Source: Candidatus Woesearchaeota archaeon (GTDB lineage Archaea > Nanobdellota > Nanobdellia > Woesearchaeales > JBJKQO01). From it: a stretch of DNA of 64,000 nucleotides. Below are positions 1 through 64,000 of this stretch, one piece after another (the first letter of the stretch is position 1; each line of letters opens with the position of its first letter). The stretch covers positions 591-64,590 of the forward strand of contig JBJKQO010000049.1 in assembly GCA_046705145.1 (NCBI GenBank), written 5' to 3'. Below the pieces are notes generated by a model. It was not told the DNA's origin and ran no database searches. It saw only the letters and a list, made by a program, of their open reading frames with translations. The position numbers and the translations under genes were made by a program.

Positions 1-20
1 TCATGCAAAACATCAACGCG

Positions 21-53
21 CGTCGCGGGGGGTTGCCCCATCCGGGGACGCAG
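21..53 (+). repeat. GC-rich 33-nt element, copy 1 (cgtcgcggggggttgccccatccggggacgcag), upstream of the L10e gene
   Basis: Identical to 60491..60523 except one base (T/A at core position 13). Contains nested inverted repeats (CGTC...GACG, GGGG..CCCC). GC-rich in a roughly 38% GC genome, so a 32/33 match is non-random. Confidence 0.6.
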
Positions 54-172
54 CGCTCGCTCTTTACACAGACTGAGTTTTGAAGATGCTACAACCTATT
101 TTAACCTCTTATCCTGCTGTTTTTACCCAACCAAAACCTTTTTAAATGGGATTTGATTCTCCAGAAAGCACA

Positions 173-709
173 ATGGCTAAATTAAGGAAATTTTGCGCAT
201 ATAGAAGGCTTGAGAGGCCCTACACAAGGATCTCTAAGTTTCGGGCTAAGTCCTTTGTCAGGACAAGACCCAACAGCAAGATAGTGCGCTACGACATGGG
301 AGACCCAGCAAAGAACTTCGAGTACGAGATAAGCCTGATATCTGATGAAAACGTGCAGATCAGGCATAACGCCCTTGAGTCAGGAAGGCTAACATGCCTA
401 AGGACGCTTGAAAAGGCGCTTGGAAAAAAAGGATTTCACTTCAAGATAAGAGTCTATCCACACCACATCCTAAGGGAAAACCCCCTTGCATCAGGAGCAG
501 GAGCAGACAGGATGAGTACAGGTATGAAGATGTCATTCGGTAAGGTCATAGGGATAGCTGCACAGGTCAGGAAAGGCCAGAAGCTTTTCTCAGTAAAACT
601 TGACAAGAGCGCGCTTCCAGTAGGAAGGACAGCGATCAAGAAGATCTCACACAAGCTTCCATGCTCATGCAGGTTCTCAGAGCAGAAGGTTGAGCTTCCA
701 GCCGAGTGA
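173..709 (+). CDS. rpl10e: 50S ribosomal protein L10e (uL16)
   Basis: The translation MAKLRKFCAYRRLERPYTRISKF...RVYPHHILRENPLASGAGADRMSTGMKMSFGK is a typical archaeal/eukaryotic L10e. The track ORF begins at 146 (MGFDSPEST), but the conserved N-terminus begins at the ATG at 173. Stop is TGA. Confidence 0.85.
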   Translation: MAKLRKFCAYRRLERPYTRISKFRAKSFVRTRPNSKIVRYDMGDPAKNFEYEISLISDENVQIRHNALESGRLTCLRTLEKALGKKGFHFKIRVYPHHILRENPLASGAGADRMSTGMKMSFGKVIGIAAQVRKGQKLFSVKLDKSALPVGRTAIKKISHKLPCSCRFSEQKVELPAE

Positions 710-726
710 AACAAGATAATATATCG

Positions 727-735
727 TTTTTTTTT
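727..735 (+). terminator. oligo-T tract (T9) downstream of rpl10e, putative archaeal intrinsic terminator
   Basis: A run of 9 T starts 18 nt after the L10e stop codon. Archaeal termination commonly uses oligo-T tracts. Confidence 0.3.
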
Positions 736-749
736 GTCTAGGGATTTAT

Positions 750-1688
750 ATGGTCGGATTTAAAGGAGTGACTCGTAGGGAGTTCATAAAACATATTTTG
801 TTCTTTTGGGGGCCTATTTTAACAGGAGGATCTATAAGTTATCTAGATAATAGGCATATGAAAAAGCCCCCTGTAGAGACTGAACACCATCTGCTTCTGG
901 ACAGCCATGTCCATCTATCTGCTAAAGAAAAACCTGAAAATCTGGTTTTAGCTTTAAGCAAAGGAATTACTGTAATCACAGCGATATCAGGATCTAAAGG
1001 GATCTTAACATATAATCAGGCAATTCAGCTTGAGGGGGTCACTGAAACAGAAGACGGGATTATGGCGAAGGTTGAACACGAAGGGAATGTGGGTTATATC
1101 GTAAGAGGCCAGGAGATTGTATCAGACAAACATCATATTGTAGGCATATCATGGAAGGATAATCCTAATGTTCCTATCACCAGCCACGCTGACTCAAGAA
1201 GGACAGTGGAAGAGATCCAAAAAAGAGGGGGGCTAGCTATCTTAGCCCATGGATATGCAGTGAGAAGAGATTTTGGTTTTACCTACCCCTCTTATGAAGA
1301 AGAGAAAAGAATATCAGAGTTGCTTAGAGGGGTTGATGGAGCAGAAACATTTAATTCAAATTGCATATGTCTTGTTCCTGGATTATTTGATGTGAGCGAT
1401 GCAAATCGAAGGATGTTAGAAACAGTCCAAACTAAAACTAAGTTAAGAGGATTAAATGTTTCAGACACACATTACCAACTTAAACAACACCAATTATCAG
1501 GGGTGATGGTGCCAAAAGAACATTTTTGCTTAGAAGCATTATGTCATTATATCACTTCCGGAGCATTCATTAATAATTCAATTACTTTCGGAAACCCAAG
1601 AATAAGTGCAAAATTACAGAATTATGTTAGCAGATGGAGTTTTATCAAAGGGACATTAAGAGTAAATTTTGATGAATGTCTTGAATAA
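750..1688 (+). CDS. PHP-domain metal-dependent phosphoesterase with Tat-like N-terminal motif
   Basis: PHP motifs are present: LLLDSHVHLS (HxH), ILAHGY, ETFNS and a C-terminal SDTHY. The N-terminus VTRREFIKHILFFWGPILTGG matches the twin-arginine consensus S/T-R-R-x-F-L-K followed by a hydrophobic stretch. Codon usage is atypical for the window (A/T-ending codons). Confidence 0.45.
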   Translation: MVGFKGVTRREFIKHILFFWGPILTGGSISYLDNRHMKKPPVETEHHLLLDSHVHLSAKEKPENLVLALSKGITVITAISGSKGILTYNQAIQLEGVTETEDGIMAKVEHEGNVGYIVRGQEIVSDKHHIVGISWKDNPNVPITSHADSRRTVEEIQKRGGLAILAHGYAVRRDFGFTYPSYEEEKRISELLRGVDGAETFNSNCICLVPGLFDVSDANRRMLETVQTKTKLRGLNVSDTHYQLKQHQLSGVMVPKEHFCLEALCHYITSGAFINNSITFGNPRISAKLQNYVSRWSFIKGTLRVNFDECLE

Positions 1689-1722
1689 TTTGTTTTTTTT
1701 GCTTAATGGATTCTCAATTACA

Positions 1723-1730
1723 TTTATAAA
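1723..1730 (+). promoter_or_regulatory. TATA box (tttataaa) for srp54
   Basis: The AT-rich box lies about 23-30 nt upstream of the SRP54 ATG at 1753. The spacing fits an archaeal leaderless or short-leader transcript. Confidence 0.4.
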
Positions 1731-1752
1731 GAAAAACTGCTTTCCATCTAAA

Positions 1753-3120
1753 ATGCTTGACAAACTATCAGAATCCTTAAAGAACACATTGTCTAAGATA
1801 GCTAAATCAATGTTTGTTGATGAGAAGCTCATAAACGAGCTAGTGAAAGACATACAAAGAGCGCTTCTGCAGTCAGATGTAAACGTAAAATTGGTCTTTG
1901 ACCTCACCAAAAAGATAAAGGAAAGGGCACTTGATGAGAAAGCGCCTACAGGGCTTGCAAAAAGAGAGCAGCTTGTAAACATAGTCTATGAGGAGCTTGT
2001 CAGGTTCCTCGGCGAAGACAAGGCAGAGATAGTCATAGGAAAGGAAAAGCCATTCAAGATAATGATGGTCGGGCTTTTTGGTTCAGGAAAGACAACAACA
2101 ACAGGCAAGCTTGCAAAGTATTACTCAAAAAGAGGATTTAAGGTAGCAGTAGTCGGCCTGGATGTCCACAGGCCAGCTGCGATGAGCCAGCTCGAGCAGG
2201 TCGCAAAAGTAGCAAAGGTATCTTTCTTCATCGAGAAAGGGGAGAAGGACGCAGTAAAGATATGGAAAAAGCACGAATCAGAGCTCAACAAGTTTGACAT
2301 AGTGATAGTCGACACAGCAGGAAGAGATGCTCTTTCTGACGACCTTATCAAGGAGATAGAATCCGTGAACTCGATCATCAAGCCGCAGGAAAGGCTTCTT
2401 GTGATATCAGCTGACATCGGCCAGGCAGCGCAGAAGCAGGCACAGCAGTTCCACGATTCTGTTAGCATAACAGGCGTCATAACCACAAAGATGGACGGCA
2501 CAGCAAAAGCAGGAGGCGCCTTATCTGCATGCGCAGTAACATCCGCCCCAATAAAGTTCATAGGAGTAGGAGAGAAGGTTGATGATCTTGAGGTCTTCAA
2601 CCCAAAAGGATTCGTGTCAAGGCTTCTTGGGATGGGAGACCTAGAAGCTCTTCTTGAGAAAGCGAAAGAAGCAGTGTCTGAAGAAGAAGCAAAAGACCTA
2701 TCAAAAAAGCTGCTTAAAGGCGAGTTCTCACTTATCGACCTTTATGAGCAGATGGAAGCCATGAAAAAGATGGGTCCACTTTCAAAGGTCATGGAGATGA
2801 TCCCAGGCATGGGCCAGCTCAAGATACCAAAAGAGGCTCTTAACGTCCAGCAGGAAAAGCTAACATCATGGAGATACATAATGGACTCCTGCACAGAGGA
2901 AGAGCTTGAGGATCCTGACTCGATAAACATCCACAGGATAGAAAGGATAGCAAAAGGCTCAGGAAGGTCAGTATCTGATGTTCGCGAGCTTCTCAAGCAA
3001 TACAAGCAGTCAAAAAAACTCATGAAGATGTTCAAGGGAAAAGACCCTGAAAAGATGATGAAGAAGATGGGCGGAATGAAAGGCATGGCAGGGATGGGCG
3101 GAGGAGTAAAGTATAAGTGA
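1753..3120 (+). CDS. srp54: Signal recognition particle protein SRP54
   Basis: N domain, GTPase motifs GLFGSGKTTTTGKLA, DTAGR and TKMDG, and a Met-rich M domain ending in MKKMGGMKGMAGMGG. The conserved start MLDKLSESL is at 1753; the track ORF start at 1669 adds an implausible leader. Confidence 0.9.
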   Translation: MLDKLSESLKNTLSKIAKSMFVDEKLINELVKDIQRALLQSDVNVKLVFDLTKKIKERALDEKAPTGLAKREQLVNIVYEELVRFLGEDKAEIVIGKEKPFKIMMVGLFGSGKTTTTGKLAKYYSKRGFKVAVVGLDVHRPAAMSQLEQVAKVAKVSFFIEKGEKDAVKIWKKHESELNKFDIVIVDTAGRDALSDDLIKEIESVNSIIKPQERLLVISADIGQAAQKQAQQFHDSVSITGVITTKMDGTAKAGGALSACAVTSAPIKFIGVGEKVDDLEVFNPKGFVSRLLGMGDLEALLEKAKEAVSEEEAKDLSKKLLKGEFSLIDLYEQMEAMKKMGPLSKVMEMIPGMGQLKIPKEALNVQQEKLTSWRYIMDSCTEEELEDPDSINIHRIERIAKGSGRSVSDVRELLKQYKQSKKLMKMFKGKDPEKMMKKMGGMKGMAGMGGGVKYK

Positions 3121-3122
3121 GC

Positions 3123-3734
3123 TTATCCAGTCCTATGGTATATCTCGACTTGCGGGCCTTCTGGAGTTAACATACACGCAGCAACACCGATGCCTGTTCC
3201 TTGGGTAGGAAACCTTTTGTGAAACAATGTTTCTGCTACAGTTGCTAAATCTGCTTCTTCTCCAAAATGATAGATTGTACCTTGGTTTCCGTTTGAAGGT
3301 AATACTGATACTCTCATTGCTCCCACTTCGACAGTTTTAATCCATAAATTATATCTTTTATTATCTGGATCCACTTCGCAAGAACCAAGAATGTGAATTC
3401 CAGAATCTGTGCAACCTGCTACCATCCATGAACTTTGGGTGTTCACCAAATTATGTATCCCTTGCCCGTTTGGGAAAAAAGCCATTGCATCATTTACACC
3501 GATACCATACGCTGCAACAGCAACTCGCTCTCTTCCATTATTTCTTGCTGATAAGCATGCGAACCCAGGATAAAGGCTTGTTGGCTCAACTTCTTCTCTT
3601 GCCCTAACCATTTCTTGCTTCGAATCCAAGACCAACCTCAAGTTAGGGTTTCTCCCACCTAAACCATACACAACTGTAGGGTGTGGGCCTAATCTCCCAG
3701 TTCCCACAAAACAATTCTGATTATCCAAGACCAT
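3123..3734 (-). CDS. purO: IMP cyclohydrolase PurO-like protein (Ntn-hydrolase fold)
   Basis: 203 aa. The segments GRERVAVAAYGIG, YNLWIKTVEVGAMRVSVLPSNGNQGTIY and the N-terminal VGTGRLGPHPTVVYGLGGRNPNLR resemble archaeal PurO (compare MJ0626 ...ERVAVV..., ...[20 protein letters not shown]...). Codon usage is atypical. Confidence 0.5.
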   Translation of the reverse strand: MVLDNQNCFVGTGRLGPHPTVVYGLGGRNPNLRLVLDSKQEMVRAREEVEPTSLYPGFACLSARNNGRERVAVAAYGIGVNDAMAFFPNGQGIHNLVNTQSSWMVAGCTDSGIHILGSCEVDPDNKRYNLWIKTVEVGAMRVSVLPSNGNQGTIYHFGEEADLATVAETLFHKRFPTQGTGIGVAACMLTPEGPQVEIYHRTG

Positions 3735-3837
3735 ACCGGAAAAAGAAAAATAATAAATATTTAAATGTTTGCTTTGATTACTACTTTACAGAAGTATTAA
3801 GAGAAAGGTTTATAAAAAGGAGGATAATTCTTTTTTT

Positions 3838-4272
3838 TTGAGGGGGTTTAACAATATGCGCGAAAAACTATTATTATTTTATGATCTTAACACTTCCAGA
3901 GGAATGACCAATGCAAAAAAGATATGTGCTTCCTTAGGAGTTGATGCTGGGGTATGTTCTATGCATGTTCCTGTACACTCATTAACTGATCAGATTTTGG
4001 ATGCAGACCCTACTCTGAATCAGTATCGTGCTATTATTGTGTCTGAATTCTCAGATGGGGAAAGAGTAGAGGATATTGTAACTGCTTTCCAAATGTCAAG
4101 AGACACGAACCCAGGGCTAAAAGGAAAATCTTTAGTTGTTTTGACATATGGTACAATCGAGGGAGAAATCTCCCCAAAGGCCCATTATGTTCCTACAAAT
4201 GGAGGGAATGGTCATTTGAGCAAATCAGAAGCTGATAAGATTGCAGGTATAATCTCAAGATCTATGAATTGA
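3838..4272 (+). CDS. hypothetical protein
   Basis: 144-aa ORF with a TATA/SD-like upstream region (tttataaaaaggagg). No recognisable motifs. Confidence 0.3.
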   Translation: MRGFNNMREKLLLFYDLNTSRGMTNAKKICASLGVDAGVCSMHVPVHSLTDQILDADPTLNQYRAIIVSEFSDGERVEDIVTAFQMSRDTNPGLKGKSLVVLTYGTIEGEISPKAHYVPTNGGNGHLSKSEADKIAGIISRSMN

Positions 4273-4283
4273 GGATTTATCTC

Positions 4284-6140
4284 TCACTCCCACTCTGTCG
4301 TTCCAGGGGGCTTGGCAGTAAGGTCGTAAACGACCCTTGATATGCCTTTCACTTTCTTTAGTATCTCTTTTACCATCTCGTCAACGACCTTTTCAGGAAT
4401 ATCTGCTCCTGGGACTGCAGGAACGCCAGTCATGAAGTCGTTTGTGATAAATGTCCTTATTGCAATACCTCTACTTCCTTTCATGCCGAAATCTACAGGA
4501 AACAGGATGACAGGGACCTGGCTTAGCTTTCTTATAAGATCATTCTTGTAAAGGATATCATTCACTATGTCATCAGCTTCCTGAAGCTGCCTTATCACGT
4601 CTTCTGTAAGGTGGGCAGGAGTTATGGTCCTGACATCTTTTTCTATCTTTTCCCCAAAAACATAAACTACGCGGTTGACCTTATGCACTTTTTTTGGGAT
4701 CTCTTTTGCGATGCTGACAAGCTTTTTCCAGTCTTTTTTTCCGCTTAACCCTACAAGGTAGCTGTAGCTTCTTGAGTCTCCCTGTACGCCCACAGTCTGC
4801 ACAGGCAGAAGCGAAGCAGAAACATCCTTGTCTGAAAATACCTTAAGCTGATCCTGTATGTTCTCAAAATCATCCGTGATGTATGGCTTGTCAGCGCATA
4901 TTATCCTTACTGCAAGACCAGGTCCAGGAAAAGGCTGCCTCCAGACTATCTCATCAGGAAGCCCGAGCATCTTTCCTAAGTTTCTTACCTCATCCTTATG
5001 ATAATCCTTAAGAGGCTCGATAACCCTTCCTTTTTTCCTAAGATCCCTTACAAGCTCTGTATCGTTATGATGGGTCTTGATAGTATCAGCATTTGATGAG
5101 GCAAGCTCTGATGCGCTTTCGATAAGATCAGGCCGAAGGGTTCCCTGGCAAAGAAAAACTTCATCAGGATCAAGGTCCAGGTCCTTTACTGCTTTTTCTG
5201 CAACCCTCATGAAAGTGTCTCCGATTATCTTTCTTTTTTCTTCAGGTGACACAGTCTCTTTTAGCCTTGATGTCTCCCTGCCACCTACTTTTGTCTTTGC
5301 ATCATAAAAGGACTGTGAAGCATCCACAACATCAAGCTGTATCCCGATCTTCTCAAGCACGTCTTTCACTTTTTTGCTTTCATCTTTTCTCATGAACCCG
5401 TTGTTGATGTGGATAGCATAAACATTATCTGGGCCTATTGCCTTGTTAAGAAGGGCTGCGCAGACAGTCGAGTCGACGCCGCCGCTTATGAGAAGAAGGA
5501 CTTTTTTGTCACCGACCTTTTTCCTTATCTCAGTTATCGCAATCTCTTCCCTGTTTTCCATGGTATAGTCGCCCTTAAACCCTGCGATCCTGAAAAGGAA
5601 ATTTGAAAGGACCTGTTTGCCGTTTTCTGTCAGGTCAACCTCTGGATGGAACTGCACCCCATATAGTTTCTTCTTCTTGTTCTCAAGACCTGCTATTATC
5701 TCCCCGGACTGGGCTATCACGCTAAGGGAATCAGCGACTATCCCCACGCTGTCTCCATGTGTCAGAAGGGCGTTTTGCCTCTCATGCAGGCCACTGAACA
5801 GATCTGACCCCTTGTTGACAACTATCTCATACTGGCCGTCTTCCCTAAGCGATTTCTTCTCGACGCTCCCTCCCATCTCATAGTTCAGAAGCTGCATCCC
5901 ATAACATATGCCAAGGACAGGAACACCCATGTCAAAAACTCCTTTTACCGGCTTAGGCGAATCTTTCTGATAGACGCTAAAACCAGAACCTGATATTATT
6001 ATCGCCTTGTACTTCTTCAGCTTGGAAAGAGGAGTTGTGATAGGAAGGATCTCTGATTCCACCTTCAGCTCCCTTACTTTCCTGTCAATTACCTTTCCGT
6101 ACTGTGCGCCTGCATCAAGAATAGCAAGTTTTTCTGCCAT
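4284..6140 (-). CDS. guaA: GMP synthase (glutamine-hydrolysing), fused GATase plus ATP-pyrophosphatase
   Basis: Class-I GATase motifs GICYGMQ (Cys nucleophile) and VQFHPEV. The PP-loop SGGVDSTV and a C-terminal dimerisation domain are present. The conserved start MAEKLAILDAGAQYG is at 6140; the track ORF extends to 6308. Confidence 0.85.
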   Translation of the reverse strand: MAEKLAILDAGAQYGKVIDRKVRELKVESEILPITTPLSKLKKYKAIIISGSGFSVYQKDSPKPVKGVFDMGVPVLGICYGMQLLNYEMGGSVEKKSLREDGQYEIVVNKGSDLFSGLHERQNALLTHGDSVGIVADSLSVIAQSGEIIAGLENKKKKLYGVQFHPEVDLTENGKQVLSNFLFRIAGFKGDYTMENREEIAITEIRKKVGDKKVLLLISGGVDSTVCAALLNKAIGPDNVYAIHINNGFMRKDESKKVKDVLEKIGIQLDVVDASQSFYDAKTKVGGRETSRLKETVSPEEKRKIIGDTFMRVAEKAVKDLDLDPDEVFLCQGTLRPDLIESASELASSNADTIKTHHNDTELVRDLRKKGRVIEPLKDYHKDEVRNLGKMLGLPDEIVWRQPFPGPGLAVRIICADKPYITDDFENIQDQLKVFSDKDVSASLLPVQTVGVQGDSRSYSYLVGLSGKKDWKKLVSIAKEIPKKVHKVNRVVYVFGEKIEKDVRTITPAHLTEDVIRQLQEADDIVNDILYKNDLIRKLSQVPVILFPVDFGMKGSRGIAIRTFITNDFMTGVPAVPGADIPEKVVDEMVKEILKKVKGISRVVYDLTAKPPGTTEWE

Positions 6141-6225
6141 GTGAAATGACAATAGAATGCGGTTTATATGTTTTTCTGAAATTATGTGAGCAAGATATTT
6201 ATACCAGACCCACTTATTCCCCTCC

Positions 6226-6624
6226 ATGCCACGCATCCAGATAGCAGACTGCATCATCGAGAAAGAGGGGAAGATTCTTATGCTTGCGAGGGCATTTCCT
6301 CCAAACAAAGGGAAGCTGGACCTTATGGGAGGATTTGTCGATTCCGGAGAGACCCCCGAGAAAGGTGCGGTCAGGGAAGCAAAAGAAGAGTCAGGATTTG
6401 AGGTAGAGATAATAAGAAAGCTAGGGACTTATGACTATTTTGACAGGCAGGAAAAGACGATGCACATATATGTGACAAAAGCGGTAGGGGGCAAGCTGGC
6501 AGAGTCTGTCGAAGGAAGTCTTATATGGCGAGAGCCAGGAAGCATAACCGAAGAAGAGCTTGCCTTTCCCCAGGTGCATGCTAGGGCGCTGAAGGATTTT
6601 ATGAATGAGAAGCATTCTAGATAA
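6226..6624 (+). CDS. Nudix (MutT-family) hydrolase
   Basis: The canonical Nudix box GGFVDSGETPEKGAVREAKEESGF fits Gx5Ex7REUxEExGU. Confidence 0.8.
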   Translation: MPRIQIADCIIEKEGKILMLARAFPPNKGKLDLMGGFVDSGETPEKGAVREAKEESGFEVEIIRKLGTYDYFDRQEKTMHIYVTKAVGGKLAESVEGSLIWREPGSITEEELAFPQVHARALKDFMNEKHSR

Positions 6625-6684
6625 TAAGTCATAGTATATTTTAAATACTCTAAAATCTTAATGCAGCATAACGAGGTGATAATT

Positions 6685-7308
6685 ATGGTGTCGAAGGTAA
6701 AACAGACAATTCTTGCTGTTGGCATAGCATTGATACTTGCTTTTTTCGTAGGCTATGGCATTCAGACATTTTACAGGGGAGTCAATATGCAGGACTTCTG
6801 CAATGAAGGGCCGATGGTTATAGAGAATCAGGCGCAATGCGAAAAATCAAACGGAAAATGGACAGAGCCTCAGATTCTTGATGAAGGGCTCAAACTCACA
6901 TGCAACATGAACGCTGATAACAGCTACACCTGCTATTCTGATGACCCCCAAAAACAAAGGGGTTACTGCGACATGTCATCATGCTATGACGAGTACAGGA
7001 AAGTCATGGCCCCATATAACAGGAATGTCTTCATAATCGCGACAGTGATAGGGCTCATAGCGTTATTCATCGGAGTGAGCTTAAAGCTTGGCTCAGTAAG
7101 CGCAGGACTCATGGGAGGAGGGGTGCTTACGATAATATACGGAGTCATCAGATACTGGGGAGATGCAGAAGACTGGCTCAGGTTTGTCATACTTGGAGTC
7201 GCACTTGCAGCGCTGATCTGGATAGGCTACAAGAAGCTTAATCCATCTGAGCCAAAACCCCAGACCAAGCCAGTAGTGGTTGCAAGACAGCAAAAAAAGA
7301 GGAAATAA
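6685..7308 (+). CDS. membrane protein with Cys-rich extracytoplasmic domain
   Basis: An SD-like GAGGTGAT lies 6 nt upstream of the ATG at 6685. There is an N-terminal TM helix, a Cys-rich loop, two C-terminal TM helices and a basic tail. Confidence 0.4.
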   Translation: MVSKVKQTILAVGIALILAFFVGYGIQTFYRGVNMQDFCNEGPMVIENQAQCEKSNGKWTEPQILDEGLKLTCNMNADNSYTCYSDDPQKQRGYCDMSSCYDEYRKVMAPYNRNVFIIATVIGLIALFIGVSLKLGSVSAGLMGGGVLTIIYGVIRYWGDAEDWLRFVILGVALAALIWIGYKKLNPSEPKPQTKPVVVARQQKKRK

Positions 7309-7334
7309 TCTTTTTTTTATTTCTTTTTTTTAAG

Positions 7335-8282
7335 ATGAAGCTTTTTATCCTTTCAAAACTTAACCAGGAGATGTCAATCGCAGAGGCATCTTCAGTGCTT
7401 GGGCTTGATCCCATAAAAACATTTGAAGGAGGGATGATCGCAAAAACAGGATCATCCGAATTTGACAGGCTCGCCTATACCAAAGGGGTATATGAAATCC
7501 TGTTCTCTTCTGACTTCAAGGGATTTCAGGATACCTTTATGAACCATCCATGGGCAGATTCTGTCAAAGGAAGCTTTTGTGTTAGGTCTCACACACCCAA
7601 ATTTGATGAGAAGATGCTTGCAGGCTACGTCTGGCACAAGCTCAAGAAGCCAAAAGTCAGGCTTGAAGACCCGGATTTTCTTATCGAGATATTTGAGGTA
7701 GAAGGAAAATTTCACTGCTGCAACAGCATCTGGCAGAACAAAGGTGGATTTGAGGAAAGAAAAGCCCATCTTAGGCCAAAGCTTGTCCCTGTATCACTTG
7801 ACCCCAGGCTTGCAAGAGCTCTTGTTAACCTGACAGGTATACGCAAAGGAAAGCTTCTTGACCCGTTCTGCGGCACTGGAGGGATACTGATCGAGACTGG
7901 GCTCATAGGGATCAAGCCTGTGGGGATTGACATAAATCCATGGATGGTCAAGAGCACAAATGAAAACCTGAAATTCTACAAGATAAAAGGAGGGGACATC
8001 AAGGAAGGTGATGCGCTTTTGTTAAATGAGTCATGGGACTATATCGTGACAGACCTTCCTTACGGGAAGAACACCGGAAAGATAGACACGAACAAGCTCT
8101 ACAAGGAGTTCATGAGTGTCCTTGGGAATGTGCTCAGGAAGAGGGCAGTCATAGTATTTCCGAAAGGCACAAAGGTAAACCTTATTGCCAAGGGGCTCCC
8201 TCTTAAGATCATATACGAGTTTGACTATTACATACACAAGTCGATGTCAAAAAGGATAGTTGTTCTTGAGAAGATCAAATAA
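7335..8282 (+). CDS. tRNA (guanine-N2)-methyltransferase, Trm11/Trm-G10 type (THUMP plus class I methyltransferase)
   Basis: N-terminal THUMP-like region. Methyltransferase motif I DPFCGTGGILIE and motif IV DLPYG are present. Confidence 0.65.
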   Translation: MKLFILSKLNQEMSIAEASSVLGLDPIKTFEGGMIAKTGSSEFDRLAYTKGVYEILFSSDFKGFQDTFMNHPWADSVKGSFCVRSHTPKFDEKMLAGYVWHKLKKPKVRLEDPDFLIEIFEVEGKFHCCNSIWQNKGGFEERKAHLRPKLVPVSLDPRLARALVNLTGIRKGKLLDPFCGTGGILIETGLIGIKPVGIDINPWMVKSTNENLKFYKIKGGDIKEGDALLLNESWDYIVTDLPYGKNTGKIDTNKLYKEFMSVLGNVLRKRAVIVFPKGTKVNLIAKGLPLKIIYEFDYYIHKSMSKRIVVLEKIK

Positions 8283-8284
8283 AA

Positions 8285-8426
8285 TGGGCCTGCCCGGACT
8301 CGAACCGGGGACCTCCGCCGTACTCAACAAAGCTTCGCTTAGTTGGTCGCCCAGCGAAGCTGTGCATGTGAAGGCGACGTCATCTGCAGCATACCCGAAA
8401 GTATGTAGCCACTAGACTACAGGCCC
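8285..8426 (-). tRNA. intron-containing tRNA, best model tRNA-Val(CAC) with two introns
   Basis: The reverse complement gives acceptor GGGCCTG/CAGGCCC with discriminator A, T-arm CCCGG-TTCGAGT-CCGGG and D-loop AGTGGCTA. The anticodon stem TCGCC/GGCGG is split by a 46-nt intron at 37/38 (genomic 8321..8366). That intron holds a 9-bp hairpin AGCTTCGCT/AGCGAAGCT. A second 23-nt insertion in the D-loop (8383..8405) forms the hairpin CATAC-TTTCGGG-GTATG. Removing both leaves a 73-nt cloverleaf with anticodon CAC (8368..8370). No CCA is encoded. An alternative reading is an Arg-TCG anticodon in the first hairpin. Confidence 0.55.
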
Positions 8427-8453
8427 AACCTTCAACAGGTAAGAACAGATGGT

Positions 8454-9152
8454 TTATAAGGGTTTTGGGTTAGGTGTTGCTTTTCCAAGATATGTGAATC
8501 TATCTTCTGTTAACTCCAGGGAGAATCCAGAAAACAGTTTTCTTAGTTTGTCCTCATCAAATCTTTCAGAGCTAAATGGCCCATGCTCTGTCTGTGCAAA
8601 AGTATAGTCTCCTTTGCTGGATACTTTTGAGAATCCTGGAAGTGACCTGTATGCTGATTCCTGTATCTTCTCTGATCTTTGAGAGTAAGTGCTGAACAGC
8701 ACCATCCCTCCTGGTTTAAGGATCCTTCTTATCTCCCGAATCGCCAAGTCTTTATCATTATCAAGGTTTCCGAGAAGGTTGAAGGATAAGACAATACAAT
8801 CAAAATATGAATCAGGATAACCTGTTTCTGTGATAGAGCCAACTTTGTATTTGTTTTTTGGCAGGTTTTCTTTACATAGTTGTACAGAAGTTTCATTGAT
8901 ATCAATCCCGTGTCCATGAGTTATGTGATTATCTAACCTGGATAAGATCCGTCCCTCACCACAACCCACATCAAGTATCCTGCCTGCAGGAATGTTCTTT
9001 TTGTAATAGCTTACCTCCTCTTCTAAGTACTCAAGCATCTCAGCAGGCAGGTTTGAATTAATCTTGTCCCATCTGCAATCCTTGTAAAAAGAATGGTTAA
9101 TAGCCATGATACCACATCTGTTACTACTCATTAGAGATTTAATATTTATCAA
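8454..9152 (-). CDS. class I SAM-dependent methyltransferase
   Basis: Motif I ILDVGCGEGRIL and motif post-I HGHGIDIN. An alternative start is MAINHSF at 9107. Confidence 0.6.
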   Translation of the reverse strand: MINIKSLMSSNRCGIMAINHSFYKDCRWDKINSNLPAEMLEYLEEEVSYYKKNIPAGRILDVGCGEGRILSRLDNHITHGHGIDINETSVQLCKENLPKNKYKVGSITETGYPDSYFDCIVLSFNLLGNLDNDKDLAIREIRRILKPGGMVLFSTYSQRSEKIQESAYRSLPGFSKVSSKGDYTFAQTEHGPFSSERFDEDKLRKLFSGFSLELTEDRFTYLGKATPNPKPL

Positions 9153-9216
9153 TCTTATGGCTTATTTTTAGTACTTTTAGAAAAATATTTATATCATTTT
9201 ATCTATTTATTAATAA

Positions 9217-10188
9217 ATGGATGAAAATTTAGACCTAACTGACAAAAAGCTTCTGTTTGAGCTGGACATGAACGCAAGAGCGACAAATGCAGAACTGGCA
9301 AGCAAGCTGAAGATAAGCAAACAAGCGGTGCAGTACCGCATCAACAGGCTGAAAGAAAAAGAAGTTTTGAAGGGGTTTTATGCAGTTATTGACATCTCTA
9401 AGATCGGATTTATGTATGTTAGGTTCTTTATCAAGTTCAAGGATACAGATGCAGAAAAAGAAGACGAGATAATAGCTTACGCATTAAACAACCCTAGCTC
9501 AGGATGGGTTGTCACGATCGATGGCAATTGGGATTTCTGCGTTGCCCTCATAGTAAAGGATAACATTGAGATCAAGGAAGTCATGAATGATTTTCTGCTA
9601 AAATACGGGAAATACGCGAGAGAATACCAGATAAGCATAGCAAACTACATCCACCACTTCCAGAACAGGTTCCTTCTCGAATCAAAACGAGGAGAGGATT
9701 TTCGCATAGGCGGAAGGCTTGAAGACCAAAAAATAGACCAGTTAGACAGGAAGATACTTTTGACTCTATGCTCCGATGCCCGCATAAGACTGATCACGCT
9801 AGCTTCAAAACTTGGAGAGTCCTATAAGGTCATATCATACAGGATCAGGCAGCTGGAAAAAAGCGGAGTGATAAAATGCTATCGTGCAGATCTGGACTTT
9901 AACAAGCTGGGATACACCCATTATAAGATATTCATAAACACAAAAGACGTGACAGCGCAGTCACTTAACAAGCTTAAGGAGTACTTAAAGCTCCACCCTA
10001 ACACCATCTATGTGACTGAGGCGATAGGCATGGCGGACATCGAGTTTGAAGTTGTCATAAAAGACTACGCCCAGTTCCATGCATTCATGCAGCAGCTAAG
10101 GTTAGAGTTCAGCCAGATAATCAGGGAGTATCACTCAATTATCCTGTATAAGTTCTACCAGATAAACTACCTGCCAAGTCTTGGATAG
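9217..10188 (+). CDS. Lrp/AsnC-family transcriptional regulator, tandem duplicated (two HTH plus RAM units)
   Basis: Two consecutive HTH_AsnC-like segments: LTDKKLLFELDMNARATNAELASKLKISKQAVQYRINRLKEKEVL and LDRKILLTLCSDARIRLITLASKLGESYKVISYRIRQLEKSGVI. Each is followed by a RAM-like domain. The stop is TAG. Confidence 0.7.
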   Translation: MDENLDLTDKKLLFELDMNARATNAELASKLKISKQAVQYRINRLKEKEVLKGFYAVIDISKIGFMYVRFFIKFKDTDAEKEDEIIAYALNNPSSGWVVTIDGNWDFCVALIVKDNIEIKEVMNDFLLKYGKYAREYQISIANYIHHFQNRFLLESKRGEDFRIGGRLEDQKIDQLDRKILLTLCSDARIRLITLASKLGESYKVISYRIRQLEKSGVIKCYRADLDFNKLGYTHYKIFINTKDVTAQSLNKLKEYLKLHPNTIYVTEAIGMADIEFEVVIKDYAQFHAFMQQLRLEFSQIIREYHSIILYKFYQINYLPSLG

Positions 10189-10756
10189 GCTTTCTATCAA
10201 AACCACTAACATTTTTAAATCATCTTGGATTGCTGCATGTAAAATGGGCGATATAACTCTAGTTGAATGCAGGTTGGTTCTTCCAGAAAGGAAATATGGG
10301 GTGTTGGGATCTTATTCCCATCGCACTGAAGTAAGCATTGTTGATCCTTTGAACCAAGGAGCAGAAGAAGGGTTAGTAGGTCATCTGTCCCAACTTTTTC
10401 AGAAGTTATACGGTCTGGGAGACTTAGGGGAGCTCATCAACAAGGCTAACTTTGCATTGAATCGTCTTGGAAATGGAAACTGCTCCTCTCCTGATGAAAT
10501 GGGTTGGTGGAGATCAATTATGCTTATACGGCCGATTATTGACGGTCAACCTTACAGGATAGGACTAGTCGCTTATCCTCACCAATCTGAAAAAAGAGGG
10601 ATCCTTGAGATTGCAGTATTGTTCCCTAATCTAGAAAAATCGGGTTCCACCCCTACTTTAGTAGTAGCTAAAGGCCTCCCTCCTCCTTACCATAAGGTGG
10701 GTGTAGAGGCTATCCTGACAGCATTGACTCTTGCAGAATCTTATAAACCTAAATAA
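10181..10756 (+). CDS. hypothetical protein
   Basis: ORF overlapping the preceding gene by 8 nt. Codon usage is atypical. No motifs recognised. An alternative start is at 10244. Confidence 0.3.
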   Translation: MDRLSIKTTNIFKSSWIAACKMGDITLVECRLVLPERKYGVLGSYSHRTEVSIVDPLNQGAEEGLVGHLSQLFQKLYGLGDLGELINKANFALNRLGNGNCSSPDEMGWWRSIMLIRPIIDGQPYRIGLVAYPHQSEKRGILEIAVLFPNLEKSGSTPTLVVAKGLPPPYHKVGVEAILTALTLAESYKPK

Positions 10757-10759
10757 ATC

Positions 10760-13183
10760 CTACTTCAGCCTGTTCTTGCTTCTGATCTTCTTTTCCATCT
10801 CTGCGATCTTAAGCGTTGTCTTGATCACAGTGTCAGGATTGAGGCTTATCGAGTCTATCCCGCACTCCACGAGGAACGTAGCGAACTCAGGATAGTCTGA
10901 AGGAGCCTGGCCGCATATGCCTATCTTCCTGTGGTTCTTCTTTGCCTTGTGGATGACTTCCCTCACAAGATCCTTCACTGCCTGGTTCCTCTCATCATAG
11001 ACGCTTGCGACAAGCTCAGAGTCGCGGTCAAGGCCGAGAGTCAGCTGTGTCAGGTCGTTTGTACCTATAGAGAAGCCGTCAAATATCTTTGAGAACTCAT
11101 CAGCAAGTATGACGTTTGAAGGTATCTCGCACATGACATAGACCTCAAGATGGTTCTTCCCTCTTTTCAGGCCTGCTTTTTCCATCTCAGCAAGAACCTT
11201 CTTGCCTTCATCAATTGTCCTGCAGAAAGGTATCATAGCCTTCACGTTCGTAAGCCCCATCTCATCCCTTACCTTTATCATCGCCTTGCACTCAAGAGCA
11301 AACGCGTCGCTATACTTAGGATTATAATACCTTGATGCTCCCCTCCACCCGATCATCGGGTTGTCTTCAACGGGTTCATAAGCCTTTCCTCCGATAAGGT
11401 TTGCGTACTCGTTTGACTTGAAATCTGACATCCTGACGATAACATCATACGGATAGAACGCCGCTCCTATCATAGCGATACCTTCTGCCAGCTTGTCAAC
11501 GAAAAACTGCTTCTTGTCAGGGTAGCCCTGGGTCAGGGAGTCTATCTTTGCCTTGAGAGGAGAATCCTTAAGCTTTGAATAGTTGATAAGCGCTTTTGGA
11601 TGTATCTGTATATAAGAGTTGATTATGAACTCTTCCCTTGCAAGCCCGACTCCTGAGTTAGGTATGAAAGACAGCTCAAATGCCTGCTCAGGATTTCCCA
11701 CGTTCATCATTATCTTCGTGTGGGTCTGAGGGATCTTTTTCAGGTCAACCTTGTCCACCCTGAATTTTATCAGGCCATCATATACCCTTCCTCTTTCGCC
11801 TTCTGCACAGGATACTGTTATGCTTTTTCCGGTCTTTATCCTTGTAGAGCCGTTGTTGGTCCCGACCACGCAAGGTATCCCAAGCTCCCTTGATATGATC
11901 GCTGCATGACAGGTCCTTCCGCCCCTGTTTGTCACTATCGCCGACGCTATCTTCATGATAGGCTCCCAGTCAGGATCAGTCATGTCAGTCACAAGGACCT
12001 CTCCTTTCTTGAACTTGTTGATATCCTTTACATTCAGTATAACATGGGCTTTTCCTGAACCTATCTTTGATCCGACGCTCGCTCCCTCGACGATCATCTT
12101 GCCCTTTCCAAGCATCTTGTACTCCTCAAATATCGTCCTGTCCTTCTGGCTCTGCACAGTCTCAGGCCTTGCCTGCACCATGTAAAGCTTTCCTGACACG
12201 CCATCTTTTGCCCATTCCATGTCCATCGGGCTGAACTTTCCACGTTTTTCAGAATAGTGGTCCTCTATTATGCAAGCCCACTTTGCAAGCTTTAACACCT
12301 CAGCATCAGTAAGCGCGAAACTCCTCCTTTCCTCTTCAGGCACAAGAACGTTTTTTGTAGGATGGTTGCCGTTATGCGCATATATCATCTTGATCTTCTT
12401 CTCGCCGACCTTCCTTGAGATTATAGGCTTAAAGCCCTGCTTTAGCGTCGGCTTGAACACAAAATACTGGTCAGGGTTCACTGCGCCCTGGACGACGTTC
12501 TCACCAAGCCCGTAAGCTGCAGTTATCAGGACAGAATTCTCAAACCCTGTCTCTGTGTCGATCGAGAACATGACTCCCGAGCATGCAAGATCGCTTCTTA
12601 CCATCTTCTGCACGCCTATGGAAAGCGCTATCGAGAAATGGTCAAACTTCTTGTCTTCCCTGTAAGATATCGCCCTGTTGGTGAAAAGCGATGCGAAGCA
12701 CCTCTTGCACGCATCGATAAGCGCGTTAGGACCTTTTATGTTAAGGTATGTTTCCTGCTGGCCTGCAAAAGAAGCGTCAGGAAGATCCTCTGCTGTTGCA
12801 GAGCTCCTGACAGCAACATCAGGGTTCTTGCCATACTGCTTCTCCATCTTCTTATAAGCCTCAAAGATCTCATTTTTGAGATCCTGCGGAAACTCAGCAT
12901 GCCTTATTATCTCCCTCACTGCATGGCCCCTTTCAGCTAGGTTCTGCATGTTTCTCGTGTTAAGGCCCCTAAGCGCATCCTTTATCTTCTGCTGGATGCC
13001 TGCCTGCTTAAGAAGATACCTGTAGGCATAAGCAGTTATCGCAAACCCATTTGGCACGTCAACGCCTTTCTTTGTGAGGTTGCGGTACATCTCACCAAGA
13101 GAAGCGTTCTTTCCGCCAACATAAGGAACATCAGATATCCCGATCTCATTAAACCATAGAATAAACTTCTTACTCTTATCCAT
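10760..13183 (-). CDS. ppsA: Phosphoenolpyruvate synthase (pyruvate, water dikinase)
   Basis: N-terminal ATP-grasp region, a phospho-histidine domain GGRTCHAAIISRELGIPCVVG, and a C-terminal PEP-utilising TIM barrel. The conserved start MDKSKKFILWFNEIG is at 13183. Confidence 0.85.
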   Translation of the reverse strand: MDKSKKFILWFNEIGISDVPYVGGKNASLGEMYRNLTKKGVDVPNGFAITAYAYRYLLKQAGIQQKIKDALRGLNTRNMQNLAERGHAVREIIRHAEFPQDLKNEIFEAYKKMEKQYGKNPDVAVRSSATAEDLPDASFAGQQETYLNIKGPNALIDACKRCFASLFTNRAISYREDKKFDHFSIALSIGVQKMVRSDLACSGVMFSIDTETGFENSVLITAAYGLGENVVQGAVNPDQYFVFKPTLKQGFKPIISRKVGEKKIKMIYAHNGNHPTKNVLVPEEERRSFALTDAEVLKLAKWACIIEDHYSEKRGKFSPMDMEWAKDGVSGKLYMVQARPETVQSQKDRTIFEEYKMLGKGKMIVEGASVGSKIGSGKAHVILNVKDINKFKKGEVLVTDMTDPDWEPIMKIASAIVTNRGGRTCHAAIISRELGIPCVVGTNNGSTRIKTGKSITVSCAEGERGRVYDGLIKFRVDKVDLKKIPQTHTKIMMNVGNPEQAFELSFIPNSGVGLAREEFIINSYIQIHPKALINYSKLKDSPLKAKIDSLTQGYPDKKQFFVDKLAEGIAMIGAAFYPYDVIVRMSDFKSNEYANLIGGKAYEPVEDNPMIGWRGASRYYNPKYSDAFALECKAMIKVRDEMGLTNVKAMIPFCRTIDEGKKVLAEMEKAGLKRGKNHLEVYVMCEIPSNVILADEFSKIFDGFSIGTNDLTQLTLGLDRDSELVASVYDERNQAVKDLVREVIHKAKKNHRKIGICGQAPSDYPEFATFLVECGIDSISLNPDTVIKTTLKIAEMEKKIRSKNRLK

Positions 13184-13275
13184 TCTAAAAACACCCCTTT
13201 TTTTCTTGAAAATAATGATTTCTAGATTACCATCTCTTCTACACATGACTATATATAAAGCTTTCGAATATCCTA

Positions 13276-13494
13276 TCATGCAAACCGTATCTTTGTGAAA
13301 ATCAAAATGAGGTAGATAGCGATAAGTAGCAGGCTTATAGACACCGAAACGATTGAAACATAAAGGTAGGCTTTTGAGAAGCGATACTTCTTCTTTGAGC
13401 TGTACCTAAACAATAGGGAGCACGCTGTTCCCATAAGAAGATACGTTATTGATATTGTGATCAGGGAGTTCATCTTTTTACAGACCTCTAACAA
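13276..13494 (-). CDS. small hydrophobic membrane protein (hypothetical)
   Basis: Two predicted TM helices. The frame opens with TTG at 13494 and has an internal ATG at 13473. It abuts the next small ORF. Confidence 0.25.
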   Translation of the reverse strand: MLEVCKKMNSLITISITYLLMGTACSLLFRYSSKKKYRFSKAYLYVSIVSVSISLLLIAIYLILIFTKIRFA

Positions 13495-13707
13495 TCAAAT
13501 CCTCAACAAAAGCGTGAAAACAAGATAAAATATCAGAAGCATCACAAAAGGCACGGCGCTTATCAGGAGAAGCATCTTCTTGTCCTTCACTCTCTTGTGA
13601 TATGATAAGTAGAACAGGCAGGATATACCTATTGCCAGAACAGCAAGTATCAAGAAGGTCATAAGTGTTGATCTGAACAGGCCCATAAGTACCAATATTT
13701 TTTTCAT
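13495..13707 (-). CDS. small hydrophobic membrane protein (hypothetical)
   Basis: 70 aa with an ATG start and two TM helices (MKKILVLMGLF...). It is directly adjacent to the previous small membrane ORF, so the two may be one gene, or artefacts. Confidence 0.25.
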   Translation of the reverse strand: MKKILVLMGLFRSTLMTFLILAVLAIGISCLFYLSYHKRVKDKKMLLLISAVPFVMLLIFYLVFTLLLRI

Positions 13708-13759
13708 TTTATTTAAATCTTTTGAGGTATCTTATTTACGATAACTTTATAACCTGACC

Positions 13760-14704
13760 TTGTCTTTTTGTACTGCTATAGATGCTATAGAAGTGAGTGG
13801 GCTTGTCAAGACATTTCGGCATGGAAAGGTGAAAGCTGTTGACGGAGTCTCATTTACAGTGAAAAAGGGAGAGATATTTGGCCTTCTTGGAGTTAACGGC
13901 GCAGGAAAGACCACGACAATTAACATACTTACAGGAATACTGAAAAAAGACAAGGGGGAGATAAGGATACTTGGGATGGACCCGAGAAAAGACTGGGAAG
14001 AAGTCAAGCCAAAGATGAACGTGAGCACAGCTTATTATCCCCTGTCTGATGTTCTGACTATCAGGCAGAACCTGAGGGTATATGCAGGCATATACCATGT
14101 CAAGGAACCGAAAAAAAAGATAGAACATCTTCTTGAGATATTTGAGCTAAAGCATCTGGGAGACAGGAAGGTCAGAGACCTTAGCTCAGGAGAAAAGACG
14201 AGGACCGCGCTTTGCAAGGGGTTGATAAATGATCCCGAAATATTATTCCTTGACGAGTGCACAGTAGGCCTTGACCCGGACATCGCAGAAAAGACAAGGA
14301 ACATAATAAAAGAATACAACAAGAAGAAAGGCTGCACCATAATCTTCACATCACATTACATGTACGAGGTAGAAGAGCTTTGCGACAGGATAGCCTTCAT
14401 GAGCAAGGGAAAGATAATAACCATCGCGACAGCAGACGAGCTTAAGAAGACCATAAAAAAGCAGACCATAGCGATAACCGTGAAAAGCGACGTGCATAAG
14501 CTAAAGAAGTTCCTGGAAGATGAGAAGGTAGACATCCTTACGACTGAAGACAACAACATAATATTTGAGGTCTCAAGCGAGAACGACAAGATATACAAGA
14601 CCCTAAATAAGATATTTGCAAACGGATTCATGCTGCAGGACCTTCACATAAAAAGGCCGACACTTGAAGAGATCTTCATCAAGTTTGCGAGGTCAAAAAA
14701 ATGA
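13760..14704 (+). CDS. ABC transporter ATP-binding protein
   Basis: Walker A GVNGAGKTTT, signature LSSGEKTR, Walker B ILFLDECTVGLD and an H-loop. There is no in-frame ATG at the N-terminus: the frame opens with TTG at 13760, and an alternative GTG is at 13793. Confidence 0.8.
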   Translation: MSFCTAIDAIEVSGLVKTFRHGKVKAVDGVSFTVKKGEIFGLLGVNGAGKTTTINILTGILKKDKGEIRILGMDPRKDWEEVKPKMNVSTAYYPLSDVLTIRQNLRVYAGIYHVKEPKKKIEHLLEIFELKHLGDRKVRDLSSGEKTRTALCKGLINDPEILFLDECTVGLDPDIAEKTRNIIKEYNKKKGCTIIFTSHYMYEVEELCDRIAFMSKGKIITIATADELKKTIKKQTIAITVKSDVHKLKKFLEDEKVDILTTEDNNIIFEVSSENDKIYKTLNKIFANGFMLQDLHIKRPTLEEIFIKFARSKK

Positions 14705-15486
14705 AGCTATACAGGATAAATGCGCTGCTCCTGAAATATTATTACATTACTATCAACAGGATCGACAGGATATTTGACATAATATACTGGCCTTTTGTAA
14801 GCCTGCTGTTATGGGGATTCACAAGCACGTTCATAGACAAGGCAGCAAACCTAAACCTCATAAGCGTCATGATAGGAGGATTCATGCTTTGGATACTTGT
14901 CTGGAGGGCGACGCAGGACATGGCAGTTTTCGTCCTTGAGGATTTCTGGTCTGACAACCTGTACCACCTTTTTTCCTCTCCTGTAAGGCTAAGCGAGCAC
15001 GTCATATCGATAGTGCTGCTTGGATTTTTGAGGGCATTTCTCACTTTCGGAGTGATGGTCGTGATAGGGATACTTGTATATTCTTTTAACATATTTACCC
15101 TAAATCCGGGTTTTTTGGCGATAGCCATGTTTTTGCTTTCGATCTTCGGATGGGCGCTTGGGCTTCTTGTGATAGCGCTGATCATCAAATGGGGGCAGAG
15201 GATACAGGTTCTTGCATGGAGCATAGTATGGCTTGTGCAGCCTTTCAGCTGCATATTCTATCCTCTGGAGTCCCTCCCAAGATGGGCGCAGTACGTGGCC
15301 AAGGTGATGCCCACGACCTACATCTTTGAGAACCTTCGAAATGTTGTGTACCACAACACCATAGACTATAGGGGTATGGTGTATGCTTTTATTATTAGTG
15401 TGGTGATGGTAGTGCTAATGGTGTTCTTCCTTAAATGGTCTTTTGAGAGCTCAAGAAAATCAGGGCTTCTTGCAAAAAGCGGTTGA
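14701..15486 (+). CDS. ABC-2 type transporter permease
   Basis: A 4-nt overlap (ATGA) with the ATPase gene. Six predicted TM helices, as expected for ABC-2 family exporters. Confidence 0.65.
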   Translation: MKLYRINALLLKYYYITINRIDRIFDIIYWPFVSLLLWGFTSTFIDKAANLNLISVMIGGFMLWILVWRATQDMAVFVLEDFWSDNLYHLFSSPVRLSEHVISIVLLGFLRAFLTFGVMVVIGILVYSFNIFTLNPGFLAIAMFLLSIFGWALGLLVIALIIKWGQRIQVLAWSIVWLVQPFSCIFYPLESLPRWAQYVAKVMPTTYIFENLRNVVYHNTIDYRGMVYAFIISVVMVVLMVFFLKWSFESSRKSGLLAKSG

Positions 15487-15578
15487 TTTGTTTGGATTTA
15501 AACAACAACCGTTTCGTGACAATAAAATTAGTTAAATGTCTGCTTCTGATAATATGACTAGAGGCGTCATCTATTACA

Positions 15579-18500
15579 ATGCAAAAAAAGGGGTTGGAAG
15601 GCGTAGCTATGCTGATAGCGATGCTCCTGATAGCTTCAGCTGTCTATGCCGAAAACGATACAGGACCGCTTACATACAATGTTTCAAATGTTTCAGGATC
15701 ATCATCCATAAATGATTCAGCAATAATTCTTTCTGATAATCTTACTTTGCCTCCATCCGAACCAGCTGTTAGTGAGACTCAAAATCTCTCTTATAACACA
15801 TCACCACATTTTGAGTTTCCAGCATACGTTGGATCCGCAAGCATAAGCCACAACAAGATATCGATAGTGAAAAAACAGCAGTTAAACATCTCTGCAACAC
15901 GCGAGTGGGAGATACTTCAACAGGAAGCTGACGGAAAACTCAAGCTGGAAACCTCTCCTTCAGGTGGCCCCACAAGGATAATAGGGACCAAGATAAGGGC
16001 AGGAAAAGAAGTCGCATATGCAAAGGTAGGAATTTCAAAAGAAAATGCAGAGTCATTTATCAGGTCAAACCAAAACCTTCTTGGCCTGGAATATTCCGAC
16101 CTGAAAATATCTAATGAGTATGAATCCGGGCCATTTAAGACATATTCCTTCCAGCAGTACTACATGGATATCCCGGTTTTTGAAGGGGGAGCAGGGATAA
16201 CTCTTGAGAAAGAGGACTATGTGATCCTTTTTGGATCTAATTACCATCAAGGGATCGATCTTGACACTGTACCTTCGATCTCATCAGAAGATGCATTTGA
16301 AGCAGTGGTTTCAGACTTGGGCATCACAAACAAAAGTGATGCTGTCATAAGGAACATTACCCTTATCATATTTCCAGTTGATGAAGAAGACCAGACACGC
16401 TACTATCTTTCATGGAAGGTAGATATAATACTGCCAAAGATGCCTGGCGCATGGACCTATCTTGTCGACGCGCATTCAGGAGATTTAATCAGCAGGATTA
16501 ACCTTCTTAAGGATTATCCTGACAGCATAACAGTGCATGGCACAGCATCTTCACACATATACCCTGAACACGTTTATGATCCTCTGCAACAAAAGCCGCT
16601 TGCAAATGCATATGTCTATTTTTATGATTCTGACCCATCTGATTCTGATGACCTGCTCGGATCAAGCCCCTACACAACAGACAGCAGCGGATATTATGAC
16701 TCAGGATGGATGAGCACAATGACAGATCCAGGACCATCACAGGGCCAGCCTTACATAACCTCATACCTCAAAGGTCCATATCTTGAAGTGGAAGATTATG
16801 ATGGCGAGCCTGAATCATACTACTTTGATCTCACAAGCGACCCATCAGACTCAATAACCCATGATTTTAACATGGGCTACGGAGAGCAGCAGAACGTGTT
16901 TTATCACGCAAACCTCATGCATGATTATTTCAGGCAGGCTCCTTTCAATTTCAGAGGGATGGACTATAGGATGATCGCCACAGTAGGATACGGCACGAAT
17001 TACTGCAACGCATTCTATGACGGAAGAGACATAGCGTTTGGAGACGGCATCCCATCAAGAGGCTGCGGCAACCTCGCCCTTGACTCAGACATAATCTACC
17101 ATGAATACATGCACGGCGTAACGGACAGGATAATCTACCTCCCATATTCAGGCCAGTCAGGAGCGATCGATGAGGCGCTATCAGACTATTACGGATGCTC
17201 CTTTAACGGAAACCCGATACAGGGAGAAGGAACATTTAGCGGAGGAGCAAGAAGGCTTGACAACAGCATGAAATACCCCGACGACTGGGAAGGAGAAGTG
17301 CACCATGACAGCATGATCATATCAGGAGCATTCTGGGAAGTGAGAAGTGCGCTTGGCAGGGACTACACAGACCTTCTTGTATTTCGTGCGCTTAAGATGT
17401 CGCCGCACGCCTACACATTTACAGCATTTCTTGAGAACATGCTTCTTGCAGATGATGACGATGGAGACCTCTCAGACGGCACGCCAAACATGAACGTGAT
17501 ATGCGACGCTTTCAATAGCCATGGCATAGACTCAGATTACTGCGTCGTTGTCTCATGCTCAACATCATGGATAAGCTATCCTTATGATGCAGAAGTTGGA
17601 AATCAGCAGACCTACAGGTGGTCAAACTCGTGCTCTTCATCAAGCACGATGCTAAGATACTGTTCTCCTGACTTTTCAGGATGTTCTTATTCCAATCATG
17701 AGTATTCTACCTCTTCTAAGCAGGGAAGCAAAGGGACGTTTTCTGAATCGATCGTTTTTGATGAGCCAGGAAGCTGGAAGATCTTTGCGCAGGCATCATC
17801 TGACCCTGGAACAGCTTATTCAAGCATCATAACAACAGTTGTCACGCTTCCAAAAACTGACCTTGACGGAGATGGCTATGATGATTCTTCTGACTGCAAC
17901 GATTCTGATGCGAGCATACATCCAGGAGCGACCGAAACATGCAATGCAAAAGATGATGATTGTGACGGAAAAGTTGATGAAAGCCTTCCTGACATCTTTG
18001 ACGGATCTGACACAGGCGTGTGCCAGACAGGCATAAGGTCATGTCAGGGAGGAGAATGGGTGATAGTCCAGGAAAGGATAGATCCAGTCGAAGAGATATG
18101 CGAAAACGGCCTTGATGATGACTGCGACGGAAAAGTTGACGAGTGCCTATCCCTCATTATCAATGCACCTTCAAGCGGAGTGAAAGACACAAGAAGGATA
18201 TACATAAACCTGACTACAAACGGCATTGTCGACAGGATAACCTATACAGACAGCCCACTCGATGATCATCTCACTGAGGACCATGCAGCAAGAAGCTCGG
18301 AAAGGATGCTTTGCGCAAGATGCGACGGATACGGCTATGATTCTGCAAAGATGAAAGTCTTCAGCGAAGGATGGCACAACATAACATTCAAGGCATATGT
18401 AGGGGGTGAGACCTTCAGCAATAATGTAATGATATTTATCGACAGCATATCACCAAGGATATTTTCAACCCTCCCAAAAAAAGGAGGATACACAAACGGC

Positions 18501-18980
18501 TCATTTACAGTCATATTCAGGGAGGAAAATCCCGTCAAGTTCACGCTGGCTTACGGACCAGTTAATGATGAAGAATCATATGATTCATACAGCGAAACAT
18601 ACCAGAAGCAGGATTTCACCTTCTTTACCAACATCACAAGATTAGACGGCATGAAGATGCATTATTGGATGAGGGTCACGGACGTTGCAGGCAATCTTGG
18701 CACAAGCAGGGACAACATAGTATATGTTGACGTGACCAAGCCAAACATAACCCGATTGGATTATGAGATCATAAGAAGAAGCGCGTCATTTGACATTGAC
18801 ATATCCGAAAAAGTCACGCTTGAATACCTTGATGGCAGCAGATGGAATATGATGTGCAGGAACTGTGATAGCTACAGCAGAAGAAAGACCTTCTCAAGAG
18901 GAGACCACAACGTAACTATAAAGGCAACAGACAAAGCAGGAAACACAGATATAAAAGAAATAAGTTTCAGGGTGGATTAA
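15579..18980 (+). CDS. secreted M4 (thermolysin-like) zinc metallopeptidase with FTP/PepSY propeptide, MopE-like Cys-rich repeats and C-terminal beta-sandwich domains
   Basis: N-terminal signal MQKKGLEGVAMLIAMLLIASAVYA. Zinc-binding HEYMHGV with the third ligand in IDEALSDYYG (the HExxH...NEAxSD pattern of family M4, also close to the fungalysin HEYTHG). Three repeats of the CxxxDDDCDGKVDE type (DLDGDGYDDSSDCNDSD...CNAKDDDCDGKVDE). Confidence 0.7.
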   Translation: MQKKGLEGVAMLIAMLLIASAVYAENDTGPLTYNVSNVSGSSSINDSAIILSDNLTLPPSEPAVSETQNLSYNTSPHFEFPAYVGSASISHNKISIVKKQQLNISATREWEILQQEADGKLKLETSPSGGPTRIIGTKIRAGKEVAYAKVGISKENAESFIRSNQNLLGLEYSDLKISNEYESGPFKTYSFQQYYMDIPVFEGGAGITLEKEDYVILFGSNYHQGIDLDTVPSISSEDAFEAVVSDLGITNKSDAVIRNITLIIFPVDEEDQTRYYLSWKVDIILPKMPGAWTYLVDAHSGDLISRINLLKDYPDSITVHGTASSHIYPEHVYDPLQQKPLANAYVYFYDSDPSDSDDLLGSSPYTTDSSGYYDSGWMSTMTDPGPSQGQPYITSYLKGPYLEVEDYDGEPESYYFDLTSDPSDSITHDFNMGYGEQQNVFYHANLMHDYFRQAPFNFRGMDYRMIATVGYGTNYCNAFYDGRDIAFGDGIPSRGCGNLALDSDIIYHEYMHGVTDRIIYLPYSGQSGAIDEALSDYYGCSFNGNPIQGEGTFSGGARRLDNSMKYPDDWEGEVHHDSMIISGAFWEVRSALGRDYTDLLVFRALKMSPHAYTFTAFLENMLLADDDDGDLSDGTPNMNVICDAFNSHGIDSDYCVVVSCSTSWISYPYDAEVGNQQTYRWSNSCSSSSTMLRYCSPDFSGCSYSNHEYSTSSKQGSKGTFSESIVFDEPGSWKIFAQASSDPGTAYSSIITTVVTLPKTDLDGDGYDDSSDCNDSDASIHPGATETCNAKDDDCDGKVDESLPDIFDGSDTGVCQTGIRSCQGGEWVIVQERIDPVEEICENGLDDDCDGKVDECLSLIINAPSSGVKDTRRIYINLTTNGIVDRITYTDSPLDDHLTEDHAARSSERMLCARCDGYGYDSAKMKVFSEGWHNITFKAYVGGETFSNNVMIFIDSISPRIFSTLPKKGGYTNGSFTVIFREENPVKFTLAYGPVNDEESYDSYSETYQKQDFTFFTNITRLDGMKMHYWMRVTDVAGNLGTSRDNIVYVDVTKPNITRLDYEIIRRSASFDIDISEKVTLEYLDGSRWNMMCRNCDSYSRRKTFSRGDHNVTIKATDKAGNTDIKEISFRVD

Positions 18981-19723
18981 TCATTCTCAACCCTTGGTGC
19001 AAGGATGAATGCAAGGTTAAGCTTGTCAACAACCTTGTAGTTTATCTTAAGAGGATAATCCTTGCTGAAAGACACAGATACGCGGTCTGTGAACTTTGAG
19101 CCGCCTGTCATCTTCTTAAGGTATTCTATAGAATATTTTGCCTTGACAGCGTCAGAACCCTCTTTTTCTATCTTTACACCGTCACCTGCCTTCATCTCGA
19201 TCTCAGCCTTTGACAGGTCCCCTTCAGCCTTTATAAGAAGCCTCTTGTCATCAGCGCTAAAAGTAGCGGATTCTGCCACTATATCCGCATCCTCTATAGC
19301 CTCATTGAGCATGTTGCAGGGCATCGTGACAACAACCCCAAACTTGAGGTCAGGAACCTTCTGTTCCTTCTCTTCTATATCAAGGATAGGAAGCGAGAAC
19401 ACCCTCTTTGAGTTTCCTTTTATTGTTATGGAAAGCTTGTTTTCAGAGCCCATCTCAAGGGTTATCATGTCATTTGCTCCTGCTCTTTTGAGCATCTGCT
19501 TGAGGTTTGACAGGTTGATGGCTATCTCTGTCTCCTTCTTGACATTATACTCTGTAAAACAGCTTGAAAGAAGCTTGAATATGACCATCGCCACATTTGC
19601 AGGATCCATCGCGACAAGCTCCACTGCAGTAGGAGTTATCTTGAACCTTGCCTCATTGACAAGCTCAGATATTATTGCGACACTGTCCTTTAGGTATTTT
19701 GGTTCTGCAAGTGTAAGTTTCAT
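18977..19723 (-). CDS. pcn: DNA polymerase sliding clamp PCNA
   Basis: 248 aa from MKLTLAEPKYLKDSVAIISELVNEARFKI.... Length and sequence are typical of archaeal PCNA. The track ORF start at 19756 adds 11 residues. Convergent 4-nt overlap with the peptidase gene. Confidence 0.85.
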   Translation of the reverse strand: MKLTLAEPKYLKDSVAIISELVNEARFKITPTAVELVAMDPANVAMVIFKLLSSCFTEYNVKKETEIAINLSNLKQMLKRAGANDMITLEMGSENKLSITIKGNSKRVFSLPILDIEEKEQKVPDLKFGVVVTMPCNMLNEAIEDADIVAESATFSADDKRLLIKAEGDLSKAEIEMKAGDGVKIEKEGSDAVKAKYSIEYLKKMTGGSKFTDRVSVSFSKDYPLKINYKVVDKLNLAFILAPRVEND

Positions 19724-19899
19724 GTTTAATTCCCCCTTAATACCTGTAAAGAACAAATCTACTATTTAAATATTTTTATGTTTTTTTTAGGGATTCATCC
19801 AAATCCATATTTTATAGTGTTAGTATCGATTTCTTCTTCATATTTTAGTATCACTTTTAAATAGTAAAAATAATAAGGTTTATATATCCTTTCTGATTA

Positions 19900-20993
19900 T
19901 TGTCGTGGATAATGGTCAATGACAGGAAAAAATTATACCGTGAACTGGAGAATACAATCGGAAGAACCCCTTTGTATGAAATTCGTAAGATAAGAATACC
20001 TAACGGCAATACGGTCTTTGCAAAACTAGAGCATATGAACCCTGGGGGAAGTCATTATGACCGGGTGTTTTTAGCGCTTTATCAATATTTTGAACAAGCA
20101 GGCAGGATTATCCCTGGACAGACCCCTTTGGTCGAGACAACTTCAGGGAGTGCAGGAGTCTCTTTTGCTCGTATTGGCAGGATCTTAGGATATGACTGCC
20201 TTGTTGTTTGTCCTGAAGACCTGCCCAGACCAAGGCTTGATGCTATAGCCAGAGAAGGGGCAGAATTAAGACTCACTCCTTCTAGCAGTTATGTGGATGG
20301 GGCGGCTAGAGAACTTGCTAAAATATTTAGAAAAGAAAATAAATCAAGAGCAGCCCAAGGAAAACAACCTTATTTCGGATTTAACCATACCCAGGGCAAG
20401 GCTGCAGAAATCTCTGCTGACTCGATGATACCTGTGATTGATGAGGCTGTAGCTCAGGCAAAAAACATTTATGGTATTGAATTTGATTTAGTAGTCGCTG
20501 TAGGCGGAAACGGAACAACCCTTCTAGGATTTGGGAGAGGAGCAAGAAACTATAACCTGCCTTTGGTTATGTGGGAACCCCTAAGTTCAGGATTATATTA
20601 TAGTAAGTTATTTGGTGAAGAAAAACTTCGTCAAGAATATGGGGATTTACCTAAATCAAAGAAAATAGTATTGGGGGGGTTTATGGAAAAACACCTTATC
20701 CCCTACCTAACATTGAAACCGCATTTGAAGAACAGTTAGTATCTGACGTAATGTTCGTGACTGATTCCCAAACAAGAGAAGCTGCTTTGGATAAAGCAGG
20801 AAATGATCTTCATAGGGTTAACATAGGAAGAATCCCTTTATGGGATCCTATTTTAGCTCAGCTAAACGAAATTGAAGATATGCCTGTAGGAAGGTCCTCT
20901 GCAGGTAACTTGGCCCTTATCTTAGATATATGCAAACGTATGGAAGGGCAAAACATTCTTACTTTTTTCTATGATTCCTTAAGCAGATATTGA
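19900..20993 (+). pseudogene. PLP-dependent enzyme of the cysteine synthase/Trp-synthase-beta fold, interrupted by a frameshift at a G7 homopolymer
   Basis: ORF 19900..20739 (KLEHMNPGGSHYDRV, TTSGSAGVSFA) and ORF 20751..20993 (VTDSQTREAALDKAG...VGRSSAGNLALILDICKR) are the N- and C-terminal parts of one fold-type II PLP enzyme. Inserting one G in the run at 20675..20681 restores a continuous frame (...VYGKTPYPLPNIETAFEEQLVSDVMFVTDSQTREAALDKAG...). The PLP-binding Lys of the SxKDR motif is replaced (GSHYDR). Codon usage is atypical. Confidence 0.5.
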
Positions 20994-21011
20994 ACTTTAA
21001 GAAAAAATCCC

Positions 21012-21311
21012 TTATGCGTTCTCAAGCTCCTTTACACGCTGCTCTATTATGTCGACGTAGAGGTCCTTGTCCATAATGTCCTGCAGGCGCTTCCAGAGCT
21101 CTATGTCGCAAAGGACGTCCTTTATCCACTGGGCGTAGTCATTTTTCCTGTTATCCACATTCACGTGATACATGAACACGTCATAGCTTTGGCCCTTTAT
21201 GTTGTTTATAAGCTCATAGATATTCCTGCATACAGCCCCATTGCACGTCCAAAAAGCCATGTGAGGGGGGCAGTCTGACAGCACCTTTTCCCTTAGCACC
21301 CTTAAATCCAT
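21012..21311 (-). CDS. hypothetical protein sharing a ~70-aa domain with the N-terminus of the divergently encoded neighbour
   Basis: NIYELINNIKGQSYDVFMYHVNVDNRKNDYAQWIKDVLCDIELWKRLQDIMDKDLYVDIIEQRVKELE aligns with NYRELASELKLLSDTEFSVHVSKGIDDFSDWISSNYGDGELLSRLKGVASKKKYAALIEKRIKELE from the 21388 gene. The start chosen is MDLRV at 21311; the track ORF begins at 21347. Confidence 0.35.
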   Translation of the reverse strand: MDLRVLREKVLSDCPPHMAFWTCNGAVCRNIYELINNIKGQSYDVFMYHVNVDNRKNDYAQWIKDVLCDIELWKRLQDIMDKDLYVDIIEQRVKELENA

Positions 21312-21387
21312 AATTTTATATAATCCCCCCCATAGATATATAATCATTTGGTATAACTAGCTAGTTGTACAGCTAAAAAGAGATAAA

Positions 21388-22323
21388 ATGGATCATCTTA
21401 AAAACGTGAGATATGACCGCGCGCTTAAGCTTGCAAACGGCAGGTTTGTCCATAACTACAGGGAGCTTGCATCCGAGCTTAAACTCCTTTCTGACACTGA
21501 GTTCTCGGTCCACGTATCTAAGGGGATAGATGATTTTTCTGACTGGATATCCTCAAATTACGGCGACGGAGAACTTCTCTCAAGACTAAAAGGGGTAGCA
21601 TCAAAAAAGAAGTACGCGGCACTCATAGAAAAAAGGATAAAAGAGCTTGAAAAAGACAGCAGCCCTAAGGAAACAGACAATCAAGAGAGGAGATACAGGG
21701 GCCCGAGCTACAGTTTTCTGTGGATGGTCCTCTCCTTCATACTTGTGATAGTGATAGTATTCTTAAGCACGAACCACTCAGTCAAGGAAGACGAATATTC
21801 TTCTCTTGTAGATTCCCTTAATGAGAAAGTTTCAGATCTTGAGACCCAAAGCGCAATAAAAGACAACAGGATAAGCATCCTTGAATCAGAAAACAAGAAG
21901 CTTTCTGATAATGTAAACATTCTCGAAGAAGAGAACAGCGCAATAGTCTCAAGAGCATCTATCCCAGGCCCAAAAGACAGGATTGCAGAAGACAAGATAA
22001 TGATAAAATCAAACAAGGTAGAGATATCTGTTGATTCCCCTTTGATCGCTAAATTCACAGATACAGGATCCATGCTTCCTTCCATCACCTCAACATCAAA
22101 CGCGATAGAGATAGTGCCTGATTCTCCCGCAGAAATATCTGTCGGAGACATCGTAAGCTACAAGACAGAAGAAGGGCTGGTTGTCATACACAGGGTTATT
22201 GAGACAGGCACGGACCAGGAAGGATGGTATGGGGTGATGCAGGGAGACAACAGGAACATACCGGACCAGGATAAAGTAAGGTTTTCCCAGGTAGAAAGGA
22301 TAGTTGTAGCGATAATCTACTGA
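21388..22323 (+). CDS. membrane-anchored protein with N-terminal cytoplasmic domain, coiled coil and C-terminal S26/S24-type (signal peptidase I-like) domain
   Basis: TM helix FLWMVLSFILVIVIVFLS, a heptad-rich segment (LNEKVSDLETQSAIKDNRISILESENKKLSDNVNILEEENSAIV) and a C-terminal peptidase-like region carrying GSMLPSI (catalytic Ser context), GDIVSYK...GLVVIHRVIE and GDNRNIPD. Confidence 0.5.
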   Translation: MDHLKNVRYDRALKLANGRFVHNYRELASELKLLSDTEFSVHVSKGIDDFSDWISSNYGDGELLSRLKGVASKKKYAALIEKRIKELEKDSSPKETDNQERRYRGPSYSFLWMVLSFILVIVIVFLSTNHSVKEDEYSSLVDSLNEKVSDLETQSAIKDNRISILESENKKLSDNVNILEEENSAIVSRASIPGPKDRIAEDKIMIKSNKVEISVDSPLIAKFTDTGSMLPSITSTSNAIEIVPDSPAEISVGDIVSYKTEEGLVVIHRVIETGTDQEGWYGVMQGDNRNIPDQDKVRFSQVERIVVAIIY

Positions 22324-22328
22324 CCTGC

Positions 22329-25300
22329 CTATCTAGACCTAATAAGTTTCTCAAGTATTAACTTAAGCTCAGGATTGAAATTCTGACCTTCATCAACCAT
22401 CACCATTATATCTTTAAGTGAATAGAAACTTACATCGGCTGGGAATCTCACCCCTGCTTCCTGCCTTTCAGTTATTATTGCCTTATAAGCTATCAGTACC
22501 TTATCCGGGCCGTCTTTTGATGAATAGATATCCTTGCTGAAGAAGAAAAGCATAGGGCTTATACCAATTGACTTCTTGATCTTCCTTAGCGCTGTTTCCT
22601 TAGGGCTTTCTCCTGGTCTTACTTTCTCTCTAAATGCAGTGATAGCAGGCCCATCTTCTTCTGATGAGAGAGTCTTTTGCAGCGCAAGCTCCCCTTTGCT
22701 GTTAAAGAGCAGCACATATGTTATTTCAGGAATGCTGTGCCCTTCATGGATCTGGCCTGAATAGATGCTAAAAGGCGCAGGACCATTTGCATCATCATCA
22801 GTAGGCTTGCTTAACTCTTTTGCTATCCTTTTTTCCCTGGACTGCCTCATCTTGATCTCATCATAATCAATCTCTGCTTTTTTTTGGGACATCTCTTTTT
22901 TTGCTGGAGGGGTAGGTGTAGGTGGCACATATCTATATTTTGGTGGAATATCCCCTTCAGGTTTTTCTTCTTTTACTTTAGGCAAAGCAGTATCCTGATC
23001 CTTAGGTGGCTTCTTTTCTTCTTTTGTCTTTCGGTAAAAAAGGATCAACGCCATGACTATCATCAAAAGAATGATCCAGACATACCAGAAACCAAGGAAT
23101 GACTTTCCATACTCGCCTAATCCTCCCTCTTTTTCTTCTGGTAATGGGATCTCATCGTTAGACCTATCTTTTTGGGTCTCTTCCACAGAAGTACCCTCTT
23201 CTGGCTTTTCTTCACTGATATTACCACCTCCCTTAACGATCTCGCATTCTCCGCAGTCCTCCGGGCAGCTTGAGCATGTCTCGCCATACATGCCAAGGCA
23301 GATACCATCTCCGCACCTTATAGGTATGGATCCTGCCCCACCTGAAGGGCTTGAAGCTATAGTTGTAACAGGAGCGCTCGCAGGAGTTGCAGGAGTGCCC
23401 CTCATCGCAGAATGCCTTAGGTTGCTTACCTTTATCCTTGTCCCGAGGTCCTCGCAGACAAGCCCGTTCTTGTGGACTATACTTGAGTTTCCAAGGCATG
23501 ATGAGAAGTCAGTCTCGTTTGGTCCGGTACATGATGAGGTCATGTTAGATATCCTTATTATCGGAGCGTCCTTCACGCAAAGCGCCACAAAATTATTGTC
23601 TTTTATGTAAAGGCTCTTGTTTGTGCTGAGCTGGCCGCTCATGTTGACTATCAGATAGTTTGCCGAGAGGTTTATCGTTATGTTTGCGAGATCAAGCTTT
23701 GATGCGCTGAAATTATGCGTGAAGTTCATTATGGTATCTGTCGAGTTATAGAACACGACCTGCCGCCTTCCGTCATAAGAGCTAAGGTCTGATGAGCCGT
23801 CTACCCTTATGTTCAGGCCGCTTGCTCCTTCACCACTCACATTCTCAAGGTTCCAGTTAAGGTTATCTTCATTGTCATACACGCCGTCTCCATCAGTGTC
23901 AGTGACATATGACTGGTCAGGATATATCCTGAAATCATAATCCCTCGTGACATTGACGTTTCCTGCATCATCATAGATGTAGAACCTGAAAGAATGGTTC
24001 CCTGAAGTTGCGTTTTTTACAGCCCTAATACTGGCTCTTGACGAGGACAGGTTTACGAAAGAATCGTTTGACCATGACCCGCTCATGTTTGTCGAGAATA
24101 TATAACCTTTCAGCTTATAGTTGTCAAACATGTTCAGCACGACGCTGAAGTTCTCATTGTTGAAAACAGGAGTCTTGTTTTTTATCCCTGAATAATAAGG
24201 CAGGATGTTATCTATCCTGACATATGCAGTTTCAGAGCTCCTGACATTGTTTGAAGGGGTGGCGTTATCAAGCACGTGCAGCGTAACATTCTTGATTCCA
24301 GTCTCATTATCTATGACGACACTTATGTTCCACTGGCTCCAGCTTCCCGTGACCTTGCTTCCGAGGACAAGCCACATAGTGGTGTTTCCCTGCGTGTTGT
24401 TAAGATGCGCAAGCTCTATAAGGGTGTGGTTGAGCCCTGCTCCTGAATCCTGCGAGTCCTTGGCTTCAAGGGTTATCATGACAGGCTGGCTGTTTCTTGC
24501 AGAGGTCTGGTTCTCAGGATATATCACCCGAAGATCTCTTGCATAAGGCATAGACTTGTCTATCGTATAGTTCATGATCCTGGAAGCATTGTTTAGCGAA
24601 GCATCAAATGCAGTCGCCCTGATAGTATATCCTGCTCCGTCAGAAAGCGAGGATACATCCCAGCTGCAGTCATAAGGAGAGGAAGTAGTGTTGCATATCT
24701 GCGTGAACCCTACACTTGAGTTCTTATACTCAAAGAGGACATGACTGATGCCTCCTGAATCATCAGAAGGAACTGTCCGAAGAGTAACGTTTCCGTTAAC
24801 GTATGAGTTATTTCTAGGGGAATAAAACTCAAGCGTAGGAGAGGTCATATCCCTCACAGCAAGGGGCAGATGATCATAATAATCTGTTCCCCCAAAGCGG
24901 CCCACAAGATAAGGATCGTTGCATATCCTGTCTCCGTTCGCATCCTTGCACGTGTCAGAATATCCTGTTGCAGTAGGGTTTGTCCAGTAGTTTCCGCCGA
25001 TATAGCTTTGGCCCATTATGTTTATCCCTGAAGAATAGCTTGTGTTAAACCGGGATATCGCATCAAGATACACGTTATAGGAATTGTTGAGAAGGTTATC
25101 ATATACCTTTACAGTTCCGGAGCTGCCCTGATAATCATCTATGTATATCCCTACTTCAGCGCTGTCCTTGACAGTCGAATTTCTCAGGATGATATCTCCA
25201 GAAGTGACTGAAGCAAAGCCATAGACATCTGAGCATAGACTGCTTGAGGCTACGGCACTGCGCTTGGAATCGATATAATACGCGCCTATAAGGTTGTTAT

Positions 25301-28300
25301 CGCTTCTTGCTCTTGTCAGATTTGTGCTGTTTGAATACTCGACCCAGAACCCGACAAAACAAGACGTGAGATTTGAGTCTGTTATCTTGATGTCCTTTGA
25401 TCTGCTGGCGTGGATCCCTGATGCTTCATATTCATAATAGCCTCCTCCCCCAAAATCCCTGATGCTAAGCTTATCTGCAAAGATGTAAGATGAGTCTCTC
25501 ACAAAGAGGCCTGAAACAAGCCCTCCTGTAAAGTTTGATCCTGTCACGTTTGACCTGGATTCTGAACCCAGCTGAAGCGAGGTCCTTTCGCTCGTTATCC
25601 TAAGCCCATGATACGAGTTCATGCGGCCGCCATAGCTTTGCACTCCTGTGTTGCTGCCGTTTACTGTCACATTTACCAGGCGGCTTGAGTTTGCGCTGCT
25701 CATATACACACCATTTTCGTTGAAATTGTAGATAGAGCAGTTCCTTATCGTTATGTTCCTTATCCCTGAATCGCTTTTCTGGACCTTGATGCCTATGTCG
25801 GGCAGGCTGCCAGAAGCGATGATATACTTCCCATCACAATCGATATCCACATCATCTGCAGACACGGTTATACAGGTGCCATCTTCTGATGTTGTGATAT
25901 TCCCTTCAAGAGAATATGATCCTTTTTGTGTCACTTCCTCACAGCCTGTAATCCTTCCTGTCGATGCTGCTGTATAGTTGATCATTATCGTGCGGTTCTC
26001 CCCCCAGCCTGCATGATAATATATATCATTTGAAAGGCAGTTCCAGGTATAGTTCCCCTTGTATAATGAGATCTGCCACGAGCTTGAGTTTGAGACATTG
26101 CTTATGTTTGTTGTCTGGTTAAGCTTTAGGCTCAGGTTACGGCGGTCCGTGATAAACAGGCTTATGTTTGTCAGGGTGTCAGGATCTGCAGCAGAACAGT
26201 TAAACGTGATTGTGGGAGGGACAGACGTATCATTATAATAGCCCTGTCTTGGCAGGTTCAGGCTTACAGAAGGCGAGCTTGTCAGCACAAGCACAGACCT
26301 TGTCTCAGTGCTGTTGCAGTTTCCAGACCCGTCGCACGCTGTAGCGTTGATATAATACCTTCCTAGCGGAAGCGAGCTGTAGTTCACAAAATAAGGTGAT
26401 GAAACTGAAGACTCCCTCGCATACGTTCCAGTCGAGTTATACATGAATATCGTTATGTTTGTCAGGTTATGATCTGATGCAGTCACATTTATGCTTATCC
26501 AGTACTGCGTCCTGTTCCCCTCGCCGGTAGTATGGCTTGAGAAATTTATGGCAGGATAAATCGTGTCATTGACTGTTATAGCGGATGATGAGGACCTGAA
26601 GTTACCTGCCAGGTCTAAGGCAAGCAAAGATATGTTATACCTTCCTTTCACAGAAATGTTTTCCGGGCTGAGATTGATGCTTCCCAGAGCTGAAGAGGCG
26701 CTGAAAAGCACAGCCCCTCCAGGATAGGTTATGTTAAACGTCACAGCACCCAGGTTCGCGTCACTTGCTGACCAGTTTACCATGACAGAATCATAACCAT
26801 ATTCTGCATCAGAATCATTTATAGTGATAGCAGCTGAAGGTGATGAATCATCGACAGTGAAGCTATAGGGAGGGGTCTGGTTGCGGTTTCCTGTAGTGTC
26901 ATTAAAGAACCACATATAGCTTATCGTCGATGCAGTGATCCTTTTTGAAGCAGAGATCACAGTCCCGTTTTGGTAGGTCTGCGCAGTATCATTTTCCCAT
27001 GATGACCCGTTATAGAAGGAAAAGATATACAGGTCAGGATTTTTCTCGATTATGGTCAGGTTAAAATACACATAATCTCCGACAACAGTGGAAGCGCTCA
27101 TATTCGTCGCATTAGACTCCCATCTTGGATAGACCGCGTCAAGGATAAGGGTCCGGATACTTGTGCGATTGTAATTTTTAGAGGTATCATTGACGCTTGC
27201 ATTGATATAATACGTATCATCTTTCAGGCTTGTAAAGTTTATCGTAAGAGGGAATGATGAGGATGTCGTCGTGTTGACAAGCTCATTGCTTGAGTTAAAA
27301 ATGCTTATCCTTATCAGGTCAGTATTTGTCTCTGTCCCGCTTGCGTTCACAAATATGTAATCTTGGGATCTTGCCTCAAAGTTTGATGTCTTTTCGCCGA
27401 ATTCTATCTTGGGGATAGTGTCGTCCAAAAGGACATACCTTACCTGCGACCTGTTGCACTTGTACTCATCGCATGCTGAAGCATTGTAGTGATACAGGCC
27501 ATCAGCAAGAGAGGTGAAATTGATCGTATTTGGGGAAAATGCCGTAATCGACTGGTTGATCAACGAGGATCCAAAGTAAAGATACACGTTTGCAGACCTA
27601 AGGTTATGATCTGATGTTGAAACATTAACAAAGATAAAATCGCCTGATATGTTCCCGGATACTGAGCCAGTCATCGTCAAGGTAGGATAAAGCGTATCGT
27701 TTACGGTAAAAGCGAAATACGTCGAGTTTGAGTTACCGGCATTATCTTCCGCATAGACAGATATAGTGTAGTTCCCGACATTTGAGAAATTTGCAGGAGA
27801 CAACACGACACTGCCAGACACAAGCTGTGATGAGAACACAGAAGGCCCGAACTCTGAAGTGATGTTTACCATCCTGCTCCTCAGGTTTGAATCGTTTGCT
27901 GTCCAGTTGACATATATCCCTTCAGCCTTGTATTCGATAAGAGAATCATTGGCGTATAGCCTTGCTACAGGGTTTGTGGTGTCAAGATAGATGGCTCTTG
28001 ACAAGGTCTTGTTGAAATGTCCAGCAGAATCATTTATCGAAGCGTTTACAGTGTACAATCCATCAGCAAGGGACGTGAAATTCGAAGCGAATGAAGACAC
28101 AGACCTTTGTGTCGTAAATGCGGAACCTGCAAGAGACCCTGAAGAATCATACAGCTTTATGGTGGTGTTCCTGTTGTTTGATTCAGAAAGGTTCAAAAGC
28201 ACGTATATGTAATCCTGCGAGATGTTTCCTGCAGTTGATGTCAGGGCAGCATATCCTATCTTTGGCAGGACAAGATCGACAGTAATATTTGACGATATCA

Positions 28301-31300
28301 AAGCGACGTTTGATGCATTATCCCTGCAGTATACAGTAAAGTTGTATGTCTGGGACTGGAACGATGAAAAAGTCACGTTGCAAGGTGATGAATTTCCGCA
28401 AGTTAGGGTCCTTGTGGCAGCGCCAACAGATATGTTGCATCCCATCCAGGCAGACACGTTGTCTTTTGCAGTCCAGTTAAACACGACTGAAGATGACGAG
28501 AGGTAAGCTCCTGCTTCTGGATCGTTAAGCGTCATCTTAGGAGCGTTTGCATCGACATAGAACCTTGCGCTTTCAGTCCTGTTGTTTTTTGCAGTATCCT
28601 CAGCAAAAACAGTTATGTTATATATCCCATCAGGCAGGACGCTTACCCCTACTATGTCCTGCCAGGCATGCCTTGATGTGCTAGTCGCATATATGGAAGA
28701 GTTATGCTGTACCCTATCTCCTGAAGAGTTTGTTATGTTATAATAGGTGTAGTTAAGCGATGCATCCTGCGCTACCATATCCATCGTGAAATTTGAGCTG
28801 TAGAACAATTCCTTCTTTGGAGGGGTTATCAGCTGGATCACAGGCTTAACATTATCCAGATAAAACGACACGTTATCATTTGCCATGTTTCCCAAGGTGT
28901 CATTAGCATACACAACCAAGGTCACGTTCCACATGACATCATTGTGAGCTGTAGTGTCCCATGCGCTGTCCCAGGAACCTGTATAGTTAAGCTTTCCCTG
29001 GAAAAGCACCTGTGTCCTGTTTGAGGTGTTAAGTATATAGTACCATGAATCATCAACTGAAAGCAGGCTGTCTGAAACAGTTGTCCTTATATACACAAGA
29101 TATCCTGTGCTTTGGTTTTCAGTAGGCGTGTCAAAAGATATGAGGGGCGCACTCGTGTCAACTGTCAGCCTTCTTGGCGTAGTCGTATTGGAGTTGCCTG
29201 CAGCATCCACGCATCTTATGTACCACATATTACGCCTTTGCGCAATACCTGAAACATTGAGTGTAATAGTAGACCCAGATCTTGAAGATGAATTTGTTGA
29301 TCTAGGAAGATAGCTGACAGACCCTTCCTGATCTATATAGACTGAACAGTTGTTTGTCGAGTTATCAGTTATAGAGAAAGTAAAATTGACAGATGAGGAA
29401 GTAGCATTAAAGAGGTCTGCAGGCGAAACTATGCTTATAGCAGGAGAGCTTGTATCAAGCGTGATGATCCTTGTGGTCACGGACTCAGCATTATCGCTTG
29501 TATCAAAAGCAGTAGCATTTATGCGATAGGTTCCTGCAGGAAGATCGTTAAACTGGACATAATACTTTTTCTGGGTTGTTGAAGTATGGTTCTTCAAGCC
29601 CGATGCGTTGTATAAGTAGATAGTTATGTTATCAAAATTATTATCATCTGCTGTAACGTTTACGCGGATATATGACTGGCTGAGGTTTCCTGATGAAGTG
29701 GTCTTTTGGCCGTAGTTTATTGTAGGAGGATTGATATCAGTTATTGTTACGTTCCACCTGGTTGTCTGGTTTGTTATGTTCTCTCCTGCATCAACAGTTG
29801 CGTATGCATAGAACTCATACACACCTCCGACAGAACCTGTAGCATTCACAAAGAAGGTTACAATAGTTGAATTGCTCTTGTTCAGGCTTACAATATAAGG
29901 GTTTGCAGACTTATTCGTAAAGAATGGTGTTGCTCCAACAGTAGTTGAGACAAGGCCTCCTTTAGAGCTTACAGCGCTGCAAGGGCTGGAGTTAAGAAGC
30001 TGGGCAAACCCGTTGCCGATGCTTACAGCGCAACCATGCTCCCAATCACAACCCATATATGAATCATCATCAGTGATCGCGATCCCCCCAGAGCCATGGC
30101 AGATGTAATCAAGCTCATAAGGCGTGCGGAGGCATGGGAAACTTGTGTTATAATGCATTTCTGTAAGGCCATAATCGGTCTTAAGCTGGTTAAGATAAGA
30201 CCTTTTGATTATCAATACTTTCCCTGCTGCAAATGCACCTGAGACAGCACTATAGTTATAGCCTGAAGGATAATTCACGCTACCAGAGAGTATAAGGATA
30301 TTGTTTTTCCAAAACCCATTTGAAGACACGGGCGTCGTATAACTGTAGCCTGATGCAGAGGTATTAAGCGTTGCTCCTATGCTTGTTGCGACCTGCTGTC
30401 CGACTGCCTTTGCTCCGTTGTTATAATCTCCTGAATCTCCAGTCTCCCAGACCGCTATCTTATAGTTCGAATATGGATCAAGCGATACAGATACATTTCC
30501 GCAATCCTCATACATGCATGTGACATTCACAGTAACATTAAACCATCTTTTCTGTGGCGCGTCAATATTTGTCTGAGGATAAACTCTTGTTATCCTGATA
30601 GTGGGTTCTGTCAGGTTTATCATCCTTGATGAAAGCGTAGCATTATTTCCTGATGTGTCATTTGCTGTCGCATTGATGTAATACACGCCTGCTTTCAGAT
30701 CATTGTACCTAAGATATGCTCCGCTTGTGTGGGTAGTCATATTGACAAGACCAGTTGAATTGTATAGGTACACCCTTACCTTGTCAAGATACGCATCGCT
30801 TGCAGTGATGTTTGCTATGACATAGGTCTGCATAGGCCTCTTTCCTGCTGAAGTTGTCGTCTCACCAAAACTTATGGCTGGGTCGGTCATATCCTTGATA
30901 GTAACGTTCCAATGGGAGGTTATGTTCCCGACAGACATATGCCCAGTAATGTTAGAATATGCGTAAAACTCGTAAGAGTGGTCCAAAGGACCTGTTGCGT
31001 TGACAAAGAAAGTGATGATCCCGCTTTGCCCCGAAGACAAGGTGAGATTGTGTGGGTTTGCCGACTTATTCGTGTAAAATGGTGTTGTGCCTGCTATAGT
31101 CCTGATCAGCCCGCCCTTTACGCTTACTGCGCTGCACGGGCTTGTGTTAAGAAGCTGGGCAAAAGCGTTGCCTACGCTTGCAGCGCATCCGTGTTCCCAG
31201 TCGCAGCCCATATAGTTTGAGTCATCAGTAATTGCCATCCCTCCTGAATTATCACAGATGTAATCAAGCTCGTAAGGGTTTCTTAAGCAGTTAAAAGTTG

Positions 31301-34300
31301 AATTGTAATGAAGCTCAGTTAGGTTGTATACAGATTTGAGCTGGTTAAAATATGATCTTTTTACTATCAAGATCTGTCCGGCTCTAAACGCAGTTGATAT
31401 AGCAGAATAATTGTATCCAGAGGGGTAATTCAGGCTTCCTGAAAGGATAAGTATGTTATTATTCCAAAACCCATTTGAATATTTGGGAGTTGTTGAGCTA
31501 TATCCTGAAACCGAAGTGTTCAGCACTGCTCCTATGCTTGTCCCAAGCTGCTGTCCGACTGCCTTTGCTCCGTTGTTATAATCTCCTGAGTCTCCTGTCT
31601 CCCATACTGCGACCTTATAGTTCGTATATGGGTCAAGGGACACATTGACCTGGCCGCAGTCCTTGTATAAGCATGTCACGTTGACCGTGACATTGAAAAA
31701 TGAAAGCCTTTCAACATCTATATCTGAAAGTGGATACACCCTTTTGAGGCTTAATGCATAGACTGCAAATACGCGCTTGCTCCAAACATCAGTCTTCACC
31801 CAGTTCTTTGAGGTATCATTGATGTACCATGTCCAGTTTACCGTAACATTATTTGAGTTGATAGTCTTAACCACACTGATGCTCCTGCTATCATTATACC
31901 TCTGTGCAGAATCGTTCCTCCAGACTGAACCATTATACCAGCTGAAGATATAATGGCTTGGGCTTCTTTCAGTAACAGTAACATTGAAGTAGACCCTTGA
32001 GCCAGCACCAGTGCCATTAGTAAGGTTGGTCTTGTTGCCAGACCATGAGGGGGCAGTGAGGTCTGCAATAGTCACGTTCCACCTTATCGTGCGGTTATTG
32101 ACACTCATGTTTGTTGTCATGTTCACGAAAGCGAAAAATTCATAAGTCGAGTTAATATCGCCTGTAGCATTGACATGGAACATCACAACCTGGCTTTGCC
32201 TGCTTGTGAGGCTAATATTATAGGGGTTTCTTGACTTGTTTGTTGCAAAAGGAGTAGCGTTGCTTACAGTGCTTATGATGCTTTTTGATGATGACAAAAG
32301 CATAATATTAACGAAACCTGCTGCGTTGTTTGCTCCGCTCGTGTTGATCTGGTACGTACCTGAATTGTATGAGCTGCCGCCATAACCCCCTCCCTGGTCA
32401 TTTCCGTTTCCGCCGCTATAGCCTCCCCCGCCGCCAGCGCCATCAGAATAAAGCGAGCCGCCCCCACCAAATCCGCCGTAGGATGAACCTCCTGCTCCTC
32501 CGTTTACAAATGACTTTCCGCCGTTTGTTCCTGATATGCTTGAACCATCGCCAGTGAATCCTCCTCCTCCAGCCCCACGCTCATTGCTGTAGCCTGAATC
32601 AGCAGCGCCTCCGTTTCCTGCGGTTCCAGTTGTTGATGCTGTCCTTGCGGCTATCCCTCCATTACCGTTTGAATAAGGATTATTTCCTGCGGCTCCGCCT
32701 CCACCGCCTGCTATGACAAGTATATCTGAGACATCATCAGGAGTTCCGTCAGGCCCGTTTTTGATAACATAGGTCCCGCCACCGCCTCCACCGCCCTCAT
32801 CATTTCCTGATGGGACCTGGCCTACAAGAATATTGATAATTTCTCCTTTTTGAAGAATGAAAGTACCAGACACCTTTGCGCCATATCCTGCTGTCCTATA
32901 ATCTCCATTATCCCCTTTTGCGCCGGCAGCAGTTATCCTATATGTACCGGTCTGCGGAACAGTCCATCTCTGTATGCCTGATGTTACTGTTACCTGTCCT
33001 GAGAGAGTCTTTCCTGAATAAGCAGTGTTGCAGCTTGTCTGGCTTGGGCCTGCTGTCCCTGTAGCGCTGCATGTGGTAAAATTATATGCGGTCCCGACTG
33101 CAGGATCAAGAGTCACGTTTATCTTTCCGCAATCAAGATATAAGCAGGTTATGTTCATCGTCACGTTAAAATATTGCATCCTGTCAACAGTGATGCTTCC
33201 TGAAGGATAGATAAGCTGAAGCCCAAGGCCATACTGATAGTATAAGCTTTTGCTCCAAACATCCGTCTTGACCCTGTTCCCATAGCTGTCATTGATGTAC
33301 CATGTCCAGTTTATCATCCTTCCTTTTATCGTCTTATTTACCTTTACCTTCTGGCCGTCCGTATAGCTGACTGCAGAATCATTTCGCCAGACAGACCCGT
33401 TGTACCAGCTGAAGACATACTTTCCAGGATTCCTTTCAGATATCGTGATATTGAAATAGGCTGATTGTCCTGGGGCGGTCGCTACTGTCAGGTTTGTAAG
33501 ATTCTGCGACCATGAAGGAGAGACCAGGTCAGAGATAGTGACGTTCCAGAAGGAAGTCATGTTGCTTATGTCTGTATCAGAAGTCAGGTTCGCATAAGCG
33601 TTGAAAAGATGGGTGCTTCCAATATTTCCTGTCGCGTTTACATAGAATGTGACCAACTGACTTTGGCCATTATTAAGAGAGATATTGTAAGGGTTTCTAG
33701 ACTTATTCGTGTAAAATGGGGTTGTGCCAGCTTCTATGCTTACAGTTCCTGATTTGATAGATGCACAAGGGCTTGTGTTGATAAGCTGAGCAAACCCGTT
33801 TCCTACAGTTACTGCGCATGCCCCTTCCCAATCACATCCCTGATACCCGGAGAAATCAGAGATCGCCATACCGCCGTTAGGATGGCACATATAATCCAGG
33901 ATGTAAGGTGTGTAAAGGCAAGGGAAGGAAGTTGTGTAATTTACGTCTGTAAAGCCATAATCGGTCTTTAACTGGTTGAAATATGTCCTGTCCATAATAA
34001 TCGTCTTGCCTCCTGAAAAAGCAGTTGATATGGCACTATAATTAAATCCGCTAGGATAATTGTAAGTATATGCAGACGTGACTATGATATCTTTTGTCCA
34101 GAACGGGTGGGAATATACTGGGGGGGTTGCGGAATTGCCGGAAGCAGTCGTGTTGAACGTTATTCCCATGCTTGTTGCGACCTGCTGTGCAGCCGCATAA
34201 GAGCCGGAGGAATAATCCGCTGCATCTCCAAGCTCCCAAACAACAACACTCCGCTGTGATGAGGGATCAAGGCTTACATTGACAGTCCCGCAATCCTGGT

Positions 34301-37300
34301 TTAAGCATGTAACATTCAAGGTCACATTAAAGAAACCAAATTGGGTCACATTGATATTACCCTGAGGATAAACTACCCTTAACCCTAGGCCCACAGGCCT
34401 ATATGTAAGGGTCTTGCTCCAGGTAGGGGTCTTGTTGCGGTGTCCAAAACTATCGTTATAATACCATGTCCAGTTTATGGTTCCTGTCGGTACAGTAACA
34501 TTTTTTGTAACGCTGGCAGGCACATTATCCAGATAAGGTTGCGCTGAATCATTTACCCATTCAGACATGTTATACCAGCTGAAGATGTACATCCCAGGAT
34601 GTGCATCGCTAAAGGTTATGTTAAAATAAAATATTGCAGGGCTAGGCATATATTCTGTCAGGTTTGTCATGTTCAGATTCCATGATCCATATGATGAATC
34701 AAGAGTAAAATTAACAGAATCAGACCCTACATTTCCAAAGAGGTCTTTCACATAGAGGGTCAGGTTGTTATGGCCTTGGGAATATGAAACTTCAGAAAGG
34801 TTCTTGCATTGGGGGATAGAGGTATTTGTTATCCCCCCGTCAAGAGAATAGTAACAGTCATAGGGGTTGTTTTCAGCATAGTTGAAGCTAAGATCTGAGA
34901 TCAGTGAAGCGTAAGTTGTTTCAGAAGGGTACAAGATCGAGACAACTGGGGCTGAAAGATCAACAGTAAACCCCCTTGCAGAAGTTGCAGAGCTTGAGTT
35001 CGTGATGTTATCAAAACATGATACATACCATGAATAAGTGCCATCGGCTATCGGGCGCGTGAAGTTCAGGACTGTCATATTTAACGGATTCTGGATAGTA
35101 AAATTAAGGATATTGTCGATGAAAAGCGAGCAGTTAACACCTTCTCCATTGTAGTACTTGAATGTCAGGTTTGCAGATGCGCTTGAAAATACTGAATTTT
35201 CTTCAGGAGATATCTGGACAACAGTAAACTGGGGCCTTGGGCCCATGGTTGAAAATGAACCTACTGCAGTCTCGTTAGAATTTCCAGCCTCATCAAAGAT
35301 AAAGAACTTGTATGAGAGTATCCCTGAAGTTGCAGTCTTTGCAAAAGAGACAGGGTATGCATTGTAGGACAGGGTTTGGGCAGTCTCATTTACCCATGTT
35401 CCTGAAAAGTTCGTGGACAAGATGACCCTATCAAGCAGATGATCATCAAACGCATTTAGTGTCAGATACACCTGCTCATCATCATAAGCATCTGTATTTG
35501 TCATATTGGCATATGTCGGGGCTGTATTATCAAGATAAACGAAGAACCGGTCACTTGATCTGATATTATTTAGGGGGGTCGCATTATCATAGACATAAAG
35601 GGGAGCATATGAATATCCGCTTGTAGCTAAGCTTGTGGTCAGGCTGGTATTCCAAAGGCTCCAGTGCCCTGTGGTCCTTGATCCTGACCCAAGAACCATC
35701 GTAACGTTCCCCGAGGAATTAAGATATACCAGAGACACCTCTGTAGTGTTGATGCCTGCACCTACATCCTCAGAATCAGAGACATTTACCTTTAAGGAAA
35801 ACCTCTGCCCATCACGGACTGATGATCTTCCTGGCGGATAGACAGCCTGGACATCCTTTGAATAAGGGATGGACCTGTCAATCGTAAAATGGACAAGGTA
35901 TGATGCGGTGTTGCCTGCATAATCATAAGCAGTTGCCGACAGATCATACCCTTCAGACGAATCAGCATAATCTCTGGTGTGCCATGTGCAGCTGTATGGA
36001 GAGGAACTCTCATTGCAGATTGTCACATTGCTTATTGTAGAATTTTTTACACGGTAGACAACATTTTTTATGCCTGTATTGTCGGTTGCAGAAACATAGA
36101 CCGATACATTGCCGTTCACAAATGTGTTGTTTGATGGTGAAACGATAGTCACTGAGGGGGGGACATGATCCATACCTGAAGTGATTGCAAGCGGCAAGTA
36201 ATCATAATTGTTCGCATTAAACACCATATAGGGATCATCGCATATGCTGTCAAGGTCTGAATCAGCACATTTTTGGGAGTATCCTGTCCCAAGGATATTT
36301 GCGTAGAAATTGCCGCCCATATACTGTCCGCCGACGATATTTTGTCCTGCACTGCTTGTCCTGTTCCACAGGTTCTGGCTGGAAGGAAGCTTTATAGGCT
36401 TTGATGCAGAACTGTTGATAAGATTATCGTAGATACGATTTCCTTGTGATTTCCCCGTAAAATATATGTCATACGCTTTTGCCAGTCTTATCGTGTTATT
36501 CGTGAAATTATTATATTTTCCGTCGCTTGCATAGATATTTGAATCCTGGCTTGACGCAAAATAATTTTCCTTTACCGAGCTGTTCTGGCAGGAATAGCAC
36601 TCATACCCCCTATTGTTTTGCACAAAACTGTTGTTTAGCACCGTGGTTGAACCGGCTGATGAATAGACGCCGGTGTACGTCCTGTAAAATACACAGTTTT
36701 GTATCGTAACTTTCGGGAGAGTTGCAGAAATACCCTTTGTTGATGGCTTTAAAGCCCCACTGATCATAGATCCGTCACAGTCTATGATGATATTGCTTGA
36801 ATTTGCCATAAGAACGGTTTTTGTCTTGTTATATGTTCTTGTGCATAGGGTAATATTTGAGTTCACAAAATAACCTAAAGAGTTATTTCTTATCTTCGTA
36901 CCAAACGTACTTGTGTCATCAAGGTTCACGCAAGCATCAGCAAGAGATATCGTGACATACCTTTTTTCTGACTTATTCTGATTATTTAAGGAATCCTTTG
37001 CAAAGATTTGATAATCATATGAGGCTTCACTAAGCGAAGCAGTGGAGTTTTTACTTTGGTTGGCCCACAAAGTCCAGTGAGTCTGATTTTTTCGTTTGAT
37101 GTCTGTTGCATAAATCTCATATACTTCTGTTTTTGTAAGGCTTCTGTTCCAGATCATCACTTCATCAATATAACTATCAACATACCTTGCAGCATAGCCT
37201 CCAATATAGGTTACATTCCCTTTTGGCACAAGACCATCACTATTAAGCGTGTCTGAGTAGACCTTTTTGCCGTCGATATATCCGCTTGGCTCACCATCCT

Positions 37301-40300
37301 TGTCAACAACCATAGCTACATGATGCCAGCCTGTGCCGATGTTTACATTTGTATCGATCCATCGGATGCCTTCATACAGCATGATCAGGTTGTTGCCAGA
37401 ATCATCAAAAGTTGATGCGCCGACCCCTATACCAAAGCCGGTTGATGAATCTCCAATCTTGATGAATGCCCCATCTTCGCTTGCGGAATCCAGGTTAACC
37501 CATGCTGAAGCGCTCAGGTTTCCATTTGTGAGGTTGTATGTTGAAGAAATTGCAACAAGATCATTGCTGCCATCAAAGCTCAGGGCACCACCATACTTTC
37601 CAGAGCTGATGACCTGGGCGCTATATACTGTGCCATTGATCGCATGCATCGATGAATCATTTGCCCTAAATGGGCCTTTTGATGTATTTGAAAGAGTGAC
37701 CAACGAACCTGACACAGCCGTATGAGCAGCGCTTGTAAACGAGCCATTATTGTAGATGTTCTTTCTTGTTGTTCCGTTGCCATCTGTGATGCGTATGTTG
37801 TCCAGGTATCCAGTATACCGTCCAGACGTGTCAGATTCACATACGATATCATAGTACTGGATAGTCTTTCCAACATGAGTTGCAGGGATCGGAATCCTCC
37901 GGTGATACCACTGCTTTAATGCCCTAGATGAAAGCAGCGTATTTGGATGTGCATTAAGGCCATACTGGTCGTTTGCTGTTGACTCCCCCCTTAGTGCAGT
38001 CTCATCAGACGTCGTATAATCAAAAGCTATCTTAGCAGCCGAACTGTCCCAGAAAACATCATATTCAAGATAGTCTCCTGATTGAACAACATAATCAGAA
38101 ACACTTGTAAGATCATAGTACACATAGGAATTTCCGCTTGTTGACATGCTAAATGTTGCATTGATCGACTCTTCAGATGACAATCTGTCCATATCAAGCT
38201 TTAGCAGCAGTGATCTGTTATACAAAGTGAAATTTGTCCCGTTCCAATTATACTTTAAGCTCGCCAGATCAGGTTCAACTATCGTTGCGTTAATCTGCAC
38301 ATATCTTGCAGATTGTGATGAGGCATTTGCAGGCGTAGGAGACGCAAAAGTTATCCTTTGGGCACTTGTTACGCTTTGAGATGTTCCAGTATAATTTCCC
38401 TTAACATACACTGAAACATTGCCATAGTTATTATGATAGCTGTCAGAATTAAGATATGTTGCTTTTGTATCAAATGAAGAGTACCCTCCTGATTCTAAAG
38501 CACAATAATCCCCTGAGCAAGATGACTGACTTGCATATCCTAAAAAGAATGATTCTCCATCCAGCCCTTCATTAAATGACCTGCAGATGTCCAGATATAA
38601 TGTGGAATTGATCCTTCTCGAAATGTTGACGTACTGTTTTTCACAGGTTCTAATTTGAGCTCTCATTGAGGAATTTGTTAGATTTATTGAATAGTCAAAC
38701 CCATTCACATGATCAATAATTCTTATTGATGAGAACGATAGATTATCCCAGGATTTGTAAATTGTTGAGCTTGTTGGATCACTCGAATAGTTGATAGGGG
38801 TGTAATTATGGCTCCAGAAGTACTGTGGCTTAAACACCTGGGCATTTGTCTTTTTTGCAACAAGAGTCCATGGACCATCAGCTGAGGTCATATCACAATA
38901 AACGCTGAATTTGACAATTGGGCCTGAACCATCAGGATCGATCCAATACAATCCATCACCTGTAGAATTTCCGCTTGCAAGTATCTGTGCACAAGATACT
39001 GCAGGTACTTCAGACGACCCATAACCATTAGTAACTGTAACAAACCTTTTTTCTGTTGAATTCTGAAGATTACTTGTATCTTTTGCAAATACCTGGTATG
39101 AATAAGTGCCATCAGACAAACCGGTTGTTGCATTCTTGCTCTGGTTTACATACAAGTTCCAGTATGTTGAATTTATTTTTTGCAGGTTTGAAGCATACTG
39201 TTGGTATACTTCTGCTTTTGTAAGGCTCCTGTTCCACAAAGCAAACGAATCAACATCACCATGGAAAAAGTAATCACTGTCATCAATATCTGTCCCAAAC
39301 CTCACCACTCTGCTGTTAGATAAATCTGTAGCAGCCCATGATGAGCAATCAGTAATATTAGTAATATTTGCATCACGATAGTTTACACAATTGCCGTCCC
39401 TGTCAATAGTGATTGCCACAAAATGCCAATTGCTATCATCCAAATCTATGGTGGCAGTATATGGGCACGTTGCCCCATTACACATGCTTGGGTGGACTGT
39501 ATAGGATGGTGAGCCAAGCCAAAAACCCCATCCGGTATCCGCAGTATCAATAATCTTTTTTGTGACAAACCTTTGATACGTACCATCAAATCGCAGCCAA
39601 AATGTGAATGAGAAATCCTCATTTGCACCAATATCAAGACTATTGTGATCTGCGATATCAATGCGATCATCAACACCATCAAAGTTTAGAGTACGCCCAT
39701 AAACTCCCGTTTCATTCCATGCAGGACTGCCATATATTGTTGCATTGTTCCCATACAAGCTTATGTCTGCAGCATGAGTGCTACTCTCTCCCAAAGCAGA
39801 CACATTGTCAAAGTTTAGCATCAAGACCAATGATTTGTTGTACAATGTGAAATTTGTACCATTCCAATCATACTTTATTTCCTTAAGGTTTGATTCCGTT
39901 ATGCTAATATTTGTCCTTACGTATCTAGCTGATTGTGTTGTTGCATTTGTTGGTGTTGGAGAGAGATAGTGAAGTATCGGATGAATTATATCTGAACTAA
40001 TTGTCAGAACCCTTTTTTCCGTTGAATTTTGGAAATTGTTTGTATCTTTTGCAAATACCTGGTATGAATAAGTGCCATCAGACAAACTGGTCGTTGCATT
40101 CCTTGATTGGTTGACCCACATGTTCCAGTGTGTTGAGTTTATTTTTTGCAGGTTTGAAACATACTGCTGATAGACTTCTGCAGCTGTAAGGCTTCTGTTC
40201 CATATCCTTACTTCGTCAATCTTTCCATCAAAATACTCTCCACCAACATTCCCTTCCCCGATCCTTAAACCAACAGTAGCTGCATTTGGAACATAATTGT

Positions 40301-43300
40301 GACTCCAGTTCCCCACATTTATCCCATTAGCGTAAATGACCATTGTATTTGTAACCCTATTCATAGTAACAACAGCATGGACCCAGCTGCCTATAGGGAC
40401 TGCATAAGAAGACTGATGGGTCTGCCAGGTGCTCCCATCTCCTGTTCCAGCACTTAACTTTCCTGTATCTGAAATCCCCATGTGCCCCTGAGATTTTGCA
40501 GCAGAATCGTGATATATCAGTCCCTTCCACCCAGTCTGGTTTGAATCCCACCTAAACCAGAGAGAATACGAAAAGCTTTTACCTGCACCAAAAGACAGGC
40601 TAGAATCGTTACCGCAATCAATATGATCATTGTTTCCTGCAGTAAAATTATATGCTCCTCCATGTTTCCCATCAGATACATACACTGGGCAACTAGTGCA
40701 ATTTCCATGATTTGCATTTCTTGACGTATCGTTTAGCCTTGTCCAATCATCAAAATTTAGCATCAAGACCAATGAATCGTTGTACATGGTAAAGTTTGTT
40801 CCATTCCAGTTATACTTTATTTCCTTAAGGTTTGATTCTGTTATGCTGATATTTGGCCTTGCATATCTTGTTATTTGACTTGTCGCATTTGATGGTGTTG
40901 GAGATACGAAACTTATCTTTGGTGCTGGATCATATATAATCCATTCATAATTAGTAATATTTGCTTTCCATGCATGATAAGGGTATCCGTCATTTTGATC
41001 AATTTGGGTTGCACTTATGCTCCAAGAAGAGAATGTGCTTATGTTTTTCATGAGTTGTGTTGTTTTTGCAGTCGCTCCAGTTGCAGTATCCTGGTTGCTT
41101 GCACTACTATCAAAGAAATTGTTTTGTGCAGTATCGATATCATCTCCGCAGAATCCCTTATCTGTCGGAGCAGCTGCTCCAGCATAAAAGACACTCCCTA
41201 TACTATAAGAATTTTTTATCGTCGTGTACGTATTGTATCCTACAAACCCCCCAAATGTTGTGGCTGCTTCTCCTGTATTTCGCGTTACATTACCTAAGGA
41301 AAATGAATTATTTATTGTAGTTCCATAACAATATCCGACAAAACCCCCTGTGCTGGAATCACCAATGACATTTCCTGTGCTATAACAGTTCTCAACAACA
41401 CTTGTCCCTTCAGCATCAGTCGTCTCTCTCCAAAGCTGTCCGACAAAACCTCCCGCACGATAGCCTGTGGCGTAGACATCAACACTTGCATATGAGTTTT
41501 TGATATTTGTGATGTATGTAGCGCCAACAAGCCCTCCCATCTGTGAATAGCCTGTAGTACTTGCCTGTGTACTGTTTATGATACCGATCGCATAACAATT
41601 TTCGATCAAGCTATGGTTTGTAGGCCTGGCAACAAGCGCACCCACGCGGTACCTTGCAAGGATGCTGACATTTGTTAGTCCGACATTCCTTAATGTAGCA
41701 TTAGATATTGACCCAAACAACCCCTGGTTGTCCCCGGTAGACCTATTGATGAAAAGCCCATTGATCGTAAGGTTCCTTCCATCAAGATCCCCCTTAAAAG
41801 ATTGCGTTCCGTTCCCTATGGGGATAAACCCTTCTCCATGATTAAATGGGGATATGTTACAATTCACGCTGTTATTAAGAGCATAAAAATAGGTCAATGA
41901 CTCATTTATTGCCTGAAGATCTGAGCAGTCAGTTATCATGCAAGGATCATCCTGCGTTCCAGTTCCTTCCATATTCTCGGGACAATATGAAATTGTTATC
42001 TGCCTAACTTGTGTCGAGTTAGAGTTTACATTTGTGTCCTTTGCAAAGACCTGATATGTATATGTACCTTCACTTAGCCCTACTGTTGAGTTCATGCTCT
42101 GGTTGACATATAGGTTCCAGTGCGTCTGGTTTACCTTATTAAGGTTTGAAGCATATTGTTCATAGATCTCCTCTGATGACAAGGAACGGTTCCATACCCT
42201 AACTTCATCGATCGTGCCATTGAAATTATAACTGGTCCCATCACAACTAGACACACCAATCGTAAGATTCCTGACTGTATCATCAATAGGACCACAGGTA
42301 GAGATGTCGGTAGGGGTGCTATCTTCCTTTCCATCAATATATATCCTTAAGTAATTGCCGTCTTTCACACCGGTGATATGGTGCCATTTTCCATCGTTTA
42401 TGTGGGTCGATCCATGGACTTCAGGAGCACCACATCCAGTATCATCATCGATAATCAAAGCAGAAGATGAAGTCTCCTGTCGATAACCCCACAAGTTATA
42501 CCTTTTCCCTCCTCCACCACAACTGCCTTTAGATATGATCAAATTATACCCTGATGAGACCGTGGTATTTATCCAAGCTGAGACCGTAAAATCATGACTT
42601 CCCATGTTAAAGCTGCTGTCATTACCACAATTGATATAGTCATCATCACCATCAAATTCAAAGGCCCCGCCAAATTTGCCTAAAGATTTCCATACCGGGC
42701 CATTAACTGTACCATCATTTCCTTCCCTACCCAAATCAACAACATAAGTACCATCCTCACCTAATTCGGAAACATTGTCAAAATTCATCATCAGCACAAG
42801 AGAATCATTATATATCGTGAAGTTAGTGCCGTTCCAGTTAAACTTCAACTCTTTTAGGTTAGGCTCAGATATAGACACGTTTATCCTGACAAACCGATTT
42901 GACTGGACACTGTTGTTTGACGGGGTAGGTGAAAGATACTCCAGGTCAGATGTCGAGTAATCATCGCCTACTGACAGGAACCTTTTTCCAGTAGTGTTAG
43001 ACCCGCCAAGAGAGTCGGCCGCAAATGCTGAGTAGCTGTAAAGCCCGTTTGAGAGTCCCAATGTAGCATTCCTGCTCTGGTTGATGTAAAAGTTCCATGT
43101 GTCTGGACCGGTCCTTCCCAGGTTTGATGCGTACATCTCATATATCTCCTGATTCGAAAGGCTGCGGTTCCATATTGAAAACTCGTCTATCCTGCCTATG
43201 AAATATTTCATCTGCGCATCCATCGCATATCCGATAAACGCAGTTCTTGCCCAAGTAAAATCTGACGCTTTTCTTGACCCGTTTGCAACACTGATACCAT

Positions 43301-45089
43301 CAACAAAGATGCTTTGTCCAGTAAAATTGTCCATCCTCTGCACAACATAGTGCCATCTGTTATCAGCATAGTTTTTTCCAGTCGTGCAAATTGTCTGGTC
43401 ATTCCATACGCGCTGGCATATGTTTCCTGAATTGTTAAGATAGATCAGCCTGTCAAACCCTATGTAGTCTAATGTGAATATACTGCAATTAGTGCAGTTA
43501 GTGTTTATCCACATGCCTATCGTGAAGTTTGTAACCATCCTGCTGAAATTAAGATTTTTAGAGTTGTTGACAGTTATCCTGTCATTCCCATCAAAATAGA
43601 ACGCCCCTCCGTACTTTCCGTTTGAAACCCATGAAGGATCAGATCCAGGAGATGAGTTTCCAAGAGTGCCATTGTTCTGCTTAAGGCTTATGTCTTTTAG
43701 GCAGCCTTTCTGGCCTCTTGTCGTGCATTCTGACAGGGAAGACACATTGTCAAAATTAAGCCTGCAGACAAGAGAAATGTTATATATCGTGTAATTTGTG
43801 CCGTTCCAGTTGAACCTGAACTGTGAAAGGCTTGAAGCATTGACAGACACATTGATAATTGCATAGTTATTGTAAGTGATTGCCTTATGGGAAAGTGTAG
43901 GTTGCCTGAAAGATATCTGGTACACCTGTGTCGAAAGGTGAGGAACGACCCACATTATCCTTTCTATAAGCCCGTCATCATCCTTATCCACCACAGTAAA
44001 ACTTACAGGAACAAGAGTGTTGTTCTCAATGTGATAAAGCATTATATCCACTGCAGGAACACCAGGCACGTCTGAATAAGCTTGTATGCTTGTGTAATGG
44101 ACGCCCGAAGATATCGTCACTTTCTTACCCCCAGGCACATCTTCCTCGTATGACTCAGGCCCTTGAGTGTAATACTCGATCTCAAGCTCTCTAAACCCAT
44201 CTTCGACTATTATCTGCTTAATGCTCTCACCAGCGCTTTTTCCCTCCTCCTTTTTTTGGACGATCTCCCTTGTGTTCACTGCCCTTTCTGATCCGTCGAT
44301 CATCGTGATAGAATAGTTTATGGCTCCAGCAAGGCTTATCTGCGTGCCATTGACCAATGTCTGTGACCTAACTGTCTTTTTCCAGGCAACAGGCTGGTTT
44401 ATCACTGCAATGCCCTGCTCATCATATTCAGAAAGTGAAGTTATGTTTACCTGTCTGGAAACATCTGAATCATTTATGCCTGTACTGTTCTCCCCTATGT
44501 CAGTTACGTTTTCAGCCACTCCCTCAATATCTGAAGAACTGACATTACTCTCTTCTGGCTGATCTAGGCCGGAATCTTCATTTTTTCCCACGATGATCCT
44601 AATGTCTCCTGAGACGCTTTTGTTTGAATGAAAAGCATATACTGTAAGCATATATTCGCCTGATATGTTTGATGAGAACAAAAGATCATTGCGCTTGACT
44701 TCTACAACAGAGTTTTCAGGCTGCGTGCTGATGAACGTACACCCTTCTTTTGAAACAAGGCTGTCAAGGTCTATCTCAATCTCATGTTCGGTCTCAAAAG
44801 TATCCTTTTCAGGTTGCCAAAGAAGATCTTGTATAAGATCAGGAGGGTTTTTTGTCTCGCTGTCGTTATCTTCATTTATACTAAGGCTGATATTGCTAAA
44901 GTTGCTATTGCCATAACCTATGCCGATCCTGCCAGCCTCATATAGGTTTTCAGGAATGCTTTTGTTCCAATCTTTTACAGTCATGTTGTCTTCGATGACT
45001 GCCAAGACTCCTTTGGCTATGAAAAACGATACCACAAGCAGGACTATCAAGCTAGCCCTGACATCCAACCTACCCCTTTTTTGTTTCAT
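22329..45089 (-). CDS. giant (7586 aa) type-I membrane surface protein with repeated LamG-like, beta-helix (NosD/CASH-like), beta-sandwich and glycine-rich modules and a cytoplasmic Nudix-like tail
   Basis: Single uninterrupted ORF. The N-terminus is a signal/anchor MKQKRGRLDVRASLIVLLVVSFFIAKGVLA. At least five LamG-type modules are present, with the motifs FDGxDDxI...WIN and IDEVRxWNRSLSxxEIYEQYASNL. Two parallel beta-helix modules end in C(D/N)DPY...DYLPLA. Three roughly 330-aa paralogous modules are present (VYPQ...CDWE...TPFYTNKS...). A stretch of about 150 aa is rich in Gly. NxS/T sequons are extremely frequent throughout. The C-terminal region has a TM helix FLGFWYVWIILLMIVMALILFY (about 23034..23099), then a Pro/Lys-rich linker and a Nudix-like domain. 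The stop is TAG. Confidence 0.8.
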   Translation of the reverse strand: MKQKRGRLDVRASLIVLLVVSFFIAKGVLAVIEDNMTVKDWNKSIPENLYEAGRIGIGYGNSNFSNISLSINEDNDSETKNPPDLIQDLLWQPEKDTFETEHEIEIDLDSLVSKEGCTFISTQPENSVVEVKRNDLLFSSNISGEYMLTVYAFHSNKSVSGDIRIIVGKNEDSGLDQPEESNVSSSDIEGVAENVTDIGENSTGINDSDVSRQVNITSLSEYDEQGIAVINQPVAWKKTVRSQTLVNGTQISLAGAINYSITMIDGSERAVNTREIVQKKEEGKSAGESIKQIIVEDGFRELEIEYYTQGPESYEEDVPGGKKVTISSGVHYTSIQAYSDVPGVPAVDIMLYHIENNTLVPVSFTVVDKDDDGLIERIMWVVPHLSTQVYQISFRQPTLSHKAITYNNYAIINVSVNASSLSQFRFNWNGTNYTIYNISLVCRLNFDNVSSLSECTTRGQKGCLKDISLKQNNGTLGNSSPGSDPSWVSNGKYGGAFYFDGNDRITVNNSKNLNFSRMVTNFTIGMWINTNCTNCSIFTLDYIGFDRLIYLNNSGNICQRVWNDQTICTTGKNYADNRWHYVVQRMDNFTGQSIFVDGISVANGSRKASDFTWARTAFIGYAMDAQMKYFIGRIDEFSIWNRSLSNQEIYEMYASNLGRTGPDTWNFYINQSRNATLGLSNGLYSYSAFAADSLGGSNTTGKRFLSVGDDYSTSDLEYLSPTPSNNSVQSNRFVRINVSISEPNLKELKFNWNGTNFTIYNDSLVLMMNFDNVSELGEDGTYVVDLGREGNDGTVNGPVWKSLGKFGGAFEFDGDDDYINCGNDSSFNMGSHDFTVSAWINTTVSSGYNLIISKGSCGGGGKRYNLWGYRQETSSSALIIDDDTGCGAPEVHGSTHINDGKWHHITGVKDGNYLRIYIDGKEDSTPTDISTCGPIDDTVRNLTIGVSSCDGTSYNFNGTIDEVRVWNRSLSSEEIYEQYASNLNKVNQTHWNLYVNQSMNSTVGLSEGTYTYQVFAKDTNVNSNSTQVRQITISYCPENMEGTGTQDDPCMITDCSDLQAINESLTYFYALNNSVNCNISPFNHGEGFIPIGNGTQSFKGDLDGRNLTINGLFINRSTGDNQGLFGSISNATLRNVGLTNVSILARYRVGALVARPTNHSLIENCYAIGIINSTQASTTGYSQMGGLVGATYITNIKNSYASVDVYATGYRAGGFVGQLWRETTDAEGTSVVENCYSTGNVIGDSSTGGFVGYCYGTTINNSFSLGNVTRNTGEAATTFGGFVGYNTYTTIKNSYSIGSVFYAGAAAPTDKGFCGDDIDTAQNNFFDSSASNQDTATGATAKTTQLMKNISTFSSWSISATQIDQNDGYPYHAWKANITNYEWIIYDPAPKISFVSPTPSNATSQITRYARPNISITESNLKEIKYNWNGTNFTMYNDSLVLMLNFDDWTRLNDTSRNANHGNCTSCPVYVSDGKHGGAYNFTAGNNDHIDCGNDSSLSFGAGKSFSYSLWFRWDSNQTGWKGLIYHDSAAKSQGHMGISDTGKLSAGTGDGSTWQTHQSSYAVPIGSWVHAVVTMNRVTNTMVIYANGINVGNWSHNYVPNAATVGLRIGEGNVGGEYFDGKIDEVRIWNRSLTAAEVYQQYVSNLQKINSTHWNMWVNQSRNATTSLSDGTYSYQVFAKDTNNFQNSTEKRVLTISSDIIHPILHYLSPTPTNATTQSARYVRTNISITESNLKEIKYDWNGTNFTLYNKSLVLMLNFDNVSALGESSTHAADISLYGNNATIYGSPAWNETGVYGRTLNFDGVDDRIDIADHNSLDIGANEDFSFTFWLRFDGTYQRFVTKKIIDTADTGWGFWLGSPSYTVHPSMCNGATCPYTATIDLDDSNWHFVAITIDRDGNCVNYRDANITNITDCSSWAATDLSNSRVVRFGTDIDDSDYFFHGDVDSFALWNRSLTKAEVYQQYASNLQKINSTYWNLYVNQSKNATTGLSDGTYSYQVFAKDTSNLQNSTEKRFVTVTNGYGSSEVPAVSCAQILASGNSTGDGLYWIDPDGSGPIVKFSVYCDMTSADGPWTLVAKKTNAQVFKPQYFWSHNYTPINYSSDPTSSTIYKSWDNLSFSSIRIIDHVNGFDYSINLTNSSMRAQIRTCEKQYVNISRRINSTLYLDICRSFNEGLDGESFFLGYASQSSCSGDYCALESGGYSSFDTKATYLNSDSYHNNYGNVSVYVKGNYTGTSQSVTSAQRITFASPTPANASSQSARYVQINATIVEPDLASLKYNWNGTNFTLYNRSLLLKLDMDRLSSEESINATFSMSTSGNSYVYYDLTSVSDYVVQSGDYLEYDVFWDSSAAKIAFDYTTSDETALRGESTANDQYGLNAHPNTLLSSRALKQWYHRRIPIPATHVGKTIQYYDIVCESDTSGRYTGYLDNIRITDGNGTTRKNIYNNGSFTSAAHTAVSGSLVTLSNTSKGPFRANDSSMHAINGTVYSAQVISSGKYGGALSFDGSNDLVAISSTYNLTNGNLSASAWVNLDSASEDGAFIKIGDSSTGFGIGVGASTFDDSGNNLIMLYEGIRWIDTNVNIGTGWHHVAMVVDKDGEPSGYIDGKKVYSDTLNSDGLVPKGNVTYIGGYAARYVDSYIDEVMIWNRSLTKTEVYEIYATDIKRKNQTHWTLWANQSKNSTASLSEASYDYQIFAKDSLNNQNKSEKRYVTISLADACVNLDDTSTFGTKIRNNSLGYFVNSNITLCTRTYNKTKTVLMANSSNIIIDCDGSMISGALKPSTKGISATLPKVTIQNCVFYRTYTGVYSSAGSTTVLNNSFVQNNRGYECYSCQNSSVKENYFASSQDSNIYASDGKYNNFTNNTIRLAKAYDIYFTGKSQGNRIYDNLINSSASKPIKLPSSQNLWNRTSSAGQNIVGGQYMGGNFYANILGTGYSQKCADSDLDSICDDPYMVFNANNYDYLPLAITSGMDHVPPSVTIVSPSNNTFVNGNVSVYVSATDNTGIKNVVYRVKNSTISNVTICNESSSPYSCTWHTRDYADSSEGYDLSATAYDYAGNTASYLVHFTIDRSIPYSKDVQAVYPPGRSSVRDGQRFSLKVNVSDSEDVGAGINTTEVSLVYLNSSGNVTMVLGSGSRTTGHWSLWNTSLTTSLATSGYSYAPLYVYDNATPLNNIRSSDRFFVYLDNTAPTYANMTNTDAYDDEQVYLTLNAFDDHLLDRVILSTNFSGTWVNETAQTLSYNAYPVSFAKTATSGILSYKFFIFDEAGNSNETAVGSFSTMGPRPQFTVVQISPEENSVFSSASANLTFKYYNGEGVNCSLFIDNILNFTIQNPLNMTVLNFTRPIADGTYSWYVSCFDNITNSSSATSARGFTVDLSAPVVSILYPSETTYASLISDLSFNYAENNPYDCYYSLDGGITNTSIPQCKNLSEVSYSQGHNNLTLYVKDLFGNVGSDSVNFTLDSSYGSWNLNMTNLTEYMPSPAIFYFNITFSDAHPGMYIFSWYNMSEWVNDSAQPYLDNVPASVTKNVTVPTGTINWTWYYNDSFGHRNKTPTWSKTLTYRPVGLGLRVVYPQGNINVTQFGFFNVTLNVTCLNQDCGTVNVSLDPSSQRSVVVWELGDAADYSSGSYAAAQQVATSMGITFNTTASGNSATPPVYSHPFWTKDIIVTSAYTYNYPSGFNYSAISTAFSGGKTIIMDRTYFNQLKTDYGFTDVNYTTSFPCLYTPYILDYMCHPNGGMAISDFSGYQGCDWEGACAVTVGNGFAQLINTSPCASIKSGTVSIEAGTTPFYTNKSRNPYNISLNNGQSQLVTFYVNATGNIGSTHLFNAYANLTSDTDISNMTSFWNVTISDLVSPSWSQNLTNLTVATAPGQSAYFNITISERNPGKYVFSWYNGSVWRNDSAVSYTDGQKVKVNKTIKGRMINWTWYINDSYGNRVKTDVWSKSLYYQYGLGLQLIYPSGSITVDRMQYFNVTMNITCLYLDCGKINVTLDPAVGTAYNFTTCSATGTAGPSQTSCNTAYSGKTLSGQVTVTSGIQRWTVPQTGTYRITAAGAKGDNGDYRTAGYGAKVSGTFILQKGEIINILVGQVPSGNDEGGGGGGGTYVIKNGPDGTPDDVSDILVIAGGGGGAAGNNPYSNGNGGIAARTASTTGTAGNGGAADSGYSNERGAGGGGFTGDGSSISGTNGGKSFVNGGAGGSSYGGFGGGGSLYSDGAGGGGGYSGGNGNDQGGGYGGSSYNSGTYQINTSGANNAAGFVNIMLLSSSKSIISTVSNATPFATNKSRNPYNISLTSRQSQVVMFHVNATGDINSTYEFFAFVNMTTNMSVNNRTIRWNVTIADLTAPSWSGNKTNLTNGTGAGSRVYFNVTVTERSPSHYIFSWYNGSVWRNDSAQRYNDSRSISVVKTINSNNVTVNWTWYINDTSKNWVKTDVWSKRVFAVYALSLKRVYPLSDIDVERLSFFNVTVNVTCLYKDCGQVNVSLDPYTNYKVAVWETGDSGDYNNGAKAVGQQLGTSIGAVLNTSVSGYSSTTPKYSNGFWNNNILILSGSLNYPSGYNYSAISTAFRAGQILIVKRSYFNQLKSVYNLTELHYNSTFNCLRNPYELDYICDNSGGMAITDDSNYMGCDWEHGCAASVGNAFAQLLNTSPCSAVSVKGGLIRTIAGTTPFYTNKSANPHNLTLSSGQSGIITFFVNATGPLDHSYEFYAYSNITGHMSVGNITSHWNVTIKDMTDPAISFGETTTSAGKRPMQTYVIANITASDAYLDKVRVYLYNSTGLVNMTTHTSGAYLRYNDLKAGVYYINATANDTSGNNATLSSRMINLTEPTIRITRVYPQTNIDAPQKRWFNVTVNVTCMYEDCGNVSVSLDPYSNYKIAVWETGDSGDYNNGAKAVGQQVATSIGATLNTSASGYSYTTPVSSNGFWKNNILILSGSVNYPSGYNYSAVSGAFAAGKVLIIKRSYLNQLKTDYGLTEMHYNTSFPCLRTPYELDYICHGSGGIAITDDDSYMGCDWEHGCAVSIGNGFAQLLNSSPCSAVSSKGGLVSTTVGATPFFTNKSANPYIVSLNKSNSTIVTFFVNATGSVGGVYEFYAYATVDAGENITNQTTRWNVTITDINPPTINYGQKTTSSGNLSQSYIRVNVTADDNNFDNITIYLYNASGLKNHTSTTQKKYYVQFNDLPAGTYRINATAFDTSDNAESVTTRIITLDTSSPAISIVSPADLFNATSSSVNFTFSITDNSTNNCSVYIDQEGSVSYLPRSTNSSSRSGSTITLNVSGIAQRRNMWYIRCVDAAGNSNTTTPRRLTVDTSAPLISFDTPTENQSTGYLVYIRTTVSDSLLSVDDSWYYILNTSNRTQVLFQGKLNYTGSWDSAWDTTAHNDVMWNVTLVVYANDTLGNMANDNVSFYLDNVKPVIQLITPPKKELFYSSNFTMDMVAQDASLNYTYYNITNSSGDRVQHNSSIYATSTSRHAWQDIVGVSVLPDGIYNITVFAEDTAKNNRTESARFYVDANAPKMTLNDPEAGAYLSSSSVVFNWTAKDNVSAWMGCNISVGAATRTLTCGNSSPCNVTFSSFQSQTYNFTVYCRDNASNVALISSNITVDLVLPKIGYAALTSTAGNISQDYIYVLLNLSESNNRNTTIKLYDSSGSLAGSAFTTQRSVSSFASNFTSLADGLYTVNASINDSAGHFNKTLSRAIYLDTTNPVARLYANDSLIEYKAEGIYVNWTANDSNLRSRMVNITSEFGPSVFSSQLVSGSVVLSPANFSNVGNYTISVYAEDNAGNSNSTYFAFTVNDTLYPTLTMTGSVSGNISGDFIFVNVSTSDHNLRSANVYLYFGSSLINQSITAFSPNTINFTSLADGLYHYNASACDEYKCNRSQVRYVLLDDTIPKIEFGEKTSNFEARSQDYIFVNASGTETNTDLIRISIFNSSNELVNTTTSSSFPLTINFTSLKDDTYYINASVNDTSKNYNRTSIRTLILDAVYPRWESNATNMSASTVVGDYVYFNLTIIEKNPDLYIFSFYNGSSWENDTAQTYQNGTVISASKRITASTISYMWFFNDTTGNRNQTPPYSFTVDDSSPSAAITINDSDAEYGYDSVMVNWSASDANLGAVTFNITYPGGAVLFSASSALGSINLSPENISVKGRYNISLLALDLAGNFRSSSSAITVNDTIYPAINFSSHTTGEGNRTQYWISINVTASDHNLTNITIFMYNSTGTYARESSVSSPYFVNYSSLPLGRYYINATACDGSGNCNSTETRSVLVLTSSPSVSLNLPRQGYYNDTSVPPTITFNCSAADPDTLTNISLFITDRRNLSLKLNQTTNISNVSNSSSWQISLYKGNYTWNCLSNDIYYHAGWGENRTIMINYTAASTGRITGCEEVTQKGSYSLEGNITTSEDGTCITVSADDVDIDCDGKYIIASGSLPDIGIKVQKSDSGIRNITIRNCSIYNFNENGVYMSSANSSRLVNVTVNGSNTGVQSYGGRMNSYHGLRITSERTSLQLGSESRSNVTGSNFTGGLVSGLFVRDSSYIFADKLSIRDFGGGGYYEYEASGIHASRSKDIKITDSNLTSCFVGFWVEYSNSTNLTRARSDNNLIGAYYIDSKRSAVASSSLCSDVYGFASVTSGDIILRNSTVKDSAEVGIYIDDYQGSSGTVKVYDNLLNNSYNVYLDAISRFNTSYSSGINIMGQSYIGGNYWTNPTATGYSDTCKDANGDRICNDPYLVGRFGGTDYYDHLPLAVRDMTSPTLEFYSPRNNSYVNGNVTLRTVPSDDSGGISHVLFEYKNSSVGFTQICNTTSSPYDCSWDVSSLSDGAGYTIRATAFDASLNNASRIMNYTIDKSMPYARDLRVIYPENQTSARNSQPVMITLEAKDSQDSGAGLNHTLIELAHLNNTQGNTTMWLVLGSKVTGSWSQWNISVVIDNETGIKNVTLHVLDNATPSNNVRSSETAYVRIDNILPYYSGIKNKTPVFNNENFSVVLNMFDNYKLKGYIFSTNMSGSWSNDSFVNLSSSRASIRAVKNATSGNHSFRFYIYDDAGNVNVTRDYDFRIYPDQSYVTDTDGDGVYDNEDNLNWNLENVSGEGASGLNIRVDGSSDLSSYDGRRQVVFYNSTDTIMNFTHNFSASKLDLANITINLSANYLIVNMSGQLSTNKSLYIKDNNFVALCVKDAPIIRISNMTSSCTGPNETDFSSCLGNSSIVHKNGLVCEDLGTRIKVSNLRHSAMRGTPATPASAPVTTIASSPSGGAGSIPIRCGDGICLGMYGETCSSCPEDCGECEIVKGGGNISEEKPEEGTSVEETQKDRSNDEIPLPEEKEGGLGEYGKSFLGFWYVWIILLMIVMALILFYRKTKEEKKPPKDQDTALPKVKEEKPEGDIPPKYRYVPPTPTPPAKKEMSQKKAEIDYDEIKMRQSREKRIAKELSKPTDDDANGPAPFSIYSGQIHEGHSIPEITYVLLFNSKGELALQKTLSSEEDGPAITAFREKVRPGESPKETALRKIKKSIGISPMLFFFSKDIYSSKDGPDKVLIAYKAIITERQEAGVRFPADVSFYSLKDIMVMVDEGQNFNPELKLILEKLIRSR
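29300..34300 (-). repeat. intragenic tandem-like repeats (three roughly 1.1-kb paralogous modules plus a glycine-rich spacer) inside the giant gene
   Basis: The DNA blocks 29941..30105, 31081..31245 and 33721..33885 align at about 75-80% identity (for example ...aagaagctgggcaaa...cttacagcgca...). They correspond to the repeated protein modules. Confidence 0.6.
38150..43850 (-). repeat. five dispersed repeats of the module boundary encoding SPTPxN...NLKExKxNWNGTNFTxYNxSLVLxxNFD, followed by LamG-like domains
   Basis: Similar DNA segments occur near 38200, 39800, 40780, 42800 and 43750 (for example gtgaaatttgtaccattccaatcatactttatttccttaaggtttgattc...). Confidence 0.55.
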
Positions 45090-45277
45090 TTCAAGTAATG
45101 CAGTTTTGCCATCCCTACCTGCCGCACCCGTATCTTATCTGCCCCTTTTAGCTCTGCCAGTGCGACAGCTGCGGTGTTTCTTGATATCTTGAGTTCTTTA
45201 GCTATCTCAACTATCGTAAGCCCGTCAGTTTTCTTTTTCAATAGTTCTATTATCAGATCTATTTTTTTCTTACTCAT
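45086..45277 (-). CDS. small winged-helix HTH transcriptional regulator, translationally coupled to the giant gene
   Basis: 63 aa containing LTIVEIAKELKISRNTAAVALAELKGADKI (HTH). Its TGA overlaps the ATG of the giant gene (ATGA). Confidence 0.6.
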   Translation of the reverse strand: MSKKKIDLIIELLKKKTDGLTIVEIAKELKISRNTAAVALAELKGADKIRVRQVGMAKLHYLK

Positions 45278-45280
45278 TGT

Positions 45281-45355
45281 GCATTATTGCTCAACATTAT
45301 TGATAATTATTATTGTTTATAAATAACGTTGATTATCATTAGTGAGCATTATTGC
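45281..45355 (-). promoter_or_regulatory. promoter region of the regulator/giant-protein operon: TATA box flanked by direct repeats GCATTATTGC
   Basis: tttataaata is at 45316..45325, about 43 nt upstream of the ATG at 45277. A 10-nt direct repeat gcattattgc occurs at 45281..45290 and 45346..45355, with additional ATTATTG iterations between. Confidence 0.4.
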
Positions 45356-45443
45356 ACGATGTATTTATAAAGCTTTTGATTTGTTGCTTTTTCCTTTCTC
45401 GAAGGCTTGATTGCAAGTTTTATGCTTTGCATAAGTTTGCCAT

Positions 45444-45544
45444 CAGCCTTTTAATAAAGGCTGGCGAAAACATAACGGGCGTGAAGCCCGTTGTCGCGGC
45501 TTTCCAATTAAGCAGATAGCCGCGATGCATGACTTTATGTCATG
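45444..45544. other. cluster of four consecutive perfect hairpins (candidate structured RNA or regulatory element)
   Basis: cagcctt-ttaataa-aaggctg; aacgggc-gtgaa-gcccgtt; tcgcggct-N16-agccgcga; gcatgac-tttat-gtcatgc. The element is GC-enriched relative to its surroundings and sits between two divergent promoters. Confidence 0.25.
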
Positions 45545-45747
45545 CTTCTTTTGATCCAGCTTTTTGTAAAAGGTGGGTTCGCTTGTGCTTATCCTCGATG
45601 TATGGCTGACTTCCCCATATGGGGCACCCCCCTTAGTCAGCCTTAATATGTCATTTAAGAAGCTCACAAAACTGATGGCAAACCTTAACTTGCAATCAAG
45701 CCATCCCAAAGCAAATTATATAAACCCGCTTCTCTTTTTTAGGTGGT

Positions 45748-46170
45748 ATGGTCAAGGTAAAAGATCTGATGAACCCTGATGTCAGGACGATCTCTCCAAA
45801 AAAGACTGCGTTTGACGCTGCAAAAGTGATGGCTGAGTCAGACACAGGGCTTCTTGTCGTTATAGAAGGACAGGGCATAATAAAGAACCCTGTAGGGGTG
45901 ATATCTGATACTGATATCCTGAAGAAGGTCATCGTAAGGAAGCTCAGCCCTGAAAAGGTGCTTGTGGAAGACATAATGACAAAAAAGCTGGTCTTCGTCT
46001 CAGATGAGGACTCAGCCACAGACGCAGCAAACAAGATGAAAGCATTCCATTACAAGAGGCTTCCAGTGCTGCACGATAACCGGCTCGTAGGGATAATATC
46101 GAACAAGGAGCTGATAAACATATTCATCAACTACAAGAAAGAGCTTCTTGACCTTGCCATCAACTTCTAG
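45748..46170 (+). CDS. CBS-domain pair protein
   Basis: Two CBS motifs: VKDLMNPDVRTISPKKTAFDAAKVMAESDTGLLVV and VEDIMTKKLVFVSDEDSATDAANKMKAFHYKRLPVL. Confidence 0.75.
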   Translation: MVKVKDLMNPDVRTISPKKTAFDAAKVMAESDTGLLVVIEGQGIIKNPVGVISDTDILKKVIVRKLSPEKVLVEDIMTKKLVFVSDEDSATDAANKMKAFHYKRLPVLHDNRLVGIISNKELINIFINYKKELLDLAINF

Positions 46171-46253
46171 GCTTAAAATCGAGCATGATACTATCTCTTT
46201 TAGGTTGGGGACAGGCGAGTAATAATGATTAGCCATTTGTTATAGCATGTTTT

Positions 46254-48035
46254 CTATTTCACAGTACATGACTTTGCAATGTTTCTCGGCTTGTCCACAT
46301 CATTGCCAAGCTCTACTGTAAGAAAATACGCAAGCAGCTGCAAGGGCATAATGTTCATGATCGCGCTGGTCTCTTTCGTGTCAGGGACCTTTATAAGATG
46401 ATCGAATAGCTCATTGTTCTCCGGAGCGAGCCCTATGACAGTCGATCCCCTCGCCTTGACTTCATTGATCGCGTTTAGCATGTCTGATCTGACCTTGTCA
46501 TTTGACACTGCCGCGATTACAGTGACTCCTTTTTCCATGAGGGTTATGGCGTAATGTTTGAGGTCTCCTGCAGGGATTGCATGGGCGTGTTTGTATGTTC
46601 CTTCGATCAGCTTTACCATAGCTTCATTCATTATCTGCAGGTTTTGGGCCTTCCCCATGAGGAAAACATCTTTTACATGTGCCAGTTCATGTGCAAGATC
46701 CATCACCTGTTGCATGCTTTTCTTGTCTTCAAGGTAGAAGTTCATGTTTTTTATAAGCTCTTTCAGGTTTTCTATCCCTTCATCATATCTTCCGGAAAGT
46801 GTTTTTGCCAGAAGGTATCCCCATGCCAGCTGTGAAACAAATACCTTTGTGCACATTACGCATATCTCCGGCCCGGCATTAGTCATGAACCTGAAGTCTG
46901 ATATTCTTGTCATCGCAGAGCCAGCCATGTTGACATATGATGCAATCCTGGCGCCTTTTGATTTTGCGATCTCAAGCACCTCAAGCACGTCTGCTGTCTC
47001 GCCGCTCTGTGATGGCGATATGAGAAGATCATCTTCACCGAACAATCCGAAGTATTCTGTCGATTCTGCTCCAATAAGGTTTACTACCTTGATTCCTCCG
47101 TATGTCCTTAGGTAATATGCTATCTGGGCTGAAGCGATGCCTGTTGTTCCAGAGCCGATGACATAGACATTTTTTGATCTTTTTATCTGCTCTGCAAGCT
47201 CTTCGATCTTATCCCTGTCCTGGTTGATCACCTGCTGTACAACATAAGGATCCTCATTTATCTCCTTGATCATGAAGTGGTCATATCCTTCCTTGTCGAC
47301 CTTGTCGTTTTTCATATCCAGCTTTTCAACAACTGGAGAGACTTCCTTGCCATTTTCTATGTCATAAACACTTATCTTGCTTTTGTTGACATGCACCATC
47401 TGCCTGTTGTCCATCACGATGATATCCTGCACAAATGGTGCAAAAGACAGCGTGTCTGAAGACAGGTAGATATCACTATTATTTTTATCAAGTCCTACTA
47501 CCAGAGGAGAGCCGTTTCTTACGGCATATATCTCCTGCGCATTATCCTTTAGGATTATTATCGTGTTCCTTCCTTCAAGTTCTGCGAAAGCTTCTTGGAT
47601 TGCGCTCCTGAAGTCAAGGTTATTTTTGCATTTATCTTCTATCAGCCTTACTATGACTTCAGTATCTGTCTCACTTTCGAATTTGTATCCTTTTTTAGCC
47701 AGACCTTTCTTGATCTCCTTGTAGTTTTCAACTATGCCATTATGCGCCAGAACGAATGACCTGTCGCTTGAAGCATGCGGATGGGAGTTTATATCACTTA
47801 CCTTACCTGTTGTTGCCCACCTAGTGTGCCCGATTCCGATGTTGCTTTTTGGCAGATTTATTTTTTCAGCTGTCATGTCAGCTATCTTGCCTGCTTTTTT
47901 ACTGATATATATCTCACTGCCTGACTGCACCGCCACCCCCCATGAATCATACCCCCTATATTCGAGCCTTTTCAGGCCAAATAGGATTCTTTTAACAGCA
48001 TCATCCTTTCCGATATAGCCAAATATGCCGCACAT
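46254..48035 (-). CDS. glmS: Glutamine--fructose-6-phosphate aminotransferase (isomerising)
   Basis: The N-terminal MCGIFGYIG has the Ntn Cys nucleophile. Two SIS domains follow. The C-terminus ...SCTVK is typical of GlmS. Confidence 0.9.
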   Translation of the reverse strand: MCGIFGYIGKDDAVKRILFGLKRLEYRGYDSWGVAVQSGSEIYISKKAGKIADMTAEKINLPKSNIGIGHTRWATTGKVSDINSHPHASSDRSFVLAHNGIVENYKEIKKGLAKKGYKFESETDTEVIVRLIEDKCKNNLDFRSAIQEAFAELEGRNTIIILKDNAQEIYAVRNGSPLVVGLDKNNSDIYLSSDTLSFAPFVQDIIVMDNRQMVHVNKSKISVYDIENGKEVSPVVEKLDMKNDKVDKEGYDHFMIKEINEDPYVVQQVINQDRDKIEELAEQIKRSKNVYVIGSGTTGIASAQIAYYLRTYGGIKVVNLIGAESTEYFGLFGEDDLLISPSQSGETADVLEVLEIAKSKGARIASYVNMAGSAMTRISDFRFMTNAGPEICVMCTKVFVSQLAWGYLLAKTLSGRYDEGIENLKELIKNMNFYLEDKKSMQQVMDLAHELAHVKDVFLMGKAQNLQIMNEAMVKLIEGTYKHAHAIPAGDLKHYAITLMEKGVTVIAAVSNDKVRSDMLNAINEVKARGSTVIGLAPENNELFDHLIKVPDTKETSAIMNIMPLQLLAYFLTVELGNDVDKPRNIAKSCTVK

Positions 48036-48036
48036 C

Positions 48037-49245
48037 CTAACCCTCTATATCATCTTTGACTATATCTCCTGGAAGAGTCCCTTTTCCGGGCCATATCTTC
48101 CTTCCAGGATAGATAAGGGTGCCGATGCCTGTGTTGACATTGTCACCTATGAAAGCACCGAGCTTTCTCCTTTTGGTATCGACCTTCTTTCCCTGCACAA
48201 GCGTAAGATGTTCTTTCCCGTCATGACGAAAATCAGCAGTTATCGTCCCGGCAGCTATGTTGCAGTTTTCTCCGACTACAGAATGGCCAAGGTAGCATTC
48301 ATGCTTTGCTGTAGTGCCCTCCATGATCACAGAATCAATGATCTCTGCCCTTGTCTTGACACCTTCCATTATTATCGTGTCAGGCCTAAGGTAAGCGTTA
48401 GGGCCTATGACACAGTTTTCCCCTATAAAAACCGGGCCTTCGATGTAGGTCCCTGACTTGATGATAGTATTTTTGCCTACTGACACAAAACCCCTTATGG
48501 TCACGTTATCCTCAACATTCCCTTCTATCACAGGCTTGTCATTTTTTTCTTTTGCAAGCTTCCTGAGGAAAAAAACATTAGCTTCAAGATAATGCCAAGG
48601 GTAACCCACAGGAACCCAGTAATCTGAAACAGTCTCGCAGAAAACGTCATCTTTTCCCTGCACCAGAAACGTTATGTAATCAGTAATCTCGATCTCTTTT
48701 CGCCTTGTCGGCTTAAGAGTAAATCCAAATATCTTCTTGTCAAAGACGTAAAGGCCGACGTTTGCATGGTTAGACTTAGGATCTTGCGGCTTCTCCTCAA
48801 ACGATTCAACCTTCCCTTCCTTTAGCGTGAATACCCCCCACTTTTCAGGATCCTTCACTTCCTGCGTCATCACGCAGTACTTATGGCCAAGGCATCTTAG
48901 CATATCCTTGTAAGAATACATGTCATCCCCGTTAATCACCATAAAAGCGTCTTTTAGGAAGTCTTTGCAGGCAATAATAGCCCCGCCGTTCCCGTCAAGC
49001 TTCTCCTGTATGACATAGGTTATCTTTAGCCCCTTGTAATCCCTGCCAACACGTTCCATTATCACTTCTTTCTTGTATCCCACAACTATTATGGCTTCTG
49101 ATACCTTTTTTGTGAGGATCAGCTGGTCAAGATTATGTTCAAGGATAGTCTTGTCAAGAACCTTAAGCATGGGCTTTGGCTTGTTTGAAGTTAGCGGATA
49201 AGTCCTTGTCGAGCTTCCAGCTGCAAGTATGACTGCCTGCATCAT
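48037..49245 (-). CDS. glmU: bifunctional sugar-1-phosphate nucleotidyltransferase / hexapeptide acetyltransferase (archaeal GlmU-like)
   Basis: N-terminal AVILAAGSSTRTYPLTSNKPKPML (nucleotidyltransferase G-x-G-T-R). The C-terminus is a left-handed beta-helix with hexapeptide repeats. Confidence 0.7.
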   Translation of the reverse strand: MMQAVILAAGSSTRTYPLTSNKPKPMLKVLDKTILEHNLDQLILTKKVSEAIIVVGYKKEVIMERVGRDYKGLKITYVIQEKLDGNGGAIIACKDFLKDAFMVINGDDMYSYKDMLRCLGHKYCVMTQEVKDPEKWGVFTLKEGKVESFEEKPQDPKSNHANVGLYVFDKKIFGFTLKPTRRKEIEITDYITFLVQGKDDVFCETVSDYWVPVGYPWHYLEANVFFLRKLAKEKNDKPVIEGNVEDNVTIRGFVSVGKNTIIKSGTYIEGPVFIGENCVIGPNAYLRPDTIIMEGVKTRAEIIDSVIMEGTTAKHECYLGHSVVGENCNIAAGTITADFRHDGKEHLTLVQGKKVDTKRRKLGAFIGDNVNTGIGTLIYPGRKIWPGKGTLPGDIVKDDIEG

Positions 49246-50615
49246 GGCAGTACCTTCCTGATCTCTTTTGATATGGACTCAGCTATCTCCTTTATCTGCT
49301 TTTCATCCCTTCCTTCTACCATTATCCTTGCCTTGTTCTCAGTCCCTGAGTACCTTACAAGGAGCCTTCCATCGTTACCTAGAATTTCCTCAGCTTTTCT
49401 TATGGCATCAACCACGTTTTTCATGGATCCTATCGGCTTTTTTTCCTTGACCTCAAGGTTCTTTATGATCTGAGGATAGCTCTTCATGCAGGACTTAAGC
49501 GAAGAAAGCTTCTTCCCGCTGTTTTTGACTATGTTCATAAGCTGTAGTGCGGTGATAGTCCCGTCTCCTGCAGTGCTGAAGTCAAGAAAGATTATGTGTC
49601 CGCACTGCTCGCCGCCAAAATTATATCCTCCTTTTCTCATCTCTTCTGCGACAGGCTTGTCTCCCACAGCAGTCCTTATGACCTTTATGCCCTTCTCTTC
49701 AAGAGCCCTTTCAAAGCCCAGGTTGCTAAGGACAGTGACCACAACAGAATCATTTTTCAGCAATGACTCTTTTTTCATCTCAAGCGCGCAGACAGCCATA
49801 ATATGGTCACCATCAAGCACATCACCTTTCTCATCGACCATGATGACCCGGTCTGCATCGCCGTCAAGAGCTATGCCTATATCTGCCTTCTCTTCTATGA
49901 CCTTTTTTCTTATCACTTCAGGATGCATGGCTCCGCATTCTTTGTTTATGTTAAGTCCGTCAGGATGGTTGTTAAGGATTATGACTTCTGCGCCAAGCTC
50001 GCGAAATATGTGGGGGGCTATATCATATGCTGCGCCGTTTGCACAGTCAAGCACTACCTTCAGCCCAGAAAGCGAGTTGTTCCGGATAGAGCTTTTTGCA
50101 AACTCTATGTACCTTCCTTTAGCATCACCTATGCGAAAAGCTTTGCCTATCTTCTCCCCCTTTATATGGTCGTTGTCAATATCTTTTGAGAAAACGAGGC
50201 GCTCTATCTCCCTTTCGATCTCGTCAGAAAGCTTAAAGCCGTCCTTGTCAAATATCTTTATCCCGTTATGCTCGTAAGGATTATGCGAGGCTGAGATCAT
50301 GACCCCTGCATCTGCAGCAAATGACTTTGTAAGATGCGCGACAGCAGGAGTGGGCATAGGGCCGACCAGAAGCACGTCTGCTCCCATCGAGCAGATCCCT
50401 GAAGTCAGCGCATACTCTATCATGTATCCTGAAAGCCGGGTGTCTTTTCCTATGAGTATCACAGGCCTTTTCTTTCCGTTTCTTAGCGCATGAGCTACAG
50501 CCTTACCTACCTTTATAGCAGTCTCAGGGGTGATAGGCTCTATGTTTGCGACCCCCCTGATACCATCTGTTCCGAATAGCTTTTTATCCATGATCTGCAG
50601 AAATAAGGAGTTCAT
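49242..50615 (-). CDS. glmM: Phosphoglucosamine mutase / phosphohexomutase
   Basis: KLFGTDGIRGVAN, the phosphoserine loop SASHNPYEHNGIKIF, and a metal-binding DGDADR. A 4-nt overlap with glmU. An alternative start is MDKKLFGTDG at 50591. Confidence 0.8.
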   Translation of the reverse strand: MNSLFLQIMDKKLFGTDGIRGVANIEPITPETAIKVGKAVAHALRNGKKRPVILIGKDTRLSGYMIEYALTSGICSMGADVLLVGPMPTPAVAHLTKSFAADAGVMISASHNPYEHNGIKIFDKDGFKLSDEIEREIERLVFSKDIDNDHIKGEKIGKAFRIGDAKGRYIEFAKSSIRNNSLSGLKVVLDCANGAAYDIAPHIFRELGAEVIILNNHPDGLNINKECGAMHPEVIRKKVIEEKADIGIALDGDADRVIMVDEKGDVLDGDHIMAVCALEMKKESLLKNDSVVVTVLSNLGFERALEEKGIKVIRTAVGDKPVAEEMRKGGYNFGGEQCGHIIFLDFSTAGDGTITALQLMNIVKNSGKKLSSLKSCMKSYPQIIKNLEVKEKKPIGSMKNVVDAIRKAEEILGNDGRLLVRYSGTENKARIMVEGRDEKQIKEIAESISKEIRKVLP

Positions 50616-50678
50616 ATTTAAAAACTTAATTGAACAAAGTTCGTTTTGATTGAGGAAGAATCCAAAAAATCAAAGAAT

Positions 50679-51257
50679 TCAAGGAGGGGTTGTCCCCAGC
50701 TTGTATGTTCCGTCAGCGTTCTTTGTCAGGTAATAGGTGACGCTGGAATATATAGATGGGCTGGTGTCTGGCTGGAAAAGAACCTTGTCGTTTCCCATCA
50801 CTATATTATACTTCTGGCCTGCCCTAAGATTATAGTTCTTGTCAGGCTTAAATGAGTAATCACCGCTTCCAAGATCAGCATATTCTGAAGTGTTTATGTC
50901 AAGCGCAGTCGTCGTTATGACATCGCAAGACCAGCTTGTGCACTTAGCAACCCCGTCAGTAGTCTCATGAGAATTACAGATACAGTTCTTTGAGTCAGCA
51001 CAGTTGCACATCTCAGTAGCTGCATCACAATCTCCTCTGAAAGTGCCTTTTGTGCAGGAGCCTGCTGCTCCGCATGCCTCAAGACCTTCGCAGGTCCTTT
51101 TGGCCTCTTCTTTTTTGGCGTCTGCAGCACTAAGAGTTCCGTTATCTATCTTTTTTTCAAAATCCCTTTTTGCACTCTTGCATCCACTTAACACTACAAG
51201 TGCCAGAATCATGACAACAAAGGTTACAAACAGAATCTTGCTTGTTTTTGGTCGCAT
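50679..51257 (-). CDS. secreted Cys-rich lipoprotein-like protein
   Basis: N-terminal signal with lipobox-like VVLSGC, and 17 Cys. Confidence 0.4.
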   Translation of the reverse strand: MRPKTSKILFVTFVVMILALVVLSGCKSAKRDFEKKIDNGTLSAADAKKEEAKRTCEGLEACGAAGSCTKGTFRGDCDAATEMCNCADSKNCICNSHETTDGVAKCTSWSCDVITTTALDINTSEYADLGSGDYSFKPDKNYNLRAGQKYNIVMGNDKVLFQPDTSPSIYSSVTYYLTKNADGTYKLGTTPP

Positions 51258-51395
51258 CCCTATTTATTAAGGTCAGGGGTATAAAAAGTTTTCGGTATGT
51301 TTGTTAGTTCCCATGTGTACTTCTTTCATGGAGCAAGAACATAAGTTAACCAGCTAAACAAAAATTTTATAAACACGTCTCCTTAAGTATTCTGG

Positions 51396-52256
51396 ATGGT
51401 CATAGAATCACTTATCAATCCCCTCAAGGCAGAGAAGAAGCCATGGGAGATGTTCTTTTTAGGCCTGGTCTATAATTCGATAGCGATACTCATCAGCCTG
51501 AAGATATTTCGTGACTACTCAAGCCTTGTGATGGTCTTCCTCACTGTCATGGCATGCACCCCTATCATGTATGCTACGATAAGGATGGAGGAAAAAAAAG
51601 ACCTGGAATATGACGATGAAAAGAGGATACTGAAGGAGCATGGAAAGGCCCTGACATTTTTCATGATGCTTTTCTTCGGCATAACAGTATCATGCACGCT
51701 TTGGTACCTTCTTCTTCCTGCAGACACATCAACCCTATTGTTTTCGGTCCAGTCACATACCATAACATCCATCAACGCAAGGGTTGTCGAGCCGCTGACA
51801 GGAAACTTTGGAGCGACAAGCAACCTGGTCAAGATATTCATAAACAACCTATGGGTCCTTATCTTTTGCATAGCATTCGCGTTCGTCTACGGAGTAGGAG
51901 CCATATTTGTCCTGACATGGAACGCATCTGTGATAGGGGTCGCTATAGGCAACTTCATCAGGTCAAAGATAGCAGCGCTTGCAGCATCTGCCGGCGCTGT
52001 AGGGGTAGGAAACTACATGTCGATAAGCGTGCTCGGGGTATTTAGGTACGCGACACACGGCTTTTGGGAGATCCTCGCATATTTTATCGGAGGACTTGCA
52101 GGAGGCATAATCTCTGTTGCCATCATCAGGCACGATTTCGGGACAAAGAAGTTCGAGAAGATAATACTTGACTCAGCAGACCTCATAATAATATCCATAG
52201 TCATGCTTTTTGTCGCGGCGCTAATAGAGGTATTTATAACACCTGCACTATTCTGA
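51396..52256 (+). CDS. DUF95/SpoIIM-like integral membrane protein
   Basis: Multiple TM helices. The hallmark HGFWEILAYFIGG and the C-terminal EVFITP are characteristic of the SpoIIM/YqgC family. Confidence 0.45.
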   Translation: MVIESLINPLKAEKKPWEMFFLGLVYNSIAILISLKIFRDYSSLVMVFLTVMACTPIMYATIRMEEKKDLEYDDEKRILKEHGKALTFFMMLFFGITVSCTLWYLLLPADTSTLLFSVQSHTITSINARVVEPLTGNFGATSNLVKIFINNLWVLIFCIAFAFVYGVGAIFVLTWNASVIGVAIGNFIRSKIAALAASAGAVGVGNYMSISVLGVFRYATHGFWEILAYFIGGLAGGIISVAIIRHDFGTKKFEKIILDSADLIIISIVMLFVAALIEVFITPALF

Positions 52257-52265
52257 GAAAAAGGA

Positions 52266-52955
52266 TCATTCAAGCACCTTTAGCCTTCCTGCAGCTATCT
52301 CAAATATCTCCCCTCTCTTAAGAAGGGTCTCGATGACAGATTCAGCTTCCTTTGTCCCTGCAATGCTTACTACCTCATCAAAACTGACTCCCCTGCCGCC
52401 ATCTTTTTCCTTTATTATCTTATAGACCTTCTCTATAAGGTCAAGGTCTTTTTCACCCTCATCTACGCTCTCCTCGATCTCCTCAAAAGAAAGCTCTTCA
52501 ACTGTAGGAAGGTTCTCAACATCCTCTTCATCAGTCTCCTGGTGGGAAGGAAGCTTTGAGTACGCTCTTTCAAGCTCAAGCCCCCTCAGCCTTATCCATG
52601 CAGGGTCCTTGATCTTCTTTACGATCTCAGGAACGATGTACTTTTCGTTGTTGTACTCCCTTGGCCGTCCTATGACCATCACAGCATCCCCGACAGAATG
52701 TCCATCAAAGCTTACAGAATCATCAAACGAGAAAACATTGATCTTGCCAGTCCCATCATCCACAGTCAGAACCTTTGATGATTGGCTGTCATCAACAGAG
52801 ACAACTACACCGAACAGGTTAGCCCGTGAGACCTTCATCCCGCTCTTGGTGAATATGTAGTTAGGCTCAAGCCCCTCATTCTTGACATACTTGCCTCCAG
52901 AAATGTCACTCACCCTGACCTTGAGCGCAGTATGCCTTTTTTGCTGTGGTTCCAT
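52266..52955 (-). CDS. RPA32/Stn1-like protein (OB-fold plus C-terminal winged helix)
   Basis: The OB-fold-like core runs LKVRVSDISGG...ANLFGVVVSVDD...VLTVDDGTGKINVFSF...GDAVMVIGRPREY. An acidic linker follows, then a wH-like tail GVSFDEVVSIAGTKEAESVIETLLKRGEIFEIAAGRLKVLE. Confidence 0.4.
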   Translation of the reverse strand: MEPQQKRHTALKVRVSDISGGKYVKNEGLEPNYIFTKSGMKVSRANLFGVVVSVDDSQSSKVLTVDDGTGKINVFSFDDSVSFDGHSVGDAVMVIGRPREYNNEKYIVPEIVKKIKDPAWIRLRGLELERAYSKLPSHQETDEEDVENLPTVEELSFEEIEESVDEGEKDLDLIEKVYKIIKEKDGGRGVSFDEVVSIAGTKEAESVIETLLKRGEIFEIAAGRLKVLE

Positions 52956-53065
52956 GTTTCCCCCAGGATAAGTGTTTTAATCTTGGTTTAAATATTTTTA
53001 TGTTTTGTATTGGATACTAGGCATAAACAACAAATTTAAATATCTGAATCCCAGTAGGGTGGCTT

Positions 53066-54325
53066 ATGGCTGATCCGCAGCTGGTCAAGTATATAGTTGA
53101 CAATCTAAAAAAGGGGTATGACATAGCATCCATAAGGAATTTCCTCTGGAAAGCAGGCTATAACATAGCTAACATAGATGCAGCTATAAGGGAAGTCAAC
53201 TCATCTTATAACTACAGCAGCCAGCCCCAGCAGCAAGGCAAAAAGCCAAACATGATAATGATCCTTGCAGTATTCGTGATCATAGCGATCATTGCAGGGA
53301 TTGCAGTCTCATACTTCCTTCTCAGGCCAGGTTCAGGCTCGCTTGAACCAGAGCCAGAATGCACGTCTGACAGCAGCTGCGCGCAAGGATACACTTGTTC
53401 TTCCGGATCATGCGTAGTGTCAGAAAACACTTGCTCATCAGATGATGATTGTCAGGAAGGATATGAATGCTTAAACGGAGACTGCTTTGAGAAAGCGCAG
53501 CCAGACTGCTACTATGACTCAGACTGTGACACAGGATACGTATGCTCAGGAGGATCATGCATAGTCCCTACTGAAGGAGAGCCATCGGTGCAGCCAAGCG
53601 AAGATTTGGCCTCATGCTATGACGACATCCAGAACCAAAACGAGGAAGGAGTTGACTGCGGAGGAGTATGCGAAGCCTGTCCTACATGCTTTGACGGCAT
53701 AATGAACAGCGATGAGGCAGGAATTGACTGTGGAGGAAACTGCGGGACTGCATGTGACGAGCCGCAGTGCAGCCCTGATTGTAATGATGGTAACCTTTGC
53801 ACCAACGACATCTGCGTAGACGGAGAATGCTATTTCACATCAATAACTCCCTGCTGCGGAAATTTCCAGTGCGAGCAAGATGAGGATCACTCAAGATGCC
53901 CTGCAGATTGTGAAGAACCCTATGCAAACAAGGACGAGAACCTTTTAGACCCCCAGGAAGCTTATGAGAAAGCGATATCTCTTGCAGCTTCAGATCCAGA
54001 AGCTGCCGGAAACACCTGCCAGTCCATAAAGGATGAGGCCACTCTTGACACATGCTTCATAGAGGTTGCAAAGATAACCCAAAAAAGCGTGTTTTGCGAT
54101 TACGTCTCAAGCCAGGCAAGAAGAGACTCATGCTACATACTCTTTGCACAGAACGGAGACAGTGATTTATGTAACAAGGTAAGCTCAGAATACCTTCGGG
54201 ACGGATGTTTCATGATACAGGATGCTAAAAAACTGAAGGATCAGACAGCAAACCAGACAGTCGAGATAGAATCCCAAGTTGAGATAAACCAGACTCAGGA
54301 TACCAACCAGACACAGCAAACATGA
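53066..54325 (+). CDS. membrane protein with cytoplasmic N-domain, one TM helix and extracellular Cys-rich repeats
   Basis: TM helix MIMILAVFVIIAIIAGIAVSYFLL. Repeats of CxSDxxCxxGYxCxxGxC and IDCGGxCxxC. The C-terminus is a Q/T-rich low-complexity tail. Confidence 0.4.
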   Translation: MADPQLVKYIVDNLKKGYDIASIRNFLWKAGYNIANIDAAIREVNSSYNYSSQPQQQGKKPNMIMILAVFVIIAIIAGIAVSYFLLRPGSGSLEPEPECTSDSSCAQGYTCSSGSCVVSENTCSSDDDCQEGYECLNGDCFEKAQPDCYYDSDCDTGYVCSGGSCIVPTEGEPSVQPSEDLASCYDDIQNQNEEGVDCGGVCEACPTCFDGIMNSDEAGIDCGGNCGTACDEPQCSPDCNDGNLCTNDICVDGECYFTSITPCCGNFQCEQDEDHSRCPADCEEPYANKDENLLDPQEAYEKAISLAASDPEAAGNTCQSIKDEATLDTCFIEVAKITQKSVFCDYVSSQARRDSCYILFAQNGDSDLCNKVSSEYLRDGCFMIQDAKKLKDQTANQTVEIESQVEINQTQDTNQTQQT

Positions 54326-57300
54326 TCAGCTTATCGCTTTTTCTATACCTTCAAAACATTCATCCGGAACCATAGGGTCTGTCGTCTTGATACATATCTG
54401 GCTATATCTATTGTCAGACGTATAGGCTTCCTCTTTCTTTTCTGTTTCAGACTGTCCTTTTGAAAGCGTGAAACTTCCTATGCTCCTGCTGTCCTGAGCC
54501 TGCACCCCCCCTCTTGTCAGGTTTGACTTAAGATACACTTCAACATTTATCCCCTGACTGCATGCAAGGACATTATATGACCAGACATGCTTAAATCCGT
54601 AATCGACCTGCTCGGTCTTTTCAGGGCTGATGTTGATCCTGATATTAAGGGTTATGTTTGGCTGCGTGATCATGCCTGCCTTTTCTCTTGTCAGGACATA
54701 CTTGTTTGTCAAGACAGCACCAGGCTGCTGCGCTATTGCGTTATAGCTAAAGTTTATAGTGGCATTTTTCCTTTCCTTTCTTACATAGCTGTCGCCTACC
54801 CTTTCAAGAGGGGTCCTTGACCAGCTCTTATGATCCATGCTTATCTCGCTTGACAGCTCCTTCACTCCAACATCCTCATCAGCAGGAGTCTTTATGAAGA
54901 ACCTGATAGTATCATACTTAGGGAGTTCAGGATTAAGATAAACCATAGAAACATTATAACCATATAAGCCCGTGTTCACATCATAGGAATATTTTCTTTC
55001 TGCTGCAGAGCCGACAGTGACATCTTTTATATCATGATAGTAATACAGCTGCGCATCTTCAATAGTCTCGTTCATCCTCTTCGAGCAGTCAGTAGAGTTT
55101 CTCTGGTACACGTCGATCTCAGGCTGTACGCTTACCGCAGGCTCATCCTTTTCGTTTCTTGAGCTCTCATACTGATCCTCGCAGCTTTGCAGAGCCTGCT
55201 TGTATACAGTCTCTCCTATGAGCATGTTAAACAGCATGAAGACAATGTTGTAGGTGGTGTCCATAGTCTGCTGTGTTTCAGTATTCTTCTTTGCCTGGGT
55301 TGCCATATCCTTGTCTGAGACTGTGCTGCAGTCGCTGCCTCCTACATCACATATAGGTTTGCTACCATCTTTTTTGACTATCTGAACGTAGTCCTGGCCT
55401 GTGCCTGGCATTTTTTCTGTCTTTAAGGTACTACCATCTGATGTTGTGACCTGTTCCCCTTCAAGTCCAACCCTATAGAACTTTCCTTGGTAGTTTACTA
55501 TAGCATATTCTGTTCTTGAATCTATCCCATCTATTTTTCCTAAAGCATCATTATACCAAACTTTTTTGGCTGAGTCCCACTTCAAGCTCCCAGTTCCTAA
55601 AGGATCAGTCCCCCCATTTTGGCTTATGCTTAATTCGTTTCCGTTCCCAACTCCTACACCCCAGCTTTCCCCGTTTATATCAACACCGCCAGGGGCCCTT
55701 GTTTCAGGAGGTATTGGATCAGCGCTTCCAGATTTTACAGGGTTCACTTTAAGATTAGCCTGTAGTGAGTCTGGAAGTGAAGTTGTCTTGTCTTTGTATG
55801 TAAAAGAAGCATAAGGGTTACTCGATTCTCCTGAGATACTAATGGTCCCTTCCACATTTTTTCCTGCGCTGTCAAAAAAAGAGACCTTAGCATTATCAAC
55901 CCCTTTTAGAGATGCTATGTCCTTGTATGTTGTGCCGTCATAATATTTTACTTTGTTCTCGCCACCCTCATCCTTGATTATGCCGTAATATGTCTTTCCT
56001 CCAGACTGGAAGAGGAACTGCTGGTCTGACATGCTTGTCTTTCCGGATGCTCCGCCTATCCCGCTGTAGATGTTCACGCTTGCATCCTTACAAAGCTTTG
56101 TCGCCTCATTTTCCTGGCAGATCATCTCATAAGACGTGTAGTCTGGATGGTTCTTTGCATCTTCCTTCACCTTGTCAAACCCCAGCTCTGAACACTCCGG
56201 CTCTGAAAACGTCCTGCTGAGCCACTTCATGTTCTCCTGCACAGACTGTATCTGCGACATGAAATTCATGATGTCGAGGATAACAAGGATGCAAGTAGGT
56301 ATCTTGACCTTGCTCACAGCCATGCTGATAAGCTTTGCAATACCAAGACTTATCGCCATCATCATAAGCTTTGCAACTGTCACGCTTAAAGCCCCTTCCC
56401 AATACATGCATGTCGAGACATCGAGGAACTTTTCGCAGGCCTCCACATCAGTCCCTGCAGCGCAAGCCTGCTCGATGCAGCAGTTGTATGTCTGGTAGAT
56501 AGTCTTTAGCTTTCTCATGTTAAAAAGAATCCCGCTTGGGCATATGCACGCTATAGATGTGTAGATGTTTGTGTAAGGATCTATCTTATTGTACTGCATC
56601 ACGCCCTTTAGTACCGTGTTTATACCAAGAAAGTCGCATGATGCATCTCCGCGGCACCACCCACATGTCGCTATGCAGCACATCCCTTCGATTATCCCAT
56701 AAGGAGACCTAAACGGCTTAAATGTCGTTTCGCATCCGCCGGTTGCTGCCTGGCCCCATAGATTAACGCAGCACCCAAGCTTGTTGATGAAAGCTATGAT
56801 GTTGTTCATAATGTGCCATATCGTGCATATCAAGGAAGCAAGCGCTGCTACCATCTCAAGTATCTTGATTATGCCGTTGTCCATCATGTCGACGAGGGCA
56901 TGTGTCTTCTTCTCCTTGTTCACGCACTGATCAGGCAGAGCTTTCACATTGCTCTTGGAAGCAGCAGGCCGCGTAGTGTTAGTAAGGTTCAAGACAGGTT
57001 TTGTAGTATTAGTTGTGTTTATTACAACAGGGGTTGTAGTGTTGGTCTCGTTTATCGTATCATCGATCTCAGGCTCTGAGTCATCATCTATGATATACTC
57101 AACCTTTATGCATTTACTTTCTGTTGATCCCTGCCCCAGGAAGTCAGTCGACCTTATGCATATATTATATGTTCCTGCAGAAGAAAGGCGTATGCTTGTC
57201 TTTCCAGATACCTGGCAGCTCATCACATCAGAATACGTTTTTGTCTCAAAGACGCTTCCTGTCCTGTTGTTATATATCACTACCTGCGATACACCTGAAC

Positions 57301-57820
57301 ACCCGCTAAGAGAAGCATCAGCAGTATCCTCCACAACAAAAGTGATATTATATTCATCATCGCTTCCTGCACTATCCTTGACATCAAATGTTCTTATCGT
57401 CGGAGGCAGCTTATCTGTTATGGTCCTTGCAGAGCTTGTCCTTCTTAGCGTTCCCGAATCATCATAAAGCCTTACAGTATAGACATTTGTCAGGGAAAGC
57501 TCATCTTTTTCGGAATAAGAACACCTGTATAGGTCTCCCTGGGAGCTGCAAGAAGAAAAACTCTTAGCGTTTGTGGATGGTTCAGAGTTTCTTACCACCT
57601 TCAGCTGGCCTGTGCTTAGCTGATCATCATTATCCACGCTCGCTTCCACAACAAGAGTGATATTATCATCATACTTTCGCATCCCAAGACTTCCGCTACC
57701 TATCCCATCCTCTCCGCTTATACTAACAACATTAAGCACGCTTGCAAGAGCATTTGAGGAATAGACAGGGATGCACACTATAAGGAATATCATGAATACT
57801 GCTATATGTTTAGTGCGCAT
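54326..57820 (-). CDS. large (1164 aa) secreted/membrane-associated protein of unknown function with Cys-rich hydrophobic core
   Basis: Sec-type signal MRTKHIAVFMIFLIVCIPVYSSNALA. A Thr/Asn-rich linker (TNTTTPVVINTTNTTKPVLNLTNTTRP). A central roughly 250-aa region holds about 25 Cys interleaved with long hydrophobic helices. Gly-rich beta-like segments follow. No catalytic motifs recognised. Confidence 0.5.
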   Translation of the reverse strand: MRTKHIAVFMIFLIVCIPVYSSNALASVLNVVSISGEDGIGSGSLGMRKYDDNITLVVEASVDNDDQLSTGQLKVVRNSEPSTNAKSFSSCSSQGDLYRCSYSEKDELSLTNVYTVRLYDDSGTLRRTSSARTITDKLPPTIRTFDVKDSAGSDDEYNITFVVEDTADASLSGCSGVSQVVIYNNRTGSVFETKTYSDVMSCQVSGKTSIRLSSAGTYNICIRSTDFLGQGSTESKCIKVEYIIDDDSEPEIDDTINETNTTTPVVINTTNTTKPVLNLTNTTRPAASKSNVKALPDQCVNKEKKTHALVDMMDNGIIKILEMVAALASLICTIWHIMNNIIAFINKLGCCVNLWGQAATGGCETTFKPFRSPYGIIEGMCCIATCGWCRGDASCDFLGINTVLKGVMQYNKIDPYTNIYTSIACICPSGILFNMRKLKTIYQTYNCCIEQACAAGTDVEACEKFLDVSTCMYWEGALSVTVAKLMMMAISLGIAKLISMAVSKVKIPTCILVILDIMNFMSQIQSVQENMKWLSRTFSEPECSELGFDKVKEDAKNHPDYTSYEMICQENEATKLCKDASVNIYSGIGGASGKTSMSDQQFLFQSGGKTYYGIIKDEGGENKVKYYDGTTYKDIASLKGVDNAKVSFFDSAGKNVEGTISISGESSNPYASFTYKDKTTSLPDSLQANLKVNPVKSGSADPIPPETRAPGGVDINGESWGVGVGNGNELSISQNGGTDPLGTGSLKWDSAKKVWYNDALGKIDGIDSRTEYAIVNYQGKFYRVGLEGEQVTTSDGSTLKTEKMPGTGQDYVQIVKKDGSKPICDVGGSDCSTVSDKDMATQAKKNTETQQTMDTTYNIVFMLFNMLIGETVYKQALQSCEDQYESSRNEKDEPAVSVQPEIDVYQRNSTDCSKRMNETIEDAQLYYYHDIKDVTVGSAAERKYSYDVNTGLYGYNVSMVYLNPELPKYDTIRFFIKTPADEDVGVKELSSEISMDHKSWSRTPLERVGDSYVRKERKNATINFSYNAIAQQPGAVLTNKYVLTREKAGMITQPNITLNIRINISPEKTEQVDYGFKHVWSYNVLACSQGINVEVYLKSNLTRGGVQAQDSRSIGSFTLSKGQSETEKKEEAYTSDNRYSQICIKTTDPMVPDECFEGIEKAIS

Positions 57821-57844
57821 TTTTCATACCTTAACATTTCGGTT

Positions 57845-60415
57845 TTATATTATCTTCGGTTTTATATACTTGTAATACTCATCATAACCCATATTAAACG
57901 AACTTTCCATGATACAGTTCTTAGGATCTGGACTATAGTCGTCAAGCAAGGTTCCTGACACGCCCACAAGATCGCAGTTGTCATAATCGCAATCAGGATT
58001 TCCATCGGAATTCGTGCCAAACAAGCCGCACCTGTAAAGCAGCTCTGCATGGATGCTGTTGTTAAACTTCAGGACATCCATAGCCTGGTTGAAATCAATC
58101 TCATCTTCGCTGTCAAAATCAACAAACCCGAAAAATATGATCTTTTTCTTCCCGCTTAAAGGCCCTGTGCTGAATGATACATCTGTAGTACCAAGGCCCC
58201 ACTGTCCTGTGTACGTGCTGCCGTCACCGTTAAAGCTGATCTTTTGGCCCGCCTGATATGAAGGCTTGACGCTTACCTTTCCCTCTATCACGACAGTCGC
58301 TGAGTAATCCCCTGACACAAGGTTTATCCTGTTGTTTCCAGGATACATAGCAGCCATATACTTCGGACCTGAAGTTGTAGATACTGAAGCTTTCTCATCA
58401 CCTTTAAGTTCCATTATGGCTATAAGCTTCTCTTTCTTCCCTTCACTTAGCATATCCTTATACTCTTCAGTCTGGCTTAAACCCTGCAAAATCTCATTTA
58501 CACAAAGCCTTTCACTTCTCAGATAATCTATCCCGCCGTAAGCGTCACTCACAAGGCTTATGCCCAGCTTGCTTGCAGTGTCCCTTATGTTTTTCTGGCT
58601 CCTGTCAAGAAGCGTTATCGGAAACGCGCTCGTGTCAAGCCCCAGGCCTCTTGCTTTCCCCTCAACTTCTGTAGTGTCCATACCTGATTGCTTTGCTATC
58701 CTTATGGTCTTGGCAGTATCCTTGAAGCTGTTTGTGTAATCAAGATAGTAAACAAGAGTAGGAAGGTGAATCTTTTTTACTTCCATAGTAAGGTTCTTGT
58801 CGCTTTCCAGATAAAGCGAGAACCATCTTTCGCTTTGTGCATCCTTTGTTGAGATCTTCTGATAACTTGTCTCATAATCTGCCTTTATCAGGTGGGCCTC
58901 TCCATTGAGGCAGGAAGGCCACTTAGCCTCAAGCTTTCCGTTCTCGTCTGTCTGGCCTATGTATGTTGATTCATAGCGGTTTGCGCAGCTGTAATAGACA
59001 GACACCTTAGCAAGAGGGGACCCTGAATCCTTGTCATACACCCTTAGCTTGATATCTTTTACCTTCTGCGCCTCATCTCCAAAATAGCTGCCTTTTGCCT
59101 TCTTCTCTATGTCTCCAAGGCTTTCATTTATAATTATCCCTGGATCCTGCTCAACATACCTTCCGGTGTTTTGCCTTTTCTGGTTTCCGTAGATCCATAT
59201 CTTCATAGGGAACTGCATAGTGTACCCTTCATTCTCTTCAAAAGTATTGGACACAGGATCGATCTTTGCAGATGAGAAATCAGTCACCTTGACAAGCACA
59301 GGGTACTCTATGTCATACTTGAACCTGTACCTAAACACATGGATCGACGGCAGGAACCACAAGTTTGCGCTTACTATCTTGTCAGGCACTATGCTTTCTC
59401 CTTGGGATGGCACTATCTCAAGATCAATCGGCCAGTCCTTCTCATAGCTGAAGTTTATCTCAACTTCAGGATAAGACTCCTGGAAAAAATCCTTGGTAAA
59501 GCTGTCGTATATGCCTGATCCTGGATCATCATATCTCTTGAACTTTGTCTTTTCCACCTTGATATTAGGCACGTTATAGTTCAGTATGTCTTTAAGCATG
59601 CTGTTGACCCCGCTTTTAGTCCAGGTCACATGCTCCCCATCAGTATTAGCGTCTCTTGCTCCGATAGGAGGAAGCATCTCCTCATCTATCCCTGAATAGA
59701 GCACCACAAGGTTCATCGTGTCATCCTCGACATAGCTATATACCCATTCTATCATCGCCATCTCGCTTGCAAGCTTCTGCACCTTTTCCATGTCTATAGG
59801 CACGCGATATATGAAATCTCTCATCTCTATCTCTTCATCATCCCTTCTTATCTGCAGAGGAACATCCGCTTCTACAAGCACTATGTTTTTCATGCTTACC
59901 TTGACAGAAGTTTCTCCTCTTGTTATGTTATATTTCATGCTCTTGAAAGGTTCGAAGTCTCCGAGACACTTTTCAAGTTCAGGCCTTATGTAGCTTTCAA
60001 GCTCAGACTCGAAAAATCCCATTGTGGGTACTGCAAGCTCGTCTTTTCTTACCCAGTAAGGGACATCCAGCTTCTGGTTTCCTATCCCAACTTTTTTGGA
60101 GCCTGCTTTGCTTGTGACATACTTGTATTCGCTGTCCCAAAGGCTTAAAGATTCTGTCCCTTTTGGGATGTTGATATACCCTCCCTGCAGCCTTTGAATC
60201 TCAAGGCCCTGCAGAGTTACGGGCCCCAGGCAGCTTTGCACATACTCCCTGACCTGCGCCTGGATCTCTGTCGGCACCTGCCCGGTCCTTACAACCTCCA
60301 CTTCAGTCTTTTGGTCGCCTGGCTCACTGAATATGAAGTAGAGGGCTGTGCCTAGAAGCATAAGTATACCTATTATGATAAATACAGTTACCTGACCTCT
60401 TTTTTGTCTTATCAT
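57845..60415 (-). CDS. large (856 aa) N-terminally anchored extracellular protein of unknown function with class-III-like signal
   Basis: The N-terminus MIRQKRGQVTVFIIIGILMLLGTALYFIF has KRG followed by Q and a hydrophobic stretch, resembling archaeal type-IV-pilin-like signal peptides. The rest has no recognisable motifs. It lies 24 nt upstream of the 1164-aa gene on the same strand. Confidence 0.5.
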   Translation of the reverse strand: MIRQKRGQVTVFIIIGILMLLGTALYFIFSEPGDQKTEVEVVRTGQVPTEIQAQVREYVQSCLGPVTLQGLEIQRLQGGYINIPKGTESLSLWDSEYKYVTSKAGSKKVGIGNQKLDVPYWVRKDELAVPTMGFFESELESYIRPELEKCLGDFEPFKSMKYNITRGETSVKVSMKNIVLVEADVPLQIRRDDEEIEMRDFIYRVPIDMEKVQKLASEMAMIEWVYSYVEDDTMNLVVLYSGIDEEMLPPIGARDANTDGEHVTWTKSGVNSMLKDILNYNVPNIKVEKTKFKRYDDPGSGIYDSFTKDFFQESYPEVEINFSYEKDWPIDLEIVPSQGESIVPDKIVSANLWFLPSIHVFRYRFKYDIEYPVLVKVTDFSSAKIDPVSNTFEENEGYTMQFPMKIWIYGNQKRQNTGRYVEQDPGIIINESLGDIEKKAKGSYFGDEAQKVKDIKLRVYDKDSGSPLAKVSVYYSCANRYESTYIGQTDENGKLEAKWPSCLNGEAHLIKADYETSYQKISTKDAQSERWFSLYLESDKNLTMEVKKIHLPTLVYYLDYTNSFKDTAKTIRIAKQSGMDTTEVEGKARGLGLDTSAFPITLLDRSQKNIRDTASKLGISLVSDAYGGIDYLRSERLCVNEILQGLSQTEEYKDMLSEGKKEKLIAIMELKGDEKASVSTTSGPKYMAAMYPGNNRINLVSGDYSATVVIEGKVSVKPSYQAGQKISFNGDGSTYTGQWGLGTTDVSFSTGPLSGKKKIIFFGFVDFDSEDEIDFNQAMDVLKFNNSIHAELLYRCGLFGTNSDGNPDCDYDNCDLVGVSGTLLDDYSPDPKNCIMESSFNMGYDEYYKYIKPKII

Positions 60416-60448
60416 CTTCCTCTTTTTTTTGGATTTTGCAAAACTGGG

Positions 60449-60564
60449 GTCGCCATCAATCTGTGAGCTTTCTCACTTTTATATCCGGCCCGTCGCGGGG
60501 GGATGCCCCATCCGGGGACGCAGGGCCTTAACAAATCAAGGCACAAGCGAACCAGATGGCGACC
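60449..60564. ncRNA. candidate structured RNA / leader element containing copy 2 of the GC-rich 33-nt repeat
   Basis: Closed by a 10-bp helix, ggtcgccatc (60449..60458) with gatggcgacc (60555..60564). Internal hairpins include gtgag-cttt-ctcac and ggccc...gggcc around the repeat. About 60% GC versus a window average below 40%. It lies between the AbrB-like gene and the 856-aa gene, and no plausible ORF spans it. Confidence 0.35.
60491..60523 (+). repeat. GC-rich 33-nt element, copy 2 (cgtcgcggggggatgccccatccggggacgcag)
   Basis: 32 of 33 bases identical to 21..53, in the same orientation, 60470 bp apart. Confidence 0.6.
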
Positions 60565-60657
60565 TCGCGAAGCGAAGTTTTGCCTCATTGACTATGAGCT
60601 GGCAGGGAAGGCTTTTTGGGGTGGACGATCCCTGCCAGCATTGTGGTATGTTCGGAT

Positions 60658-60824
60658 TATTTTTTTCTGACTTTTTTGATCACAACCTCTCCTTTTTCGT
60701 TAAGCTTAAACTCAAGCCTGGTCCCTTGCTTAAACCCTAAAGCTTCAGCTAGCGCTTTTGGGATCGTGACCACATACTGGTCGTTCACAGTCTTTTGGAC
60801 CTTTCTTGTGCTTGCCATATCCAT
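60658..60824 (-). CDS. AbrB/MazE/SpoVT-family small DNA-binding protein
   Basis: 55 aa, MDMASTRKVQKTVNDQYVVTIPKALAEALGFKQGTRLEFKLNEKGEVVIKKVRKK. The swapped-hairpin signature VVTIPK...G.K.G is present. It is shorter than the ORF-track cutoff. It sits upstream and co-oriented with the element at 60449..60564 and the two large secreted-protein genes. Confidence 0.5.
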
Positions 60825-60990
60825 CAAATTTTAATATTAAAAATAATATTAAAATAGACTATAAAAAGCTTTTGGAAAAAATTACACTATACTGCAAAAA
60901 ACAGGCAGTATTAACTACCCTCTTAAGATGAGAAACGTTTTTATACCTTAAAAAATTGTCTCAACACACTAATCTTAGAGGTGGTTTTTT

Positions 60991-62268
60991 ATGAAGAAAA
61001 AAGTATTAGCACTTATCGTGCTCTTTCTTGCTGTGATACTCTCTTTTAGCGTCGCAGCAGCAAAGCCGCAGGCAGTGGGGCTTAAGGCTTGCGCAGACGG
61101 CATAGACAACGACGGCGACGGCTACACAGACCTTGATGATCCAGGATGCTCATCAAAAAAAGATACAAGCGAACTTAACCCTGAAATAGAATGTGATGAT
61201 GGGACTGATAATGATGGCGACGGCTACACAGACTCTGCAGATACAGGATGCACAGGGCCAACAGACACAGATGAGACAGACTGCGGAGACACAGCCTGCG
61301 AAGGAGGAGAAACACAATACACCTGCCCGCAGGACTGCGGCTATCCAGATTCCTGTTCAGATACAGATGGAGGCAATGTGGTATCTGTCTTCGGCACAGC
61401 ATCAGGCTATTACAACAACGCACCATATTCCAACAGCGATGCCTGCGTAGACCCATCAAATATTGTGGAGTATTACTGCAACGGCGTTTATGAGACAAGC
61501 CAACAGCAATCATGCGGAACAGACAGCTACGGCCCATCTTACTGCTCTGCAGATAACATATACTAGAACCTGACAGACTACTTCTGTTCTACGGGAACAT
61601 GTGCAGCATCAACAGCACCAGTCCTACAGGTCCAGTGCAACAGCTTTGACGGTTATGGGGAACAATACTGCTCAGGCGACACAGTCTATAAAGATTATGA
61701 AGATTATTTCTGTTCGCAAGGAAGCTGCGATTATATCTCAACTCCTGAAACTGTTGAAGATTGTGATGCTTCTGATGGTTATGGTTCGCTTTATTGTTCT
61801 GGAGATGAGGTGTATAAGGATTATACTGATGGCTTTTGTTCAGGAGGCGCCTGTGACACATCAGTCACTCCAGAGTTCCAGGAAGACTGCGACAGCTATG
61901 ACAGCTATGGAGATAACTACTGCATCAACTCAACTGTATTTAGGAACTATAATGACTACTCATGCAGCAGCGGAGCATGCAGCTACACGCCTATAATGCA
62001 ATTTGTAGAAGAATGTGCGAACGGATGCACAGACGGATCCTGTGACCTGGTAGCTGACTCCTGTAGCGAAACAGACGCAGGGTTTGATCCAAATAGTGCA
62101 GGAACAGCTTCAGGATACCTAAACGAGGTATTCTACAGCATGTCAGACTACTGCCTTGACAACAACATACTGAGAGAATATTATTGTTCTGGAACAAGTG
62201 CAGACAGTACGCAAGTGCCGTGCAGCTTCTTTAACGCAACAATGTGCGTGTCAGGAGAGTGCATATAG
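60991..62268 (+). pseudogene. secreted Cys-rich protein with MopE-like (DNDGDGYTD) and DYxCSxGxC repeats, interrupted by an in-frame TAG
   Basis: ORFs 60991..61566 and 61810..62268 are in the same frame. The 243 nt between them contain no further stop and continue the repeat pattern (...YCSADNIY*NLTDYFCSTGTC... versus ...YCSGDTVYKDYEDYFCSQGSC...). The TAG at 61564..61566 occupies a position held by Lys (AAG) in the paralogous repeats. Signal peptide MKKKVLALIVLFLAVILSFSVAAA. Confidence 0.55.
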
Positions 62269-62341
62269 TTATAGTACAATTTATTTTTTTTATTTTTTTC
62301 TAAACAATAATCTTATATCCTCGCTTTCTTTCTTGTTTGTC

Positions 62342-62776
62342 ATGCAACAGGATCATGTCCGGGAAGCGATCGAAGAAGAGATAAAAGCCCATCCTTTCTA
62401 TTCCATAGGTTGCATCATATCAGTCCATGAAACCCCTAGTTATGTGAGGGTAACTTTTACAAAAGGGGAACTTTCAGATCGTGTGCTGCAAGGACAGGAA
62501 GAAGAGATCATACAAACTTTCAGAGATGATCCTGAGACAGATTTTCCTGCAACAGGATTCATCCTTTATTTTGATAATTTGAAACAAGAAGTAAGCGGAC
62601 TTTTTTGCGTCAGCCCACCCCACCAAAAAAAAGGTCATGCAAAAGAGCTTGTCACTATGATGGAAGCGATCGCAAAAAACGTTTTAGGTTACAGATCAAT
62701 AAGGGTATTAGATCCCCATATTCCTCTTTTTAGTTCTATGGGATACACGATTGAGAACATGGTTGCAACAAAATAG
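62342..62776 (+). CDS. GNAT-family N-acetyltransferase
   Basis: The acetyl-CoA binding region LFCVSPPHQKKGHAKELVTMMEAIAKNVLGYRSIRV fits the V/I-x-x-x-x-Q/R-x-x-G-x-G/A pattern. The start MQQDHVREAIEEE is at 62342; upstream ORF sequence is AT-rich promoter. Confidence 0.5.
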   Translation: MQQDHVREAIEEEIKAHPFYSIGCIISVHETPSYVRVTFTKGELSDRVLQGQEEEIIQTFRDDPETDFPATGFILYFDNLKQEVSGLFCVSPPHQKKGHAKELVTMMEAIAKNVLGYRSIRVLDPHIPLFSSMGYTIENMVATK

Positions 62777-62783
62777 CGTACCT

Positions 62784-64000
62784 CTAACCCAGCTTGCTCA
62801 CATAGCCCCTTCTTGGCTCGTATATGTCTCCGCCGCGCCTGAGCCTTTCGATGACAGTCTCGACCTCGTCCTCATCCATGCCTTTCTCCTTTGCAAGCTT
62901 GCTTATCTCTTCTATGGGTATCATCTTTCCAAGCTTGTTCTCAAGCTCAGTTATTATCTCTTTTATCACAGAGATCTTTCCGCGCTGTGACGCAGTTATA
63001 CCTGTCGCGATCTTGTCTATGTCAATCGTTCCTGTCTCCTCATCAAACGCTATCTGCCTGAGGCAGTAGTTGAGAAGCTCGATAGCTCTTTTTGCATCCC
63101 TTCGCCTTATCATCTTGGCAAGCCTGACCTTTGCAACTGCCTCAGTGATCCTTACAAGGCCCTCAAGCTGCCTTGTCGAGATAGGGATGCTTTTAACGCC
63201 TTCACCAGTCCCCTTGGACCTCATGGTAAGATAATAGTTCTTAAGCTCAGACATTGCCTCATCAGAAAGCTTTGGCTTGCAATGGGTCTTGGCATAAGCG
63301 ATATACTTCCTAAGAAATTCCGTGCTTACCTCCATCTCTCCGACAAAAGGGTTCTGGTGCAGCTTAAGGATGAACTCTGCCATCATGTCATCCTTCTTCT
63401 CATCAGGAAGATCCTTTATAGGAAATATCAGGTCGAACCTGTTGATAAGGGTAGGAGGAAGATCTATCTGCCTTGCTATGACATCGTTAGGGTCAAACCT
63501 TCCGTACTTTGGGTTTGCTGCAGCAAGAACAGTTGTCTGTGAATGAAGTGTTGCCTGGATATTCGCTTTTGATATAGTGACACTCTGCTGCTCAAGAGCC
63601 TCGTGCATCGCGCTCCTGTCTTCCTTGCTCATCTTATCAAGCTCATCTATCATGCACATGCCCTTGTTTGCCAGGACCAATGCACCTGCTTCAAGGCTCC
63701 AACCCTGAAGAAAATCATCCTTGACCACCGAAGCAGTATTGTGGACCAGCACGCCATCAACAACAAAATTGTGAGAGTCTTCAACAGTTAGGTCATAGAC
63801 AAAACTGTAACCGGGAACCTTTTCTTTTATTGAAACAACCTTTTCCCAAAATATATCGCTTTTTGCAATCTTTTTGATTTCTTCACATCCCTCTTCTTTT
63901 GGGATAAGATCAAGCAGCTTTTTTAAGGCTTCATTTGACAGGTTCTTATGCCAGCCTGCTTTTTTCAAAGGCACCTTATTCTTTTGCATAAGGCCTTTTA
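62784..64000 (-). CDS. mcm: MCM replicative helicase, 3' part only (gene continues beyond the window), containing an intein
   Basis: The extein part carries TASVVKDDFLQGWSLEAGALVLANKGMCMIDELDKM (Walker B), the sensor/arginine finger region NRFDLIF and a C-terminal wH. The frame is open to the window edge at 64000. Confidence 0.8.
   Translation of the reverse strand, partial: KGLMQKNKVPLKKAGWHKNLSNEALKKLLDLIPKEEGCEEIKKIAKSDIFWEKVVSIKEKVPGYSFVYDLTVEDSHNFVVDGVLVHNTASVVKDDFLQGWSLEAGALVLANKGMCMIDELDKMSKEDRSAMHEALEQQSVTISKANIQATLHSQTTVLAAANPKYGRFDPNDVIARQIDLPPTLINRFDLIFPIKDLPDEKKDDMMAEFILKLHQNPFVGEMEVSTEFLRKYIAYAKTHCKPKLSDEAMSELKNYYLTMRSKGTGEGVKSIPISTRQLEGLVRITEAVAKVRLAKMIRRRDAKRAIELLNYCLRQIAFDEETGTIDIDKIATGITASQRGKISVIKEIITELENKLGKMIPIEEISKLAKEKGMDEDEVETVIERLRRGGDIYEPRRGYVSKLG
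63738..64000 (-). other. intein (C-terminal portion) inserted in MCM
   Basis: ...GYSFVYDLTVEDSHNFVVDGVLVHN immediately followed by the extein residue T. This matches the intein C-terminal block (penultimate His, terminal Asn, +1 Thr). Upstream intein sequence (KIAKSDIFWEKVVSIKEK...) continues past the window end. Confidence 0.6.

What the first reader, a model, noticed from the sequence alone, without database searches (positions are those of the whole stretch)
60449..60564. GC-rich 33-nt motif duplicated 60.5 kb apart, the second copy inside a 116-nt closed structured element
cgtcgcggggggNtgccccatccggggacgcag occurs at 21..53 and 60491..60523, matching at 32 of 33 bases, in the same orientation. 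The genome is otherwise AT-rich. Copy 2 is embedded in a region closed by a perfect 10-bp long-range helix (ggtcgccatc/gatggcgacc) with internal hairpins. Copy 1 sits in the 5' region of rpl10e at the window edge. The motif offers competing pairings (GGGG/CCCC). It could be a small RNA family, a repeated leader or attenuator, or a protein-binding structured DNA motif.
Basis: seen in the sequence. Interest (0 to 1): 0.65.

Follow-up and report, generated by a model that had tools for sequence, protein, structure and literature searches.

The report
Small archaeal transposon with folded core
The duplicated GC-rich 33-base motif is the conserved folded centre of a small non-coding jumping element (a MITE) that is scattered through the genomes of tiny DPANN archaea; it is neither a gene leader nor any catalogued RNA.

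Summary
The 33-mer occurs twice in the window (21-53, 60491-60523), with none expected by chance. It is not a private duplication. The same motif is found on 51 independent contigs, almost all from Woesearchaeota/Nanoarchaeota, often in several copies per genome and often at contig ends. Each time it forms the tip of a 105-125-nt folded core: P1, a 5' internal loop, P2, and a 3-bp helix P3 that clasps the 33-mer. The core is flanked by terminal inverted repeats, either GTAT... or GGCTCTGT.... Immediately outside these lie 8-bp target-site duplications: 11 of 40 copies are perfect, against 0.4% in controls. This makes it a MITE family with IS6-like ends. IS6-family transposases that make 8-bp duplications are common in these lineages, but an exact autonomous partner was not found. 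Window copy 1 is an A-type copy cut off by the window edge. Copy 2 is a B-type copy with decayed ends. The unusual feature is that the core is better conserved than the ends. Its helices covary strongly (95.8% paired; 23 of 29 pairs show compensatory changes) and its loops are nearly invariant. This points to selection on a folded single strand, RNA or ssDNA, whose function is unknown. Rfam gives no match. Moderate interest.

The parts
1..95 (+). Copy 1: the 3' two-thirds of an A-type element core, with its 5' part cut off by the window edge
   Evidence: Covariance model R1 scores 61.8 bits, E 2.6e-12, covering model positions 25-122 and flagged as 5'-truncated. The right flank GAGTTTTGAAGATGC is the family's P2/P1 3' strand.
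21..53 (+). Copy 1 of the 33-mer (apical domain)
   Evidence: Exact pattern match. It is clasped by P3: GCG 18-20 pairs with CGC 54-56 (read; P3 covariation).
75..95 (+). Copy 1 P2 3' strand (GAGTTTTGA, 75-83), the unpaired A at 84, and the P1 3' strand (GATGCTACAAC, 85-95)
   Evidence: Alignment to the family. The partner strands lie upstream of the window.
96..130 (+). Probable right terminal arm of copy 1 (...CCTGCTGTTTTTACCCAAC); the exact end is uncertain
   Evidence: By eye it resembles the right arms of the L006 copies (..TCTGACTTTTTACTTAT / ..CTGACTTTCTACATAC). This is inference: the left arm is not in the window, so neither the inverted repeat nor the duplication can be checked.
60438..60583 (+). 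Copy 2: a whole B-type element as far as it is recognisable (outer helix 60438-60445 / 60576-60583)
   Evidence: R1 scores 73.8 bits, E 3e-15, on 60447-60565. The alignment with B-type copies L015, L034, L041, L045, L046 and L028 shows the shared architecture. The outermost inverted repeat (GGCTCT...) is not recognisable and there is no 8-bp duplication, so this is a decayed copy.
60446..60457 (+). Copy 2 P1 5' strand, pairing with 60555-60566
   Evidence: 12 bp with one G.U. P1 columns covary across 47 copies, 95.9% paired.
60463..60468 (+). Copy 2 P2 5' strand GUGAGC, pairing with GCGAAC 60547-60552 (includes a tandem G.A / A.G)
   Evidence: Deduced by homology with the other B-type copies and L047. 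It competes with the local hairpin 60463-60476 found in the single-sequence fold.
60487..60490 (+). Copy 2 P3 5' strand (GGCC), pairing with GGCC 60524-60527
   Evidence: P3 is 99.3% paired across 47 copies; its two inner pairs show 4 and 3 different pair types.
60491..60523 (+). Copy 2 of the 33-mer. It contains the helix G5-C31 / C6-G30 / G7-C29 (60495-97 / 60519-21), the G-run 60498-60502, and the C-run 60507-09, which can pair with G 60515-17 or with G 60500-02
   Evidence: Exact pattern match. Positions 6 and 30 covary (C-G in 39 copies, U-A in 7, U.G in 1). Positions 13, 14, 16, 20 and 22 vary.
60565..60575 (+). Copy 2 bulged mini-hairpin UCGCGAAGCGA, lying between P1 and the outer helix
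   Evidence: Other B-type copies carry an equivalent at the same place: CGAGCGCAGCGAA, CGAGCGGAGCGAA, CCTGCGAAGCAGA.

Best explanation

Shown: an element consists of terminal inverted repeats, which also form the outer helix P1, followed by a 5' internal loop, helix P2, a variable junction, and a 3-bp helix P3 that clasps the 33-mer. Insertion duplicates 8 bp of an AT-rich intergenic target.

Inferred: the elements encode nothing. They are moved in trans by a DDE transposase that recognises the ends, most likely of the IS6 family. The GGCTCTGT... ends and the 8-bp duplications fit that family, and IS6 elements are abundant in the same lineages.

Inferred: the core is kept by selection on a folded single strand of + polarity. 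The most probable reason is that it helps the element itself to propagate or persist, for example as a binding platform for the transposase or a host protein, or as a stable fold in read-through transcripts. A host function for each individual copy is less likely.

In this window, copy 1 is an A-type copy lying immediately upstream of the rpl10e promoter and cut by the window edge. Copy 2 is a B-type copy whose ends have decayed and which is probably no longer mobile.
For: Family and distribution. Exact motif scans found 10 genome contigs, nearly all labelled Woesearchaeota or Nanoarchaeota, and 41 metagenome contigs. Model R1 finds 47 or more copies, including 3 copies within 8 kb of L006 and 2 in L005.

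Mobility. 8-bp direct repeats lie immediately outside the inverted repeats. Examples are L030 GAGTTTTG, L020 GATTAGAT, L050 GATAATTG, L052 TATTTTCG, L017 TTATTTTC, L048 GACGAAAA, L001 CTGAAAAA and L023. Of 40 distinct copies, 11 match 8/8 and 3 match 7/8, against 0.4% and 2.2% in mismatched-flank controls. L023 holds a different MITE with the same GGCTCTGTAGAAA ends, its own duplication (TGTTAGCAG) and an unrelated interior. A nested insertion (L001), a half copy (L004) and contig breaks at the element (L002, L003, L007, L011, L053) also fit a repeated mobile element.

Transposase link. IS6100 has the inverted repeat GGCTCTGTTGCAAA (PMC10470526). The IS6 family makes 8-bp duplications, has GG tips and a cTGTt motif, is abundant in archaea, and has known MITEs (PMC7986276). 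An IS6-family transposase lies in L051 (PF13610, 7e-18). It has 465 homologues, several labelled Nanoarchaeota or Woesearchaeota. In L055 the IS has ends of the type GG..TGTCAAGTT and the duplication AAATAAAC.

Folded core. 95.8% of cells are paired, against 33-44% for slid controls, and 23 of 29 pairs show compensatory change. Mean pairwise identity is 0.90 for the 33-mer, 0.54-0.59 for the helices and 0.37-0.41 for the junctions. Purine-type mismatches on the + strand (G.U 21, G.A/A.G 25) outnumber their minus-strand equivalents (A.C 12, C.U/U.C 11).

Exclusions. Rfam gives nothing at gathering thresholds for the window, nor at E<=1 for nine loci. At E<=10 the two copy regions gave only three sub-threshold matches to unrelated families. 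The element is absent from viral, phage and plasmid collections.
Against: No autonomous IS with exactly the MITE ends was found. The IS6 copies examined have related but different ends. A-type ends start with a single G, not GG. ISL3 elements also start GGCTCTT and also make 8-bp repeats (PMC6305408).

About half of the copies show no recognisable duplication.

Neither window copy can itself be shown to be a transposition product: copy 1 is truncated, and copy 2 has no duplication and decayed ends.

L049 is a head-to-tail array (period 129, at least 4.5 units) with no inverted repeats between units, which simple cut-and-paste or copy-in transposition does not explain.

In ordinary MITEs the ends, not the interior, are the conserved part; here it is the reverse, across at least three types of end.

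The invariance of 26 of the 33 positions is partly an ascertainment effect, because the scan patterns fixed those positions. Copies found by the model alone sometimes deviate (L005b, L010b, L025:12618).

There is no expression data, so RNA and DNA cannot be told apart. Orientation relative to neighbouring genes shows no clear bias.
Confidence: 0.8

Rival explanations
1. A host-encoded small structured RNA gene family. Each copy would be a gene transcribed from its own promoter, and the RNA would act in trans (regulatory, guide or scaffold RNA). The inverted repeats would simply be a long closing or processing stem.
For: Helices covary strongly and unpaired nucleotides are near-invariant. Mismatches are biased toward the + strand. 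TATA-like boxes lie about 25-30 nt upstream of the first base in L002, L003, L005 and L008 (read). Copy 2 and the L049 array keep an intact core without recognisable ends.
Against: Eight-bp target duplications and shared ends with an unrelated MITE. Copy number is variable and sometimes very high locally (3 in 8 kb). Copies occur in either orientation in unrelated contexts. There is no conserved promoter element: window copy 2, L009 and L010 have none. Nested and truncated copies exist.
Confidence: 0.1
2. A new class of mobile catalytic or processing RNA. The core would be a self-cleaving ribozyme or a nuclease-recognition fold that cuts read-through or multimeric transcripts to unit length, carried on transposon ends, by analogy with the ribozyme-bearing repeats of eukaryotes.
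For: Many conserved unpaired nucleotides are set in covarying helices. A head-to-tail array of complete units exists in L049. A G-run/C-run/G-run arrangement is compatible with a pseudoknot or a switch. The core is conserved across at least three types of end.
Against: No similarity to any ribozyme model in Rfam. A manual attempt to thread the core onto HDV-like, twister, K-turn and bulge-helix-bulge topologies failed (reasoning). No cleavage site can be named. There is only one array.
Confidence: 0.07
3. A cis-regulatory leader or attenuator of rpl10e and other genes (one of the first reader's options).
For: Copy 1 lies about 80-120 nt upstream of the rpl10e start codon, in the same orientation.
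Against: Copy 2 is antisense to both of its neighbours. In 42 family members the neighbouring genes and orientations are unrelated. A TATA-like box (TTTTTAAAT, 139-147) sits about 30 nt before the ATG at 173, downstream of the element, so the rpl10e transcript probably starts after the element (inference).
Confidence: 0.02
4. The two copies are attachment sites (attL/attR) of a 60.5-kb integrated element, or an assembly artefact.
For: They are direct repeats in the same orientation, 60.5 kb apart, one of them at the window edge.
Against: Each copy has its own complete, and different, flanking architecture (A-type versus B-type). The interval encodes core genes (rpl10e, SRP54; read from the ORF translations) and no integrase or transposase was recognised in the ORF list. 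The same motif occurs on 51 unrelated contigs.
Confidence: 0.01

Closest known systems
IS6/IS26-family insertion sequences and their MITE derivatives
   Same: 8-bp target duplications. Short terminal inverted repeats with a G tip and a (c/t)TGT motif: the B-type end GGCTCTGTAGAAA compares with GGCTCTGTTGCAAA of IS6100. The family is abundant in archaea and MITEs of it are on record (PMC7986276, PMC10470526). IS6-family transposases with 8-bp duplications occur in Nanoarchaeota/Woesearchaeota contigs.
   Different: No full-length IS with identical ends was found. A-type ends begin GTAT with a single G. The element carries a large, conserved, GC-rich folded core that the IS copies examined do not contain.
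Structured bacterial intergenic MITE-like repeats (Neisseria Correia elements, enterobacterial ERIC/IRU, Rickettsia palindromic elements)
   Same: Own knowledge: these are 100-170-bp non-coding elements with inverted ends. They are dispersed in intergenic DNA, are co-transcribed with neighbours, and fold into long hairpins that can affect mRNA processing or stability.
   Different: Those elements are essentially long imperfect palindromes. This family has an asymmetric, multi-helix core with invariant loops. That core is shared across several classes of end and is conserved across genomes whose other sequence is unrelated. It occurs in archaea, and the duplication is 8 bp rather than TA.
ISL3-family ends
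   Same: GGCTCTT... termini and 8-bp direct repeats, for example ISArsp7 with GGCTCTTCGCGG and the repeat CCTTTGCC (PMC6305408). These resemble the B-type ends GGCTCTT(T/G)TGAAACCC.
   Different: No ISL3 transposase was seen in any locus. The variant GGCTCTGT.. fits IS6 better.
Rfam RNA families (SRP RNA, RNase P RNA, 5S rRNA, tRNA, small ribozymes, HgcC-type GC-rich archaeal RNAs)
   Same: A GC-rich structured island in AT-richer DNA of about 120 nt, closed by a terminal helix.
   Different: No family reaches threshold, even at permissive E-values. ARAGORN finds no tRNA. The partial resemblance of GGGGUUGCC..CCCAUCC to helix II/loop C of archaeal 5S rRNA (own recollection) is not backed by the rest of the fold.

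Membership tests
MITE (miniature inverted-repeat transposable element) | Short (under about 500 bp) and non-coding | tested here: met
   Elements are about 130-190 bp. All three codon positions are conserved in the 33-mer, and ORFs over copy 2 are short and present on both strands.
MITE (miniature inverted-repeat transposable element) | Terminal inverted repeats | tested here: met
   GTATTTGTTTAGC/GCTAAACAAATAC, GTATGTGCATAGC, GTATGAATTAAGC.., GGCTCTGTAGAAACC/GGTTTCTACAGAGCC, GGCTCTTTTGAAACCC. For window copy 2 only the inner part (GCAAAACT/AGTTTTGC) is recognisable.
MITE (miniature inverted-repeat transposable element) | Target-site duplication of fixed length immediately outside the repeats | tested here: met
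   The duplication is 8 bp. Of 40 copies, 11 match 8/8 and 3 match 7/8, against 0.4% and 2.2% in controls. It is not met for window copy 2 (5/8) and not testable for copy 1.
MITE (miniature inverted-repeat transposable element) | Several dispersed copies per genome | tested here: met
   L006 has 3 copies in 8 kb. The JACPBV MAG has 3 copies on two contigs. The JAHWHQ MAG has at least 2. The window has 2.
MITE (miniature inverted-repeat transposable element) | An autonomous element with the same ends that encodes the transposase | tested here: inconclusive
   IS6-family elements are present in the same lineages, but their ends are related rather than identical.
MITE (miniature inverted-repeat transposable element) | Insertion polymorphism (empty sites in related genomes) | not tested
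The only other contigs of the window's organism break at the element.
IS6/IS26-family derivative | 8-bp duplication, and 14-20-bp inverted repeats with a GG tip and cTGTt/caaa motifs (PMC7986276) | tested here: inconclusive
   The B-type end GGCTCTGTAGAAA fits the GG tip and CTGT. The A-type end GTATTTGTTTAGC has a single G and TTGTT. ISL3 is an alternative for the GGCTCTT ends (PMC6305408).
Any Rfam family (including SRP RNA, RNase P RNA, 5S rRNA, ribozymes) | Covariance-model score at or near the family threshold | tested here: not met
   No hits at gathering thresholds in the window. At E<=10 the only hits around the two copies are unrelated noise. No hits at E<=1 on nine loci.
Structured functional RNA (generic) | Compensatory base changes that support the helices | tested here: met
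   23 of 29 pairs show double changes. 95.8% of cells are paired against 33-44% in slid controls. 0 of 500 shuffles reach the observed value. The alignment was fitted to the model, which favours the structure.
Structured functional RNA (generic) | Evidence that it is transcribed as a defined molecule | not testable with these tools
   No transcriptome data were available. There is no conserved promoter, and orientation is unbiased.

The most novel reading that the evidence does not exclude
The conserved core may be a previously undescribed functional RNA that rides on transposon ends. It could be a self-processing ribozyme or a specific protein-recognition fold that the element needs in order to spread or persist. 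If so, this would be a mobile structured-RNA class in DPANN archaea rather than an ordinary MITE. Three observations point this way: the core is kept across at least three classes of end, it is kept in copies whose ends have decayed, and it occurs as a head-to-tail array.
Probability: 0.2. Interest if true: 0.75.

Novelty: new member of a known kind. Interest (0 to 1): 0.4.

Why it matters
DPANN archaea have very small genomes, yet they tolerate dense populations of this element. A published census already ranked a Woesearchaeal genome among the most MITE-dense archaea (PMC11602168).

A described family with a searchable model has three practical uses. It explains many contig breaks in DPANN metagenome-assembled genomes: a dozen of the 51 contigs end at or near the element (within about 250 nt of a contig end), and both short-read contigs of this organism end exactly at the 33-mer. 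It prevents these GC-rich islands from being mistaken for small-RNA genes or leaders. It also supplies a lineage marker.

The scientific point of interest is that the interior of the element, not its ends, is the part under the strongest constraint, and that this constraint acts on base pairing. If the fold proves to act as an RNA, it would be a rare case of a structured RNA spread by a DNA transposon in archaea.

Tried and rejected
Known RNAs. Rfam at gathering thresholds on the window, and at permissive thresholds on both copies and on nine loci, gave nothing relevant. ARAGORN found no tRNA.

By hand I tried to fit the fold to 5S rRNA, a tRNA or split tRNA, a K-turn, a bulge-helix-bulge splice motif, H/ACA and C/D guide RNAs, HDV-like and twister ribozymes, and a CRISPR repeat. 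None fits the conserved pairing.

The RNAalifold pairing inside the 33-mer (CGUC with GACG) was rejected, because positions 6 and 30 covary.

Left half of copy 1. Three look-ups by exact protein found only 1.6-kb and 3-kb short-read contigs, both of which break at the 33-mer.

More copies in the window. A model search with filters off found only the two.

Viruses and plasmids. The motif is absent from the viral contigs, and copy 2 is absent from the phage and plasmid collections.

Attachment-site, diversity-generating-retroelement and leader readings were rejected on context.

Autonomous partner. Solo ends in L036, L037, L048 and L004 adjoin ordinary genes. IS6 copies in six loci have different ends.

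Orientation bias relative to genes and the G.U versus A.C count gave only weak signals.

The array in L049 is open in several reading frames on both strands. I attribute this to its GC-rich repetition and do not take it as evidence of coding.

Full report
**Observation**

The 33-mer CGTCGCGGGGGGNTGCCCCATCCGGGGACGCAG occurs exactly twice in the window, at 21-53 and 60491-60523. Both copies are on the + strand and differ only at position 13. None of 100 dinucleotide-preserving shuffles produced a match.

The window is 37-50% GC per kb. It is archaeal: rpl10e at 173-709, SRP54 at 1669-3120, and an MCM-like gene at 62784-63989 on the minus strand (the gene names rest on reading the ORF translations, not on a database search).

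The helix described around copy 2 is real. It starts at 60448 rather than 60449 and extends to 12 bp (60446-57 / 60555-66). A further 8-bp helix (60438-45 / 60576-83) surrounds it. The region folds far better than shuffled sequence, with z = -4.8 on the + strand.

**It is not a known RNA**

Rfam gives no hit at gathering thresholds anywhere in the 64 kb. At E up to 10, only unrelated noise appears around either copy. ARAGORN finds no tRNA. Nine related loci also give nothing at E up to 1.

**It is a widespread family**

An exact scan of one genome per species found the motif on 10 contigs. Nearly all are labelled Woesearchaeota or Nanoarchaeota, and two MAGs contribute two and three contigs respectively. 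Several hits lie at contig ends. A slightly degenerate pattern found 41 metagenome contigs and no viral contig.

Aligning the flanks showed that the 33-mer always sits at the tip of a larger element. That element consists of:
- an outer helix, P1;
- a 5' internal loop (CUAAGG in most copies) opposite a single A;
- helix P2 (UCGAAAC/GUUUCGA and variants);
- a variable junction;
- a 3-bp helix, P3, that clasps the 33-mer.

A covariance model built from seven copies (R1) scores window copy 2 at 73.8 bits and the truncated copy 1 at 61.8 bits. With filters off it finds no third copy in the window. It also recovers copies that lack the exact motif. L006 holds three copies within 8 kb and L005 holds two. 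In total it finds 46 hits in the metagenome loci.

**It is mobile**

In most complete copies the outer helix ends in GTAT...ATAC or GGCTCT...AGAGCC, and the eight bases immediately outside are the same on both sides. Examples:
- GAGTTTTG (L030)
- GATTAGAT (L020)
- GATAATTG (L050)
- TATTTTCG (L052)
- TTATTTTC (L017)
- GACGAAAA (L048)
- CTGAAAAA (L001)
- TATTTTTT (L008)
- TCCCAAAG (L006)

I measured this automatically: extend the inverted repeat, then compare the adjacent 8-mers. Of 40 distinct copies, 11 gave 8/8 and 3 gave 7/8. Controls that paired the left flank of one copy with the right flank of another gave 0.4% and 2.2%.

Several further observations fit a repeated mobile element:
- L023 carries a different element of about 170 bp with the same GGCTCTGTAGAAA ends, its own duplication (TGTTAGCAG) and an unrelated AT-rich interior.
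- L001 has a 55-nt nested insertion, and L004 is a half copy.
- Assemblies break at the element. L002, L003 and L007 end in it, as do the two short-read contigs of the window's own organism, L011 and L053.

Taken together, these are the defining features of a MITE.

**Which transposase**

The GGCTCTGTAGAAA ends resemble the IS6100 inverted repeat GGCTCTGTTGCAAA (PMC10470526). They share the IS6-family hallmarks: 8-bp duplications, a GG tip and a cTGTt motif. The family is abundant in archaea and has MITEs on record (PMC7986276).

L051, which holds a copy of the element, also encodes an IS6-family transposase (PF13610, E 7e-18). That protein has 465 homologues with E below 1e-10, several labelled Nanoarchaeota or Woesearchaeota. 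Their IS copies end in GG(T/G)(A/G)NTGTCAAGTT, and in L055 one is flanked by AAATAAAC on both sides.

These ends are related to the MITE ends but not identical to them. ISL3 elements also start GGCTCTT and also make 8-bp repeats (PMC6305408). The mobilising family is therefore inferred, not shown.

**The two window copies**

Copy 1 has the A-type core: GAGTTTTGA-A-GATGC at 75-89, and P3 as GCG/CGC at 18-20 / 54-56. It is cut by the window edge, so its left arm and its duplication cannot be examined. A TATA-like box at 139-147, about 30 nt before the ATG at 173, lies downstream of the element, so copy 1 is probably not part of the rpl10e transcript (inference).

Copy 2 aligns with the B-type copies L015, L034, L041, L045, L046, L028 and the L049 units. 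It shares with them:
- the GCCATC/GATGGC inner part of P1;
- a P2 containing a tandem G.A (GUGAGC 60463-68 with GCGAAC 60547-52);
- a bulged mini-hairpin after P1 (60565-75);
- the inner part of the inverted repeat.

Its outermost ends are not recognisable and it has no duplication, so it is probably a decayed copy. The two copies in one genome thus belong to different subfamilies and share only the core.

**The unusual part: the core**

Across 47 model-aligned copies, 95.8% of cells in my structure are standard pairs, against 33-44% when partners are slid by one to three columns. Of 29 pairs, 23 show changes on both sides. No shuffle out of 500 reaches the observed values. The alignment was fitted to the model, which favours the structure.

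P3 is 99.3% paired, with four and three pair types at its two inner pairs. Inside the 33-mer, positions 6 and 30 covary: C-G in 39 copies, U-A in 7 and U.G in 1. This establishes the helix G5-C31 / C6-G30 / G7-C29 and rules out the CGUC/GACG pairing that RNAalifold proposed.

The C-run (17-19) can pair with G25-27 or with G10-12. Both alternative loops contain the variable positions (13, 14, 16; 20, 22), and both G-runs are invariant.

Mean pairwise identity is 0.90 in the 33-mer, 0.54-0.59 in the helices and 0.37-0.41 in the junctions. BLAST of the whole window against all loci finds essentially nothing shared except the element.

One caveat applies. The scan patterns fixed 26 of the 33 positions, so their invariance is partly built in. 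Of the copies found only by the model, some conform (L006 B and C) and some deviate (L005b carries a 30-nt insertion; L010b and L025:12618 are divergent).

On the + strand, G.U (21) and G.A/A.G (25) exceed A.C (12) and C.U/U.C (11). This is a modest hint that the + strand is the folded one. Orientation relative to neighbouring genes shows no clear bias.

**Interpretation**

I conclude with about 0.8 confidence that the finding is the conserved core of a MITE family in DPANN archaea.

Selection on so many dispersed copies is most easily understood at the level of the element. In that view the fold is needed for spread or persistence, for example as a platform for the transposase or a host protein, or as a stable structure in read-through RNA. 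This step is inference.

The data do not exclude a real RNA function. The core is shared by at least three classes of end. It survives in a copy whose ends have decayed. In a marine contig (L049) it forms a head-to-tail array of period 129 with no inverted repeats between units. I give about 0.2 to the reading that this is a new mobile functional RNA.

MITE-rich Woesearchaeal genomes have been reported in bulk (PMC11602168). My literature searches found no description of this particular family.

Noticed in passing
window 22332-45089 (-): A single open reading frame of 7,586 codons, presumably a giant secreted or surface protein. Parts of it resemble, at the DNA level, a 1,213-codon ORF in L038.
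   Followed up: no
window 60600-60641: A perfect 11-bp inverted repeat (GCTGGCAGGGA...TCCCTGCCAGC) with a 20-nt loop. It lies just beside copy 2, between it and the end of a small AbrB/MazE-like gene (60657-60827, minus strand; PF04014). It is not part of the family model.
   Followed up: partly
L049 (AACY023842657.1) 1-572, read on the minus strand: A head-to-tail array of at least 4.5 complete B-type cores, period 129 nt, about 66% GC, with only a 2-nt linker between closing helices and no terminal inverted repeats. It runs to the contig end. Because 129 is a multiple of three, several reading frames stay open.
   Followed up: partly
L001 (JACPBV010000026.1), inside the right arm of its copy: A nested insertion of about 55 nt. 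It contains a miniature echo of the core junction (CCCTAAG-AAAC-GAA-GTTTCG-TGGG) followed by a second hairpin (AATAATGC-GCGA-GCATTATT).
   Followed up: no
L023 about 2290-2460 (-): A different MITE of about 170 bp with the same GGCTCTGTAGAAA ends and the duplication TGTTAGCAG, but an AT-rich interior without the 33-mer. The same ends therefore carry different cargoes.
   Followed up: partly
L055/L056, downstream of the IS6 copy: The IS6-family element has a conserved GC-rich, hairpin-rich leader before its start codon. In L055/L056 it is followed by what looks like an intron-containing tRNA gene and a tyrosine-integrase gene.
   Followed up: no
window 139-147 and 146/173: A TATA-like box (TTTTTAAAT) overlaps the upstream ATG at 146 and lies about 30 nt before the ATG at 173. 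The rpl10e start is therefore probably 173, with a very short leader.
   Followed up: no
window 62784-63989 (-): By eye, the MCM-like ORF begins with what looks like the C-terminal end of an intein (..VVDGVLVHN followed by T), suggesting an intein-interrupted MCM gene that runs off the window.
   Followed up: no
whole window: No tRNA, rRNA or any Rfam family in 64 kb. The ORF list contains no obvious transposase.
   Followed up: partly
L006 175-1647: Two copies in direct orientation bracket a 1.2-kb segment holding one gene; from its N-terminal sequence it looks like a tRNA-dihydrouridine synthase (not checked against any database). The arrangement resembles an IS6-type pseudo-compound transposon but may be chance.
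   Followed up: no

What the first reader, a model, noticed from the sequence alone, without database searches (positions are those of the whole stretch)
60991..62268. In-frame amber codon splits a repeat-rich Cys-rich secreted protein gene at a conserved Lys position
The frame of 60991..61566 continues without further stops through 61567..61809 into ORF 61810..62268. The repeat unit Y-C-S-G-D-x-V-Y-K-D-Y-x-D-Y-F-C-S-x-G-x-C continues seamlessly across the TAG. The TAG aligns with AAG (Lys) of the other repeats, a single-base change. TAG serves as a normal stop for at least two other genes here (Lrp regulator, giant protein), so codon reassignment is unlikely. It looks like a recent nonsense mutation, a population polymorphism or an on/off switch in a surface protein. 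The N-terminal MopE-like DNDGDGYTD repeats match those on the M4 peptidase at 15579..18980.
Basis: seen in the sequence. Interest (0 to 1): 0.55.

Follow-up and report, generated by a model that had tools for sequence, protein, structure and literature searches.

The report
Nonsense-interrupted secreted protein gene, DPANN archaeon
One gene for a secreted, cysteine-rich repeat protein of a small DPANN-type archaeon has been cut in two by a single premature TAG stop codon, most likely a recent ordinary nonsense mutation and not a recoding signal or a switch.

Summary
The core observation holds. ORF 60991..61566 ends at TAG 61564-61566. The same frame stays open for 233 more codons, to TAG 62266-62268. 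The joined 425-aa product matches uninterrupted DPANN archaeal proteins end to end (372 homologues).

The TAG lies inside the first of four 42-aa, four-cysteine repeat units. It splits 36 cysteines into 13 and 23.

In relatives this position is K (39), R (28), H (7) or Q (6) of 88, so it is not a strictly conserved Lys. The two closest full-length relatives have Gln (CAG, CAA). A C-to-T change in CAG is therefore as likely an origin as A-to-T in AAG.

TAG ends 10 of 33 genes in the window, including PEP synthase, GlmS-like, MCM and AsnC/Lrp genes. No other gene is bridged when TAG is read as sense. No structure, Rfam family, suppressor tRNA, simple repeat, template repeat or internal promoter accompanies the codon.

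The downstream part keeps every family-invariant residue, so the lesion is young.

An independent Logan assembly carries the same TAG. Read-level polymorphism could not be checked.

Verdict: an ordinary recent nonsense mutation, annotated as two fragment genes. Low interest.

The parts
60938..60945 (+). Archaeal TATA-box-like element (TTTTTATA) about 46 nt upstream of the ATG; presumed promoter of the whole gene
   Evidence: Read from the sequence. Similar TTTAWATA elements precede many other genes in the window. Function is inferred, not shown.
60978..60984 (+). Shine-Dalgarno-like GAGGTGG, 6 nt before the start codon
   Evidence: Comparable GGTG/GAGG motifs precede several other genes in the window.
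60991..61566 (+). 5' fragment of the gene (191 codons plus TAG): signal/anchor peptide, two acidic double-disulfide repeats, a CGDxxCEGGE module, the first 'A' domain, and the first 14 residues of repeat unit 1. Annotated as a separate 191-aa protein.
   Evidence: 113 of 120 relatives have an N-terminal hydrophobic segment.
61084..61269 (+). Two acidic double-disulfide repeats (C-x-DG-x-DNDGDGYTD...GC)
   Evidence: NCBIfam NF033662, E = 1.1e-12, two stretches. Internal DNA repeat 61096-61167 versus 61198-61269, 72% identical. Pfam MopE does not hit.
61564..61566 (+). Premature in-frame TAG, codon 192 and position 15 of repeat unit 1
   Evidence: Relatives have K/R/H/Q here; the closest have CAG or CAA. 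The same base appears in Logan contig SRR31309759_11721.
61522..62025 (+). Four tandem 42-aa repeat units with four Cys each (starts 61522, 61648, 61774, 61900)
   Evidence: Units are 33-67% identical in protein and 41-58% in DNA. Predicted as beta-strand meanders; the model of 61774..62265 has pLDDT 95.6.
61567..62268 (+). 3' remainder of the same gene (233 codons plus the final TAG), open and homologous to the C-terminal two thirds of family members. The sub-part 61810..62268 is annotated as a separate 152-aa protein starting at GTG.
62053..62265 (+). Second 'A' domain (DSCSETD...GTASGY...EYYCSG...C), the C-terminal module of the family
   Evidence: 75 of 120 relatives have two such domains. 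pLDDT above 90.
62280..62299 (+). T-rich run (TTTATTTTTTTTATTTTTTT) after the final stop; likely the archaeal transcription terminator. No such run follows the internal TAG.
   Evidence: Function is inferred.

Best explanation
Window 60991..62268 is one gene of a DPANN-type archaeon. It encodes a 425-residue secreted or surface protein rich in disulfides. Its layout is: signal peptide, two acidic double-disulfide repeats, a CGDxxCEGGE module, an 'A' domain, four 42-aa four-Cys repeat units, and a second 'A' domain. A single base substitution turned codon 192 into TAG. The ancestral codon was most likely CAG (Gln, C-to-T) or AAG (Lys, A-to-T). Translation from the only promoter and ribosome-binding site now stops after residue 191. 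The product is a truncated protein with 13 cysteines, an odd number, and a broken first repeat unit. The remaining 233 codons are transcribed but probably not translated. The lesion is young, because nothing downstream has decayed. Gene callers report the two halves as separate proteins of 191 aa and 152 aa, and these are annotation fragments. Shown: single-gene continuity, TAG being a normal stop in this window, and the absence of recoding, switch or restart signals. Inferred: the direction of the mutation, the loss of function, and whether the allele is fixed in the population.
For: Single gene:
- The read-through product aligns over 100% of its length with uninterrupted proteins from Woesearchaeota, Aenigmatarchaeota, Nanoarchaeota and Pacearchaeota MAGs. 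There are 372 hits, for example P0002 at E = 1.6e-150.
- All 88 relatives in which the first unit could be located have a sense codon at the site.
- The shortest listed relative is 244 aa, and 113 of 120 have an N-terminal hydrophobic segment. Nothing resembles a stand-alone 152-aa C-terminal piece.

The stop cuts inside a module:
- It falls after the first of the four Cys of unit 1, splitting 36 Cys into 13 and 23. The GTG-started piece would have 15.

TAG is a real stop here:
- It ends 10 of 33 genes, including PEP synthase, GlmS-like, sugar nucleotidyltransferase, MCM, CBS, GNAT and AsnC/Lrp genes. Their Pfam matches reach the profile ends.
- PEP synthase aligns to within 7 residues of its C-terminus with a homologue.
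- Reading TAG as sense joins two substantial coding segments only at this gene.

No recoding apparatus in view:
- No CUA tRNA is present. The only tRNA candidate in the window has anticodon CAC.
- There is no Rfam match.
- The 120 nt around and after the TAG fold no better than shuffled sequence (z = 0.26).

One transcription unit:
- TATA and SD elements lie only before 60991, and a T-run lies only after 62268. There is no TATA-like element before GTG 61810.

Young lesion:
- All 20 family-invariant columns downstream are intact.
- The ratio of C-part to N-part identity to relatives is 0.77, inside the 0.67-0.88 range of intact homologues.

Real base:
- An independent Logan assembly of SRR31309759 is 100% identical over 2967 bp, including the TAG.

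Precedent:
- Another family member, in a Pacearchaeota MAG (L017), carries an in-frame TAA at a different site, replacing a conserved Glu.
Against: - No read-level data were available. The TAG could be one allele of a mixed population, or less likely a consensus error shared by two assemblies of the same reads.
- The perfect preservation of 233 downstream codons would also be expected if some read-through or restart keeps them under selection.
- A GGAG lies 6 nt upstream of GTG 61810, so internal initiation cannot be excluded.
- The rest of the genome (tRNAs, pyl genes) could not be inspected.
- No orthologue closer than about 52% overall identity exists in the searched collections, so the ancestral codon is inferred and not observed.
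Confidence: 0.78

Rival explanations
1. Population polymorphism or assembly or consensus artefact. The organism's functional allele has a sense codon (CAG or AAG) at 61564-61566, and the TAG is a minority variant, a strain-specific allele picked by the assembler, or an error.
For: The window comes from a metagenome-assembled contig (NCBI contig of 68,586 bp). The gene is otherwise perfectly intact. Only one sample carries the locus, so fixation is unproven.
Against: Two assemblies, the NCBI MAG and the Logan contig, agree base for base over 2967 bp, and the Logan contig does not break at the site. None of the seven possible one-step sense-codon versions of the 425-aa protein is present among about 15 billion proteins. 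No near-identical full-length hit appeared either. No other gene in the 64-kb window shows a comparable lesion, which argues against poor consensus quality.
Confidence: 0.12
2. Translational read-through of the TAG, by a suppressor or pyrrolysine tRNA or by leaky termination. The gene would yield a short 191-aa form and a full-length 425-aa form.
For: The downstream frame is intact and all conserved residues are preserved. The rest of the genome could not be searched for tRNA-CUA or pyl genes.
Against: TAG is the stop of 10 of 33 genes, including conserved housekeeping genes. This is the only in-frame TAG in a coding frame in the window. Relatives have ordinary K/R/H/Q codons here and never TAG. 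There is no PYLIS-like or other Rfam element and no unusual structure. No CUA tRNA is in the window. A literature search on DPANN together with stop-codon recoding returned papers on Asgard archaea and CPR bacteria only.
Confidence: 0.04
3. Two genuine genes: a 191-aa secreted protein and an independently expressed 152-aa protein starting at GTG 61810, as currently annotated.
For: Gene callers emit both (L001 gene table). A GGAG lies 6 nt upstream of GTG 61810.
Against: There is no TATA-like element and no terminator between the parts. The 243 nt between the TAG and the GTG are in-frame family sequence, namely units 1-3. The GTG falls in the middle of unit 3. The downstream piece would lack a signal peptide and carry 15 Cys. 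No relative has either architecture.
Confidence: 0.03
4. A regulated or high-frequency on/off switch of a surface protein, either phase variation or diversity-generating retroelement (DGR) mutagenesis of an AAG codon.
For: The gene encodes a variable, repeat-containing surface-type protein. A-to-T at AAG is the kind of change DGRs make, and DGRs are reported in DPANN lineages (from general knowledge, not tested here).
Against: There is no simple-sequence tract at or near the site. The repeat units are too diverged for recombination: 41-58% nucleotide identity, with shared runs of at most 9 nt. No template-repeat-like copy of any part of the gene exists in the 64-kb window. No reverse transcriptase domain was found among the 30 window ORFs scanned against Pfam; four larger ORFs were not scanned.
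Confidence: 0.03

Closest known systems
Nonsense-mutation pseudogenes, or 'split genes', in prokaryotic genome and MAG annotation
   Same: A single premature stop in an otherwise intact ORF. Gene callers emit two adjacent same-frame fragments (191 aa and 152 aa). Relatives are uninterrupted. A second family member with an in-frame TAA exists in another MAG.
   Different: Nothing essential differs. The lesion is unusually young, with no secondary damage, and fixation in the population is unproven.
Pyrrolysine-encoding in-frame amber codons (methylamine methyltransferase genes mtmB/mtbB/mttB of Methanosarcina and relatives)
   Same: An in-frame TAG inside a continuous, conserved coding sequence in an archaeon.
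   Different: TAG is a frequent true stop here (10 of 33 genes). Homologues carry K/R/H/Q codons at the site and not a conserved TAG. The protein is an extracellular Cys-rich repeat protein, not a methyltransferase. No PYLIS-like element or CUA tRNA was seen.
NCBIfam NF033662, acidic double-disulfide repeat-containing proteins (and the similar-looking Pfam PF11617 MopE metal-binding motif)
   Same: The two N-terminal C-x-DG-x-DNDGDG-x-x-D...GC repeats score above the NF033662 cutoff (47.5 versus 41 bits).
   Different: The model covers only residues of about 32-90. The rest of the protein has no Pfam or NCBIfam model and no PDB or BFVD structural neighbour. Pfam MopE does not hit it, although it hits the M4 peptidase at 15579..18980.
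Phase-variable (contingency) surface protein genes and DGR target genes
   Same: A surface-type, repeat-containing, fast-evolving gene that is switched off by a small sequence change.
   Different: No homopolymer or short tandem tract, no invertible element, and no template repeat or reverse transcriptase in the window. A point nonsense mutation is not a reversible switch.

Membership tests
Unnamed DPANN secreted Cys-rich repeat protein family (homologues P0001-P0120) | End-to-end sequence homology with family members | tested here: met
   372 hits. P0002 has E = 1.6e-150, 51% identity and 100% coverage. Alignment A1 has 40 invariant columns, all kept by this gene.
Unnamed DPANN secreted Cys-rich repeat protein family (homologues P0001-P0120) | N-terminal signal/anchor segment, acidic repeats, CGDxxCEGGE motif, 'A' domain(s) and 42-aa four-Cys units | tested here: met
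   All modules are present in 60991..62268. The same architecture is seen in most of 120 relatives.
Unnamed DPANN secreted Cys-rich repeat protein family (homologues P0001-P0120) | Uninterrupted reading frame | tested here: not met
   TAG at 61564-61566. It is therefore a disrupted member. One other disrupted member, L017, was found among 68 related genomic loci.
NCBIfam NF033662 acidic double-disulfide repeat | Score above the curated cutoff | tested here: met
   47.5 bits against a cutoff of 41, two stretches, residues 32-56 the best.
   No hit even at E up to 10. The M4 peptidase does hit (E = 8.9e-16). BLASTP between the two proteins gives E = 0.39.
Pyrrolysine-containing protein gene | In-frame TAG conserved at the same position in orthologues | tested here: not met
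   88 of 88 relatives have sense codons (K39, R28, H7, Q6 and others).
Pyrrolysine-containing protein gene | TAG rare or avoided as a stop codon in the genome | tested here: not met
   TAG ends 10 of 33 genes in the window, at the C-termini expected from homology.
Pyrrolysine-containing protein gene | pylT (tRNA-CUA) and pylS/pylBCD in the genome | not testable with these tools
   Only the 64-kb window is available. It has no CUA tRNA, and no pyl-type Pfam domains were seen among the 30 scanned ORFs. The MAG is not in the searchable genome collection.
Phase-variable contingency locus | Simple-sequence repeat or invertible element that causes the frame or stop change | tested here: not met
   TRF finds only trivial 9-14 nt arrays away from the TAG. 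The lesion is a base substitution.
DGR variable-repeat target | Template repeat and reverse transcriptase nearby | tested here: not met
   No second copy of any gene segment lies outside the gene in the window. No RT domain was found in the 30 scanned ORFs; four larger ORFs were not scanned. About 4.5 kb of the source contig and the rest of the genome were not visible.
Two independent genes | Own promoter, ribosome-binding site and start for the downstream part, at a domain boundary | tested here: not met
   No TATA-like element precedes 61810. The GTG lies inside unit 3. Only a weak GGAG is present. Cys counts are odd.

The most novel reading that the evidence does not exclude
The TAG is tolerated because a fraction of ribosomes read through it, by near-cognate or suppressor decoding. 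One DPANN surface-protein gene would then make both a short 191-aa secreted form and the full 425-aa form. This would explain why the 233 downstream codons are flawless. A variant of this reading is that the TAG was written by adenine-directed DGR mutagenesis of an AAG codon, with the retroelement lying outside the window.
Probability: 0.04. Interest if true: 0.6.

Novelty: new member of a known kind. Interest (0 to 1): 0.15.

Why it matters
The practical point is about annotation. The two database proteins (191 aa and 152 aa) are fragments of one disrupted gene and should be flagged as a pseudogene or truncated allele. They should not be counted as two families or as evidence of amber recoding in DPANN archaea.

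A secondary point concerns the parent family. It is widespread in DPANN lineages. Beyond the N-terminal repeats it has no Pfam or NCBIfam model. Its fold is predicted with very high confidence (pLDDT 95.6) but has no PDB or BFVD neighbour. It is therefore a reasonable target for anyone studying how these episymbiotic archaea build their surfaces. Turnover of such genes by nonsense mutations, seen here and in L017, fits the expectation of fast-evolving, dispensable surface paralogues.

Tried and rejected
- Codon reassignment or Pyl was rejected on stop-codon usage (10 of 33 genes end in TAG), on the uniqueness of the in-frame TAG, and on sense codons at the site in all relatives.
- Read-through-stimulating RNA: the fold z-score is 0.26, and Rfam gave nothing meaningful at E up to 10.
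- Suppressor tRNA: default ARAGORN and Rfam find no tRNA in the window. The one intron-containing tRNA I found by eye, at c[8284..8426], resolves to anticodon CAC.
- Repeat-mediated switching or DGR: no SSR, diverged units, no template copy, no RT in the scanned ORFs.
- Search for a sense-codon allele: a 27-nt pattern with NNN at the codon found nothing in genome contigs or metagenome contigs. Exact look-up of the seven one-step sense variants found none. The flanking GNAT gene occurs only on the same Logan contig, and the exact MazE product is not on record at all.
- Function by structure: the full-length model (pLDDT 76) and the C-terminal model (pLDDT 95.6) have no match in PDB or BFVD. All hits have E above 0.004 and TM below 0.25.
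- Function by literature: two full-text searches returned nothing relevant to this family or to amber recoding in DPANN.
- Bacterial promoter and terminator scan: not informative for an archaeon, so I used manual TATA, SD and T-run inspection instead.
- MopE kinship with the M4 peptidase: not supported by models or by BLASTP.

Full report
**Observation**

The ORF that starts at ATG 60991 ends at TAG 61564-61566. The same reading frame then continues without any stop to TAG 62266-62268. From the base composition of the window, 233 codons stay open by chance with probability about 1.9e-6. The continuity is therefore not accidental.

The translated read-through has 425 residues. It contains four tandem protein-level repeats of 42 residues, each with four cysteines. 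They start at 61522, 61648, 61774 and 61900, and the TAG is codon 15 of the first unit. The equivalent codons in the other units are AAA (Lys), AAG (Lys) and AGG (Arg).

**One gene, not two**

A search of 5.8 billion proteins with the read-through sequence returned 372 homologues. Those that carry a source name are annotated as Woesearchaeota, Aenigmarchaeota, Nanoarchaeota or Pacearchaeota archaea. Several cover 100% of the query as single uninterrupted proteins. Examples are P0002 (384 aa, 51% identity, E = 1.6e-150), P0009, P0012, P0013 and P0014.

In 68 related loci from species-representative genomes the family is again found across DPANN lineages. Of 120 relatives:
- 113 have an N-terminal hydrophobic segment;
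- most have about two acidic repeats, one CGDxxCEGGE motif, two 'A' domains and one to six units;
- the shortest is 244 aa.

Nothing resembles the 191-aa or 152-aa pieces that NCBI and Logan gene calls list for this locus.

The stop falls after the first of the four cysteines of unit 1. It divides 36 cysteines into 13 and 23, and a product starting at GTG 61810 would have 15. These odd numbers are what a break inside a disulfide-bonded module would give.

**Signals**

A TATA-like TTTTTATA (60938-60945) and a GAGGTGG Shine-Dalgarno motif (60978-60984) precede ATG 60991. A 20-nt T-rich run follows the final stop (62280-62299). After the internal TAG there is no T-run. The 60 nt before GTG 61810 hold no TATA-like element, only a GGAG 6 nt upstream. 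The GTG itself lies in the middle of unit 3. The anatomy is that of one transcription unit.

**TAG is a normal stop in this organism**

In the window TAG ends 10 of 33 genes, against 13 for TGA and 10 for TAA. These genes include PEP synthase, a GlmS-like amidotransferase, a sugar nucleotidyltransferase, a CBS protein, a GNAT, MCM, a PLP enzyme, the AsnC/Lrp-type regulator and the 7586-aa giant ORF. Their Pfam matches run to the ends of the profiles. PEP synthase aligns with a Nanoarchaeota homologue to within 7 residues of its own C-terminus and 5 of the homologue's.

When only TAA and TGA are treated as stops, the one place where two substantial coding segments fuse in a real coding frame is this gene (196 + 234 codons). 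Every other case is a 4-18-codon tail or an antisense shadow frame.

**No recoding apparatus is visible**

- Default ARAGORN and Rfam find no tRNA in the window.
- I noticed one unannotated tRNA gene with two introns at c[8284..8426]. After in-silico splicing it gives a cloverleaf with anticodon CAC (Val), not CUA.
- The 120 nt around and after the TAG fold no better than shuffled sequence (z = 0.26).
- Rfam at E up to 10 gives only noise.
- A full-text search for DPANN with stop-codon recoding returned only Asgard and CPR papers.

**What stood at the site before**

In 88 relatives where the first unit could be located, the residue is K (39), R (28), H (7), Q (6) or other (8). This is a basic or polar position, not a strictly conserved Lys.

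The two closest full-length relatives have Gln:
- P0001 reads TAT CAG AAT TTA ACA GAT TAC TTT TGC (Y-Q-N-L-T-D-Y-F-C). The window reads TAC TAG AAC CTG ACA GAC TAC TTC TGT.
- P0002 has CAA.

The ancestral codon cannot be observed, because no orthologue closer than about 52% overall identity (72-74% in the N-terminal part) exists in the collections.

**Age of the lesion**

All 20 family-invariant columns downstream of the stop are intact in this gene. The ratio of C-part to N-part identity to relatives is 0.77. For intact homologues compared with each other it is 0.80 on average, with a range of 0.67-0.88. The untranslated part therefore shows no excess divergence. Either the mutation is recent or the downstream part is still expressed in some way.

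**Reality of the base**

A Logan assembly of run SRR31309759 (contig _11721, 2967 bp) is 100% identical to window 60490..63456, TAG included, and it does not break at the site. It may derive from the same reads as the MAG, so it rules out an assembler-specific error but not a polymorphism. I looked for a sense allele in four ways:
- a 27-nt pattern with NNN at the codon, in the genome and metagenome collections;
- exact look-up of the seven one-step sense variants of the 425-aa protein;
- a look-up of the flanking GNAT gene, which occurs only on the same Logan contig;
- a look-up of the flanking MazE gene, whose exact product is not on record at all.

No sense allele was found. Read pile-ups remain the decisive missing test.

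**Switch hypotheses**

- There is no simple-sequence tract at the site.
- The four units are old and diverged: 41-58% nucleotide identity, with longest shared runs of 7-9 nt.
- No other copy of any segment of the gene exists in the window that could serve as a DGR template.
- No reverse transcriptase domain appears among the 30 window ORFs scanned against Pfam; four larger ORFs were not scanned.

A point nonsense mutation is not a reversible switch. An independent precedent for plain decay in this family is L017, from a Pacearchaeota MAG. There an in-frame TAA replaces the conserved Glu of D-E-T-D-C-G-D-G.

**What the protein is**

- The N-terminal C-x-DG-x-DNDGDGYTD...GC repeats match NCBIfam NF033662, the acidic double-disulfide repeat (47.5 bits, cutoff 41). 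They do not match Pfam MopE.
- The M4 peptidase at 15579..18980 matches MopE but not NF033662. BLASTP between the two proteins is not significant (E = 0.39).
- The rest of the protein has no Pfam or NCBIfam model.
- AlphaFold2 models are confident: pLDDT 76 for the whole chain and 95.6 for residues 262-425. They show all-beta meanders.
- Foldseek finds no neighbour in PDB or BFVD. All hits have E above 0.004 and TM below 0.25.

By inference from the signal peptide, the even cysteine count and the acidic Ca-binding-like repeats, the intact protein is an extracellular or surface protein stabilised by disulfides. Its ligand or role is unknown.

**Verdict**

My corrections are these:
- the site is not a strictly conserved Lys;
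- the ancestral codon may have been CAG;
- the MopE link to the peptidase is weak;
- there is no evidence for a switch.

My confidence in the nonsense-mutation model is about 0.78. The main residual alternative is an unfixed polymorphism or consensus artefact (about 0.12). Read-through, two genuine genes, and switch mechanisms each stand at about 0.03-0.04. As biology it is ordinary. Its value lies in correcting an annotation and in pointing to an uncharacterised DPANN surface-protein family.

Noticed in passing
window 8284..8426 (minus strand): An unannotated tRNA gene with two introns. It is missed by default ARAGORN and by Rfam at both thresholds. Removing about 23 nt after the D-loop and about 45-46 nt after anticodon-loop position 37 gives a 74-75-nt cloverleaf with anticodon CAC (Val). 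Exact splice points were not determined.
   Followed up: partly
L017 555..557 (JAFCCX010000038.1, Candidatus Pacearchaeota archaeon Meg19_1012_Bin_180): A homologue of the same family carries an in-frame TAA where relatives have the Glu of D-E-T-D-C-G-D-G. This is a second, independent nonsense-disrupted member.
   Followed up: partly
window 61774..62265 (+), and the family P0001-P0120: The repeat-unit plus 'A'-domain part is predicted with very high confidence (pLDDT 95.6, all-beta). It has no structural neighbour in PDB or BFVD and no Pfam model. It is a widespread but uncharacterised DPANN extracellular module.
   Followed up: partly
window 62784..63989 (minus strand, runs off the window end): The MCM helicase gene carries the C-terminal splicing region of an intein just before the P-loop domain continues (Pfam Intein_splicing, residues 31-84 of the visible part).
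   Followed up: no
window 22329..45089 (minus strand): A giant 7586-aa ORF ending in TAG. Its last 999 residues have no significant NCBIfam match. Together with the neighbouring 856-aa and 1164-aa ORFs that have no Pfam hits, it suggests a block of large surface-type proteins.
   Followed up: no
window 10760..13279 (minus strand): The PEP synthase ORF as listed starts 32 codons upstream of the Met where homologues begin (alignment starts at residue 33). The true start is probably the internal ATG.
   Followed up: no
window 9217..10188 (+): The AsnC/Lrp-type regulator is 323 aa with two HTH_24/HTH_AsnC stretches. It looks like a tandem-duplicated or fused Lrp-like protein rather than the usual protein of about 150 aa.
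   Followed up: no
L002 524..3325 (JGI Ga0366829_1066368): Two family members (588 aa and 305 aa; P0001 and P0030) lie in tandem on one contig, so the family expands by local duplication.
   Followed up: no
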